Both the position numbers and the translations under genes were made by a program. Positions 1 through 64,000 of a DNA stretch of 64,000 nt are shown here, in pieces (position 1 is the first letter of the stretch; each line of letters opens with the position of its first letter). The stretch comes from Carpediemonas membranifera BICM (Eukaryota > Protista > Fornicata). Under the pieces are notes generated by a model that searched no databases, was not told the origin of the DNA, and saw only the letters and a list, made by a program, of their open reading frames with translations. The stretch spans positions 841,864 through 905,863 of the forward strand of contig JAHDYR010000067.1 in the NCBI GenBank assembly GCA_019828565.1, in the 5' to 3' direction.

Positions 1-260
1 GGCCCATTGACCTGGGGTTGTCCCGGTAGCGTCTTTTCTGCTCTTCTGTCAACGGTTTGGTGGCGTGTGGGAGTGTGGGATTAATTCCCACACGATGACA
101 GAAGTTCTCGTCCAGTAGGCCCATCGTTTCACTGTAGGCCATGAAGCCCGGTCGGACGGGGGCCATGGGCACGATCGGCACGAGGCGAGGCTGGCGGAGC
201 GACATCGAGTACTCCCCGTTGAAGTGGCTGATGAGGCCACTCAACGTCTCCACTCCGTCT
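1..260 (-). CDS. Partial host coding sequence running off the left edge, product unknown
   Basis: Minus-strand frame VETLSGLISHFNGEYSMSLRQPRLVP...RYRDNPRSMG is open to base 1 with host-like GC3. The start is not resolved and may need an intron. Confidence 0.35.
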
Positions 261-611
261 GTCCGTCATAGATGAAGATGACATATATGAGCCGACGATG
301 AACACCATTACCAGCATATACAAGTGTAGAAGTGAATTTAATGAGGAAAGACAAATGACAAATGAGACGACGTGTGAGCGATTGTGATGTTTGCAGCTGT
401 GCTGACGTCCACGAAGAAGACGCTTTGTGGAAGCCCTGGAGAAGACGATCTCCCTACCGACTTAAGACGTGAGTAGGAGGGAGACAGGGCAGTGTTGCGC
501 AGTATAAACACATTGTTCGACCTTCAATAGCACATCAGATCTGCCCTTATCCTGCACCTACAAAATCACGAAGACCGACATCAGCGTCGGTTGGCCATAA
601 TACTACAAAAA

Positions 612-2234
612 ATGGACACGATATCCGCTTCACTCGGTAATGTTTTTGATCTGGCGCTCAACTCGAGCTTCAACCTGCTTTCCTTGTACGGCCGTTGGAT
701 CGATCATTGGTGCTACTCTCCCTCTCTTATTAACGACACCGTCTCTGATTTTGCCGCTACGATCGGTGTTAGTCCGTATGACGTCCGCATGTTCGCGTCT
801 CTTTTGATTGCGTTCATCTTTGCGTTCTTCCACCAGCTGCTCCCGTGGAAGACGCCCACGATCCACCACATCTACAACCTTGTCGCTGGTGTGTTCCTGA
901 CCATCCTCGCATTTGGCCCCAAGGTTTTGAACGTCTATATCATGATTACCACGGTCTACGTCCTCCTCCGTCTCAACCCCCGCCGTCTGGGTCTGTCACC
1001 GAGCTTCATGAGCTGGCTGATCTTCCTTCTCACCTTCGGATACCAGTCCTGGGAGCAGGCCCGGCGTATCTACCACCCCCACTCCATGGAAAACGTCCAC
1101 TTCACCAGTATGCCCATGATTCTCGCCCTCCGTCTTTCATCCCTCGCCTTTGACGTAGCCAGAGGCTCTGAGATGACAGCCGAGGAGCTAAGTGAGAAGC
1201 CCAAGCCCATCGGCCCCTTTGGTCGTCTCAAGACTCCCCTCGCCCGTTGCCCCGAACTCCTCCAGTATCTGGGGTACAGCATGTTCTACGGTTCAGTAAT
1301 TGTCGGCCCCTTCTTCACATTCACCGAGTACTCCGAGGTCACTAGCGGCAGGGCGACCGAGGGCATGGCCAAGCCAGACCGTCGTCGCCTCAGGATCGAG
1401 TCAATCGTCTGGGGAGTCATTTATCTCGGGTGGAGCTGCGTGCTGATGTCATTCTGGGTGCTCTTCTCCTTCTTCCCGCCCGACCCGATGCTCCCCTACC
1501 ATGCCCAACACGCGACATACCTTGCCACACCCCTGCTCTGGCGAATCGTCCGCTACCACATCATCCCGATTGAACTCATCAAAGCCAAGTACTACGCTGT
1601 CTGGGGCCTCGCCCACGGCGCCTCAACGATGAGCGGGCTGACGTACAGCGGGCGGCGGCACACCATGGCCAGGGTATGGTCCAAGTTCGAGTTCAGACAG
1701 GGGGCTAACTACACGTGGCTGATCACACAGTTCCCGCCCAACCTCGCCCTGATGACCACCCACTGGAACGCAGGCATCGGCTTCTTCCTCGCCTCGTACG
1801 TTTATAGCGGTGTCAGAAGAAACGAACTAATCAGTCGTCGCCTGGGCAAGAATGTCAAGCTGGTCGCCACCATCGCCACCTTCGTCACGAGTGCCATCTG
1901 GCACGGCTGGGAGCCCGGCTACTACCTGTTCTTCCTCGCCGCGGGCTTCTTCACCAGCCTCGCCCGTCGTATAAGCGGAATCCTGCGCCCTTTCTTCGTG
2001 TCCAGAGGCCGTCTGGCCTATGTCTACCATGTATTCACCACTCTCAGCACCATGGGCTTCATGTACCTCGAGATGCCGGTATTCTACTTCCTCAGCTGGG
2101 AGAGGTGCATGGGATACTTCCAGGCGGTCCATTACCTTCCCTTCGTCATCCTTGGAGGCGGGTTCGCACTGTCGGCCGTCATCCCACCCCTGCCTGCCAG
2201 AAAGAACTGGGCAGAGGGCAAGAAGATGGACTAG
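612..2234 (+). CDS. MBOAT-family membrane-bound O-acyltransferase (lysophospholipid acyltransferase-like)
   Basis: Multi-pass hydrophobic protein with YLGYSMFYGSVIVGPFF, HWNAGI and the catalytic-His motif TSAIWHGWEPGYYLFF. First ATG at 612. Confidence 0.9.
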   Translation: MDTISASLGNVFDLALNSSFNLLSLYGRWIDHWCYSPSLINDTVSDFAATIGVSPYDVRMFASLLIAFIFAFFHQLLPWKTPTIHHIYNLVAGVFLTILAFGPKVLNVYIMITTVYVLLRLNPRRLGLSPSFMSWLIFLLTFGYQSWEQARRIYHPHSMENVHFTSMPMILALRLSSLAFDVARGSEMTAEELSEKPKPIGPFGRLKTPLARCPELLQYLGYSMFYGSVIVGPFFTFTEYSEVTSGRATEGMAKPDRRRLRIESIVWGVIYLGWSCVLMSFWVLFSFFPPDPMLPYHAQHATYLATPLLWRIVRYHIIPIELIKAKYYAVWGLAHGASTMSGLTYSGRRHTMARVWSKFEFRQGANYTWLITQFPPNLALMTTHWNAGIGFFLASYVYSGVRRNELISRRLGKNVKLVATIATFVTSAIWHGWEPGYYLFFLAAGFFTSLARRISGILRPFFVSRGRLAYVYHVFTTLSTMGFMYLEMPVFYFLSWERCMGYFQAVHYLPFVILGGGFALSAVIPPLPARKNWAEGKKMD

Positions 2235-2477
2235 ACATCGATTATAAAGATTAAAACCGGAGGCACAGCAAGTTCACTCGTTTAATTCAACCAACTTTGA
2301 CTCTATCACCGGTGTGAATGCCCCCGGTCGAAGCGCATCGCCATTGGACGACTCGCAGTCCCGCTTTTGGTCCTGAATCGACACTATATCTCTCTATATC
2401 TCAATGCACTGACCGTAAAATGCAGGTTAAGGTTCAGACTCACGCGCGCAAATTGTCAAGTGGCCAATTCTCCAACT

Positions 2478-4383
2478 ATGGCCGATCTGACTGAACCAAG
2501 ATCGTATGATCGCTCCTTCTTCACTGAGTATGCGCTTGCTGACTTCATACAAAGTGAACTGGAACTGAAGTACAGCTCGGCAGAGATGCCCGTCAAGCTC
2601 ATTCGCCCAGGCGGCCCAAGGTTTGTCTCATTGTCAAATATCATACAGGAAGACCAAAGAAGGCGCCAAGAGACACCGTCTACGCTGTTCTCTCGTTGGA
2701 TGCCTCTTCAGCGGCTACTTTGACGAGCGCACGGACGGTACGTACATGCTTCGCGTCGTCCACCCTCACGACCACTCCAACATCACTGCCCCCGCCATCC
2801 CCAAGCGGCGCCGCATGTCCCGGGCTGCTCACATCGTCACTGTCGACCAGGTGAAAAAGAGCGGCGAGGACGTGGCCCAGACCCGGAACTCCAGTGACGT
2901 GGCGCGGGCTGACATCTACCACATCCCGACTGGCCGCACTTTTAAGCACCTTGTGAGTAAGTACGTCAAGGAGGAGATCCAACCGAAGACTGCACCCGAC
3001 CACACCTTCATCCCCCTCCTTCCACGACTCACCGCCTCCCCTGATGACTCCCTCACTGGCATGAAGATCCGTATCCCCATCCTCGCGTCGATCATGCACT
3101 CGGCGGACGATCCCACCCTTGGCTTCCTCTGTAAGAAGATGCTCGAGGCCAAGAATCGGCTGGACCAGTGCCAGTGGAACGTAGAGGGCCTGTTCATCGC
3201 ACAGTGTGACGGCAAGCTCTGGCTCCGGGGCAACAACACCACTGGGCAGACCGGCAGCGGCAGCACTGCCGTCTGGCAGGTTGGGTTCCAACGCATACAC
3301 ATCCCCCGGGTCGAAAGCATCGTCGTCTCGGCCGGCTCCGTCTTTGTAGACACATGCCGCGGCGTCTATGCCTGGGGCAACAACGCCCACGGCAAGCTCG
3401 GCGTCAACTCGACCGACCCGACGATCTTCACCCCGAGGAAGGTCGACCTGCCCTCGCGGTGCGACGTCACCGTGCTCTCATCCCAGCACAGCACCCTCTT
3501 CTCCGCCCCGGGCAACGGCATCTTCATTGCCGGCCTGGCCGCCCCCATCCAGCACCGGGACGACGTGCCTGTCTCCTTCATCCGCCCGACGTACATCCCC
3601 GGAACCGCCACAGCCTTCAAGATGTGGACGGACAGCGAGAGCACCGCCATTTTCCAGACCCCGCAAGCACTCATGGCGTACGGCCACATCGACGGCGGCC
3701 GGCTCGGCATCAGCCCCGACACAACCGAGACGCACACCATGGGCACCATCAGCGTGGTCTCGGCGCCCATCCCAGTCCCGGACGGCATGACCGTCGAGAC
3801 GGTGGTGATGACGCCCGACAACGTCTTCATCCTCACCGACCAGTGCCGGTGCCTCGTCAGCGGCACCAACAAGCACGGCCAGCTCGGCCTCCAGCACGCA
3901 CGCCCCATCAACACGCCTGAGCTCCTCCCCTTCAACGTCGAGAGCGTCGTGTCTTCCGAGGAGGCGTCGATCTTCATCTCGAGCGGCAAGACCATGGTCG
4001 TCGGCGATAACACCTACCACCAGCTCCCCATCGCCGTCCAGAGCACCCTTGTTCCCACAGAGGTCCAGCTCCCCTCGGGCGCCCCGTTCAGAGTGTTCCT
4101 CGCCAAGCGCGCCATGTTTTTGCACCGTAACGACGGCCGCTGGGTTGTCCGCGGTGATAACGCCCGGGGTAGGCTGGGGATCCACACCAACGACCTCGTC
4201 GCCACCGAGTGGTGCGAGATCTCGATGTTCAACGTCCATGAGATCTTGGCCGATGGGGATGACCACATTTTCGTGGCCAACGACGCACTTTACCGCATTG
4301 ACGGTAATATCATGACCCCAGTGACGGAATCTTCCTCTTTCGACATGATTCCGGCAATCTTGCAGGTCGACCCAGTGTTTTAA
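2478..4383 (+). CDS. RCC1/BLIP-II beta-propeller protein with an N-terminal C-x4-C...H-x-H zinc finger; spliced (exons 2478-2620 and 2649-4383)
   Basis: RCC1 repeats VYAWGNNAHGKLG, SGTNKHGQLG, GDNTYHQL, GDNARGRLG. Removing the 28-nt GT..AG segment 2621-2648 joins MADLTEP...GGPR in frame to KTKEGAK. Confidence 0.8.
2621..2648 (+). other. 28-nt spliceosomal intron
   Basis: gtttgtctcattgtcaaatatcatacag. AT-rich, GT-AG, and its removal restores the reading frame. Confidence 0.8.
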
Positions 4384-5012
4384 ACAAATTATAGTCTCGG
4401 TTTGGAACCCAGGAAGCTGACTCGTGTTGAGATCGTCAGACAACGGTAGACCCCCGCCGTGCCCTTCAGTCAACCCTCGTGTGTGAAACAAGCATCGATG
4501 ATCTCCGAGTACGCCAACTGGGATGTCGCGTTCATGGCGGTCGGGTGCTCCGTGGGGCATGACGAATTCTTGGTATTCCCGGGACTGAGCGCCGGGTTTC
4601 TGCTTGGCCATTGAGCGCGAGCACCTCGTGCTTGCACAAAATCTGTTTATGTGAATTATTGAGTGGATTATAGGTGGTCGGGCGAACTTTTTAAAGCAGC
4701 CGATTCCCGAGTGATAATGGAAGGAGTTTTTTGCGCAGTTTTGAGTCACAACTCTGATGTATCGACGCGTTCCAGTGCCCGTGAGAGGTGTTGGAGGCAT
4801 TGTTCAATTGCTGCTTCATTGGCGAAGCAAAGAAATGTTCCAAGTTTTGCGATTGTTTCACCATAATCTTGGTCTAACATGTCAGCAGAGTGTGTCGGTA
4901 GAGTGCGAGCGGAGCCTGGGAAGCCCATGATACGAGCAATGTCTCTGACGAATCGACCTTCCCTTGTGAACATTTCGACTCAAGATGGAGTCGAAACAAC
5001 ATTCCTCAGAAA

Positions 5013-8000
5013 ATGGGCACAGCAGCGCCGTCGCAAGCATCGACGTCTGCTAGTCGCCATATTGGGTGGCTTGCGCCTCTCCATCTTGGTTCTGTGGGAT
5101 ACAAGTCCACGTACGCTTTAGCGTCCATTCGTTTGAGCGCTCCTCCCTTTCCCATCATCTCCATCATAACTATGCTCGTCCAAGCACTTCAGTTGTCAGC
5201 GCTGTGCATGAGCTATAGCGATTCGCTGTTTTTCAAGGTACCTCGGTTGTTCCTTCCTTCAACGACAAGCCTTTTCGATGATACGAACGCAACATCTTCT
5301 CAGATCATCCTTGTTGGCGTGATGGTGTACATCGCTGTCCTCGTGGGGTGGGTCTTCCTCGAAACCGTGGTCGCACGCTCCATCCACATCTCGTTCCGCT
5401 ACAGGATTCTCTCGACACTCATCATGCTCACCACTGGCGTCCTCCTCCTGCCTCTCGTCGAGACCCTCGCCATGCCATTCATCATGACAGACAGCACTGG
5501 CAGCGATATGTCCGGCCTGGTCCAAGCGGTGACGCCCCTCTCGATCAGCCACCTCATATACATGGCTACGGCCCTCGCCGCCTTCATCGTGCTCACCGGC
5601 CTTGCTGTGTTGTCCAAGCTGATCATGTTCTCGGGCCCGTACAGCGACTCGTCGACGCTCTCCATCAACATCCCCTCACTCATCGTCCCAGCCCAGCCCG
5701 TGCTCCTCATGACCGTGGGGCTGCTGGGCGCCTCGAGGACATTCGGGCTCGACTCAGTCCACCCTATTCTCTCGGCCCTCTTCATCTGCTCCATCGCGAT
5801 CGTCTACTCGGTGATCGTCAGCGTCTTCCCCACCCACGCCAACGCCATCCCATGGGCCATCGGGGTCTACACCTTCGTGGCCGTCATCCCGGTCTCACTC
5901 ATGTCTGCCCTGCACCCGACCATGTTCTGGGTCGCCCCCGTCGTCTCGGTCCCCCTCACACTCGCCGTGGTCGTCGGAAGGCTCTTCGTTCTCTACACCC
6001 GCATCACGCCCTCCCTTATCAGGGTCAAGGACGTCTCCAACGGCATGAGCAACGTCAGGAACGACTCCGAGGATGAAGTGTCGCTGCCCCGCTTCATCAC
6101 ACTCTCCGACTTCTCTCTCTGGCTCTGGTTCACGGTCGCCGTCCACAAGCTGTTCGACGCGCAGATCAGACGCACCGCAGACCGCAGGGAGATGCTTTCC
6201 ACAGCTACCATCGACGACAAGACCTCCGCAAGACGCCGCGAGCTCATCGGTCGTCTGCAGACGCTTGTGTCATACGCCTGCGCCGAGGCCTTCACCAACG
6301 GCCGGTCCCGACTCACCATCGTCCAGTACGCCCTCACAGTCTCGGCTAACTACGAGGCGGCCATCTTCGAAGCGACGCGCCTCCCTACAATGGTCGAGCG
6401 AGACATCCTCAAGGGCCTCAGCCCCATCACGGTGGTCATGCTCATCGGGCTCCACACAGACGCTGACCGGATCAGACGCAAGCAAGACAGTGGCCTCAAC
6501 GCAGAGGCCCTGGCTGAGCTGAACGCCAAGCAGAAAAAGGCCAAGGAGGAGGCCATCAACGCACGCCGCGCCATCAACTCCTTCTGGCGTGCCCTTGCGA
6601 TCCCTAAGCCCGACGTCAACGAGCTGCTCGCCATCTCCCAGGAGATCCACAAGCACAGCACCACTGCGGACAAGCTCTACATCCAACTCATCAAGGCCTT
6701 CCCCGAGCGAGATAACATCATCCACGCCTACGCGGACTTCGTCGCCGTCGTCCAGCAGGACCCCGAGTACGGCGCCCAGATCCAAGCTGCGGCCGACGAG
6801 ATCGCCAACAACCGCATGATGAGCGACAGCAGCTCGGCCTCGTCGTCGCGGTCGGGCTCAGTCTCCAGCGGGACGTCGAGGGCGGTGGAGAACGACATCC
6901 TCACCATCCTCCGCACCAAGCGGATCCGCACGACGTCCAACTCCGTCTCCCGGCTCCGGTCCGCGGTCCTCGTCCTCCTATGCGTCATCACGGCCATCTT
7001 TGTGATCGTGGGGGGCGTGTTCCAGGTCAGGATGTTCGTCATGTCCGCCCTTATCGACGCACTCACCGCCTCGGGCAACATGGACTTCAACAGCGCCGAG
7101 GCGACCTATCTTGCCCTGCTGGCTGACTGCGAGGACAGCTACCCCGGCTCCTTCACCTTCGGCGACATGAACACAGTCGAGCTGATTCATGCCCGCCTGA
7201 CCTCCTCCCTGGATGACCTCATCTCCTCCACCGAGGACCTCGACGCGTCCGTGTCTGACATCATCACGGCCACGCTCTTCCCCAGCATCTTCAGCAGTGC
7301 CCGCGAGCCGAGCTTCATTGCCCGTCACTACAGGGCGACCAACCCAGCCACCACGGAGTCTGTGTACACGTCCATCATCGACATGGCGTCGTCGCTCGAG
7401 GTGTCGTTCAAGAGAGTGCTCAAGGACAACACGCTCAGCACGGACATCGACTTCGTCAGCACTAACGGCCTCGAGAGCCTGAGGAACGGCATCAACATCC
7501 TCCAGGCAGACATACTCGAGTCGACTGACCTTGCCCAGTACGTCGGGCTGGGTATCGACGCCGTTGCACTGGCCGTGGTCGTACTCGTCCTCCTCGGGCT
7601 GCAGTTCTTCCTGCTCCGCCGCGCGTTCAACACGGTTACCCTGCACCAGGCTGAGAACATCAACGTCTTCCTCCATATTGACAGGGACGTCGTAGACGAG
7701 ATGGTGACTGCCACAAACGTCGCAAAGAGAGACCGGAAACGCAAGACCAAGAAGACTGCCAAGCGCGCCATCCACTTCGACGTCGCCAACGAACCCGAGG
7801 ACGACGAGCACTCCCACATCACAGACGCCCGGGACCTCGCCCGCATGGACGTCGGACATAGTGTCAGTCAGGTGTCCATCGAGAACGACGACACCGACAA
7901 CGAAGACGCAGGATCAGAGTTCGAAAACACTCCCCTCCCGCCCCTGCCTGACGAGGTGCAGGAGCTCCCCGAGGACGAGGAAACCGACCAAGCCAGCCAC

Positions 8001-10871
8001 AGCGAGGCCAACGACCACAACACGACTGGCAGTGCCCACAGCCCGACCCAGTCGGACAATTCGGACGAGGACAGCGACGTGCCAACACTGTCGTTCGGCA
8101 ACATCGCGGGTAGGGGGTCCCCCACCCCATTCTCCATGCCCAAGCAGGGACTGGCCTTCATCTCAGCCGAGTCAGTCGAGATTGCCTCGTCTGTGGAGGA
8201 TGGGCACACGTCCAACTCCGACGTCGACCGGCTAACACCCTACGATGACGCCATGGCCGTCGAGGACCACCTCCTGCACGGCGATGACGGCGATGTTGAC
8301 GTGGAGCAGGCTGAGCATACGCTACGCAGGGCAAAGGTGTACCACTCGTCGCTCTACAGCATCACCCGCCTCATCTACTGGGGCACGGTCCTGTTCCTAG
8401 CCATGGCCGCGGCCATCGCATTCGGGGTGGTGGTCTCGTTCGCATACGACGCTGTCGAGATCCCGATCATCATTGACGCGTTCAACGACCTTGATGCGAC
8501 CCAGCGCCTCATCACTGACCTCAAATCAGCTGACTCGACCCAGACGATCTCAGCCGTCGAGTTCATCCAGAGAGGCACGGTTGACGCGTATGAGCGCTAC
8601 TGGGAGGTCCCCGATAGTCGGACGAAGCTCGACCTCCTCAATACCCTCGCCGAGTTCGATCTCAGCGTGGAGGACGCCACCCTTGTCGCTGAGGCATGGG
8701 ATCTGTCGGATCAGATCGCATATCGCGACCACGTGGAGATGAAGATGCGGTGGATGACGCTTGACCTGCCTGACGCCGTGGGGTGCCAGATCATGGACCT
8801 CGACTACAACTACAGCGCCGAGACGTGGCATGACGCCGAGCAGGCCGTCTATGGCGACTACCGCGCGAGCTCCGGCTTCTACTCCACGAACGAAGCTGAC
8901 TCTGCCATGAACGCCACCGCCCTCGAGACGAGCGCTCGGGCGGTGTCCATGGACGACCAGTACTGGAGGCGAAAGGATCAGGCGGTGGACAACCTGAACG
9001 AGGTGCGGAACACGCTGCTGACCCGCATCGACAACGAGGCGACGGAACTCAGCGACATCCTCGACACCGTCTTCACTGTTCGTATCATCGCCACGGCTGT
9101 GTTCGTCGCACTGAGCGTCATTGTGCTTTTCGACATCCTCGTGCTCATCATCCTGAAGCACAGACTCAAGCGGCTGGCCGACCGCATCGATCAGATCCGA
9201 CACAGACTCATCGACTCCAAGGCGAACCACCACGACGAGCGCAAGACGACCAAGCGCTCCGTCCTAATCATCCAGGGCGTCCTGCTCGTCGGCCTCACTC
9301 TAGTGTCGTTTACTTGCATCGCCATCGCCGTCTATTCGACCTTCTACCAACACAGTCAGAAGACGACTCTCAGAGACAAGCTGCTCGAGAAGTCTGACAT
9401 CAGCACACACGTCTACGATGTCCTTGACGACTGGACGGACTACAAGCAGCTCTCGCGCCGCTACACCCAGAGACCGCTGTCTAACATCCTCACGGGCATC
9501 GAGACGGCTTACACCGCTCTCGAGGCATCTGTTGCCCTTATGCAGGAGCATCTCGGAGAGTATGACATCCAGCCGGACACCCTGGCTGTGTTCAATGACA
9601 ACATTGACCAGAACAACCACACGCTCATGGTCGCCATCGAGCTCATGCTGTGGGCCCAGGACATCCCAGTGACGGTGGCCACGGAGTTCCAGGATTACGA
9701 GTACGACATCACCGCCGAGAGCACGTACGAGTTCGACCAGATGCACTACACAAGACAGTATCTGTACAACAACAGCGTCGTCGACCGAACCCTCACGGCC
9801 GACGAGCAGATCAAAATCGCACGGGAGATCCTCTTCGACGACAAGTTCCACGAGAACGTCGTTACCTTCGAGGAGACGCTCTTCGTATACGAAGAGGACG
9901 CTCATGGCACAGTCGAAATAGTCATTGACTCTGCCGCTTCGTCCATGACCCAGATGGAGATCATCGTCGTGGTGTGCTTCGCCGTCATCTTCGTCTGCAT
10001 GCTCATCCAGTTCCTCCTCCTCCTGACTCTCGTCCCCACCCCCGCCAGGAAGCTCTCGGTCATCCGCCAGCGGGTCAGCGCGAAGGCCACGCAGAGGTTC
10101 TACCGCATGGCCGCGGCGACCCTGGCGGCCCTGGGCATCATCTTCCTCATCCTGACCCTGTACAGCGAGCTGTGGTTCGTAGTCAGCACGCAGGTCGACA
10201 TCCTCGACACTTCTGCGTCCAGAGCTGTGCGCTTTATCGGCGTGGCAGCCGAGGGAATATTCACAGCTTTCGACAAGGCCGACGCGAAGCAGAGGTACAA
10301 CGCCGCCGTCAGCAACCTCGCCGTGATGGAGGACCGCCACGCCATCATCACGTCGGAGTCTAACCCCTTCGTCACTGGCCTCAACCTCTTCCTCGGCGAC
10401 GAGTACTCCCTCGGCACTGCCATTACATGCCCCAGCTGCTCAGTCCTCACCGACGAGTCATACTCGCAGGCGATCTCGATGTTTATCGACGCCATACCCG
10501 AGCTGAACCCCGACAACGGCTTCGGCACGTGTCTCGCGGTCGACGGCATCAACAGTCAAGCGCTGAAGGCCATCATCGAGATCGAGCAGCAGGTGACGCC
10601 GGTTTTCCTCGGCACATTCAAGGACTACGCCAGAACCATTTCCACGGCGATGCTGGCCTACCGCCTGATCAACGTGCCGCTGTACATCTTCGCCATCGGC
10701 TTCCTCCTGCTTTCATACCGGCTTGTGTTCCAGAAGATCTTTACCGCGCTCAGCCGTGACGAGAGCATCGTGCTGAGTCTGCTTGTCATGATCCCGAAGG
10801 AACACGTCGCGAACAACATGATGCTCGCCACCTTCCTCGCCGAGAACGCCATCTCTGATAACTCTAATTAA
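5013..10871 (+). CDS. Large multi-pass membrane protein, TmcB/TmcC (tiny macrocysts)-like
   Basis: 1952 aa. N-terminal TM bundle, then the FW..L...ADKLY..L...FP....I..YADF helical segment typical of TmcB-like proteins, further TM pairs and an acidic linker. Strong host codon bias. Confidence 0.65.
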   Translation: MGTAAPSQASTSASRHIGWLAPLHLGSVGYKSTYALASIRLSAPPFPIISIITMLVQALQLSALCMSYSDSLFFKVPRLFLPSTTSLFDDTNATSSQIILVGVMVYIAVLVGWVFLETVVARSIHISFRYRILSTLIMLTTGVLLLPLVETLAMPFIMTDSTGSDMSGLVQAVTPLSISHLIYMATALAAFIVLTGLAVLSKLIMFSGPYSDSSTLSINIPSLIVPAQPVLLMTVGLLGASRTFGLDSVHPILSALFICSIAIVYSVIVSVFPTHANAIPWAIGVYTFVAVIPVSLMSALHPTMFWVAPVVSVPLTLAVVVGRLFVLYTRITPSLIRVKDVSNGMSNVRNDSEDEVSLPRFITLSDFSLWLWFTVAVHKLFDAQIRRTADRREMLSTATIDDKTSARRRELIGRLQTLVSYACAEAFTNGRSRLTIVQYALTVSANYEAAIFEATRLPTMVERDILKGLSPITVVMLIGLHTDADRIRRKQDSGLNAEALAELNAKQKKAKEEAINARRAINSFWRALAIPKPDVNELLAISQEIHKHSTTADKLYIQLIKAFPERDNIIHAYADFVAVVQQDPEYGAQIQAAADEIANNRMMSDSSSASSSRSGSVSSGTSRAVENDILTILRTKRIRTTSNSVSRLRSAVLVLLCVITAIFVIVGGVFQVRMFVMSALIDALTASGNMDFNSAEATYLALLADCEDSYPGSFTFGDMNTVELIHARLTSSLDDLISSTEDLDASVSDIITATLFPSIFSSAREPSFIARHYRATNPATTESVYTSIIDMASSLEVSFKRVLKDNTLSTDIDFVSTNGLESLRNGINILQADILESTDLAQYVGLGIDAVALAVVVLVLLGLQFFLLRRAFNTVTLHQAENINVFLHIDRDVVDEMVTATNVAKRDRKRKTKKTAKRAIHFDVANEPEDDEHSHITDARDLARMDVGHSVSQVSIENDDTDNEDAGSEFENTPLPPLPDEVQELPEDEETDQASHSEANDHNTTGSAHSPTQSDNSDEDSDVPTLSFGNIAGRGSPTPFSMPKQGLAFISAESVEIASSVEDGHTSNSDVDRLTPYDDAMAVEDHLLHGDDGDVDVEQAEHTLRRAKVYHSSLYSITRLIYWGTVLFLAMAAAIAFGVVVSFAYDAVEIPIIIDAFNDLDATQRLITDLKSADSTQTISAVEFIQRGTVDAYERYWEVPDSRTKLDLLNTLAEFDLSVEDATLVAEAWDLSDQIAYRDHVEMKMRWMTLDLPDAVGCQIMDLDYNYSAETWHDAEQAVYGDYRASSGFYSTNEADSAMNATALETSARAVSMDDQYWRRKDQAVDNLNEVRNTLLTRIDNEATELSDILDTVFTVRIIATAVFVALSVIVLFDILVLIILKHRLKRLADRIDQIRHRLIDSKANHHDERKTTKRSVLIIQGVLLVGLTLVSFTCIAIAVYSTFYQHSQKTTLRDKLLEKSDISTHVYDVLDDWTDYKQLSRRYTQRPLSNILTGIETAYTALEASVALMQEHLGEYDIQPDTLAVFNDNIDQNNHTLMVAIELMLWAQDIPVTVATEFQDYEYDITAESTYEFDQMHYTRQYLYNNSVVDRTLTADEQIKIAREILFDDKFHENVVTFEETLFVYEEDAHGTVEIVIDSAASSMTQMEIIVVVCFAVIFVCMLIQFLLLLTLVPTPARKLSVIRQRVSAKATQRFYRMAAATLAALGIIFLILTLYSELWFVVSTQVDILDTSASRAVRFIGVAAEGIFTAFDKADAKQRYNAAVSNLAVMEDRHAIITSESNPFVTGLNLFLGDEYSLGTAITCPSCSVLTDESYSQAISMFIDAIPELNPDNGFGTCLAVDGINSQALKAIIEIEQQVTPVFLGTFKDYARTISTAMLAYRLINVPLYIFAIGFLLLSYRLVFQKIFTALSRDESIVLSLLVMIPKEHVANNMMLATFLAENAISDNSN

Positions 10872-10964
10872 ATTCTGCCTTTTATTGCTCTGGCAAGGCA
10901 CTTTTTTAATTTAAGGGCAATAATTAAACCAACAGGGCAAGGAGCCATCATTCGATCGCTTTTC

Positions 10965-12766
10965 TCACTCGGTCTGGCCAGTGAACACCCCTCCGGCGAT
11001 CAGCACATCACTGTACGTGAACCGTGTCGCCAGTAGAGGCTGCTTGGTAGGATAGACGCTCAGATGCAGCTCAGGCACGCTGTTGGTGCTGAACGGCAGA
11101 GCTGGGGCCGTCTCCTCGTCCTCGGGTTCATACTGCGGGAAACTGGCCGTGCAGGGCACCCTGGCGAGTGATCTGAGTGTGGTCATATCCCACAGGCGGA
11201 CACCGTCGACCGCAACGGTTGACAACAGCGTGCCGGAGCGGGAGAAGTCGAGATCCTTCACAGCTGCCGTGTGACCGTTGAGTGTGGCAAGTAAACGCCC
11301 CATCCGTGTGTCCCAGATCATAACAAGACCGTTCATGTCAGCGGTCGCCAGCACGCGGCCGTCTGGGCTTGCCCTGACCTTCACGGCGGCCTCTGTGTGC
11401 GGGGAGAGGGTGTAGAGGTGGCAGCTGTTGGACCCGACCCTCGTGTCAAACATGCGGGCCGTGGCGTCGGCCCCCGCGGTGACCACGATGTCGCCTGAGG
11501 TGTGGATGGTGGCGTCGTTGACGTCGGACAGATGCCCTGTGAAATGCATGCACGGGGCGGCGCGCTCGCAGTTCCAGAGCGTCGCGGTGCCGTTGTGGGA
11601 GCCGGTGACGTAGTAGAGACCGTACGGGGACCAGCTGACAGACCACACGGGGCACTTACACCCCTCCCGCCGCGCCACCTGGCCCCGGAACCCCGAAGAT
11701 CCCGCCAGCCACATGCGGACTGCCCCCTCGGCGTCGCTAGAGAGCAGCAGGGCGTTGTCTGCACTGAGGGAGAGGCTCGTGACCATGCTGCTGTGCCCGA
11801 CGAGCGTGTACCTGTTGGCCGAGGGCGCGGCGTCCCTCGGGTGGTTCAGATCCCACACGGAGATCACTCCCCGCCTCGACCCGACCATAGCAAGGTCGCC
11901 GAACCTCGAGATCGTCATCGACGAGGTCGGACCGACGTTTAGGGCCGTGAACTGGCATATCGAGGGCAGGCTGTTGGCGCTGACATGGTCTGCATGGTTC
12001 ACCATCGCCAGAATCCTCTCCTGCACCGCCATGGGCATTCTGACCCTGGGCATGTCGGGAGCACGGAACTCGTGCCGCCGTCTGGGGGGCTGGAGGGCCT
12101 TCGTGTCGTCCTCCTCCTCCTCCTCCTCTGCCTCCTCTGTGAGCACCTCCTCCATCTTTTCAGCGCATGTTACGAAGTGTTCTGGGTTCGAGACCCAGCG
12201 GTGGTCGTCCTTCAGGGTGGGGTGCACCGTGTCCCTCGAGTCCTCGTCGACCGTGGGCAGCTCCACGCTTAGACGGCCCCAGCCCCGCTGTGAGCGGCCT
12301 AGCTGTGTTGTAGTCTGCTTGGTCATCTTGATGCTCACTGTTTCGTTCACAACCTCACGGAACGCAGGCTCCATCGCCGACAGCTTCTGCTCGAGGAGCT
12401 CCCGGACTGGCGCGCCCATGCGAACACGATACTTGTACTTGATCCACTTGTATATGAGGTCGTCGCGCTTGTCGTAGGGCGCTGTGGAGAGCTGCTCGTG
12501 GGTCAAGGCGCGGAATCGGGCAATTTCGTCATCGGAAAGCGTGAAGAAGGAGTGCTGGGTGCCTATATCGTTGAAGAACTGCTTGGCTTGATCAATCTTT
12601 CGATCTGAGACGAGATGGAGATATGTGCGGATGAAAAGCGGGAAAAGCAGCTCGGACAGCTCCTGGATGAGAAAAGCGGGATAAAACGAACAATCTTGTT
12701 GAACTCGAGTGAATTGTCCACCCATTCCGAGAATTGAATGAACTGTCCAACGATCACTGACGACAT
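10965..12766 (-). CDS. TAF5: TFIID subunit 5-like WD40 protein; spliced (exons 12766-12692 and 12662-10965)
   Basis: After splicing, the N-terminus reads EWVDNSLEFNKI|ELSELLFPLFIRTYLHLV (TAF5 NTD2). Also LPSICQFT and WD40 repeats (LVGHSS, VWSVSWSPYGLYYVTGSHNGTATLW, FTGHLSDV). Confidence 0.85.
12663..12691 (-). other. 29-nt spliceosomal intron in TAF5
   Basis: gttcgttttatcccgcttttctcatccag. Its removal joins the 25-codon exon 1 to the NTD2 continuation. Confidence 0.85.
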
Positions 12767-12931
12767 CGTTGCTCGCTTGCACAAAACTGCGGTTTTATAC
12801 CCGTTTACTCCTATCTGTGCGAACACATAAGCCCCTTCCCTTTTGTGTGGGTGGCGGCCCTCGTGCCAGGACCAGTGATGAGTGTTGCCCTGTTCGATCA
12901 TCAATAAATGATGCCTCGCAGCAGTTGACCA

Positions 12932-14644
12932 CTATATGAGAATGGTGCTAGCCCGCAAACCGTCAGCAGCCTTCTCTGCCGCCAACACCGGGTCGACCTC
13001 TATTAGTGTCGAACAGTACTCCCAATCGCCTAAGTCATCGACCACAGGGTACCCAAGCTGCATCCACCGATCTGGACCATCGCCGCGCTTCTCTCTGATT
13101 AGGTACGACGACCCCCGTTTCAGCTGGTAAATGTCATTGGGGTCAACCCCGGGAAGAGTCAGGGCGCCGTTCTCGGCCGTGCTGCTAATAAATGACATAC
13201 CAGGGGAGTCCTCCCAGACAAAGAAAGCAAACCCGCTGATGCCGTCAATCGTTAGTACTCTCGCGATGGGGTGGTCGAGGACGAAGTGCTTCATATGACC
13301 AGTAGGGCGAACGAAAGGCTCAAGGAGACCAAAGTCGTCTACCCCACAGAAGACGAAGTTGCCGTGGTATCCGTTATAATAAATAACGAAGTCTGGGTCG
13401 GTGTATATTATTCTAGTGACCGCAAAGGGGAGCTCGAAGAACCCCACGACACTCTCCTCGTGCACAGTGCCGAGCCTTCCACTGGTATTCTCCCCAGCAA
13501 TCATTTGCTGGACCCGACCTTTCCTGTCATCTGTTAGTATGACGATTGCACTAAGCGCCTCGACCTGAGTTGGTCTGAAGTCAGGCGGCAGGTCCACACG
13601 CCTGAGGACATCTGTGCAATGGTCGCCGTCGAAGAAGTAACGCCGGTCAGCTGATCTTACTCCAAGGAAAACACCCTCGTCCAGGACAACGACAGTCACA
13701 CGGTCGGTGATGACGTGGTCGAGCACAAGTTTGTGCCGCGTGTGGTGGCTGGCCAGCATATACGGCGACGTCTGCCTGTCCTCGATGTCCAGCTGGACCC
13801 TTGCTGGGAGATCGACCAGACCCGCGCCCCCCACGCCATGGAAGGTGTCACTATTTGCCCCTAGGATGAAGGGGCCGTCGTTAGTCATCACCATCACATC
13901 CCCCTTGAACCCAACGATATAGCGGACCGATGGCATTCGTCTGATAGCACCGTTGGTGGCCATGTCCGCACAGCGAGAGATCCTGCGGTATGTCACGGTT
14001 GGCTTAGGAGTGTCCTCGCCCATCATGAAGAACTGGGGCGACGCCACACCGAGCAGGGCGCTACCAGGAGGCCCTTTTGAGAACAGACGGCCAAAGTAAA
14101 GTCTATAGTGGACTGTGCCAAGGCTGTCCTGGATGCTCTGGACCATGCCATCAGACTCGGAGACACGGTGGACGAATAGAAACTTCCGGCAGAGAAACCA
14201 GACTACTTTCTTCGCCTGAGAGTCCTCGGGGGGCTCGTCATTGTCAGTGGTTGCTTCATGGTCATAAAGGTCTGGATTGGCACCCAAAGCCATGCATATC
14301 GCCCATATGTTCCCCTGGTGGAGCGTGTAGATGCAGTCCGGCAGGTCCTCTGGGTTGCCGAGAACTATGTTCATGCTCAGTCGAGGGCCCTTGGTGAGGA
14401 TCGCCACGGCCTGGCGGAAAAGGACAGATGCGGTAGAATTAGTCATATGCAGCCCTTCTAATGAGGAGAGAAGGTCTTCTAACTCGATTGTGTTATCGAT
14501 ACCCCCTTCTGACGGTGGAATGGACGCTGAGTACTCCTCTCTGAACGCAGCAGCAAGTAACGACGGAATATCGCCAGGAATCCTTTGTGTAAGCGATACA
14601 GCAAGGGAGTGAGCAGCAATTAGGACTGATCTGGCATCTTTCAT
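12932..14644 (-). CDS. Divergent RCC1-like repeat protein (expanded lineage-specific family); 5' end uncertain
   Basis: Degenerate RCC1 motifs FILGANSDTFHGVG and IAGENTSGRLG, and ELPFAVTRI resembling LLPFNVESV in the 2478-4383 protein. Confidence 0.5.
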   Translation of the reverse strand: MKDARSVLIAAHSLAVSLTQRIPGDIPSLLAAAFREEYSASIPPSEGGIDNTIELEDLLSSLEGLHMTNSTASVLFRQAVAILTKGPRLSMNIVLGNPEDLPDCIYTLHQGNIWAICMALGANPDLYDHEATTDNDEPPEDSQAKKVVWFLCRKFLFVHRVSESDGMVQSIQDSLGTVHYRLYFGRLFSKGPPGSALLGVASPQFFMMGEDTPKPTVTYRRISRCADMATNGAIRRMPSVRYIVGFKGDVMVMTNDGPFILGANSDTFHGVGGAGLVDLPARVQLDIEDRQTSPYMLASHHTRHKLVLDHVITDRVTVVVLDEGVFLGVRSADRRYFFDGDHCTDVLRRVDLPPDFRPTQVEALSAIVILTDDRKGRVQQMIAGENTSGRLGTVHEESVVGFFELPFAVTRIIYTDPDFVIYYNGYHGNFVFCGVDDFGLLEPFVRPTGHMKHFVLDHPIARVLTIDGISGFAFFVWEDSPGMSFISSTAENGALTLPGVDPNDIYQLKRGSSYLIREKRGDGPDRWMQLGYPVVDDLGDWEYCSTLIEVDPVLAAEKAADGLRASTILI

Positions 14645-14749
14645 CTCAGTTATGGTTGGAAGCCACTGTTCAATCACAAGAGCCAGAACCCCGTGGACAG
14701 CCCCACAGGCCCTTGATACACCTCCAGTTCCCTATCAGCGCTGCTTATG

Positions 14750-15149
14750 GCCATTCTCGACTATTATCTTGGCTGCGGGCAGTGGTGTGGCTGGGTTCCT
14801 TCCGGTTGTCCGGCAAATCACCGCTGACTCTGCCCCAGTCACTATGATCTGGTCGATCCGGTCCATAGCCGGGGCCCCGTACGTGGACGAACTATTCGCC
14901 ATCGCCCAGCCCATGTTCAAGCTCATCCTCACTGTATCCCGGCCAGACCTCGAGGCTATACTGAACCCGCCCCTGCTGAGGCGACTGTCACACGGTCGAC
15001 TGGACCATCACAGCATGAAGGCGGCTGTGAAGCACAGCGGGCCTGGGTCAGTCGTTCATGTGTGTGTGATGGACGATTATCTCAAGTCGGCGGGGAAGCT
15101 CGCGAGGCAGGCTGGGATCACGAGATGGAAGGTCAATTTGATTAAGTAA
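14750..15149 (+). pseudogene. Fragment resembling an FNR/ferric-reductase NAD-binding domain
   Basis: IILAAGSGVAGFLP, MIWSIR and VHVCV echo the LIAGGSGITP / LxW..R / VxVCG motifs. There is no FAD-binding or TM portion. Confidence 0.4.
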
Positions 15150-15447
15150 ACCGAATGTATGCAAGTCGGTTCATCGGCCTGTTGGAGGGCAGCATTGGGC
15201 CTTTTCGATTTACGTATTTATCCAGTTTTTGTGTATAATGTGTTGTCAAGGTCCCGTCCCGTCCAATGCCAAGACATGGGACTGGCCCGGACCCTGTGGG
15301 GATCCATAGACTCGAGACTGACGCTCGACCCTTGCGGATTGCAGTTTCAAATCCTCGACCCAGTTGACGGTATGGCGCGCCAGTGTCTGGAACACCTCGG
15401 CGTAATCCTTGTCGTAGCACGAGTCCCAGCCCTTCTGGGCAAGAACC

Positions 15448-16043
15448 ATGGCGGAAGCCGCAGCGAAACGCCTTACGTCGATGTTTGACTTCCATTATTA
15501 CGGTAATGTGGACGATACGTACTTTGCTGAGACGAAGAACTCGAAGAAGTTCAACTACCTCATCGTGCCGATAGTGAATTCCACCGGTATGGGCAAGTCC
15601 CGCGTCCTGAGCGAGGTGAGGACGAAGATCGCCGAAGACACGACGATTAAGACGGCCTACGTGGCATTCAGACGCGAGGGCAAGGATGGAAGGCCTGCAA
15701 CCATCTATCCAACTTCCGATGAGGATTTGGCTAAGTATGCTGAGTCTGTCAACAAGTTGCTCACGGAGCCCATGGAGCCGACCCAGCCAGAAGAGATTCT
15801 CTATGACACCCTTACCACTTTCGTAGAAGATATCGTGAAGGCGAAGTTTAAGGGAATCGAACCGCGCAGGTGTGAGGAGTTCGACTTGTTGACTGAGACA
15901 TTCGACACGTTCGATAAGAAGCTCTTCCTCGTGCTCGATGAGTGCGGCCTGTTCCTCAACCGGCAGACAGACGCTGGAGTTTCTGCCTACCGCGTCCTCC
16001 GGCACGCGATTCACTACACTACACGCACATTCGGAGTCAAGAT
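15448..16043 (+). pseudogene. P-loop NTPase (Crinkler-associated type) truncated by an LTR insertion
   Basis: Walker A IVNSTGMGKSR and Walker B FLVLDE. The ORF then runs into the Ty3 LTR at 16044. Confidence 0.6.
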
Positions 16044-16116
16044 TGAGAAGAGAATTCGTTTACTTGGGGAAATCCGCATAGTTGACCAAAGGTCAATCGG
16101 GGTCAAACCCACGTCA
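16044..16116 (-). repeat. Putative ~73-bp 3' LTR of element C
   Basis: Begins TGACG directly after the PPT, ends CTCA, and shares AAACGAATTCTC with the 53-bp LTR. Only one copy is present, so the far end is inferred. Confidence 0.6.
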
Positions 16117-17860
16117 CTACCCCCTTCGACGAGAAAAACCCACCTACTGAAGGAAGGGAAAGAAGGTACTTAGTACTTGTCGAGGGACTTACGAGCTTTG
16201 CGTGCCTTACGCTTGATGATCTCGAGGTGCTTTATGGCACCGAGAGGCTCGTCGGTCACTTCATCGTAGCCTAGCCACTTGACCCGGGCTGAACCCTTTT
16301 TCCAGTCAATAGATACTATATCTTCGACTCTGTACTGCTCCTGATCCGACTCAGCTAGCTGCCTCATAAGGTCTTCGCTAATATCAGTCTCGAACTTCAT
16401 CAGCTTGTCAATATGAGTAGCCTTGAGCCGGTTATCGCTCAGCGACATGAGCTTAGCTCTGTTGCTAGGGAGTACCTCTACCACCTTCCACGGACCAGTG
16501 TGGGGTGTGTCGAGTTTTTGTGGAGCTTCGTTCTTCCAAAGAACGTAGTTCCCTGGCTCTAAGCCTGTGGTCTCGATCGGGCTCTGGTGAGGCCCTACTG
16601 CCTGTTTAGCCGCCTCTTCGAGGTTAGCCAGGGTGACCTTAAGGTTTTCGTAGAATCCTTTGTAGTCGAAGACGCCTAGCGTCTCTTCAGACCACAAAGC
16701 ACTGTCCATTATGTTGTGTGGGTGGCCATAGACCAGCTCGTGGGGGGTAAATCCCGTGGCCGCCTGCAGTGTACCGTTGATTATCATCCGTACTGTTGGG
16801 AGCAGGGTCGACCAGTCGTCCCTAGGAGCGATAGAGAGAGCCATCCACCTTAGGTGTCTTGCTACTTCGGCGTTACGCCTCTCCGCCAGCCCATTGCTTT
16901 GTGGGTGGTAAGGTGTCGTGAAGTGACGGCTGACCCGTAGGGTGTCCGTCAACGCTTTGACTATCTGGTTTGCGTATTCTGGTCCGTTGTCTGACAGGAG
17001 CTCCTTAGGTAGCCCGTGCCTCGAGAATACGTTGTCCCATAGGGCTTGCGCGACGGTGTCTCCGTCGATGCTCGCTACCGGAATGAGTTCCGTGTATCGC
17101 GTGAACATATCCGTCGCTACAATGATGTAGCGGGCGCCCCTCTGATCCTTCGGAAGAGGTCCCATGGAGTCGACCGCTACGGTCTCCCAGGGTGACGTTC
17201 TAGTCGACGACCCAGCCTCAGGCTGCAGATAGTTCTTCATCCTTGCCTTAAGGCAGATCGGGCATGTGCGAACAATTCGCTTGCAGTCTTGCAACCTGCC
17301 TGGCCAATAGGCCATGGTCCTCAGGCGCTGGTAAGTAGCGTTTGTTCCACTATGGAACTGATGTGCGACCTTGAGGTACCGCGAGCGAATATCGCCTTCT
17401 GGTATGATGGGGACGGCGTCCTTCAAGTAAACGCCGTCCACCAGGGTTACTCCGTCGAGTTTCACCCAACCTTCCTTAGTAGACTCGGGCTGCTTGGCCT
17501 GGTCATCCCGAACCTCCTCTAAGGATGGTCCCAGGGTCGCTTCCCCCACATCTAGCAGGTTCGCTTGTTCCTGGTTACCAGAAGGAATATCCCTCGACAG
17601 CATATCCGCCATCTTGTTTGACTCACCCGCAATATGCGTGATGGAGAAATTGTAGTCTGATAGAATCATAACCCATCTGAGCAGCTTCTTTGAAAGTTCC
17701 TTTCTCTTCAAGAGATAGACTAAGTTCTGGTGATCAGTATGAATCTCGATCTCGTCTTTAAGACGGAAAAGCTGTGCCATGTCGGGTCGAGTCAGACAGT
17801 AGATGATTGCGTGGATTTCTTGCTCATATGTGGGCCAACGCGACTGAGCCGGCGTGTGGA
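16044..17860 (-). mobile_element. Ty3/gypsy chromovirus C, 5'-truncated (RNase H, integrase, chromodomain, PPT, ~73-bp 3' LTR)
   Basis: ORF 16170-17927 has RWPTYEQEIHAI/TDHQNL (RNase H), H..H..C..C, VDSMG/SDNGPEY/AERRN (DDE) and YRVEDI..VKWLGY (chromo). PPT gaagggggtag is followed by TGACG...CTCA. Confidence 0.85.
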
Positions 17861-17934
17861 CACCTGCGAATGTGCTGAAGGTTGAACGTTTACATAAACT
17901 GCGGGAGGAGAGCGAGGACCGCGTCACATCCTGC

Positions 17935-17987
17935 TGTGGCGTAAACGACGGGTATTCGAGAATTCGTTTTAATCAGGTGATGCGTCA
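17935..17987 (-). repeat. 53-bp LTR, copy 1
   Basis: TGACGCATCACCTGATTAAAACGAATTCTCGAATACCCGTCGTTTACGCCACA on the minus strand. Confidence 0.9.
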
Positions 17988-20900
17988 CTGCCCTCCCTGA
18001 GCAACTCGGGGTGAGCGGCTAAGAACTTCTTGGCGGCGGGAGTGTGGCGGACGGCGTCGATGGGCTCCCAGGACAGCTCGGAGCTACCGAGCCACTTGAC
18101 GCGCAGGAAGCCGGGCTTGGACTTGACGATCCGTTCAACGTACCATTCCTCTTGGTCTGTAGCGGCGAAGTTGGCGAGCTCGCCCTCAGAGAGGTCGGAC
18201 TTGAGCGGAATGAGGTGGGACAGGTGGACTGTGCGTCGCGGTTCGTTGGCGAGGAGCGGTACGACGACTGCCGTGAACGGGTTGACCTCAATGACCTTGA
18301 ACGGTCCGGTGTGGCCGTGGAGCTTGCTTTCAGCGTGGTTCTTGCGCAAGACGTAATCACCGGGCTTGACTGGAACCGACTGCGTCTCTGCCCTCCCCTC
18401 ACGAGTCTTGGACTGGCGTTTGTGAGCCTTGCGGCAGAGCTTGGCCAGGAGCGCGTCCATGACGGTGAGGTATTCGGCGACAGAGGTAAGCGGGGTCTCG
18501 TCCTCGGCGTTGTTGTCTGGCTGGGGTATCTGCCGGTCGGCAGCGTGTGTGCCGTAGAGTAGCTCGAACGGGGTGAACCCCGTCGCGCTGTGAACCGTGC
18601 TGTTGATTATCCACGCGACATATGGCAGTAGGGTCGTGGACCATGCGTCGAAGGAGTTAAATGCCAGCGCTAGGGTACGTAGGTGGCGCTTGATTTCGCG
18701 ATTGACGCGTTCGACGTGACCGTTCGACTGCGGATGGAAAGGCGTGGTCCGGTGGTGTGTGACCGATAAGCGCTCGGTTAGAGCGGTGATGATACGGTTG
18801 GCGTATTCCGGGCCTCCGTCTGTGTGCAGGATGGCCGGGATGCCGTGGCGGCAGATAGACGCCCAGATAGCGGCGGCAGCCGCGTCTGCATTGTTCGAGG
18901 GGGCTGGCACGAGCTCAGTAAAGTGCGTGAATGTGTCAGTAATCACGACGACATACCGGTTGCCGGCCGAGTCCTCTGAGATGGGGCCGAGCGTATCGAC
19001 GGCTACGCGTTCGAATGGTGTGCTGCTCGGGGTCGCGCCCATCTTCAGCTTGATGAAGTTCGCCAGACGGGTCTTCTGACAGATCAAACAGGCGTTGATC
19101 AGGTCGGATACGGTGTGTTCGAGCTGTGGCCAGTCGTAACCCAAGTCACGCACGGCCTGAGCGGTCTTCTTGACGCCCAAGTGCAGCCGGTGGGCCTCGG
19201 CTAGGACGTCGCGACGCGCGTCGGCGGGTACGAATGTGCGACCGTGATACTTGACGACACAGTTGACGATGGTGTGCTTGGAGGGTCTCTCGTCAGCGTG
19301 CTCCTTCTGAGAGGCGAGCACTCTCGACTCTAGCGTGTTAGCCGTGACCTCGGCGATCTCAGCGGGGCGGGTCTGGAAAGGGAAACGGCTTAAGAAGTCG
19401 GCCGTGACGTTGGACTCGCCCGGGACGTGGTGGATCTTGAGTCTGAACTCCAAGAACGACAGTAGCCATCGGCGATGCTTCCGATTGTGAGCGGCCATGC
19501 GGTGGAGTGCCATCAGATTCTTATGGTCGGTGAACACGGTCAGATCGGGGTGGCCCAGGAAGAGAGAGTACATGTCAGGACGTGTCAGACAGTATATCAG
19601 AGCATACATCTCCTGGTCGTAGGTGCTCCATCTTTGTTGAACGTCCGAGAACGCCTTGGAGAAGTAGGCGACGACTCTCCAGTCTGTGGGCGTTTGCTGT
19701 TGTAGCAGTATGCCGCCTAGGCCGAGGAGACTAGCGTCCGTCTCGAGGCGCCAGGGTTTGGAGAGGTCTGGTATGGCGAGTGACTCCTCAGAGGCGAGCT
19801 GTGTCAGAACAGCCGCGATAGCCTCTTGGTGTGCTGAAGTCCACACGACCTTGGCGTCCTTGCGGAGGAGGCCATTGATGGGCGCTAGGATGCGCTGGCA
19901 GTCAGGGATAAAATCTGCCACGTAGTTGATGTGGCCGAGGATCTGACGTACCTCGTGCGTGGTCGTCGGGCGTGGGAGGCTCTTGATCGTGTCAATGCGT
20001 GAGGGCTGAGGGCGACGACCGTGTTCGGAGACGATCTCGCCGAGACAGTCGAGAGTCTGGTAGCCAAAATGACACTTCTCGGCGCGCAGCCTGATGTTCT
20101 TGTCACTGAGTAGAGCGAGCGTGCGCTGGGTGCGCATGACGAGTACCTCGGGCGATGGCGCGCCAGCAAAGATGTCGTCTATGTAGTTCCTGACGCCCTC
20201 TGAGTATACCGGGCGCAGGACGTTGGCGATGGCCCGCTGGAATTGTGCGGGGAGGTTCTTTAGGCCAAACGGGGCGACCATATATTCGAAAAACTCGCCC
20301 GAAACCCGCACCGCGGACAGGTAACGGTGGGCATCCTTCAATGGCATCTGGTGAAACCCTTGGCGAAGGTCTAGACCGAAGAAGTACTTGCTGCCGACGA
20401 GGTCCTGGATGAGCGTGCGGGTATCTGTCATGGGGAAAGCGTCAGTCACAGTTGCCTCGTTGAGGGCCCTGTAGTCTGCGCAAAGTCGTAGTGGGCGGCG
20501 TCCGTCCGCGTCGGGCTTCTTCTGGACAATCACAGCCGGGCTAGAGACTGGGCCGTGTGCGTCGCGGATGAGCTGGGCTTCGTACATTTCATGGAGCTGT
20601 CGCTTGATCTCGGGAAGCCAGTCGGCGCGGATGCCGCGTGGGTTGGCTTGTGGCAGAATGGCGTCCGGCTTCAGGTCAATGGTGGCTTCCGCGATGTCGG
20701 CGCCGCCGAGAGGCAGCTTGGGGTCGAAGACGTCGGCGTTGGCCTGGAGCACAGCGAGTAGCTCGTCGTGTAGAGGGAACGAGGGGTCAATGTCGAAGGT
20801 TGGCGTGGCGAAGGACGAGACGTCGTCCGGCAGGTCGTCAGTCTCCGAGTCAACCTCGTCGATGTATTGATTCTGGGCCGGTGTGACATCGTCGGCGGGG

Positions 20901-22800
20901 TCCTCTGCTGACGGTGGTAGCTGAATGTTGATGCCCGTGTCCGACATGAGGCCTAGGTGCCGGAGGAGGTCTGCCCCGAACAGGAACTTGTGGGCCTCCC
21001 CGGAGATGACTGGTACGGTCCACGTCAGCTCGACAGCGTTTGGTACGATGCCGTCGATAACGAGCTCGGCTATGACGGCGGTGGTGTCCTCGCAAGGTCG
21101 CTGGTCGGCCATCTTCAGCGTGTAAGCATGATTTGTGATCATTACCGGGCCGGCCTCCTTCAGCGTGGCGAACGTGGCCTCCGAGATACAGGTCTTGGCG
21201 GCTGCCGGGTCGAGCTTCGCCCGCAGTCTCGTGCCGTTGACGAGGATGTCGTGGTAGATCGGCTTACCGATGTTTTCGCGCTGCGCTGACGTGTCGACTT
21301 CGTCGATTGACTCATCGGTGTCGGACTCGGCGTCTATGTCGACCTCGTTGATGGATTGACTGAGGCGCTCGAGCCGGTTCGTCTCCTTGTTTCGCGTCCA
21401 GCCTGCCGCTGGGTTAGGGGCTCTCGCGTTGCGTTTGGGCGCTTGGGTGGTCGTTGTTGCAGGTCGGTCAGGGTTGTTGTGGTGGCCAGGGGCCTTCTTG
21501 GGCTTGGCACCCACAACAGCTGGTTGAATAGGACGCGATGGTTGGGGGGCGGCACTGCGCTGTGTCTTCAGATGAGGGCACGCCTGAGTGACGTGGGACG
21601 AGTTGTATCCGTGGTAGTCGCAGAAGTGGCGGAAGGTGGGGTTGATGTAGTAGTTCGCCTTGTCTTTCAGCTGGACATACGGGTCTGGGCCGCTGATCTT
21701 GCGGGCTATGGGTTTGCGTGTGCGGGATCCGCCTGTCGCTTGCTCACCGTGGGGTTGCGGGGGCTGGCCGGTGCGGAATGCTCTCCACAGAACGACGATG
21801 TAACCGTCGTGGTCCTCTTTGAGGTCCCTAAGGTTATCAAGGACGTCATCGATGTCCTCTGCATCATCTATGATGTAGGAGTCGAAATAGTCCTTTGCTT
21901 CGGCGGAGAATCCCTTAAGTGCAAGCTCTCTGACTCTTGCGGCGAGAACCTTCCAAGGAATGGCTTGCAGTGCAGGAGCAGAAGCATCAGTGTTCACGAG
22001 ATCGATGAACTCGCGCAAAGCGGCAATAGTTGAGCGATGTTTGGATGCTTTGCCATAGAGTGCACCGGGAAGGTTGATGGACTTGATGCGCGCGCCGACG
22101 TCCAGGGACGGCATGAGTGTGACGGAGCAGGCGGCTACGATGTCGTCGGCCTCGTCATGGAGGTAGGCGCGAATGTCGGTGACGTCGTCCCAGTCGGACT
22201 CGTCACTGGACGTGTCGGAGTTGTTGGTGGCGGCAGCCTCGTCATCGGCCGGCTTGGGTGGGGCCAGGGCTGCGTTGACCTCGGCGACGTACTCGTCGTC
22301 GCGGAGGGGGACATCTGGGTTGAACTTGTTGATGAGGGGCACATAAACCGGGGCTTTGTGGTCGATCTCGGCTACTGCAGCCGTGAATACGGCTTCTGCG
22401 CGGCGCTGTGCAGCCGCGGCCATCGGGCCTCTTCAGGAAAGGCCGCGGCCGCCGCTTCAGCGAGCATAAACAGGTCTTCTTCGAGAGCGGCGGTTAGACG
22501 GGCTACTGCCTGCTTGGGGGGTGGCGTGGAGGTGCTTGGGGGCGTGATGGGAAGTGAGAGCTTCATCTCGCGCCTAATGGCGCTGCGGATTACCGCATCG
22601 GGACATACATCGTCTTCTAGGTCCTCGAAGGTCTTATAATCAGAGGTGGGTCTCCAATTGGCCCGTAAGAACTCCTGCGAGCTGATGCTTAGGCATCTAA
22701 GGAACGATGTAGGAAATCTTGCATGAGGAAGTTCCCGCTTGTATTCCTTCGCGGCGGAGTTGAGCAGTGGAAGGGAACTTACGTCGAATTTCGTAGCCAT
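17969..22800 (-). CDS. pol: Gag-Pol polyprotein (Zn knuckle, aspartic protease, RT, RNase H, integrase, chromodomain) with one frame change near 22400-22430
   Basis: CDYH..H..C knuckle; LDPAAAKTCIS/LFGADLL protease; LRLCADYRALN, APFGLKN, YIDD (RT); ETDAS (RNase H); HHCC plus VDTLG/TDGGPEY/VERVN; VKWLGSSELSWEP chromodomain. Confidence 0.9.
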
Positions 22801-22817
22801 AGGGAGTGATTAATCAC

Positions 22818-22870
22818 TGTGGCGTAAACGACGGGTATTCGAGAATTCGTTTTAATCAGGTGATGCGTCA
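22818..22870 (-). repeat. 53-bp LTR, copy 2 (5' LTR of B and 3' LTR of A)
   Basis: Identical to 17935-17987. Preceded by element A's PPT (aggggggcag) and followed 18 nt later by the gag ATG of B. Confidence 0.9.
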
Positions 22871-23940
22871 CTGCCCCCCTAAGCTTCAGCTTATTCTTCT
22901 TGAGATAGTCGCGGGCAACGGCGACGTGGCGCAGGTTGGAGGCGGGCTCCCAGGTGTGTTCGTCGTAACCGACCCACTGAGTTAGCAACTCGAGCTGGCC
23001 GTTCTTGCGACGGTGCTTCTTGATGGCGGCGACCTCGTAGGAACGGTCGTCAGAGGCAGCCAGGGCCTTGAGGCGTTGCAGGCTGCTACGTGTCTTAAAG
23101 CGGATGAGTTGGTCGCGATGGGCTACGAAAGGGTCACCCTCAAAGAGGTCCACTAAGCGGACGGCGTGGTTGTCCAGGACTGCTAGGATCTTAAAGGGGC
23201 CCTTGAACCCGTGAAGCTTCGGTGTCTTGGTGCGGTTCAGCAGGGCAAGGTCGCCCTCGTGGAACGGTGTGTCTTCACGGTCGGCGTTGCGCTTATTAAG
23301 GCGCCTTTCGACGGTTGACTTCTGTCTCTCGGCCGCCCTAGAGGTAAGCTTATCAAGGTGGCCTCGAAGTTGTTTGATGTAGACGGCAGCCGTTGAAATG
23401 GGTGTGTCCGGTGAGGTGGCTGTGGCGTTGAGGATCTTCGCGACGGTGGAGCTTGGATCCATGTGGTCGCCGTACAGCATTGCATGCGGGGTGACCCCAG
23501 TCGCGGAACAGATGGTGGTGTTCAGAAAGAGCTGCACGACCGGCAGGAGATTGCTCCAGTTGTCAAACTTGTCAAACTGCAGCGCCAAGCATCGCACCAG
23601 CTTCATCACCTCCGCATTGCGGCACTCTACTAGTCCGTTGGACTGTGGGTGATAGGGTAGTGTGTATTGTTGAGTAATCTCGGTGTTGTCCAGAAGTGCC
23701 TGAATGATTTTCCCTGTGAATTCTGGGCTATTGTCAGATTTGATGAATAGTGGGGTGCCGTGGCGTGAGATCACTTGTGTCCAAATGGCGTCAGCGGCGG
23801 CATCGGCAGTGTTCTCCGGCGTGGCGGCGAGCTCAGTGTAACGTGAGAACATGTCTACCATGACGGTGATGTAGCGTGCACCGTGGGCGTCGGCCGGGAT
23901 GGGGCCGATCGTGTCGACCGCAACTGTGTGGAAGGGCTTG
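22818..23940 (-). mobile_element. Ty3/gypsy chromovirus A, 3' fragment (integrase core and chromodomain)
   Basis: PFHTVAVDTIGP, KSDNSPEF, GLVECRN and YEVAAIKKHR..TQWVGYDEHTWEP. Truncated at about 23940. Confidence 0.85.
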
Positions 23941-23961
23941 TAGATAGACAGCGACGTAGAA

Positions 23962-25107
23962 ATGACGAGGCCGGACAGTATCTGTGGTAGCCAAGCCCCG
24001 GCAACCCCAGCGTCTCAGAGGATGAACAGAGTCAGTGCCAACAAGAGAACCACAAGAACCCCCAAGCGGCAGGTGCTGGGGGGCGAGGCATCAGGCAAGC
24101 GCACTCAGCTTCCTATAGACAGTGTGAACAGAGACAAGGAGGTGCCGCCGAGGATTAGCCTGGAAGACATCGTCCAAGAGCATATCAGAGATCAGCAGGA
24201 GGCCAGAAGGATGGCAGGCGAAGGGAGAAGCCAGCACGAGACCAGCAGCCTGCCCTTATCAGAGACCCAGCCGAACCAGAGACTTGTCCTAGCAGCCATT
24301 GACTTTGAGTGCAGCTACACGGGCAGCTCAAGACAAGGCACATCAGCGATCCCGGTCGAAGGAGGCATTGTCATGATAGATGTGGATAGCAGTGAAGTGG
24401 TCGGCCACGGCCACGGTATGTTCTACCAGGACATGCCGCTCAACAGAGTCGAGCAGTCAAGGCACACATCATGGGCTGTCACAGGCCTACCACCAGCGAC
24501 CTTCGTGGACATAGCGACAGGAAGACCCCCCAGAGACCTAGAGCAGCACGTCCACACCTTCCAGGCGTGGGGCGACCGTCTAGCGACGGAGCTCAAAGCG
24601 TATGAGAGAAGAGAAGGCTGCAGAGTCCACCTGTTCGCCAAGGGAAAGCACATGGAGATGTTCCTCCTCACAGACGCAGCGAACGGCTTAGCCGCAGAGA
24701 GCAGAGACTACTTCGCACAGAGACTAGTGGACGAAAACGAGCTGCCAACGCTGCTGGTCAGGGCTAGACCCGACCTCGAACAGAGATTCAGAGTCAATTA
24801 CAACAACGCGCAGAGCATGGAGTGGCTAGACCTGTGGACCAGCCGGTGGCAGTCACGGGAAGCACCCAAGAGAGTATGCCCCTACCACAGCCACACGGCG
24901 GGGTGCTATCACTGCGCACTGGCGGACAGCACACTGTTCGCAATCAGAGTTCTAGCACTATTCAGAGGCACCAACGGCATCGGTGAGTTAGAGGACGCCC
25001 TCAGACTGCTGCAGCCAGCCATTGAGGAAGAGGTCAGAGCAGCCAGAGAAAGCAGTGACATCAAGAAAGAAAGAAAGAAATTTAACGTATCCTGTACACC
25101 TGTGTAA
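23962..25107 (+). CDS. MAEL: Maelstrom-domain (DEDDh/ECHC) nuclease protein
   Basis: IDFE, PVEGG, TGLPP, LFAKG, VCPYH and YHCALAD give the MAEL E-C-H-C zinc motif plus the D-E...H-D residues retained in protist MAELs. Purine/AGA-rich coding like the neighbouring LINEs. Confidence 0.75.
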   Translation: MTRPDSICGSQAPATPASQRMNRVSANKRTTRTPKRQVLGGEASGKRTQLPIDSVNRDKEVPPRISLEDIVQEHIRDQQEARRMAGEGRSQHETSSLPLSETQPNQRLVLAAIDFECSYTGSSRQGTSAIPVEGGIVMIDVDSSEVVGHGHGMFYQDMPLNRVEQSRHTSWAVTGLPPATFVDIATGRPPRDLEQHVHTFQAWGDRLATELKAYERREGCRVHLFAKGKHMEMFLLTDAANGLAAESRDYFAQRLVDENELPTLLVRARPDLEQRFRVNYNNAQSMEWLDLWTSRWQSREAPKRVCPYHSHTAGCYHCALADSTLFAIRVLALFRGTNGIGELEDALRLLQPAIEEEVRAARESSDIKKERKKFNVSCTPV

Positions 25108-26084
25108 ATCAGGGAATTACCAGTTTGCACCACCCCATGTCCCCGGGAACGCCTTAGCGTGTTGACTTCCCTTCGTGAGCGAGCCTGATACTACGTTGGG
25201 GGCGTTAGCACCATCACCGTCAGGGTCCAGCTGGTAAGGCTGGGTAGTCCCTTGCATGTTGACCTATCAACTGGCTGGCCCGATACCCCCAAAGTCGGGA
25301 TAACCCAGGTCTTACTCTTGGGGGTCCTTCGGGCCCCCGTTCTGCCTGGCACCCGCAAGGCCTTGCCCTGCACACCCGCCACCGGGGCCTTCTGCTCGGT
25401 TTCCCCCTACAGGGCTCCTCTCAGGGATATGTTCTCCATACCATTCGACCCAGTTTGCAATTTTTCAGGCACCCGCCGAAGCGGTTTCGGGCTTGGCGTT
25501 TGCCGTATCACGCAATTGGGCCAGTTATGAAACCCACCGATCATCGCTGGGTAGCTATATGATTCACGGCTGCGTTCGGGCTCTTCCACACTTTCCGTTC
25601 CGGCATGGATCCCCTCCTCAAGGATTTGTTCCCTATTGGGCTTCTTCCTAGCTTCCGGCTGGTTCCAAGTTTTGGGTGCCGGGCCGTTCGGCGCAGCTCT
25701 GATTTGGTCCAGGTGCCGCCCAGGTGGTATTGTTGCCTTATGGTTACCCTCCTGTTTGGCTGCTGCGCCCCGATACCTCGCACGTACGTGTATACATGTG
25801 CATACGTGCCCCGCCCTATGGCTCTGGGTTATTTCTTATACGTGTGAAGAGTGTGCCGGTTCTGCCGGCTGAATGTTGTCTACGTTCCCAGTATGGGTGA
25901 GCGTTTGTGTGTTAGCGAGATTAGTGTTCGGGGTTGAGTCCCCCTTCCGCGGCTGGGTGCTACCGGGATACGTGGGGCTTGCGTCCCCCGCTGATCCCAG
26001 GAGCGCTCCGCTTCGGTTGAGGCGGGGGGTTGGGTCCCAGTTTGACCCTGGTCCCAGAGGTCATAGGATTCTGGGATGGTGTAC

Positions 26085-29000
26085 TTACCCGTCTTTCCGG
26101 AGGTTCAGAAGGGCACGTCTGCCGTTCTGCAGTCCCTCTCTGACGGTATGGTCCTCGCTGCGGAGGAGCCAGAGCATTTCCAGGATTGCCCTTGAGTTGT
26201 ACCACTCCGCCTCCTGCCCTTGCCTTAGGGCGTGGTACTGTGTGCGTAGATGCGCCTCCGCCAGGATGTCATTCCATCCTTCTGGGCGTTCTACCGCCTT
26301 GCATTGGCAGATGATGTGGCTTTGTGTTCCCAGGGGCTGGTTGTATGCCCATTCTGAGAGGATTTTGGTGGTTTCCGCCGCGGTTCTGGTGACAGTGTAC
26401 AGGCGAGTAATGGTGTCACCTTCTGAGTCCAGGGTACATAGGGGGCAACACCGCTTGATCCTGCTCAGGAGGGCCTGGGGCTGGCCGATCGCGCTCCCAA
26501 GTATGGCTCTGCTTCTGCCACTGTTGCTGGGGGAGGGGAGTGTGTTGGATGCAGTCATGATTACTCTCTTGACTTCCCGTCTGGTTATCATCTCACCCTT
26601 GATCATTCCTGGTTTCTTGGGTCTCTTCCCTTGCTGCATGCTGAGGATGACTTCCGGGGCTAGTACTGTTGCCACCCCTTTGGCCGTTCGGCTCCCGGTG
26701 TGCAGTAGTTCTTCTGCTGTGAGGGTCCAGCCTCCCCTCTTTGCTCTTTCCCTGGCGGACATCTCCTCCTGTGTGCCCTGGAGGACGCTCCGTCGCCATT
26801 GGTAGAGGCGATGTAAGACCGATCCTCTCTCCGCTGTCGCCCAGTCCAGATTCCCTAGGGGGGTCGGACGGTCCGGGTCGTGCGCAGACTCATAGAGCCT
26901 CACCGCTCTCTGCCCCATATCTGCCTCCCAGCACATCCATCCCATTAGTACACGGGCGGCTCCTCCTCCCCCTGGTCCTGTGCCTGCCATTAGGCCGCGC
27001 CAGTTGTTCCAGATGGCTCTTCCCCTGGCGCTTGGCCCCAGATCTCGATCCCGAACTCGATCTTGGGCCAGAGGAAGGTTCTGAGGATGGATTCCGAGGT
27101 GGCGGCCGGGGTGGATCCTTTGGTCCACCCTGCTCTCCTGCCAGGGCTAGGTATTTCCGGGATTGTGACGTCTTCATTTTGATGCATGCTGCCAACGGAT
27201 TCTTCCCGCTGGCTAGCCAGAGTCCCAGATACCTTGCTGAGTCTGACGCCAGTGTGGGAGTTCCTTGGATGCTGACCGCTGCAGTTACGTCGGTACTTAT
27301 CACCACACTTTTGCCTGGGCTGGTCTGGAGTCCATGGGCTTCAATTACCCTGACCACTGCGTCTGTGCCTTCTTCGGCGAGCTGCGGGGTCTCGGCTGAG
27401 ATGCTTGTATCATCTACAAACATTGCAATGAGGCAGTTTTTGGGCCTATCGTCCGTTGGAGGGAGGCAGGGGTCCGGGATCTCTCTATGCCGGAGGTACA
27501 GTGCCGCCTGGCTTAGCCAGTTAGCTGTGAAGAGGATGAACAGAGTGGGGGCCACCACACATCCTTGCTTGACCCCCCATGTTTGTTCTGGACCATGTGC
27601 TTGCCCCTCGTACCGAGATGTACGTTTCTGTAAGTGTATTTCGGATGGCCCTCGTCAGTCTTGGGTGTACCCCCCATGAGCGTCAACTTGTTCACCAGCA
27701 GGTCCCTTGGGACCGTATCATATGCTTTTGCTATGTCAAGTAGGACGCTGGTACGGTTTCCGGACTGGTGGAGTTGGGCTAGGAGGGCTATGTGATCCAC
27801 TACAGTTTTCCCTTTCATGAACCCAACTTGCTCTCTGGGGATGAACTTCTCCACCGTCGGCCTGAGGCGCCATTTCAGTATCCTCCCGTAGGCTCTGTAT
27901 AGGAGGGGGGGTGAGGGAGATCGGTCTGTACGAGCTGGGCGTGAGCTTGTCCTTCCCAACCTTGTGGATAGGCGACACCGCTGCATACTTCCATGTGGTT
28001 GGCATGGTCCCGCTGTCGTATACTTTCGCGAGCAGGACTGTGATTGCCTCGTACGCTGACTCGGGGAGGTCCCTCAGACAATCTCCAATAATCCCGTCCA
28101 GGGCCTCCGGCCGAGGACTTCCTTATGGACTTGACCGCCGCTGTCACTTCTTCAAGCGATGGCGGATGGTCCTCCATGTCCGTTTCCGGCTCGGTTTCCC
28201 AGGTGGGTTCCCAGGTGGGTTCCTTCCCGGAGCTTACCTTCGCGTACTGCTCCTGGAGGGAGTCTGCAATCTCCCTCTGCCTTGCTAGAATCTTGTTTCC
28301 AGCCTTCAGCATCACCGGGAGACCGGCGTGCTGCTTCTCGTTCCAGAAGCGGAACACTTGGTTTGCGAGGATCCTTTTTGTCGTTTTGTACCCATCACGG
28401 GATCCAACCTCAACCTGCTCATTCCAGTCATGTTGGAAGGTCCTCCATGATCTGCTCAGTGCTCCGTTGAGGGACTTTTTGATATCTTTGGCGGCGGTTT
28501 TGCTCCAGGTGGAGGCTTTGGCCAGCCGTTCCCATACCTCACTCGGGATACGTTCCTGGTTTTCTACAGCGAATGGGTGCCTTCTGGAGGTAGCAAACCC
28601 GGTGGACAACCATTTCCTTATGAGAGTCTCCATCTCGTCCACTGGTATTTTGCTGTCTAGTGGTGGCCACTCTTCTAGCTTGGGCCCTGTTCTCCTGGGT
28701 TTGACCAGCCACGTATCGATCCGTGGGATTTCCAGTCTCTTTGATATCTCTGGTTTCCCTGTCGGGTTGCTATCCCAGGTGAGCTCTATGGCTTTGTGTG
28801 CCGACCCCCAGTGCCCGATTGTGGTCTTGTCTATTACCCTAACAACCGGGTTTTGGATACCCCCTGTTACCGCTGCATAGTCTATTGTGGACGTTCGGGA
28901 GTTAGTCCCGTACGTCGGTGCAGTTGGTGCTATTGGGGTGAGGTTCCATCGCTGGAGGGTCATCGCAGTTGCTTGCCTGAGTTTCCCTGGCCTCCTGTTC

Positions 29001-29458
29001 CAGTCCCCGATGATGATGATGTCACACCCCTCATAGTTCGCGACGGTTTGCTCTAGCATCCGGTCGAACTCCTCAATCTCGGGTCGTGCACATCCACTAT
29101 CGGGAGCGTAGATATTGATGACTGCCGTGGCCCTCGATGCTTTGAGGATGCTTACTTGGATTCGTGGGTTCGTCCCGTCGGACACGCCTACGTCCCATTC
29201 CGCTTTGGAGTGCGGGCTAATCAGTGTGGCCAGTCCCTTTGTGGGTCGCTTGCGCGTTGCCTCTAATGGCTTGACCTCTCCTGCACAGGCGTACTGGAGA
29301 TCTACCCAGCAAGGGATGGTGGTATTACCGTACCGCTTGGTTTCCTGGAGGAGGATCGCATCAGTCCTTATCCTCTTGCGGATGGATAAAGCTATGGATC
29401 CGCTGTAATCGTTTGCGCCCGCTAGGTGCCCTTCGCTGTTTAGCGATACTATTCTCAT
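26085..29458 (-). pseudogene. LINE ORF2 (AP endonuclease, reverse transcriptase, C-terminal CCHC), several frameshifts
   Basis: SLNSEG, LLQET, INIYAP, IIGDWN, TIDY, SAH (APE); SYRPISL, EQVGF, LDIAKAYDTV, LAPTLF, MFVDD, RYLGL (RT); CPLC..SHIICQC. Confidence 0.9.
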
Positions 29459-29639
29459 TCAGGTTGTTCTGACATAAACTGCGGGAGTTACCCTGCGCGC
29501 ACTAATCTGCTCTTTGTAGACATTCCCTTTTTGGGCGTACCTTTTGGTGGGTTGCTGAGGCCTCTAACCGAGCAGTCGTTTCCTTTTTGGGCAGGCTTGT
29601 GCCTGTATTCCCTTAGTTCCCGGCCTAGGGCATACCATT

Positions 29640-29875
29640 CCCTTTCACAGTCGGGGCCTCACGATGCTTGTCGGCATTGCTGCCGGTCTCCGCTTAGCTT
29701 CCTTCCTCGCCGCATGGCAGAACCATTACCTAACGAGCTTAGGTGGGAGCGACAGTGGTTGTTGCCCCTCCCAAGGCTGGAGTTACAGCCTGCCGGACAG
29801 GCAGGGCTCTTTTTACCTTTTGGTAACCCTGCCCCCCGGCCCCTGTGGGGCACAGGGGTTTGTTGAAAAAAAGAA
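29640..29875 (-). promoter_or_regulatory. Structured inter-ORF RNA element of LINE A
   Basis: U-rich tract, then hairpins cccctgtg/cacagggg, ggcagggt/gccctgcc, aggctg/cagcct, tgggag..ccactg..ctccca, then cctaag. The same order occurs at 37626-37830. Confidence 0.55.
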
Positions 29876-30034
29876 TGTGTTGCATTTTTGCTCCCGCCGG
29901 AATGGTTCGCCGGTGTCCATTTGGACTTTAAGGCCCTACTAGTCACAGCCTGGCCATACATGCTGGTTCATATATATACTTTTAGCTCAGACTTATATCA
30001 CACTACCCTCTGCACCTCTTACTTATGATTGTTT

Positions 30035-33000
30035 CTACTCTCCTTCCTTCTCCTCGTCTCTCTTCCTTCTCAGGTCAGACCTGAAGTTATCCATCTTGGC
30101 TGCTAGGGTGAAGCTGAGGGCTTCGTTGGTTGCCGAGAGTCGGGCCGCGCGGCTGAGTAAGTCCTCGTTCTCTTCGGTTAGAGACGAGCACTTCTCCGTT
30201 GTCTTCCTGAGGTCCTTCCGCATCTCGTCCAACGCAGCTTGGGCTGCTCTCCGGGCTTCCCGTTCTTCCTCCAGCTCCTGGCTTTTGGCCTTGAGCTCGT
30301 TGATGGTTCTGGCTGCAGCTTCTTCCAGCTGTTGTCTGACCTCTGCTTCTCGCCGGGCCATGGCTTGGTCCAGCAGGGCCGCTATGCCTCTGCCCAGGTC
30401 GGTGTCCTCCTGTCGTGCTCTTTTTGGGCTGCAGGTCCTCTTGGTCCACCTGTCTGACCTGGCGGGTCTTGGCTGATGGGTTGGGGGGTATGGGGGGCAC
30501 AGCTCTTAGTTGGAGGGGGCCCGGGCTCTGTTCGCTCTGTCCTGCTACTTTGCGGTTGTTCAGTGACAATTTGCCCGCGTGGAGGGCCATATAGGCCCCC
30601 TATGCCGCCATTCGGCAGGTAGACCTCCGTCCTCCCTGTGAAGCATCTTGGCGAGTTCAGTAGCCCTTCGTCTCACCTTTGTTCGAAGCGCCTGCTTCCT
30701 CTCGGTCCTCAGTCTGTTCTTGGCGTTAGTGCTGGCGCCTTCCGGGAAAAACACAGTTCAGCGTGTCCCATGGCTTCCCCCCTTTTGGGTGTTCCACGCC
30801 TGAGCCCGCCAGGGCGAGTTTGCCTATCCAGGAGGCGCTCCTCAAGGTGCCCACTCGCCTCTTCCCTCTTTCTGCTGGTTCATCCGTGATACCCCAGTCC
30901 CGGGGGAGGAACGAGGGGAGGAAGTTGATGGAGCCTGTCTCCGGGTCGACACACATGTTGGCCAGGAGTTCTCGATCGTCGGCTGGGACCTCCGTGAAGT
31001 AGTTGAAGATCTTCTTCCTGGCTTCTCTGCCCATGTGGCCTCCAGCTATGTCGAATTTGTGGACGGGCATCAAAGACGCCGCTTGGGATAGGGTCATCGT
31101 TTTTGGTGTCGCTGACGTCTAGAGTAAGCATCTTTTCCGCGTCTATTTCCGTGGGCTCCCCCTCAGGTTCGCCCAAGGGAAACCGTCTTGGACAGCGCGG
31201 CGGCGCCCGTTCCACTCCGAGTGGATTTCCAGGAGGATGGGTCGCGCTGGTTCGCCTACTCTCGCGAGCGATTCTGGGTTTCCGATGATCACGGCTGTTC
31301 CTTCCAGGGCTCTGGTGATACCCTTTCCGGAGCTGAAATCGTTTTCCTCCCAGTTGGTCATGATAATCTGGCCCCGTTTGGGGTTCTTGGTGCCAAAGAG
31401 GTTGACTTGTTGGGACAATGGGGTTAGGCGACCGGCCGCCACGGTGCCGGGGCCGTGTCTGGCGTTGACTTTGGTCGCCAGGTCCTTGTATTCATCATGG
31501 TACGGCGACTCCCTGCCCATGAGCATGCTTCCTAGGGCAGTGAGGTGGGCTTCTACCTGCCCCCAGTCCCAGCCTGGGTTGTCTCTCATCCAGAACGCTG
31601 TTGCTAGTCTGGCGTAGAATATGGAGACATCTGCTAGGGCGCAGTGGCAGTGGTGGGGTGCGTGCTTGTGATAGGGGCACACCACTTTTGCCTCCGGGCG
31701 CTGTTGGTACCTTCTGGTCCAGGTCCGGCCCAGTTCGGACTGGGGTCGGGAGGGGAGGCCGGTGAGGCTCTTCTCCCCACTATTGGGGGTAGAACCAGGT
31801 CAGCGTGTCGAGGATGTTGGGGAAGATCGTGTTGAGGTCAGTTTCATCCATGAGGCGTAAGCTTAGCCAGGTGCGGAGGTTCCCGTCTGGGACGAACTTC
31901 TCACTGGTCAGGATGCTTCTCTCAGCCTCGACTCCCTTAGCCACGATGTGGACGTGGGTCTTCTGTGGCCCCGAGTCGTCTTCCAGTCTCTTCAGCTCTG
32001 TAGCCATCTCGGTGCACCATCGCTTGGCGTGGGGAAGTCTGCTTCGTATCCCTTGGGGGCTTTGCCCGTGGTGTCGTCGACAAACGTAGCTGGTGGGCAG
32101 CCATGGATGTAGTGCGTGGCCCACAGACATTGGTCCAGGGCATCCACTGTGATGTCTTCCCCAAGCATCCCGTGCATGTAGTAGAGGATTTGCTCGTTAG
32201 CTGGGTCGAAAATCAGTGCCGCCCCTTCGCAAATGATGGCCTCGTCTCCCTCGGTTGGATCTGGCTCTTCCTTCCTCAAAGTCCACCATAGCGATCAACT
32301 GCCTGGTGGTGTTGGCTCGTTGGGTGATATTGGAACGAGGCGGGCTAGCTCCCATGCTGGGCCCGCATGTGCCCTTGTTTGGCGTGGTGGGTGTGTCATC
32401 AGGGCCGGAAGTCCTGCTGCCGCTCGGGCCCAGGGGGGTTTCTTCTTCGTTAGTACCCAGGGCTCCATGAGATGCCCCGTCCCGTACGGGCTCTATAACT
32501 TGGGTCTGCCCCGTTGTGAGCCAGTAGTTAGTGATGTTGCGCGTCAGAAAGGAGGCAGACACCAGTTCGCGGGCAATCCTCGCGGGTGGGGGCCAGAGAC
32601 GCCTGGTCTTATCCCATGCCGACCAGAGTTCGGGGAAGCCGGGGACTGACCACCGTTGGATGAGGTCTCTGACCTCCTCCCTCAGGTCTGCCTCTGCTGC
32701 CGAAGGCTCTTCTTCCAGGGGTGGGAGTGGGAAGACTGGCCTCATCACACCCTCGGTTCTGCTGTAGATGAGGATCTCCTCGACGGGGCCCTGGGTCCAG
32801 ATCTGGATGGGCGTGCCGTCTGGTCTGCGGGAAACCTCCCTCCGGGGGGTGAGGGGCGTGGTAGCCTTGCCCTTTGGCTAGTTCCCGGCCTAGGTCGGCC
32901 CAGAGCTTCTTGTTTTCGCGTCCTAGTGAGGGGGAGCCCTCTGGCTGCAGCTCCCGCGGAGATGGCGTGTCCGGCGGCATGGAGGAGCCACATTGCAGCC

Positions 33001-33890
33001 TCCATCCCGTACTTGGTCTGGATGCCGTTGCCTGAGATCGAAGAGTGTCCTGCAGCTTGCAGCGATGTTGCCACGAGCTCTAGGAGGAGCGTCCTTGCGA
33101 CCTTTCCCGTTCGGGCAGTGAAGTCCGTTGCGTCATCTCTGGTGAAGACCATGGCAACGTCCCTTGTGGGAATAGCCGCATCTGCTGAGGCTCTGATGCA
33201 GTCCCATTCGTCCGGTGTGGCCAGTTGCTTGCCCAGTGGCGTTAACGACTCCTTGATCCCATTTGGGGTGGTGTTTGCGCAATCCAAGGCGTCTGGGACG
33301 CTTTGGGAGCTGTTCGAGGTCATTGTGTGGCGTGGTCTCGAAAAGTCCCGGTTATGGATTCGGCCGAGATCAAGGCCCTCCTCCACGGGGAGAAGTGATG
33401 GGGTGTGTTGCTCACTAGCTGGTGCCGTCTGGCTCGTCCGGTGGGGATGTGCTACGTACTTGGAGTAGTCCGCCTGGACTCTGGGGTAGAACACAAATTT
33501 GGGGGACCCTGGGCGAAGCCGGCTTAGTGTCTCCGCCTGCTCTAGGTCCAGCCGGTTCCCTTCAATGAATAGCCAGTATGGCTGTTGGGCGGCTTTTGTG
33601 TACCGTCTCAGGAGGGGAAGTGATGCAAACAGCTTCTTGGCCCGGCTTTTCCGGAGCTCCCCTGGGCCTTCCTTTGCTGTAAAGCTTCCCTGTTCTGGGT
33701 CTACAATCTTGTCGTATCCTATCGCGTTGCCGAGCTGGATAATGGACGTATTTGCTTTTTTCCCTTCTGGTTTTCCTGAGATCCCTTCTGGGTGTAGCCT
33801 TAAGGGCGAATAAGCCATAAATCATGCTTTCTTCCCTATCTGGCATGTCCCTGTTGGGATATTCCCCTGTTTCCATTTGGAGTGGCAAAA
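30035..33890 (-). pseudogene. LINE A ORF1, frameshifted; contains a Maelstrom domain (about 31560-32300) and a C-terminal coiled coil
   Basis: Successive frames give IAMVDFE, IICEGAAL, HGCPPATFVD, HIVAKG and VCPYHKHAPHHCHCALAD, all homologous to 23962-25107. Coiled coil at 30035-30361. Confidence 0.7.
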
Positions 33891-36390
33891 GGCGGGAAGT
33901 GCACTTTTGCCAGCTTCTTGGAGGGGCTTGAGGAGGTCTGGTGGAGGTTCCAAGGGGCGCCAGCCAGCGATGTCCTGGTCTTGTATGGCTCCTTTCCCTT
34001 CCTCAGGGCGGATGGTTCAGGGGGCGAGGTATGCGAGGTTTGTTGCGGACCTTGTTTCCACACAAAACATGTCTGGCGAAAACCCAAAAGGGAACCTTAT
34101 TGCAGGGACAGGGAGCATCGCCCCACACGGGGCTGCTGTCCCTTATTCCCCCATGCGTCCGTTCCATCTCTCCTTCCACCTTCACGCCTCCTCCTGGCCA
34201 TTCGGCCGGCGCCTCCGCTGCCCAGCGGTCCCCAGAGGGGGAGGTGCATTACCAGGGGTTATGCACTCCGATCCCTATCGAGTCCTTGGCCCGAGTACGG
34301 CCTGGACTCCGATTTCGGGGGCGCCGCCTCTTTCCCCGGGAAGCAGGGCCCTCTTCGCACTCCGACGGGGGATCCCATATTCCCCTCCGGGCCCCAGGGT
34401 AGTCCCTTGCCTTGTGGCGGCAGGGGCTTCACCGCTCCTTCTCGGGAGTCCCCGACTCCTGGCCCGGCGACTCCTCGGGGTTGGGAGGCGCATTTCCTGC
34501 GGACCATAGCTGACGATTTTGCCCAGGTGGACGTCCTGGCCAGCCGGTGGCGGGAGCGTGCCGCTGCCTTTTCCTACCTGGCTCAGAATTACCGTGACGA
34601 GGACCTGAGTCCCCACGAGTCTAAGTCGGCTCGGGGTTTCGACGCTGAGCTGAGGGGCCAAATGCGGGTCTATAAGCGCCTTCGTGCTCGCATAGACGCC
34701 CGGCTGCACCAGCTGGTTGCCATTCACGCCCCTCGTCCTGTATCTTGTGGTCGCAGCCCGGTTGTTTCCTTCCTGGGTCGCGTCACTCCCAAGAGGTTGT
34801 GAGTCCTGGTAAACACCGTGATGGTTTATGCCTTTTGGCTTCGGCTGGGCGTTTCTTGTGGGGCTGTGGACGGGGCCCTCAGCGCTCCCGGTCTGTTGTC
34901 CGGTATGGCTGGTGTACTGGGGGCCTGTTGTGGTGGCCCTGTTGCCTATGCCGGCGGCGGGCGGCGATCCCGGCTCTCGTGGCGATGACGTCCACAAGCC
35001 CGGTCTTGGGCGGCATGAGAGCACGGGCGCCGGAGTAGTGTGGCCCAGTGGCCTCCCAGTGAGAGCCTATTGGCCGCCGGTCCCGGTGCTCTCGGGTTAC
35101 TTTGCCATATGGCCCCAGTTAAGTTGTCTGAGGCAATCGTGTCGCAGTGCCTCTGGGGCCTACTGCGGGTACCGGTTACGGTAGGGGTTTCAATCATAAA
35201 GGTGGCGCAGTACGCTTGTTCGCGTTGATTTCCCTTGTGGGTTTGTGCGAGGAGCGTTTAGTTGCGTCTGGTCCCCTTGTGGGTCCCAGGAGCATGGGCG
35301 GTAGGTTTTGTTTGTTGTTAGAGTACTGTGTATTCTGTCAACGCTTTCCTACCGAGGCTAACTTATTCCCTTTTGGGTGGTTTTTGCCTCTTGTGCATTT
35401 TTGGGCACACGAGGACGATCATCTGTTGCTCGACATAGCTTGGCGCACGGCGAGGTATACAGGGCAGGGGAGTGGGCTCCAGGTGAGGTGCGCACCTCAC
35501 CTGGAGCAGCCAGTTGTCCTCTGCCGGCCCGCTCTGGCGCTAACCTGCTTCGCAACGGGCGATCTCCTCCGGGGAGCAATTTGCTTCCCCAATGTGCCCT
35601 ATGGCTAGTGGGTTAGGAGAATACTTCCCATTTCTGCTCTCGTGCCCCAGAGCAGACGAACTCTTGGTCCTGAAATTACCATTTGGTGGATGCTGGCGCC
35701 GCGGGGCACCGTCGCTCGCTTCGAGCTCGAATAGCTTTCAATGAGATCCGATAAATCCCGATTGCCAGCTTTTGGCCTTTTTCCGGTTGGTTTCGTCAAC
35801 TTCCCATACCGGACATTTCGCGTCTGAGAAAGCAGTGACATCATAGCAGGGCTGGGGTTCCAGCCGAGGCACACAGCGTTCCAGGAGTTTGGCCCCCACC
35901 CAGCGTTCAGAGAGATCAGAGACGGGCACCAGGGCAACAGGTTCCTTGTAGTGCCAGACAGAGAACACAGGTTCGGCATTGGCTTCGGATTTGCAGAGGT
36001 AGCGATGGGGATGAAGGGCCTGCTCCTATCCCCTGACGCCTTCACTGACAGAGACAACAGAGTCACTAGGAACCCTATCTGGACACTGGAAGAGGAGCTA
36101 GACAACCCAGAGCAACTCAGAGCGGTCCAGGGCCGAGCCGGCCTTGGAGCGCACAACGAAGAGAACATGGTCACACTGTCACAGCTCGTCAACTGGTGGC
36201 CCAGCAGAGAGCGCATCGCCCGGCAAGAGACCTGGGGATGCGAAGAGCTAGCAGAGGCACTCAGAGAGTTTGAAGGGCGCATAGCCAATGTCAAAGCCCC
36301 CCGAACGCCAGAGCCTCCATCAGAGTCGCATTCATCCCCAGAGACTGGGGACTGATCAGAACCAGAGACGCGGGGTCTATCCTGAAGCGC

Positions 36391-37578
36391 ATGCGCTGGG
36401 AAGGCCGACGCATGGTCACCACAGTGATCCCGGAAGAGGCCAGAGTCAGAATGGGGGGCATCCCACCCAGCGGATACAAACCCGACGTGGACGGCAAGGA
36501 CGAGATGCCCTTCAGGGTCACGTACAGAGACACTCACCTCCAGACGGCAGTCGGCGAAGTCGAGCACCAAGTGGTAGGCAGGAACTTCAGAGACATCCTG
36601 GACCCTGCAACCCGGGTGGACAGACGCCGCGAGGACGAGCGCCGTGACCACAAAGAGATCAGGCGCCCGGACATCAGAGATGAGAGACACCACGACAGAG
36701 AGGTGGGTTACCAAGTTGACAGAGAGGCCAGACGGTCGGTCGACCAGGAGGTCAGGCGCCCTACTGGCAGAGAGATCGGACATCCCACCCACAGAGAAGC
36801 CATACACCTGGCCGACAGAGAGGCCAGACGTCCGGCTGACTATGAGGTCAGACGCCCCATCGCCAGAGAAGCTGACCAACCCACCGAAAGAGACATCAGA
36901 CACCCTGACGACAGAGAGGCTGGGCGCCTCATCGACAGAGAAATCAGACGTCCTGAAATCTATGAACGCGACACGGAGCTCGAACGTCTGGAAGCCAGGG
37001 CCAACAGAGCAGAACAGGGCGGTCTCCGGATCAGACCCGACTTCGAAGAGGCAGAGAGGCGCCAGCGGGAGAGAAACGAGTGGTTTAGAGAACATCTTGG
37101 AACAGCCAGAGACAACCGCAGAGGCAACCACTCCTCAGCAGCCGGCAAGCGAGGCAGCCAAGGCAGAGACGACCTATCCGAGTCAGGAAAGAGGAGCAGA
37201 CACAGTGACGACACCGCTGGGACGGTAAGAAGCAGACTACCGGACCAGCAGGACGCCGAGAAACAGAGGCTCCTACTTCAACTGGCAGAGGCACAGCGAG
37301 AAATCTCAGCCCTCAAGGCCGCCCGGCAGAGACCCGCAGACCTGGCAGGCACTGAACCCGACCCCCTTGTCAGACCACCGATTGAGATGGTCAAGAACAG
37401 AGACGCCGCGGTAGTGCCCCGTCGCAGGAACAAGAGCAGGAGAACCAGGACCACCAGACAGATGGACCCCATGGAGATGACACAGTTCATGTCCTTCATG
37501 GCCAACATGCAAGGTGGTCAGGCCCGCGACCCTGAACCGTATGATGATGCCAGTGAAAGTGAGGTCTCGGAGGAGTAA
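36391..37578 (+). CDS. LINE B ORF1-like protein with about 13 tandem 8-aa repeats and coiled coils
   Basis: Repeats REVGYQVD/REARRSVD/QEVRRPTG/REIGHPTH... at about 36650-36960. Lies upstream of the APE ORF. Confidence 0.6.
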   Translation: MRWEGRRMVTTVIPEEARVRMGGIPPSGYKPDVDGKDEMPFRVTYRDTHLQTAVGEVEHQVVGRNFRDILDPATRVDRRREDERRDHKEIRRPDIRDERHHDREVGYQVDREARRSVDQEVRRPTGREIGHPTHREAIHLADREARRPADYEVRRPIAREADQPTERDIRHPDDREAGRLIDREIRRPEIYERDTELERLEARANRAEQGGLRIRPDFEEAERRQRERNEWFREHLGTARDNRRGNHSSAAGKRGSQGRDDLSESGKRSRHSDDTAGTVRSRLPDQQDAEKQRLLLQLAEAQREISALKAARQRPADLAGTEPDPLVRPPIEMVKNRDAAVVPRRRNKSRRTRTTRQMDPMEMTQFMSFMANMQGGQARDPEPYDDASESEVSEE

Positions 37579-37625
37579 GTGGATCAGAGATAAAGCAGTA
37601 TTCTTTCAGAAACTAGTGTATCAGA

Positions 37626-37830
37626 CTTTCTTTCTTTATATATCCCTGGCTCCCACCCAGGGCCTGGCATTAGCCCACGGGCACTGCCAGTAGGTTGCAG
37701 GCGGCAGCCAAAGGGGGGGTCACGCCACTGCGCCCCCTCCTAAGTATCCATGCCCGAGGGCGAATCGGTCACCAAGAAGCACGGAGGCTGGCCCGCCAAG
37801 GGTTACCAAGACCGGCATCGAGGCCCCTTG
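37626..37830 (+). promoter_or_regulatory. Structured inter-ORF RNA element of LINE B (second copy at about 51885-52092)
   Basis: Hairpins ccctgg/ccaggg, ctggca/tgccag, ggttgc/gcagcc, gggg..ccactg..cccc, then cctaag. Differences between the two copies keep base pairing. Confidence 0.55.
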
Positions 37831-39648
37831 ACGGGACAGAGACACAGTGAACCCTTAGCCCCTGCAGAAATTCTCAGAATTCGCAGGATAAGGATCAGAG
37901 CATAGTACAACATGGAAACGTTCAAGATCTTAAGCCTGAACACTCAGGGGCACATAGGACGAGGAAAGGACTTCACGGCATCAATAGCAACAGCAATTCA
38001 AACCAAACTCAGAGACATTGAAGCGGTTTGTATACAAGAGACATGGAGAACAGCAAACACAAGAGTCCACAGCTTCATAGACTTCCAGTACGCTTTAGCA
38101 GGCAGAGAAACAGAGGAAACACTAGCAACAACGAACGAAAAGCGGAAAAGAGAGACCAGGTGCCAGCATCGCGTGAACAGACAACTGGGAATCACAGGTG
38201 ACGACCCCCTACACCCAAGTGGCACGGGACCAGAGAAGGCATCGGCACAATCGTAAGCCCGCATGCCAGAGCAACATGGGATGTCGGCATCACTGACAGC
38301 CTGTCAGGAAGAGTGCAGGCGAGTATTATGAGGACGAGCAGAGACATCATGGTAATCACAGTGTATGCACCCACTTCAGATAAAGGGAAGACAGTGAAAG
38401 ATCAGTTCAGAGACAACATCCAAGAGATACTGGACATGAAAGGGGACATGGAAGCAATCATCATTGGGGACTGGAACATGGCCCCAGGGCCGGCACACGG
38501 AACCACCAGGTGGAAGGACGTTATGGACAAACACAAACTCAGAGCAATCATACCAGAGAGGGGCACATTATCCAGTGGCAACACCACACCGGACTTCGCA
38601 ATGGTCTCAGAGGGAATCAGGAAAGCAGAGATTCAAGTGGTCAGCTCGACAGTGCTGGGAGTATGGGGGTCGGCCCACAAAGGGGTCAAGCTTGCCTGGG
38701 AAGAACCCCGATACAGAGCCAACAGAGACGATGACAGTGGCCTGGAAATGCCAGGAGTGCACACATGGAATATGAAAGAGAGGGAGGGCCACACAACAAT
38801 CAAGGAGCTAGACAGAAACGGATCGATAGATCAGTGGGAGGAGACAATCAGAGCCTGCCTGGGGGAACCAGCCGGGGAGAAGAGAGCCAAACCACGAGAG
38901 CAGATAGTACAAGACAGCGCATGGGCCGACCTCCATGAAACAGAATGGTCAGAAGCAGGCAACAAGGTGAGGACGAGACTAATGAACAGCGAACTGAAGA
39001 AGTGCTGGGACAAACGCAGAGAAGAGTGGATAGCCGACCTCAGCAAGAGCACAAGAGAGGGATACAAAGCATCGAGATCAATGGTAGAGGCTGCAGTCAG
39101 AAGATGGTGGTGCGACAACCAGTACAAAGGGATGCCTGGCAGCCTGCTCAAGGACGGAATGATCACCACGGACAAGGCCACGATCAGTGAAATCCTGCTT
39201 AAGCAGTATGCGAAGGTAAGTAGAGGCAGAGAACCAGAGTGGAAGGAGTGGCCTGGCATAGGAGGGGACGAATTCTCCAAGGAGGAAGTGAGAGCAGCCA
39301 TCAGTAAGATTAAGAGAGACACAGCCCCGGGCCCAGAGAACACAACAGGGACCATGCTAAGAGAACTCAATGAGCGAGGACTCAAGGAGCTTACCAGATT
39401 TATGAACAGGGTATATAGAGAAGGGAAGATCCCAGAGACGTGGAAATACGCAACAGTGTCAGCTATCCACAAGACCGGAAAACTCAGAGTTAAGCCAGAG
39501 TCGTATAGACCCATCTCGCTCACCCCGTTGCTGTACAGAGTATACGGTCGGCTGTTAAAGAAGAGACTGGAGAAGGCCACCAAAAGGTTCATACCCAGAG
39601 AACAGGCAGGATTCCAACCTGAAAGGGACGTAGTGCAGCAGATCCAGT

Positions 39649-42172
39649 GGAAGAAACGTGGAGGACGGCGAATACGAGGGTACACAACTTCATAGACTTC
39701 GACTACGCAATGGCAGGGAAGGAAACAGAGGAGGAGCTTGCTATGGACAACGAGAGGAGGAAGAAAGAAGCCCAAAGCCAGCGCCGAATAGATGCCCAGC
39801 TGGGCATAGCAGGGAGCAGTAGCCGGACGCCCAGGACGAGGGGTACTAGAGAAGGAGTGGGCACAATCATCAACCCAAGAGCAAGAGGGAGCTGGGACGT
39901 AGGCATCACAGATAGCTTATCAGGGAGGATACAGGTGAGCATACTCAGAACCCATAGGGACATCCTGGTGATCAACGTGTATGGCCCACCGGTCGGCCAC
40001 GGAAGGGAGGAGAAGGACGAGTTCAGGGACGGAATAAGGAGCATTCTGGAGATGAAAGGAGAGATGGAAACAATCATCATAGGGGACTGGAACCTCGACC
40101 CCAAAAGGATAGCCACAATGGCAAGATGGAAGGACCTGATCAGGGACTATAAGCTGGGAGCAGTGATCCCCATGGAAGGTACCCTCACCAAGGGAACTAC
40201 CACTCCGGACTTCGCGCTGGTATCATCAGGGATCAGAGGAGCAAGGATAGAAGTACTGGATGCTAGTCGACTCGGAGTCTGGGGGTCAGCCCACAACATG
40301 ATAAGACTGGAATGGAGGGAACAACGGATCCAAACGGACTACAAAGAGAGAGGAAGTCCTAGACATACCGGGCGTCAGAGTGTGGAACATGAGGAAGAAG
40401 GCTGAACGCACATCAGTCAGAAGACTGCACCGTTTTAAGAGCCTGGATGTGTGGGAGGAGGATATCAGGAAGGATATGGGCGAGCCGTCAGGTCACCCAG
40501 GCAGTGGATACAGGGAAGAGGTCATCAAAGAAAAGGTGTGGTCGGAGCTCCGGCACACACCATGGACAGAAGAGGGAAACAAGACCAGAAGTGAGATCAT
40601 GAAGTGTGAGCTACAGGCCTTCTGGGGAAAACGCAGGGAAGAGTGGATCCAGGACCTCAGCCGGAGCGCGAAGGAAGGATACAAAGCATCCAGGTCCATG
40701 GTGGAAGCAGCGGTAAGAAGATGGTGGTGTGAAAACCAGTTCAAGGGCATGCCAGAGAGCATACTGAAGGACGGGAAGATTACCACCAACAAGGAAGAAA
40801 TAGGTAAGATCCTCCTACAACAGTATGCAGGAGTGAGCAGGGGCAGGGAACCGGAGTGGAAGGATAGAGGCAATGGAAAGAGGGAGGACGAATTTAAGGA
40901 GAGAGAAATACGAGAAGCGATCAGAAGGATAAAGAGGGACACTGCACCGGGACCGGACCACACTACAGGGGACATGCTCAGGGACACAGATGACCAGGGG
41001 ATCGCTCAGATAACTAGGCTCATGAACAGGGTATACAGGGAGGGCAAGATCCCGACAACATGGAAGTATGCTACAGTCTCGGCCATCCACAAGACAGGGA
41101 AGCCCAGAGTGAAGCCGGAGTCGTACAGACCCATCTCGCTAACACCACTACTGTATAGGGTGTATGGTAGGCTCCTGAAGAGAAGATTAGAAGCAGCCAC
41201 ATGGCACCTCATCCCAAGAGAGCAAGCAGGGTTCCAATCGGATAAGGACGTAATACAACAGATACAATACATAGTGCAGAGACACCAGGAAGGGGGGGAC
41301 ACGACCTCAGTGTTCCTAGACATAGAGAAGGCATACGACACAGTGCCAAGAGACACCCTGATGGACAAACTCCAGGGAATGGGAGTGGAGGCCCACCTTA
41401 TCAGAGCAATCCAGAGCACACTACAAGAGACATGGATATCAGTGAAAGGGGCTAAGTCATGGGAAAGGACAAACAGGGGGGTGAAGCAAGGGTGCGTACT
41501 AGCCCCGACCCTGTTTGTTCTCTTCATGGCAAACTGGCCCCACCTGGTCAGGAAAAAGCACATGAGCGAGCCCTATGATATCAGAGAACCACCAGTGGAA
41601 ACAACAAGTACCAGAGACCCACTCCCGGCAGTGTTAACCATGTTTGTGGATGACACTGCAGTCACGGGAGACACACCGGTACAGAGCCAGATCATAGCAA
41701 ACCTGGTCATAGCGATCATCAGAGAACACGAAATGGGCGTCAACGAGCAGAAGAACGTCATGATCAGTGTCGACAGAGCAGCCACGGTCAGAATAGGCGG
41801 CGTCACGCTACTACCAGCGGAAGAGGCGAGGTACCTTGGACTATGGTTAGCCAGTGGCAGTGACCCCCTCAGAGCATGTATCGGGAAGAAGAAAGAACAG
41901 AGCAAGAGGTACCAGAACCTAGTGAGATGGGCGGGGTGGACTAGAGCAGACATGCCAGCGACAGCCAGCAGACTCCTCCTAGAAATCTACATTTGGCCGA
42001 GGATCACTTTTGGAATTGAAGTGTGGGGAAACGAGACAGGGGCCAGGAAGATCTGGAATGACTGGCAAGGTATCATGGCAGGCACTGGACCCGGAGGGGG
42101 CGCCGCCATGAGGCTGATGAACGGTTGGGTCGACCTCCAAGCCCACATGGAGATGCTTGCAGTGAAAACATA
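39649..42172 (+). mobile_element. Non-LTR retrotransposon C ORF2 (APE-RT), 5'-truncated and split by the TIR element; resumes at 51716
   Basis: ETWRTAN..INVYGP..IIGDWN; LDIEKAYDTV, GVKQGCVLAPTLF, MFVDD, RYLGL. Confidence 0.9.
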
Positions 42173-42242
42173 CTGTCAATTCCTTGACTTCAAGTCAAGT
42201 TTTTGTGACTTAAAGTCAAGGCCAAAACTTGACTTTAAGTCA
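42173..42242 (+). repeat. Left TIR (CTGTC tip and three TGACTTnAAGTCA palindromes)
   Basis: Read directly; reverse complement of 51646-51715. Confidence 0.95.
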
Positions 42243-43911
42243 AGACGTTTGAATTAATCAGAGGAACCAGGCTCTGTCAGTAAATAAGAATGGTATGGCT
42301 GGGTAGCAGTACTAGTTCTCTATTCACTGCATTGATGGCTAACTGTGGGCTAAGCTGTGACCTGAGTATGGGTGACTTCTTCTTGACGACGAGAGCCATT
42401 TTTTTCAAGTTCGACCACTTTGGCTCTGTCCCCTTCGCAGTTTTTTGCAGGATCTGATCTACACCAGTAGTGCTTGTGATCCAACAAAAATCTGCGAAGG
42501 GGACAGAACAGATCTCGAGATTTTTAGCAAAAGACTCGGGCCGAGTCGAGAGGCGTTATTGATGAGCGCACAGCTCAGGGAATTTTTCTACGCTGCAACT
42601 AAAAACCAAGAGGCCGAGTAAACACAAGTATTACTACACGATGATGCCCAGACCGTCGTGTAAGGAGAACATTCTTGGGCGGTCAACGCGAAGAAAAAGT
42701 TAAAGTTATTGGAATTAAAAAGACGGCAATGTACTCGCCCTTGGCTGAAACCTCAGGCATAATGGTTTCAGGTGTGAACTCTTCCAATTGGGGGAGTTAT
42801 TGTTATTGTTCAGTTTAAGGTCACGCCGCCTGCATGAAAAAAAAATGGTAATGACGGAAGCAATGTCGGATATATCCAGAAATGACTGTGATAGAGCTCA
42901 TAGCAAGACAGCATTCGAGATATTTGCCCATCTGAGCATGCTTTCGCTCATTCTAGATGGCATAAGCCTCTTTTCCCACAACTAATCAATATCAAGTCGG
43001 CTTTTACTCAGTATCGCTCGCTCAGACATCTGAAACGTCCCCATTGGCAATATAACACTGCTGGAACAGTGAAGTGGCGAGCATAGAGTTCTATTGATGA
43101 CGAAAGGTTGCGACCGGCAAGCGCCTGGTTCATACGGCCATTTGGGGCGGTGCGAGAGCCAATCTCGTTAATGAAAGGTAAGATGATGCGCGCATGAGTG
43201 TTTGTAGGGTCACTAACGACCTTAATGACGAGTTAGGACGTGTGTGGCAGGGCCGTGCGCTGCCGGAATACACAAAGGGCAGATTCGCCCCGTTGATTCC
43301 AGAAGCTCGCCGCTCTTCCACGCACGATAGTCAATACAGGGATAGATACACATCTGGACCTCTTTTATACAGCCAACCAGGCTCCGCATAAACTGCGCAT
43401 TTCAGATGACGCCCGATGAAGAAAAACACACGAGCGACGCCGGTATCGCCGGCGAAACGTATAGCATTAACGATTGAAGGGATAGAATTGGAGCTAGACG
43501 TTGTTTATGGGATTCAACGAGCGCACTTCATTGATTCTCGCATTGATGGTGAATTAGAGCAGATGAAGCGCTGCACGGCAAGGATCAAGACATTTTGTTC
43601 ATACTACATAGCAAATTACAACGAGTTTTCGATGTGAATAGATCTGTAAATAGAGAGAAACCTGTAGCAGCCGATAAACACTGTCAGTCAACAGCCCAAC
43701 CGAAGACACGCCAAAACACAAGCACAAGTCAGTTTTACTCAGTTTGATTCCCGCAATTGCAGAGTAGTTCTCATGGCAGTCTTTGCAGAGATTGCAGAGA
43801 TGATGGGGTGGGAGACACTCGATATTTGCATTTGTAGATGAGTTGGAGATAAATGTAGTCACTGACGCTAATCACCTTTTTGCAATGACACGGATGACGG
43901 AGTTCGTCATT

Positions 43912-44181
43912 CAATCTCGTTGCGAGCCATAAAGTGCACCAATAGTGGGAACCGACTTCCCACTATTTTCTCAGTGCCAATGAGCTATAGAGCTTTATTG
44001 AGGATATAAGCTTGCATAATAACACATCAATAGCGTCTGACGGCCGCTATGGCCCATGATACTCAATAACAACATCAAACGAGTCAAAGGAACCACGAAA
44101 CCACACAAGGAACGAGCTAGAAGAAACGATAGGAACTTTAATTGCATAAACAACATCAATACTGCCACCAGCTGTCCAGTC
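43912..44181. repeat. ~270-bp internal direct repeat (second copy at about 48655-48910) with an 11-bp-arm hairpin and the GCACTTTATG motif
   Basis: Near-identical blocks; aatagtgggaa-ccgac-ttcccactatt at 43941-43967 and 48673-48699. Confidence 0.85.
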
Positions 44182-44250
44182 AGCGCCCCAAAGCCAACAG
44201 CACCACGGCAGCACCACGACGCCACCGCAATTCATTCATTTACTACTGAC

Positions 44251-46010
44251 TCATTCCACAAAATAACAGTCATCCTCTGTGTTCTGTTGGGCAGACAGGT
44301 GCGATTCTGCCTTCCTCAGCTCAACAGGTGTTGCATGGTACACTTCCGCGTGTGCTGTGACGTCAGTTGGCGTGCCGGAGATATAAATGTAGTCATTGAC
44401 GCCAATCACGTTTGCAATGACACGGATGACGGACATGCTCGCATTAGTGTTTGTCAGGGTGATGTAACCCTTGTCTCTACCCTGGAAGAAGACGATTGTG
44501 CCGTCCTGGATGGATGCAATGGGCACGTTGTGAATCTGTGACCAGACCTGAATTGCGGTGTCCCGGCAGTATGGAAGACTGTCGTTCTTGCCACCCTTGC
44601 CTGTTGAACTGGCATGGCTGTAAAAGAGCTGATAGTCTGCCGGAAGTAGGTCGCGCTTCTGCATAATCCCTGCAGCAGCTTGAAGCTGCTTACGCCAATC
44701 TGTTGTCGGTACGTCACGCTCGTTAGACACATGCCTGAGGCAGTGGCCAACACAGTCACCATCGCCTGGGGGGTTGTACGGCTTGAACTTCGACCGGAGG
44801 TGACGTGTGAACTCGTCCAGGCAGTCCTCTCTCTCCTCGGTCTGGACATCCTTGTCATCTGTCGGGGTACGGTCGTCACCTTCGTTCATCTCAGTTCCAG
44901 TCTCGCAGGTCACAGGTCTGGCCTTCTCGGGCTCAGTCTGGATACAGGCGTCGCATTTGGTCACGTCCTCCTCATCTGACTCACCCTTCTTCTCAACAGT
45001 CACCTCCTCCTCTATCTCCTCCTCCTCTGACTCCTCCTCCGAGTCCTCTGGCCTGGCCTTCTCGGGCGTGATGATGAGGGCCTTGCGCTTCACAGACATG
45101 GAGGCCTCGGGCTCGTCCGTATCGCGTCGGGGACAGGAAGTCCTGGAGACTGTGCCAGACTGTGGCGGGATGGGGCTGCATGGGAGTGATGCATCTATGG
45201 ACTTGTCAGCGTCATAGGCTGCCTCTCGCTCAGCCTGCTGCTGCAGAAGGCGTCGATGCAGCGTGATGACTTCCTCACTCTTTGCCGTCAAGCTCTTCCT
45301 CAACTGCTTGACTCTCTTCTTGTATCCTCGAACAATTTTGTGATAGTAATCGATGATAGCGCCAGTACCTGGGGGGAGCAGGGGCGTACCTTCTCCCGCG
45401 GGGGTCTCCAACCATTCCAGGGCGATGATGTACTCTTCGAAGTACGAGCGGCAGGAGTGCTTCATGTAAGCAAGGTCTGCCTCCTTGCTGCGCACCCTGG
45501 CAACCATTGCTGTGACATGGTCGCGCACAAGCGCGTTGGTGGATGTCGCGTTGCGCCACGCCCGAACCTTGACACTCAGCGCCTCTTTTTCGATACGCGC
45601 GCCCTCATTCTCCTTGGCATACTCAGCCCTCTTGGAGTTCTTGAAGGCTGTGACAGCGGCCGACTCAAACGCCTTCATCTCCTTCTCCGTGAAGGTTGCC
45701 TCGATGATCTCGTTCGAGGTCTTATCCTGCACCTGCTGAGACAGCAATGCCTCGAGTTCTGCCTTCTTCTCGCCCTGAATCTCGAAATATGAGCACAGGT
45801 GGTTGAAGTTGATCCCTATATAAACATTTGCACCAATTACGTACCGTTCTTGACGACTATATCGAAGATATCGTTCTCGTCGAGCAATTTGTCCCGAAGA
45901 ACGGCACTCTTCGCCTTGTTTGTCTTCTTCTCCTTGAATTCGGTGATAACGGCCTCAATCACATCATCTGAGGTGCTCTCGATCCACTCGTGAAGGAATT
46001 CGAACGTCAT
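44251..46010 (-). CDS. Coiled-coil / acidic / OTU-like cysteine protease protein; spliced (intron 45816-45844)
   Basis: YNPPGDGDCVGHCLR..WRKQL matches the OTU Cys motif (DGxC), with a candidate His in the C-terminus (AHAEVYH). The 29-nt intron gtacgtaattggtgcaaatgtttatatag joins MTFEFLHEW..KNG to INFNHL..LLSQQ in frame. Confidence 0.7.
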
Positions 46011-47125
46011 TCTTCTCTTCGTTATATCCCAATAATGGACATATAACAGAGATGAGAAAATTGCCAGTAACCGTAGGCAACGGGGTGTCGGAAACGTTAT
46101 ACCATACAAACGGGGGATATAATCGCTCCGAAAACACCCATTATGTGGACTGAATGGCGATATAACGTATGGGGAGTGATCCGGCGAGCTTTCGGGCGGT
46201 GCAGGCTAAGACACACCAAGTCTGTGGTGCTATAACGTACCTCGGGACGCACTGTGGAGGCCCCTAGAGTACTCGGTCATGGCATGTCAGACCAAGGGTC
46301 CCTCAAATCTGGCCCCATTCAGGATGCACCCCCTAAATGTTCCGTTGCAAGCGTCTGACGGGCGTTCTCTGGATACCGACCAAGATGGAGGTCACGTGGA
46401 TCAACGGACGATAATTGCGGTATTCTGGCCATGCCTGGTACTCTCAAATCATCTATACTGCTCTGTGGTTCATTTATTGTTCATATCGTATGGTCCTGAT
46501 GGACTTATGATGATTGATGTTGTTTAGGGATTATTGTTGCTTTAGTGATGCTCTGCGCCCGCCAACTGATGTTTCTTAGTGTTGTGTACATGCCTACTAC
46601 GTTAAAGCCGCCAGTATTCTTTCTATTCTTAAGTTCGCCATTTCAATCTCGTTGCGAGCATAAAGTGCGCGAATGCGCGGGTCAGTTCCCCCGTTTTCAG
46701 CGAAGCTGATGCGACAACACAGAGGCAAGCGAATCCTTACACCTCAGGCGTTGCCAAGAGGCCGTTGTCTGCCAGGATCTATAAGCAGTGATGAGATATA
46801 CGGATTTCAGACTTTCTGCCTGCACGACCTCAAATGTTGACTCCCCTCGGCACCGAAAAGGCACCTATATCCATGAATACCCTCTACAGTGATGTATCCA
46901 CCCGATAAATGGATTTCAAATTTGTCGGGTCTCATGATAAATGGATTTCAGACTTTCGTACTGTTGGCCATCTGAGAATTTATGAACGACCTCTAGAATA
47001 TTTTGAAATGCAAGAACGTGCCTATGGCACTCTATTGTACCCCTGAACACGGTTTGACCACTGTTTTGGGCATTTGGAGAGATTCGAATTTTTGTGCATG
47101 ACGAAAGTCTGAAATCCGTATATCG

Positions 47126-48514
47126 ATGGAAGGAAGCCCGCAGGAGATGGAAACAACCATGGAAGCTATGAAAGAAGCTTGGTTGAACAAGATTAAGAAG
47201 AAATCTTCCCGGAAAGCGGTCGCAAACAACCTTTCGCGGTTCGTTCAATTCTTACAACGTGAGCGAGGGAGTACCGAGGATGAAGCGCTCTCCGTGATCC
47301 GATCCGAGGAGGTTAGATCGCTTGTGCCCGGTTTTGCTGCATCATTGAACAAGGCAACCGCTGCTGTCACTCTCAGTGCCGTCAACTCATTCCGAAACTC
47401 CGGCAGAGACAATGTCAAGCCGCTTGGGCAGTTTGAGCCTGTCGCATCGGAAGCTATTGTCCGACTAGTCTTCCCCTACAATGCGCTGGCTCTTATCATC
47501 AGCCACACGGGCATGACTGCCACATCAGCCCGCGATATTGATGTGAGCGAGCTCCAGATTCCCCCGGAACTCTCTGACTGGTTGCTATTCACCGGGGCAC
47601 CATCTGCGATGTCCGCTGTGATGCCTAGCACCTTCTCGCAGGCTCTCAAGTCGGTCGGGCTGAGTGTTAACCAGCTTCGCTATGCGCCCACTGTGCATGT
47701 CGATCTCAATCAGCTCAAGAAGCGGGTGATTGAGACACAAAGACGGACTGGCAGGCCCAGGGATCCGATCAAGGTTCGTAAGGTCATTAAGGACAAGCGC
47801 ATCAGCCTGACCGATGAGCAGTTCAGGCATCAGTTGGCGTCCAGTCACTTAACGACCACGCGGCGCCCAACGATCCTCGATCTCAACCCGGAGATCCGAA
47901 GCTCTGCTGACCTGGTGCCGCCGACGCTCGATGACTGGCTTTACAACAAGCTCAGGATTAGGATGGTCCAGCTCCACGACCAGCGTAAGCCCGAGGGGGG
48001 CGACACGGGGGAGGGTGAGTCTGACGATGAGGCGCTGTTTGACGAGACAGCTGGCGAGGCAGAGATGCCGGAGACCGCAGTGGAGGGCGAGTTTGACGAT
48101 GAGGCCGGGTTGGAGATGCTGGAAGGAGAGTGGGAGGATGAGGAGAGTTCAGACAGCGATGCCGAGGATAGCCTCGTCGACAACCTGTCATTTCTTCAGT
48201 CACAACAGGTTGAGTGTGATATGTCTGAGAGAGATACCGATGAGGGTGTCCGTAGCGGGGCCAATGGAAGTGGGCTCGCTCCGCTCTATGACTCTATGAA
48301 GACCAGGGAGCCCAGCAGACGCATTCGCCTTCGCCGCTATCACGAGAGCGAGTCAGACTTGGGCAGCAGCAGCGACAGCGAGGACGGGATGCCGAAGCTG
48401 CCCGTTGAGGCCTTTGAGCACATCCGTGATGCCGGGATGACAACTGTGAGGCTGACGAGGGCCGAGTATGACGACCTGATGGAGAAGAGAGAGCAGGAAA
48501 AGCATCAGAAGTAA
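47126..48514 (+). CDS. Degenerate tyrosine-recombinase-like protein with a Rad21/Rec8-like motif and acidic tail
   Basis: Core-binding-like SRFVQFL..KATAAVTLSAVNSF; box I-like LIISHTGMTATSARDIDVSEL; box II-like VGLSVNQLRYA; then RKVIKDKRISLTDEQFRHQL. Confidence 0.5.
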   Translation: MEGSPQEMETTMEAMKEAWLNKIKKKSSRKAVANNLSRFVQFLQRERGSTEDEALSVIRSEEVRSLVPGFAASLNKATAAVTLSAVNSFRNSGRDNVKPLGQFEPVASEAIVRLVFPYNALALIISHTGMTATSARDIDVSELQIPPELSDWLLFTGAPSAMSAVMPSTFSQALKSVGLSVNQLRYAPTVHVDLNQLKKRVIETQRRTGRPRDPIKVRKVIKDKRISLTDEQFRHQLASSHLTTTRRPTILDLNPEIRSSADLVPPTLDDWLYNKLRIRMVQLHDQRKPEGGDTGEGESDDEALFDETAGEAEMPETAVEGEFDDEAGLEMLEGEWEDEESSDSDAEDSLVDNLSFLQSQQVECDMSERDTDEGVRSGANGSGLAPLYDSMKTREPSRRIRLRRYHESESDLGSSSDSEDGMPKLPVEAFEHIRDAGMTTVRLTRAEYDDLMEKREQEKHQK

Positions 48515-48941
48515 ATGAACGAAGTAAATATGTCGTGGGAATGACTCAAACACTGACTAAGCCATCGACTTGGCGCAGCTGACCAGACAGTCAGATATAC
48601 ATTCATTTATTCCTGTCTCGCTCTCTTGCCTGTCGGAGACCAGCGGATTGAGATCGAGCCATAAAGTGCACCAATAGTGGGAACCGACTTCCCACTATTT
48701 TCTCAGTGCCAATGAGCTATAGAGCTTTAGTGAGGATATAAGCTTGCATAATAACACATCAATAGCGTCTGACGGCCGCTATGGCCCATGATACTCAACA
48801 ACAACATCAAACGAGTCAAAGGAACCACGAAACCACACAAGGAACGAGCTAGAAGAAACGATAGGAACTTTAATTGCATAAACAACATCAATACTGCCAC
48901 CAACTGTCCATTGGATTCCAGAAATAGCCATTGTCTCTTCT

Positions 48942-49181
48942 GGAACGTCCGGGAGAGAGCACGGGGGAGAGAGCACGGGAGAAGAGAGCCCGGGGGAACG
49001 TCCGGGAGAGAGCACGGGGGAGAGAGCACGGGAGAAGAGAGCCCGGGGGAACGTCCGGGAGAGAGCACGGGGGAGAGAGCCCGGGGGAACGTCCAAGAGA
49101 GAGCACGGGGGAGAGAGCCCGGGAGAAGAGAGCCCGGGGGAACGTCCGGGAGAGAGCACGGGGGAGAGCACGGGGGAGAGA
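48942..49181. repeat. Purine-rich minisatellite (~53-bp higher-order unit built from 13-14-bp GGGRGAGAGAGCMC subunits)
   Basis: Read directly. Confidence 0.9.
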
Positions 49182-49545
49182 GGATATTGGGGCCCCGAAA
49201 ACGCCAGCACCACCGCAAGTAAGCTATTTTATTGCAAAATACTCTACTTGCGCTGGTACTACAGCGTTTTCGCGGCCCTTTGCCCATCATTCGTCGTCTG
49301 ATTTTTTTTCGTGCAGAATTCAAACGAGTGCCGCCTGGCAGAGGCTGAGCATCTGAGCGTGGTCCCTGCGGTATCACTCGTCAGGCATAGCTCCCGGGCA
49401 TGCTCACGAAAATTCAGGTGCAGATTTGGGAGCAGAATGATCGACGAACCCCGAAAACGCCATAACCGGCACCAGTGAGCATATCTTCGTTGATGAAGCT
49501 CATTGGTGTTGGTATTATGGCGTTTTCGGGGTTCTAATACTGTAC

Positions 49546-50095
49546 TCCTCATCTCTGGCGCCCTCATCCTGGCGCCCTCATCCTGGCGCCTCATCCCTGG
49601 CGCCTCATCTCTGGCGCCCTCATCCTGGCGCCTCATCTCTGGCGCCCTCATCCTGGCGCCTCATCCTGGCGCCTCATCCCTGGCGCCTCATCTCTGGCGC
49701 CCTCATCCTGGCGCCTCATCTCTGGCGCCTCATCCTGGCGCCTCATCTCTGGCGCCCTCATCCTGGCGCCTCATCCTGGCGCCTCATCCCTGGCGCCTCA
49801 TCTCTGGCGCCCTCATCCTGGCGCCTCATCTCTGGCGCCCTCATCCTGGCGCCTCATCTCTGGCGCCTCATCTCTGGCGCCTCATCCCTGGCGCCTCATC
49901 TCTGGCGCCTCATCCTGGCGCCTCATCTCTGGCGCCTCATCTCTGGCGCCCTCATCCTGGCGCCTCATCTCTGGCGCCTCATCCTGGCGCCCTCGTCCTG
50001 GCGCCTCATCTCTGGCGCCTCATCTCTGGCGCCTCATCTCTGGCGCCCTCATCCTGGCGCCTCATCCCTGGCGCCTCATTCCTGGCGCCCTCATC
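49546..50095. repeat. Minisatellite of 13-16-bp CTCATC(Y/TC)TGGCGC(C) units
   Basis: Read directly; dozens of variant units, no unique spacers. Confidence 0.95.
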
Positions 50096-50369
50096 GCAGC
50101 GCCCACACAGCACCCCTACGCCAGCGCCACGACGCCACCCTCAGCGCCACGCCAGCCCCGCATCACCGGCGCCCTCAACAGCAAGTTCCATCATCCACAT
50201 CACTCCCTAACAACATCAACGACTCGCCTACCACCGACAGCGATGGCGAAGTCTGCGTTGATGTCGCCAGTGCCAACCCAGCTGGCATACGCGTCGCAAT
50301 GAATGTAAATGTTTACGTGTTCTCTTCGTCTCTTCTATCGTCCAGGATCTGCTTTCAGACGTCCATGAG

Positions 50370-50641
50370 CGATCATCCCTTATCCTGCGGAGCAGCCCAA
50401 CATCAGCTCAAGCGGTTCTGAGCATGCGTACAATGCTTCTGGGGCATGCAGAGTGATCATGTAGGAGCTTTATCACGATTCCAGGCTAGTTAGTGAGGGA
50501 ATTCGTCTGCAGTTCCCGGCAAATCTCATTATCTCCATTATTGCTGCAGTATTCAAAGTAAACGCGAACAACACGATCTATCTCCATTCATTGGCGCCTC
50601 GAGGAGCGCTTCAGTCCCTCTAGAGCGTGCTTCAGCAGCAT
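50370..50641 (-). pseudogene. Decayed paralogue of the 53981-54643 recombinase-like gene
   Basis: MLLKHALEGLKRSSRRQ*...VYFEYC..EICRELQTNS...MPQK..RMLRTA*..LRRIR, with stops and frameshifts. Confidence 0.7.
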
Positions 50642-51386
50642 TTCGATCGAGATTAAAAATCACCCGAATTCTAGCTCTGTTCTGTGGCCGCTGCAGGCAC
50701 CGCTGGGCGCGATAGAGCTCGGAGCGGCGTTGTCTGCCAAAAATACCTATTTGCTCCCGGTGAAAATTGAACCCACGATCAGGGGGCTGTGTACAAAGCC
50801 TCTTCCCTCTATGCCACGACTTATGGGAAATCCGCCCTTATTAATCTCCCTACAGGGAATATAGGCCATTTTGGAGGTATGAGCGACCGGGAGGGGGGGA
50901 ATGGGGGACATTTATGGTATGGCTGGACTCTACTCGGGCAGACTTTTATGATAAGGCTCAGATCAGACCTCTACGACAGCTATACGAGGAGAAACGAGCC
51001 AAGCAGCGCGCTAGCGGCCCATGGCCGCAGCAGCGCCCAGCAAAGCTCAGCTATAGGGTCACATGGGGCCCAAAATGACGTGCTCATCAGGTCGACTCCC
51101 ATCTATTGACTTGGTAATTGCAGAGGGCGTTTGAACGCGATGTCCTAATAACCGACATGGTCGGAGCGGTTCGGCGATGACTCCGTTGTATTCCACACCT
51201 TCTTCTGATGCCGAAACATGCAGTCCTTTAGAGTCAACGCGCGTCCTGTCCGTCAGGCATGAAGGGCATTCAGCAGAGGCATTGCTGCGGTCTGCAGGCT
51301 GCCCTAGCGCTTCAGGATGGCCAACTTCATGATCTGGACCCATGTCTATCAAATCCATTTTGATCACATCAAACGTGTGTCAAATC
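50604..51386. repeat. ~780-bp segment present inverted at about 53240-54018 (shared by the two TIR elements)
   Basis: Near-identical mirror ORF pairs: 50789-51109 with 53515-53835, and 51059-51367 with 53257-53565. Confidence 0.9.
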
Positions 51387-51645
51387 CGGCAAATCGATTT
51401 TGCGATAAAAAAAGGGGCAGAAGGGAGGAAGCGACCCATACGGCGTACTTATGGACCATTTCCTCCCACCTGCCCGTTTTTTGAGTCTCAACTCTCAATT
51501 CCAATTTGTCCCTATGTTACTTTTTTCTAGCAGGATTTAAAGTTTGATACTGCGCATGCGTATTGCTTAGGTATAGCCAAGTACTACCATACCACTTTGA
51601 AGATCCAGCTCCGGCTCATCGTCGAGTTCATTTTTTCTTGCAAAA

Positions 51646-51715
51646 TGACTTAAAGTCAAGTTTTGTCCTTGACTTTAAGTCACAAAAACTTGACTTGAAG
51701 TCAAGGAATTGACAG
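51646..51715 (-). repeat. Right TIR
   Basis: Ends GACAG followed by TA. Confidence 0.95.
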
Positions 51716-52875
51716 TATGGCCGCCGAGACACCTCAGTCAGTAGGCGGTACCTGGGGCAGTGGCATGACAGTAGCGACGAACGTGGAATGGCCATCGAGC
51801 AGATAGCTCTCTCAAGTCTCGCAGTAAACGCAAGACTGGAACAGGAGGGAGTAAAGTTACGTATTGCAGAGTTTCAGAGACAGTCTTTATTTTTCTTTTA
51901 ACAAGCCCTGGCTCCCACCCAGGGCCTGGCATTAGCCTACGGGCACTGCCAGTGGGCTGTGGCGGCAGCCAAAGGGGGGGTCACGCCACTGCGCCCCCTC
52001 CTAAGTATCCATGCCTGAGGGCGAATCGGTCACCAAGAAGCACGGAGGCTGGCCCGCCAAGGGTTACCAAGACCGGCATCGAGGCCCCTTGACGGGACAG
52101 TGACACAGTGAACCCTTAGCCCCTGCAGAAATTCTCAGAATTCGCAGGATAAGGATCAGAGCAGAGTACAACATGGAAACGTTCAAGATCTTAAGCCTGA
52201 ATACTCAGGGGCACATAGGACGAGGAAAGGACTTCACGGCATCAATAGCAACAGCAATACAAACCAAACTCAGAGACATTGAAGCAGTCTGCATGCAAGA
52301 GACATGGAGAACAGCAAACACAAGAGTCCACAACTTCATAGACTTCCAGTACGCTTTAGCAGGCAGAGAAACAGAGGAAACACTAGCAACAACGAACGAA
52401 AAGCGGAAAAGAGAGACCAGGAGCCAGCATCGCGTGAACAGACAACTGGGAGTCATAGGCGACGACCCCCAACACCTAAGTGGCAGGGAACCAGAGAACG
52501 CATCGGCACAATCGTCAGCCCACACGCCAGAGCAACATGGGACGTCAGCATCACTGACAGCCTATCGGGAAGAGTGCAGGCAAGCATTATGAGGACAAGC
52601 AGAGACATCATGGAAATCACAGTGTTCGCATCCACCTCAGATAAAGGGAAGGTAAGGGAAGAGATCCAGAGAAGGTGCCCCCTATGCTCAAGAGAGACTG
52701 AGATTGACATATTGTGGAAGATCCTCTTGGAGAAACCAGACCAGATCAGAGAACAGAGACTCATCAGAGACTGGGCAGAGGAACAGAGGATAGGGTCAGC
52801 ATCGCACATAATATGCGAATGCCCCATGGTAGACAGGGGGGACGGCTGGGCCAAGATCTGGAAAGAAGCGACATA
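51716..52875 (+). mobile_element. Continuation of LINE C (to about 51875) joined to an internally deleted LINE B copy (spacer, APE N-terminus, CCHC region)
   Basis: 51906-52650 duplicates 37644-38389, then jumps to RRCPLC..SHIICEC. Confidence 0.8.
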
Positions 52876-53980
52876 CTGTCTCCGGGGGGGGTGAGGTACC
52901 CACCTCGAATGGGTACCTTACCCATGGGTAAGGTACCCACCGTATCTCGAATCTTTTCTAGATACGGTCCCGAAAAACCACCAACCAAGGCCGCCAGTTT
53001 TTTTTCCTGCAAGAGCTCAAGTCCGGTCTATGACTGTTCTAGAGCTGCCCACGCGGTCCCCTACACTCACATAGCAACAGTAGAGTGAGTCCAGTGCAAT
53101 TACGTTGATACATGCGGAGATATAACAACCGGACAAAAAAATACAAACATGCTGCGTCATCGCTCTATGGTCTATGACAGGTCTACAAGCCGCTTCTGCC
53201 GCCCTGAAAACGTCCCTGACGCTTCATCGTCGAATCGTCAGATTTGACACATTGATGTGATCAAAATGGATTTGATAGACATGGGTCCAGATCCTGCAGT
53301 TGGCCATCCTGAAGCGCTAGGGCGGCCTGCAGACCGCAGCAATGCCTCTGCTGAATGCCCTTCATGCCTGACGGACAGGACGCGCGTTGACTCTAAAGGA
53401 CTGCATGTTTCGGCATTAAAAGAAGGTGTGGAATACAACGGAGTCATCGCCGAACCGCTCCGACCAAGTCGGTTATTAGGACATCGCGTTCAAACGCCCT
53501 CTGCAATTACCAAGTCAATAGATGGGAGTCGACCTGATGAGCACGTCATTTTGGGCCCCATGTGACCCTATAGCTGAGCTTGGCTGGGCGCTGCTGCGGC
53601 CATGGGCCGCTAGTGCCCTTACTGGCTCGTTTCTCCACGTATAGCTGTCGTAGAGGTCTGATCTGAGCCTTATCATAAAAGTCTGCCCGAGTAGAGTCCA
53701 GCCATACCATAAATGTCCCCCATTCCCCCCCTCCCGGTCGCTCATACCTCCAAAATGGCCTATATTCCCTGTAGGAAGCTTAATAAGGGCCGATTTCCCA
53801 TAAGTCGTGGCATAGAGGGAAGAGACTTTGTACACAGCCCCCTGATCGTGGGTTCAATTTTCACCGGGAGCAAATAGGTATTCTTGGCAGACAACGCCGC
53901 TCCGAGCTCTATCGCGCCCAGCGGTGCCTGCAGCGGCCAGAACAGAACTAGAATTCAGGTGATTTTTAATCTCGATCGAA

Positions 53981-54643
53981 ATGCTGCTGAAGCACGCTCT
54001 AGAGGAACTGAAGCGCTCTACGAAGGAGCAATACAAGCATACATATCAAAAACTGTGCGTTTACCTTGAGTGCGACGATGAGGATGCTGATGTTGTTATT
54101 TGCACAGAGATCCGACAAAATAGTGACGTATTCGAACAGTTTCTGGACTCTCTGTCCTTCTGTCGCCGTTTTGGACGGTACAAGTCTATCTCGATGCCTC
54201 AAAAGGCTCTCGTTCGCCTTCTTCGCACTGCTGGTGCCGAAACCGACCTAATTTGCAGGATAAGGACTCACACGCTTCCGGCACGCCAGGTGCTGACTAA
54301 CGAGGAGTACGACAAGCTCACGAGAGCTCTGAAGTACGACATTGCCGAGTCACACCGCCAGCTCGCCCTGGTCGTTGCTCTCTGCCGGCTGGGATCGTAT
54401 GTCGCAGACCTACGTGACTTGGACCTACCCGAGCTACAGGAGTTGATGCAAGAGGCTGCCGTGGATCACCCTGCCTTTGAGACCCTTATCCGGATGTCCA
54501 AGGTCCTTGATTCGCTCTGGGGTAGTCCCCCCATGACCGTCAGGCACGCGAACCGTATCCTGCACGAAGCGGGGATGCAGAGTCTGAAAAGACCCATCTC
54601 CCTGTCCGATCTGGATACCCCTGACGACAGATGGAATGACTGA
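53981..54643 (+). CDS. Catalytically degenerate tyrosine-recombinase-like protein
   Basis: LKRSTKEQY (N-terminal helix), LPARQVLTNEEYDKL, LALVVALCRLGSYVADLRDLDL (box I without Arg) and AGMQSLKRPISLSDL (box II without HxxR). No Tyr helix. Confidence 0.55.
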   Translation: MLLKHALEELKRSTKEQYKHTYQKLCVYLECDDEDADVVICTEIRQNSDVFEQFLDSLSFCRRFGRYKSISMPQKALVRLLRTAGAETDLICRIRTHTLPARQVLTNEEYDKLTRALKYDIAESHRQLALVVALCRLGSYVADLRDLDLPELQELMQEAAVDHPAFETLIRMSKVLDSLWGSPPMTVRHANRILHEAGMQSLKRPISLSDLDTPDDRWND

Positions 54644-54868
54644 AGCTGTAAACATATCCATTGACTCTGAATCTTTTATTTCTCCATCTGCGAGTTAAGC
54701 CAGGCCACTGCCTTTCCCGTCAGATATACCTTACGCGTGTCGTGCGCCTTCTTTGTTGCTCTTGCGGCCGAAGCATCAACAGTGGCCTGCTTCAACAAAT
54801 CTCGGCAGCTAGACTTCGGCGTCTTGGTGCCACGTCGCGTGCAGGCCCACTCTCTATCGTCCACAGAC

Positions 54869-55606
54869 TCACCACACACAACGCATGACCCTGCGAATAC
54901 GGTCGGTGGCTTTCTCCTTCAGCTTCTGTCGAAGCAGATCGCACATCGCGGTCTTGACGACGCGTCGAGATAATTCATCCGTGCGCAGGGTACTAACAGG
55001 CTCAACCAACAGCTCTGTCTGAGTAGACGCCTCCTCTAGGTCTCGCACAGTCTGAGTCTCTGCATGCTCACCCTGTGGCGAAAACTGCTGGCATTTTCCC
55101 ACCATCCTCGGCTTATCAGGATCAGGACCCAGCGCAGTCATGTAAACAGGCACCTCAACCCGCTTCTCGACTATCTTGACAGGCTGGGAGCCCCTGCGGG
55201 AAGGGGCTTGCGGGTGAACTCGCGTCCTGGTCGGCCCCCCGTTCGCCTCGTTGTGCAGAGCCTCCATGAAGGCATTGAAGCCGTCATCACGGCCCACCTT
55301 CTGTGTCACAAACGACATGACGCATGTGACCGACATCTCAAAGGATGCAAAATCGTCAGCACTGGAAACATCGCGATTGTGGCAGATTGAGTTTCGAGCT
55401 GCCAACAGCTCGCGTATATGTCTCTTATCAGCGTGGTGAAGATCAGGAACACGATGTAGGATCGCTTGCAAAAGCATAGCCGGATCCATCTCGCCACCGT
55501 CACCACGGTACCTCGCGATGTACTCCTGCAGCTTCGGAATCATCCTCAGTAGCGCTTCAAACATCATGCTGGCGTATCCTGCTGAATCCTTCGCCCCAGA
55601 GCTCAT
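54869..55606 (-). CDS. HEPN (Swt1-like) domain protein, tail variant 1
   Basis: MDPAMLLQAI..IRELLAARNSICHN contains the R-x4-H motif in a helical context. Confidence 0.65.
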   Translation of the reverse strand: MSSGAKDSAGYASMMFEALLRMIPKLQEYIARYRGDGGEMDPAMLLQAILHRVPDLHHADKRHIRELLAARNSICHNRDVSSADDFASFEMSVTCVMSFVTQKVGRDDGFNAFMEALHNEANGGPTRTRVHPQAPSRRGSQPVKIVEKRVEVPVYMTALGPDPDKPRMVGKCQQFSPQGEHAETQTVRDLEEASTQTELLVEPVSTLRTDELSRRVVKTAMCDLLRQKLKEKATDRIRRVMRCVW

Positions 55607-55925
55607 ATCGGTTTCTTCAGAACGAAATTCTAAAGAAATGTTCGCGGGTATGCCTGATCATCGCGCGTCGAAAGACAGCAGGAACGTACCCTACAGCTCA
55701 GGTTGAAGTAGGCTTGGCTTTGGTTCAACTGATAAATGCGCCATTGCTCCGTTTATATCATCCAATGTTAGGATGCCTTGCTATGATGATATACCGGTCA
55801 CTACGCTTCTGGGCGACGGTGGAGGCTGATGGTATGGCAGCGCAGGGGCATGAAGCGGGTCAGAGGGGTGGGTAGTCAAGGGATACTGACCGATCTTGGA
55901 ACTTGGATGATCGTTGTCGTGGCCA

Positions 55926-56093
55926 GATGAACTTGAGGCAGTGGTGGAGGAGGAACTCGCGGTCCGTGTGGGGCAGGGTCTCGCCGACGATGAAGGCCAT
56001 GGAAGAGGCGGCCTGGGTCATCGAAGGGACCTTGACGGGGTCAGCCCAGTTGTAGTAGAGGTGGGAGGCGTTGTACGCGAATGAGGCGACGTC
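55926..56093 (-). pseudogene. Captured PIWI/Argonaute C-terminal fragment, copy 1
   Basis: DVASFAYNASHLYYNWADPVKVPSMTQAASSMAFIVGETLPHTDREFLLHHCLKFI matches the PIWI-clade C-terminus (YKLCHLYYNWPGxIRVPAPCQYAHKLAFLVG..LFYL). Host-like GC3. Absent from the ORF track. Confidence 0.75.
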
Positions 56094-56610
56094 ACCACTC
56101 CCTACAACGGCGCCAGGATGTGGTCAAGGGGGAATTTGCACTGAGTCACGTCGAACTGGTTGCGGGCGACGTTGTTATCGTGACGGTGAAAGAGTGAGGG
56201 GATCGGTCTGCCCCCGCCGCTCTCTCCATGGCACTCTCCCCCGTGCGCCACCCCTGATCACTACGTCTGGACCACTATTCTTCCACGGCGTTCTCTCCCT
56301 GGCGTTCTCATAGGCAATCTTCTTCTTGCCTTCCTGATGTTGATATTAATTGTTTCTGTGTACACAAGCTTGCTAATGTCATTATAAGCTTCACGTAGTA
56401 CTAAATCGTCTTGTATTCCCGGTATTATCGTCCATATGGCTGAGCATGAATAATGATGTTGATTACAAAGGAGGGAGAAGCTGGTAGTGGCTCTAGAGCA
56501 GACAACGTTCAATGTGCAGCACGCATAGAACAACAATCCCCTGAATATTACTGTAACTGATCATTCCACGGATTTCGTTTGCGACAGCGATCGCAAAATT
56601 GTGCACTTTA
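56071..56610. repeat. ~540-bp module in three copies (56071-56610, 59936-60476, 62432-62971) ending in a hairpin and GTGCACTTTA
   Basis: Near-identical sequence; each copy is followed by a gene start. Confidence 0.9.
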
Positions 56611-56758
56611 TGGCACGTCGAGAGACGGCAGAAACATACCCTACAGCTCAGGTTGGCTCAACTGTTAATGTGCTCGTGGTCCGTGTGGGACACAGGGTCT
56701 TGCAGACCATAAAGTCCAGGGATGATGCGGGCTGTGGGTTCAGTTTTATTCATTCCGT

Positions 56759-64000: not shown

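Follow-up and report, generated by a model that had tools for sequence, protein, structure and literature searches.

The stretch of DNA analysed here (the window) comprises 64,000 nt of contig JAHDYR010000067.1 of Carpediemonas membranifera, and all positions are given in its coordinates unless another sequence is named. One joint explanation probably accounts for the locus described here, i.e., two nested LINEs whose first proteins contain a Maelstrom (MAEL)-type DEDDh exonuclease that is a working part of the element machinery, with a 381-aa open reading frame (ORF) left behind as a stump. Maelstrom is a transposon-silencing factor in animals, which is why a LINE-borne domain of this type matters. 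The locus 23944–39648 is a family-A LINE (+ strand) split by a family-C LINE (− strand), both APE-type non-LTR elements, with the following features:

23944–25062, + strand: family-A LINE, piece 1, 5′-truncated, internal ORF1 part with the MAEL-type domain (99.5% identity to L039 1878–2996)
23962–25107, + strand: chimeric 381-aa ORF, starting at an internal ORF1 Met and ending inside the family-C element
24244–24996, + strand: MAEL-type DEDDh exonuclease domain, family-A copy, 251 aa (alignments A1/A2, AF2 model, fold searches, hhalign to P0016)
25046–25062, no strand: target-site duplication (17 bp) from the family-C insertion, left copy
25063–35825, − strand: family-C LINE, full-length, 10,763 bp, nested in the family-A ORF1 (99.0% full-length identity to the copy on contig C65)
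27875–29458, − strand: APE endonuclease ORF of the family-C LINE, 527 aa (Pfam Exo_endo_phos and Exo_endo_phos_2)
31566–32345, − strand: MAEL-type domain, family-C copy, approximate limits, two reading frames
35826–35842, no strand: target-site duplication (17 bp), right copy
35826–39648, + strand: family-A LINE, piece 2, with the C-terminal part of ORF1, the ORF1–ORF2 spacer, APE and the start of RT (98.0% identity to C56 99979–103810)
39649–42257, + strand: fragment of another related LINE, partial APE then RT

Piece 1 of the family-A LINE corresponds to residues ~307–679 of the 849-aa ORF1 found in intact copies (L039:960–3506), and the window from 35826 onward aligns to L039 2980–5159, i.e., to the same copy as piece 1. 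The duplicated 17-mer occurs once in the uninterrupted L039 (2980–2996) and twice in the window. Within piece 2, Pfam APE and RVT_1 both match in 38313–39695. The family-C element is ordered as an upstream ORF, ORF1 with the MAEL-type domain, APE, RT (seen in the contig C65 copy) and a 3′ tail, (TTCT)4 at 25063–25079. The locus thus displays the hallmarks of LINEs: APE followed by RT, many copies, 5′ truncation (family A, at 23944), and a target-site duplication with a simple-repeat tail (family C). The closest solved structure to the RT is human L1 ORF2p, and no RNase H was detectable in ORF2. The RT of the 39649–42257 fragment shares 88% identity with the RT of an element on contig C39 that also carries the MAEL-type domain downstream of which its own RT lies.

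A first, sequence-only reading of this DNA had described two diverged MAEL-like domains sharing a series of motifs, one of them lying in a LINE ORF1 upstream of APE-RT. Both descriptions hold: the two domains are homologous, every listed motif was located on both copies, and the − strand copy precedes the APE ORF (29458–27875) and RT. The motif positions are:

24298–24309 IDFE, 24355–24366 VEGG, 24484–24510 GLPPATFVD: family-A copy, + strand
24637–24645 AKG, 24877–24888 CPYH, 24910–24927 HCALAD: family-A copy, + strand
32283–32275 DFE, 32231–32220 CEGA, 32102–32076 GCPPATFVD: family-C copy, − strand
31941–31933 AKG, 31679–31668 CPYH, 31646–31629 HCALAD: family-C copy, − strand

The two copies are ~31% identical. 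The family-C copy in the window is spread over two frames because of three 1-bp homopolymer indels (32250, 32034 and 31789); in the family-C copy on contig C65, the same domain lies inside one 991-aa open frame.

The domain spans ~230 aa and belongs to the DEDDh superfamily, Maelstrom type. The Pfam Maelstrom HMM (PF13017), by which the sequence-only reading had proposed to check this assignment, gave no match to the LINE-borne domains, even at E 10, and none in a six-frame search of the genome, a search in which the controls were incapable of giving a signal. Profiles A1 and A2 likewise found no sequence match among the metazoan MAEL chains in the PDB. However, a bridging protein, an exact zinc-ligand register and, with near-ties, the fold favour the assignment. 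An exhaustive profile search of 1.84 billion representative proteins gave 16 matches, including P0016 of Rhizamoeba saxonica (E 5.6e-4), which itself matches Pfam Maelstrom at 5.7e-19 (69 bits, cut-off 22) and whose top three PDB sequence matches are all Maelstrom. Aligned with hhalign, the LINE-only profile A1 matched P0016 with 98% probability (E 1.8e-13, 184 columns). P0016, the single protein on which the bridge to MAEL depends, is transcriptome-derived and possibly transposon-encoded itself.

The AF2 model of the family-A domain (pLDDT 84.7, pTM 0.83) shows the topology β1–3/αA/β4/αB/β5/αC, i.e., the order of an RNase H-like DEDDh exonuclease, and its leading fold matches are all DEDDh exonucleases or MAEL. 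An unbiased search of 48,161 PDB representatives placed Bombyx Maelstrom (9nhc_F) at rank 1 (Z 13.1 over 189 aligned residues). Drosophila MAEL scored Z 12.3 (195 aa), and 3′hExo, ERI2, RNase T and the exonuclease domain of DinG came within 1 Z unit of MAEL; with an earlier, poorer model, MAEL was absent from the top 50 entries by Z. These near-ties, with VIA Z-scores for MAEL and other DEDDh enzymes differing by <1 unit, would fit a capture by LINEs of a generic DEDDh (DnaQ-H/RNase T-like) exonuclease in which the C-x2-H-x8-C motif arose independently of Maelstrom. The absence of a PF13017 match, the position of 3′hExo and TREX1 at the head of the Foldseek list, and the protein-atlas neighbours (Rv2179c-like and DEDDh_C clusters), which score like the MAEL cluster, point the same way. 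However, the alignment to a Pfam-verified MAEL protein covers the whole domain, beyond the Cys/His motif, the zinc-ligand register is the same as in Bombyx MAEL, down to the β2 Glu and to the Cys that precedes the last catalytic Asp by 4 residues, and MAEL chains take rank 1 with the longest structural alignments (189–197 residues), making a generic origin unlikely. The identification of the LINE domain as a Maelstrom-type DEDDh nuclease domain, and as a regular, conserved part of the non-LTR elements here, is supported.

The residues of the active site were placed in the numbering of the family-A copy. ExoI is D20/E22 and ExoIII is H223-x4-D228, both invariant, whereas at ExoII, which the A-K-G-x-x-M-E register locates to the beginning of the helix following β4, an invariant Glu (E138) takes the place of Asp, a Glu that P0016 shares. 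The putative zinc ligands are E39 (β2, predicted strand 36–46) and C212-x2-H215-x8-C224. Alignment A2 brings together one MAEL protein, six LINE lineages of Carpediemonas and four elements from another assembly, and in it D20, E22, E39, E138, D163, C212, H215, H223, C224 and D228 are invariant. In Bombyx MAEL, Zn is bound via E137 (β2), C290, H293 and C302, and position 306 corresponds to the last DEDD residue (PMC4408791). Judged by sequence register, the ECHC arrangement of the LINE domain (E39, C212, H215, C224, then D228) is identical, the Asp again lying 4 residues after the last Cys. The active site appears to be intact.

A catalytically dead domain, serving like animal Maelstrom as an RNA-binding module and forming only the nucleic-acid-binding part of ORF1p, would be in keeping with the classical role of LINE ORF1 proteins as RNA-binding chaperones, with the Glu at ExoII, and with Bombyx MAEL, which binds single-stranded RNA and is nuclease-inactive (PMC4408791). 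This reading is slightly less probable than a generic origin. Each of the five catalytic positions holds an acidic residue or His and is invariant over lineages 23–31% identical, whereas animal MAEL has lost its own, and the amoebal MAEL in which both sets of motifs are retained shows robust activity (PMC4408791).

The domain occurs at no fewer than 120 places in the 24-Mb genome. A first genome search with the 381-aa query gave 112 matches, and a fourth LINE group adds at least 20 places, in which open frames of up to 1748 aa cover the domain and APE together. The domain is carried by at least four deeply diverged LINE groups and by LINEs of a second assembly, from another organism, so that it is not the one-off insertion that the sequence-only reading had named as a refutation of its proposal. 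In all groups examined, the domain is followed by APE and RT, and in one group domain and APE share a single open frame. The proposed genome-wide count of domains near APE-RT showed at least 41 of 99 domain places to be followed, on the same strand, by a listed LINE RT (at a distance of 1.2–4.2 kb in 34 cases), a lower bound because 70 of 486 RT candidates were scored; by a rough estimate, the chance expectation for such pairings is well under one. Constraint was also found: between-group pN is 0.32–0.50 vs. a saturated pS of 0.59–0.83, indicating that the domain is under purifying selection, and the whole motif chain lies in one frame in 33 of 41 sampled copies. The ORF1 proteins bearing the domain are 850–1250 aa long, and the domain is the sole ORF1 part common to all LINE groups in the genome. 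Outside LINEs, the genome yielded no MAEL-like sequence, and transposons are therefore its only carriers there.

The 381-aa ORF, which the sequence-only reading had taken as intact and without host context, is instead an ORF1 stump left by 5′ truncation and the nested LINE insertion. It starts at a Met inside ORF1 and reads 45 bases into the family-C element, which provides its last 14 codons and stop. Because the L039 homology continues on both sides of the insertion (99.5% match, resuming at 35826), the ORF is an internal fragment of the 849-aa LINE ORF1, and the view of it as a free-standing gene, being one of a split piece, is wrong. That it might be a domesticated host gene of LINE origin, as its unbroken ATG-to-stop frame of 381 codons with the whole domain inside might suggest, can practically be dismissed, since its DNA is 99.5% identical to the interior of multi-copy LINE ORF1s, the homology ends exactly at a nested LINE with a 17-bp duplication and restarts 10.76 kb downstream, the C-terminal 14 residues and stop belong to the inserted element, and the genome has no single-copy divergent homologue.

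Since the domain is the only shared part of ORF1, is under purifying selection and is fused in frame to APE in one group, we regard it as a working component of the LINEs rather than a passenger gene. It would most likely be a Mg/Mn-dependent 3′–5′ exoribonuclease, carried in the LINE ribonucleoprotein and acting on RNA 3′ ends. The absence of a detectable RNase H in ORF2 leads us to propose that it could trim or remove element RNA around target-primed reverse transcription. Over its final 150 nt, family C shows no more structure than shuffled sequence does (z 0.45), which lends no support to trimming back to a 3′ stem-loop. Alternatively, the domain could destroy small or double-stranded RNAs that guide Argonaute/Piwi silencing; the genome has two Piwi-domain genes. 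Two larger ideas, separately or together, are improbable, although somewhat less so than a generic origin of the domain: that the MAEL nuclease was originally a retrotransposon protein, with LINE ORF1 exonucleases as the source of domesticated cellular MAEL (possibly also of the arenavirus nucleoprotein exonuclease), and that the active enzyme would be a LINE counter-defence against the small RNAs or dsRNAs guiding the host's two Piwi-domain proteins.

Among known systems, the protist MAEL exoribonucleases (Entamoeba histolytica EHI_192630; Zhang et al. 2008, PMC2628886; Chen et al. 2015, PMC4408791) likewise combine a DEDDh fold with DEDD-type catalytic residues and ECHC, have the same C-x2-H-x8-C spacing and the same distance of 4 residues from the last Cys to the final Asp. 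Entamoeba MAEL, which has the two sets of motifs, shows Mg/Mn-dependent exoribonuclease activity (PMC4408791), and the Pfam-verified amoebozoan P0016 aligns across the entire LINE domain. Whereas protist MAEL is a stand-alone cellular protein, the domain here is internal to a LINE ORF1 or fused to APE-RT, occurs in at least 120 copies, is too diverged for the Pfam model and has Glu at ExoII. Metazoan Maelstrom of the piRNA pathway (PDB 5AF0, 4YBG, 9NHC) is the top structural match, with other DEDDh enzymes within 1 Z unit, and has the same zinc-ligand register. However, it is a single-copy host gene with an HMG box that has lost its catalytic residues and silences transposons, whereas the LINE domain retains its active-site residues and belongs to the transposon.

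Three further groups of selfish elements offer partial parallels. First, the C-terminal exonuclease of arenavirus nucleoproteins (Lassa, LCMV) is an active DEDDh enzyme with an ECHC-type zinc site, which destroys dsRNA that triggers host immunity (PMC7968707, PMC4408791); its Z of 9.7–9.8 is below that of MAEL, its sequence identity of 17–19% is the highest among the listed fold matches, and its fusion partner is a viral nucleocapsid domain, whereas the LINE domain resides in a retrotransposon. Second, the bdelloid Juno/Vesta LTR and Athena/Terminon elements (Rodriguez et al. 2017, PMC5408684) are a precedent for a DEDD-superfamily 3′–5′ exonuclease as a retroelement accessory ORF, and some of these enzymes were noted to contain a Cys-His-Cys motif (PMC5408684). 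However, they are RNase D-like (DEDDy) and are encoded by an ORF3 of their own, which follows pol in LTR and Penelope-like elements of an animal, whereas the DEDDh/MAEL-type domain occupies a gag-like ORF1 position in APE-type LINEs of a metamonad protist. Third, the esterase-type (SGNH/GDSL) ORF1 of CR1, L2 and RTEX LINEs also places an enzyme in the ORF1 position, replacing the RRM/zinc-knuckle chaperone, with another fold and chemistry (lipid/ester hydrolase vs. nuclease). Among host enzymes, 3′hExo/ERI1 and ERI2 are top Foldseek matches, tied with MAEL (Z 12.3–12.7); these DEDDh trimmers of small-RNA and histone-mRNA 3′ ends, which also degrade siRNAs, are host genes with no ECHC zinc site and no detectable sequence relationship to the LINE domain.

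LINE ORF1 proteins are regarded as RNA chaperones, esterases being, to our knowledge, the one enzymatic exception, and we know of Maelstrom solely as a host repressor of transposons. We found no published report of a Maelstrom-type exonuclease in LINEs. Here, an apparently active, ancestral-type Maelstrom nuclease sits inside a transposon as its most conserved ORF1 module. This raises testable questions, i.e., what a 3′–5′ exonuclease adds to target-primed reverse transcription when the element lacks RNase H, whether transposons, like viruses, encode suppressors of small-RNA silencing, and where the MAEL domain originated. A counter-defence role, if true, would be the mirror image of the part that Maelstrom plays in animals.

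The 381-codon ORF at 23962–25107 is present with every motif that the sequence-only reading had listed; the proposal that it is an intact gene was not borne out, as it is an internal piece of a LINE ORF1 whose end is read from a nested insertion. DNA comparison with other genomic copies showed that window positions 23944–25062 match positions 1878–2996 of L039, a full copy of the same plus-strand LINE family (family A) on contig C56, at 99.5% identity, and that the same copy continues at 35826–39648, with 98% identity over the whole stretch and 99.4% over its first 2.2 kb. The 17 bases at L039 2980–2996 are found on both sides of the interruption in the window. Because the L039 match is split around an inserted element with a 17-bp duplication, the 381-aa ORF is the stump of a LINE ORF1. 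In intact copies, the stretch matching 23944–25062 forms the interior of an 849-aa ORF1. The ATG of the 381-aa ORF is an internal Met in the ORF1 of a 5′-truncated family-A LINE, and its last 14 codons and stop are supplied by the inserted element, which belongs to a second LINE family (family C). The features involved are as follows.

25063–35825, minus strand: family-C LINE of 10,763 bp, matched along its whole length by a copy on contig C65 (99.0% identity)
25046–25062 and 35826–35842: 17-bp repeat, the target-site duplication of the 25063–35825 element
35826–39648: family-A remainder following the insertion (ORF1 C-terminus, APE and the start of RT)
after 39648: fragment of another related LINE

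The order across 38313–42257 is APE, RT start, a second partial APE and a full RT, and indicates that a third related LINE, with an RT 88% identical to one on contig C39, either lies against family A or breaks into it near 39648. The region is a nested pile of retroelements, with Ty3/chromoviruses at about 17.9–23.9 kb and several LINEs.

The sequence-only reading had also described two diverged homologous domains sharing a set of motifs, and both are seen in the window by motif position and by tblastn. The second copy lies in family C on the minus strand (~32345–31566); in a tblastn search against the window it was ~31% identical to that of the 381-aa ORF, and it is split across two frames. 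In the intact C65 copy, a 463-aa upstream frame precedes a 991-aa ORF1 frame containing the domain, and APE and RT come next; this copy was used in place of the frameshifted window copy, whose domain had been searched as separate pieces. The window copy retains an intact APE ORF (29458–27875), but its ORF1 is broken by 1-bp indels. Between window 25063–35825 and C65:230641–241379, which are 99% identical, there are 30 indels, mostly single bases in runs of 4–6. These may be consensus errors of long-read assembly rather than real decay, as may many of the "frameshifts" in repeats of this assembly. The 3′ end of family C (25063–25079) is (TTCT)4, set directly against the target-site duplication without poly(A).

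Carpediemonas membranifera, the species under which proteins identical to the genome's ORFs are annotated, is a free-living metamonad. The window is C67:841864–905863 of its assembly, which comprises 24.2 Mb in 69 contigs. Searching this assembly with the 381-aa query returned 112 matches, which fall into identity groups of ~99%, 75–93%, 44–51% and 32–33%, the majority within long open frames, the longest being 1172 aa. A fourth LINE group, reached via the annotated protein KAG9391364.1 and described from coordinates only, adds 20 or more further places, at several of which the domain and APE are both covered by one open frame, at most 1748 aa long. This group has a single-ORF architecture, not ORF1 plus ORF2. 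Its places, all outside the window, are:

C9:344448–346781: fourth-group LINE
C6:526635–528953: fourth-group LINE
C39:15753–18611: fourth-group LINE
about 20 others in the same assembly

A listed LINE RT lies downstream on the same strand at 41 of the 99 distinct domain places (34 of these at 1.2–4.2 kb), a lower bound since 70 of the 486 RT candidates were scored; chance alone, estimated roughly, would give well below one pairing of this kind. RT matches with no upstream domain would be the expected product of 5′ truncation. The domain is the only ORF1 segment common to all groups, between which nonsynonymous differences amount to 0.32–0.50 per site and synonymous differences to 0.59–0.83, the latter saturated. 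The whole motif chain stands in one frame in 33 of 41 sampled copies. These data show the domain to be integral to the first LINE protein and under selection, with conserved catalytic and zinc-ligand residues.

Beside the domain, family-A ORF1 holds two further conserved blocks, L039:960–1949 and L039:2907–3506. The N-terminal block (~330 aa) is common to families A, B and B3. The other of the two (~190 aa, C-terminal; LVVPD...RFGxGFGF...GMKGxLL...WWP) lies at ~35826–36350 in the window and is also conserved in elements of a second assembly, GCA_002919055.1. Neither block gave a Pfam match or a usable protein-atlas neighbour, and ORF1 showed no CCHC knuckles. Separately, the Carpediemonas protein KAG9395705.1, annotated "Splicing factor U2AF", has the C-terminal portion of the LINE domain at its N-terminus; it is probably a gene model running through a LINE fragment.

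As for distribution beyond this genome, 1.84 billion representative proteins were searched exhaustively by profile, with 16 matches only, namely Carpediemonas "hypothetical proteins", ORFs from GCA_002919055.1 and one amoebozoan protein, the MAEL protein of Rhizamoeba saxonica. The GCA_002919055.1 ORFs share no more than 35% identity with anything in the Carpediemonas assembly and are therefore from another organism, in which the layout is the same, i.e., a 1250-aa ORF1 followed by an APE–RT ORF2. Two of its contigs carry LINEs with the ORF1 domain (GC 52–61%, Chromodomain and DDE_3 fragments nearby):

PPCM01002078.1: second-organism LINE with ORF1 domain
PPCM01001449.1: second-organism LINE with ORF1 domain

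The view that the domain is a regular LINE component, rather than a one-off insertion, is thus upheld by the copies in several Carpediemonas groups and by this shared layout.

The Pfam Maelstrom profile, proposed earlier as a check, matches none of the LINE copies: zero Maelstrom matches came from scans that covered both window copies, the intact ORF1s and every alignment member. A PF13017 search of the Carpediemonas assembly likewise gave no match, and the control genomes were not able to give one either. PDB sequences searched with a LINE-only domain profile and with a more diverse domain alignment gave nothing meaningful, and animal MAEL was not reached; word-indexed searches for more MAEL, using the Rhizamoeba protein and the more diverse alignment, yielded nothing beyond the query or a fragment from Carpediemonas. 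Pfam RNase_T (PF00929), intended as a host DEDDh control for hhalign, had zero matches in a six-frame search of the assembly, while the control genomes did respond.

Three independent lines of evidence point to a MAEL identity. First, the Rhizamoeba protein, the weakest significant match of the exhaustive search, matches Pfam Maelstrom at 5.7e-19 (69 bits, cut-off 22), and Maelstrom chains take the top three places among its PDB sequence matches. In hhalign, the LINE-only profile aligned to it with 98% probability (E 1.8e-13), the 184 aligned columns running from strand one through the final catalytic motif. Second, the hallmark of the MAEL family, as defined in the Bombyx MAEL structure paper, is a zinc held by E137 (beta2), C290, H293 and C302, with residue 306 as the last DEDD position (PMC4408791), and the invariant E39, C212, H215, C224 and D228 of the more diverse alignment (family-A copy numbering) reproduce this register exactly, E39 being on the predicted second strand. 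Third, an AF2 model built from the more diverse alignment (pLDDT 84.7, pTM 0.83) has the canonical DEDDh topology, and an unbiased structural alignment against 48,161 PDB representatives placed Bombyx Maelstrom at the top (Z 13.1, rmsd 3.6, 189 residues), with Drosophila MAEL scoring Z 12.3 (195 residues) and 5AF0 Z 11.9 (197 residues). Within one Z unit of Bombyx Maelstrom are 3′hExo (12.7), the DinG exonuclease domain (12.6), and ERI2 and RNase T (both 12.3), and the first places in Foldseek were 3′hExo and TREX1. The modelled fold alone shows a DEDDh exonuclease; the MAEL-type assignment comes from the link in sequence and from the zinc-site register.

The catalytic positions D20-x-E22, E138 and H223-x4-D228 are invariant, and ExoII has Glu (E138) instead of Asp, as it does in the Rhizamoeba protein. 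Unlike in animal MAEL, all catalytic positions are occupied in the LINE domain, which is in the "both motif sets" state of protist MAEL (PMC2628886), the active Entamoeba enzyme and Lassa NP (PMC4408791).

The earlier interpretation is supported in part, namely that LINEs carry a MAEL-type nuclease. When the Carpediemonas assembly was searched with the Rhizamoeba protein, only LINE copies were found and no cellular MAEL gene apart from them was seen; therefore, either direction of transfer, capture by LINEs or LINEs as the source, may apply.

The domain would act as an active Mg/Mn-dependent 3′–5′ exoribonuclease inside the LINE RNP, and three roles are compatible with the data. It may process 3′ ends, of RNA or DNA, in target-primed reverse transcription, the elements ending in a simple repeat and not in poly(A); it may remove template RNA, no RNase H domain having been detected in ORF2; or it may degrade silencing RNAs, as ERI-1 and arenavirus NP do, the genome having two Piwi-domain genes (C7:87108–88037 and C65:23790–24737). 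A more specific version, in which trimming stops at a terminal stem-loop, is not supported: the final 150 nt of family C fold no more stably than shuffled sequence (z 0.45).

No account of a MAEL or DEDDh domain in the ORF1 of a LINE turned up in full-text literature searches; Carpediemonas is named in a 2026 preprint about adenine methyltransferases in retrotransposons, but the MAEL-type domain is not. DEDDy-type exonuclease ORFs occur in bdelloid LTR and Athena retroelements, where they are stated to have been previously unreported in retrotransposons, and esterase ORF1s occur in CR1, L2 and RTEX LINEs (PMC5408684). The present finding brings together two known kinds, a LINE with an enzymatic ORF1 and a MAEL-type DEDDh nuclease.

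Follow-up and report, generated by a model that had tools for sequence, protein, structure and literature searches.

Fragments of a host PIWI gene within a mobile multi-gene DNA element of Carpediemonas membranifera

The locus and the element that occupies it

The window, by which we mean the whole stretch of 64,000 nucleotides of contig JAHDYR010000067.1 (assembly GCA_019828565.1) that was analyzed, ends (by coordinate arithmetic, at 64000) where the contig itself ends. A TAF5-like gene lies at 10965–12782. LTR retrotransposons of the Gypsy type, nested and encoding a chromodomain integrase, occupy 16043–23861 and have a 99.6%-identical 4.9-kb copy on contig 12 (L011), and a cluster of LINEs (endonuclease, reverse transcriptase) in both orientations fills 25062–42168, with a 99%-identical 6.1-kb copy on contig 45 (L012). 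Beyond these lie two copies of a different kind of element, here called the sister element and the PIWI-bearing element, with the following features:

42169–51719, unstranded: sister element, 9.55 kb, with 74-bp terminal inverted repeats that start CATACTGTC and are 99% identical
52872–52960, plus strand: left end of the PIWI-bearing element, a CATACTGTC end followed by a 30-bp palindrome (52910–52939)
53981–54643, plus strand: ORF220, of a 7-member cluster, with the look of a recombinase core-binding domain by eye only
54869–55606, minus strand: HEPN-like gene, a weak Swt1-like HEPN match (E=0.003, below the Pfam cut-off), of an 11-member cluster
56070–56614, unstranded: spacer S, non-coding, 545 bp; also at 59935–60480 and 62431–62975
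56601–56613, minus strand: 13-bp core motif of the CCATAAAGTGCAC type; also at 58101–58113, 60467–60479, 62962–62974, 43927, 46658 and 48659
56759–58084, minus strand: PHD-like gene, a weak PHD-finger match (E=0.01)
58187–59239, minus strand: ORF350, an element ORF
59257–59925, plus strand: SET-domain gene (E=9e-5, above the Pfam cut-off)
61206–61967: chimeric copy of the HEPN-like gene
62997–63785, plus strand: ORF262, with a frameshifted copy at 60502–61291

Both belong to a dispersed family of large, mobile multi-gene DNA elements found only in the C. membranifera genome. Ends starting CATACTGT occur at 11 sites (42169, 51719 and 52872 in the window, plus eight on other contigs), no two of them with the same flank, and most are followed by short subterminal repeats. 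The left end of the PIWI-bearing element has a different flank on contig 41, and its other end lies beyond the end of the present contig. The sister element interrupts a LINE ORF2 (40380–42168, resuming at 51720), and with the element taken out the LINE reads through the empty site in a frame that is open for 60 codons, which indicates a precise insertion; at the flanks of this one insertion (42168/51720) there is no target-site duplication. A 794-bp inverted repeat (50604–51397 and 53230–54018) sets two element copies head to head and is a potential source of double-stranded RNA.

The enzyme that moves these elements is harder to name. Across some 30 element ORFs there is no Pfam transposase match, and no complete autonomous copy occurs among the sampled loci; with no transposase identified, the element is not filed under any known superfamily. 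A Helitron is disfavored in that the ends are inverted repeats and the sampled ORFs hold no helicase match. ORF462 (47126–48514) has about 20 relatives, with homologues in C. membranifera only and none found on viral contigs. It has no tyrosine recombinase match in Pfam, PHROG or PDB sequences, and a fold search places Xer structures near the top only at non-significant values (E=0.8–2) from poor models (pLDDT 41–46); by eye, both ORF462 and ORF220 resemble tyrosine recombinases that have degenerated. Related ORF pairs with no Pfam match at L010:1114–3663 and L005:373–2916, the former within another CATACTGT-ended element, are a candidate mobilizing enzyme. ORF498, a further element ORF at 44251–45747, has relatives (P0121, P0122) that UniRef labels as OTU-domain proteins, a label without Pfam confirmation.

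The 13-bp core marks the junction at which element copies exchange their left and right flanks, in loci L004–L008 as well as here, and is found 39 times in 109 kb of element DNA versus three times in 69 kb of host DNA. Spacer S terminates in it, and two element start codons are preceded, at a distance of about 20 nt, by its reverse complement. The core could serve either for recombination or as a promoter of element genes. Modules are arrayed head to tail at L008:9495–18049, L004:1–6200 and L007:1–4500, with the HEPN-like gene present seven times and the 3' end of ORF462 in units of 1.1 kb. The sister element, possibly of an undescribed DNA element class, contains two minisatellites of 14-bp units (48942–49182 and 49547–50095), and the unit of the second resembles DNA reading HPGAV just upstream of the PIWI piece A described below.

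PIWI1-derived pieces and their donor gene

C. membranifera has at least two PIWI-clade genes, PIWI1 (KAG9396300, P0060; 823 aa; contig JAHDYR010000006.1, locus L002:10001–12472) and its paralogue PIWI2 (KAG9390027, P0061; locus L003:10001–12434), neither of which has a Pfam PAZ match. PIWI1 is intact, lies amid ordinary host genes on contig 6, and matches Pfam Piwi at E=7e-38. Its top ten PDB matches are all PIWI-clade proteins, at 89 bits versus 67 for AGO2, and by this similarity ranking, which is not a tree, we take the donor to be a PIWI-clade protein nearer to PIWI than to the AGO clade. The role of the histidine in the D-E-D-H/D slicer tetrad is established. PIWI1 retains D574, E625 and D660, with Ser797 aligned to the His of sponge Piwi and of PIWI2, such that the tetrad is incomplete in PIWI1 and complete at its fourth position in PIWI2. 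This pattern suggests that PIWI2 could do the cutting, with PIWI1 as a non-slicing effector.

Comparison of PIWI1 DNA with the window and nine other element loci reveals seven distinct pieces of the gene (60–186 bp, 77–91% identity) in seven different flanking contexts. Those in the window are as follows, with positions in the PIWI1 coding sequence (CDS):

55828–55898, minus strand: piece D, CDS 1641–1713, 79%, with two 1-nt deletions, 27 nt past piece A and out of gene order
55925–56093, minus strand: piece A copy 1, CDS 2302–2470 of PIWI1 (KAG9396300), 90.5%, non-coding
56673–56734, minus strand: piece F, CDS 2380–2439, 77%, with a 2-nt insertion, 25 nt past the stop of the PHD-like gene
59935–59958, minus strand: 24-nt remnant of piece A, CDS 2302–2325, 10 nt past the stop of the SET-domain gene and antisense to it
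61331–61411, minus strand: piece E, CDS 1819–1900, 78%, 40 nt past the stop of ORF262, to which it is antisense
62189–62259, minus strand: second copy of piece D, from the PIWI1 DNA comparison
62286–62454, minus strand: piece A copy 2, identical in DNA to copy 1
63825–63900, minus strand: second copy of piece E, from the PIWI1 DNA comparison

Piece A comprises the last 56 codons of PIWI1 and the T of its stop codon, and both minus-strand stretches specify the same 56-residue peptide, containing HLYYNWADPVKVP. A sequence-only reading of this DNA had taken it for a captured PIWI C-terminal fragment inside a DNA element, and both parts of that claim are borne out. The peptide matches Pfam Piwi at E=6.7e-4 (profile positions 265–300 of 302), its top 11 PDB matches are all PIWI-clade proteins (best E=6.7e-6), and a search of 1.8 billion representative proteins returns two strong matches, both of them C. 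membranifera PIWI proteins. Set against the intact host genes, it corresponds to PIWI1 residues 768–823 with 91% amino-acid identity and to PIWI1 DNA at 153 of 169 nt (90.5%, E=1e-61), as opposed to 80% over only 115 nt, and 71% at the protein level, for PIWI2; KAG9396300 is the parent, and PIWI2 as donor was rejected, its match being weaker in every case. The edges of the match are sharp, at the Asp768 codon and at the first base of the stop codon. The carrier is recognized by ends with differing flanks, by multi-copy genes, and by the precise sister insertion. Piece A is, then, a fragment of a host PIWI gene within a mobile DNA element.

The same reading counted two copies. The second stretch is indeed identical, the two being contained in what the assembly shows as an internal duplication of 1401 bp (99.7%; 55214–56614 and 61575–62975) that sits at the contig end and whose module contig 41 has in another arrangement; the count is nonetheless too low, the 24-nt remnant, two copies each of D and E, and one of F being present in the window as well. 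Spacer S takes in the first 24 nt of piece A. The fragment is also retained elsewhere, two further copies of piece A being kept in another element copy on contig 41. A second motif, HPGAVVG, had been compared with the PPGTVVD of PIWI proteins. This part does not survive: because DNA identity to PIWI1 ends sharply at the Asp768 codon, HPGAVVG, which lies outside the match, is not PIWI-derived, the host protein reading NITLE there and an in-frame stop standing 11 codons upstream. The resemblance to PPGTVVD is due to chance.

Outside the window, piece B (CDS 1684–1869, 89.8%) is found on contigs 41 and 5, piece C (CDS 2129–2305, 88.8%) as an inverted pair on contig 61, and piece G (CDS 2217–2308, 79.6%) on contig 50, so that five of the ten sampled element loci, those beyond the window reached through protein look-ups, carry PIWI pieces (this window and contigs 41, 5, 61 and 50). 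No piece was found in 20 kb of each of contigs 69, 9, 15, 12 and 45. Piece B trails copies of ORF462 on contigs 5 and 41 that are related to the one in the sister element, which is without it. In two subfamilies of 90% identity, different pieces fill one and the same slot upstream of the HEPN-like gene: A and D in this window, C on contig 61.

All seven pieces derive from CDS nt 1641–2470, the PIWI domain in the last third of the coding sequence, and they tile 1641–1900 and 2129–2470; for the first 1630 nt, nhmmer at maximum sensitivity found nothing across the element loci. Piece A begins on the same 4 nt at which piece C ends, and C and G have a 1-nt deletion in common, so a single long capture, later broken up, is possible; were that so, the argument for specificity would be weaker. 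An intact PIWI1 among ordinary genes, together with sharp-ended pieces of 77–91% identity, argues for capture by the element as opposed to insertion of the element into the gene. An exon of an unannotated third PIWI gene was rejected, the pieces being frameshifted and disordered and the first 1640 nt missing from all loci. A processed pseudogene was likewise rejected: there is no 3' UTR or poly(A), and piece A stops inside the stop codon.

A dominant-negative peptide had been suggested for piece A. Measured against PIWI1 as it now stands, pieces A, B and C have a pS of 0.25 and a pN of 0.05. Where pieces overlap, their common differences from the host are 7 silent to 2 replacement, and those private to a piece are 8 silent to 29 replacement, near the 24% silent share expected without selection (Fisher P=0.003 for the two ratios). 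It follows that the pieces decay as non-coding DNA and that most of what separates the host from the captured version is silent, an excess on the host side that was measured without a close outgroup. The pS>pN of A, B and C does not reflect selection on a peptide. Consistent with this, a stop stands 11 codons upstream of piece A, whose conserved motif is preceded by no ATG and which has lost the stop where the host has one; frameshifts are present in C, D, E, F and G, the last four of which are decaying through indels, and B is without the first catalytic Asp.

Pieces A, B and C have changed by about 5% since the split, as against about 13–20% at host silent sites. Such slow change would fit selection for a match, an accelerated silent change in the host, or the capture of another strain's allele; no closer PIWI donor was found on metagenome contigs. 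The silent drift of the host from the captured version may represent escape. Two results do not bear this out: codon optimality in the captured region of PIWI1 is no lower than elsewhere in the gene (P=0.56), and the silent host-versus-piece differences have no direction (18:13).

How particular is this capture to PIWI? When 28 control host genes, 44 kb in all, were compared with 110 kb of element DNA, nothing convincing emerged; the best match (E=0.009) fell within an element ORF, and PIWI1 reaches E=6e-42 in the same DNA. A PIWI-blind scan for host-like codon usage, applied outside element ORFs, returned only pieces A, B, C and G and one further segment (L006:14140–14244), which has 35 codons of strongly host-like usage, matches nothing in Pfam or the PDB, and is possibly a piece of another captured host gene. 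With so small a share of the genome's genes as controls, and with a scan that misses decayed pieces, specificity for PIWI is likely, not proven.

A putative anti-silencing role and its alternatives

We lean modestly toward a reading in which the pieces serve putative anti-silencing by small-RNA cross-targeting of PIWI1 mRNA, convergent with the telomeric retrotransposons of Drosophila. The family would have taken up the PIWI-domain third of PIWI1, in one or several events, and the captured sequence would now persist as short non-coding pieces between the element's own genes. If the element is transcribed and, as repeats usually are, processed into Argonaute-bound small RNAs, some of these should be complementary to PIWI1 mRNA. 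Pieces B and E and the remnant of A lie antisense, 10–235 nt past plus-strand element genes, and this placement, together with the inverted pair of piece C, makes antisense RNA plausible. The guides might also match PIWI1 well enough for repression: 100 of 149 possible 21-mers from A, 99 of 166 from B and 71 of 157 from C have at most two mismatches to PIWI1 (45–67%), as opposed to 9, 14 and 15, respectively, to PIWI2 (6–10%). As the PIWI1 level fell, silencing of the element would relax, a negative feedback to the element's benefit. Because PIWI1 is without the fourth slicer residue (Ser797 for His) that PIWI2 keeps, the simplest wiring would have slicer-competent PIWI2, itself largely spared, cut the mRNA of non-slicing PIWI1. 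The cross-targeting idea gains strength from the Drosophila precedent and from the six PIWI1 pieces found in addition to A. It has to contend with the half of the sampled loci that are free of pieces, with the sister element in this very window, which is without piece B, with a possible origin in one capture, with the decay of D, E, F and G, and with controls that make up a very small part of the genome. A more elaborate version strikes us as doubtful when taken whole. It posits an undescribed modular class of elements with CATACTG ends and no target-site duplication, which swap modules at the 13-bp core, carry SET, PHD and HEPN-like cargo and swappable anti-PIWI guide templates, and renew the latter by repeated capture as the host escapes silently, the PIWI2 slicer removing non-slicing PIWI1.

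One rival, which we consider rather unlikely, makes the pieces neutral passengers: about 830 nt of PIWI1, captured once by accident, would have been scattered by module shuffling and tandem duplication and would have no effect on PIWI1. The tiling of a single segment, the 4-nt overlap at which A and C abut, and the deletion common to C and G are what it would predict, as are private changes neutral at the protein level, a highly rearranged element, and piece-free copies at five of ten loci. It does not readily explain why the only captured host gene identified should be the element's own silencer, nor the persistence of pieces in seven separate contexts, and the slow change of A, B and C relative to host silent sites is unexpected for a vertically inherited passenger. 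Regulation of an Argonaute gene by small RNA is known from miR168 and AGO1 in plants, and such autoregulation gives some footing to a host-serving feedback, in which repeat loci act as small-RNA sources and the pieces set the PIWI1 level by silencing activity. Its molecular step is identical to that of anti-silencing, with a different beneficiary, and the same sequence evidence applies to it; the pieces, however, reside in a dispersed mobile family with young insertions and not at one fixed locus, and PIWI1 has drifted from them instead of staying matched, which leaves host feedback improbable in our estimation.

We give the same low standing to a shield, or hostage, arrangement of the kind proposed for captured fragments in maize (10.1101/777037), whereby the host must moderate its silencing of sequence common to an essential gene and PIWI1 is not actively repressed. 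The pieces do adjoin the ends of element genes and likely promoters, as a shield might, but the choice of PIWI over any other essential gene is left unexplained. As for a translated dominant-negative C-terminal peptide, piece A is itself free of internal stops and frameshifts, and its pN is below its pS relative to the present host gene. The silent excess responsible for this lies on the host side, and the private 8:29 is as expected without protein-level selection; given also the upstream stop, the missing ATG, the lost host stop codon, the frameshifts of the sibling pieces and the absence of the first catalytic Asp from piece B, we regard such a peptide as extremely improbable. A microRNA hairpin was considered and rejected, the fold being unexceptional (z=0.36, no special hairpin) with no Rfam match over the pieces.

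Comparison with known systems

The nearest parallel to the anti-silencing reading comes from fruit flies. Telomeric transposable elements of Drosophila are reported to have made at least nine captures, eight of them of piRNA-pathway genes (nxf2, piwi, aub) (PMC13534243). The pieces, of 140–235 bp and 76–95% identity, come with antisense piRNAs, and the host region that was captured evolves faster (PMC13534243; for TART-A and nxf2, PMC7785250). As in these Jockey-clade LINEs of Drosophila and Zaprionus, short pieces of a PIWI-clade gene are held in a transposon in C. membranifera (here 60–186 bp at 77–91%), several regions of one gene are represented and amplified within the element, and the host gene is diverging from the captured sequence. 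The likeness is one of DNA anatomy. The carrier here, on the other hand, is a DNA element that has several genes and terminal inverted repeats, not a telomeric retrotransposon, and the host is a metamonad protist without a described piRNA pathway. The donor PIWI1, moreover, is without the slicer His, and host divergence is almost all silent. Capture of PIWI genes in transposons is thus known from fruit-fly telomeric elements, and the Carpediemonas case differs from it in carrier and in host lineage. PIWI, Argonaute and transposons go unmentioned in the main text of the C. membranifera genome paper and in those of its supplements that were searched (PMC8516963), and a literature search that took in few subscription journals found no description of PIWI capture in Carpediemonas.

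Among DNA transposons, the miR820 of rice CACTA elements targets OsDRM2 (PMC3459959), and here, too, a DNA transposon contains sequence complementary to a host silencing gene. There, a hairpin microRNA acts at one site; here, the complementary sequence consists of captured coding pieces of Argonaute itself, without special hairpin structure. Pack-MULE and Pack-TYPE elements and Helitrons likewise carry host coding fragments out of gene order, but they draw on many unrelated genes, whereas PIWI1 alone is identified here, in an element with its own SET, PHD and HEPN-like genes, no target-site duplication and no recognized transposase. Relative to DDE cut-and-paste elements of the CACTA or MULE Pack type, the terminal inverted repeats are present and the target-site duplication is absent. 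Cryptons and their relatives are DNA elements mobilized by a tyrosine recombinase and make no target-site duplication. The present element resembles them in that respect, in the possibly recombinase-like ORF462, and in its recurring 13-bp junction core, and departs from them in having terminal inverted repeats and a recombinase similarity that is not significant.

If the anti-silencing reading is correct, capture of PIWI-pathway genes would be a general outcome of small-RNA defense, reached independently of telomeric elements and of animal piRNA biogenesis in a distantly related, anaerobic, free-living protist. Under the more elaborate modular-element version, a metamonad would be host to an arms race over Argonaute mRNA that arose independently of the Drosophila cases. 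For Carpediemonas itself, an active PIWI-type defense against transposons would be implied, and a division of labor between slicer and non-slicer PIWI proteins would be indicated.
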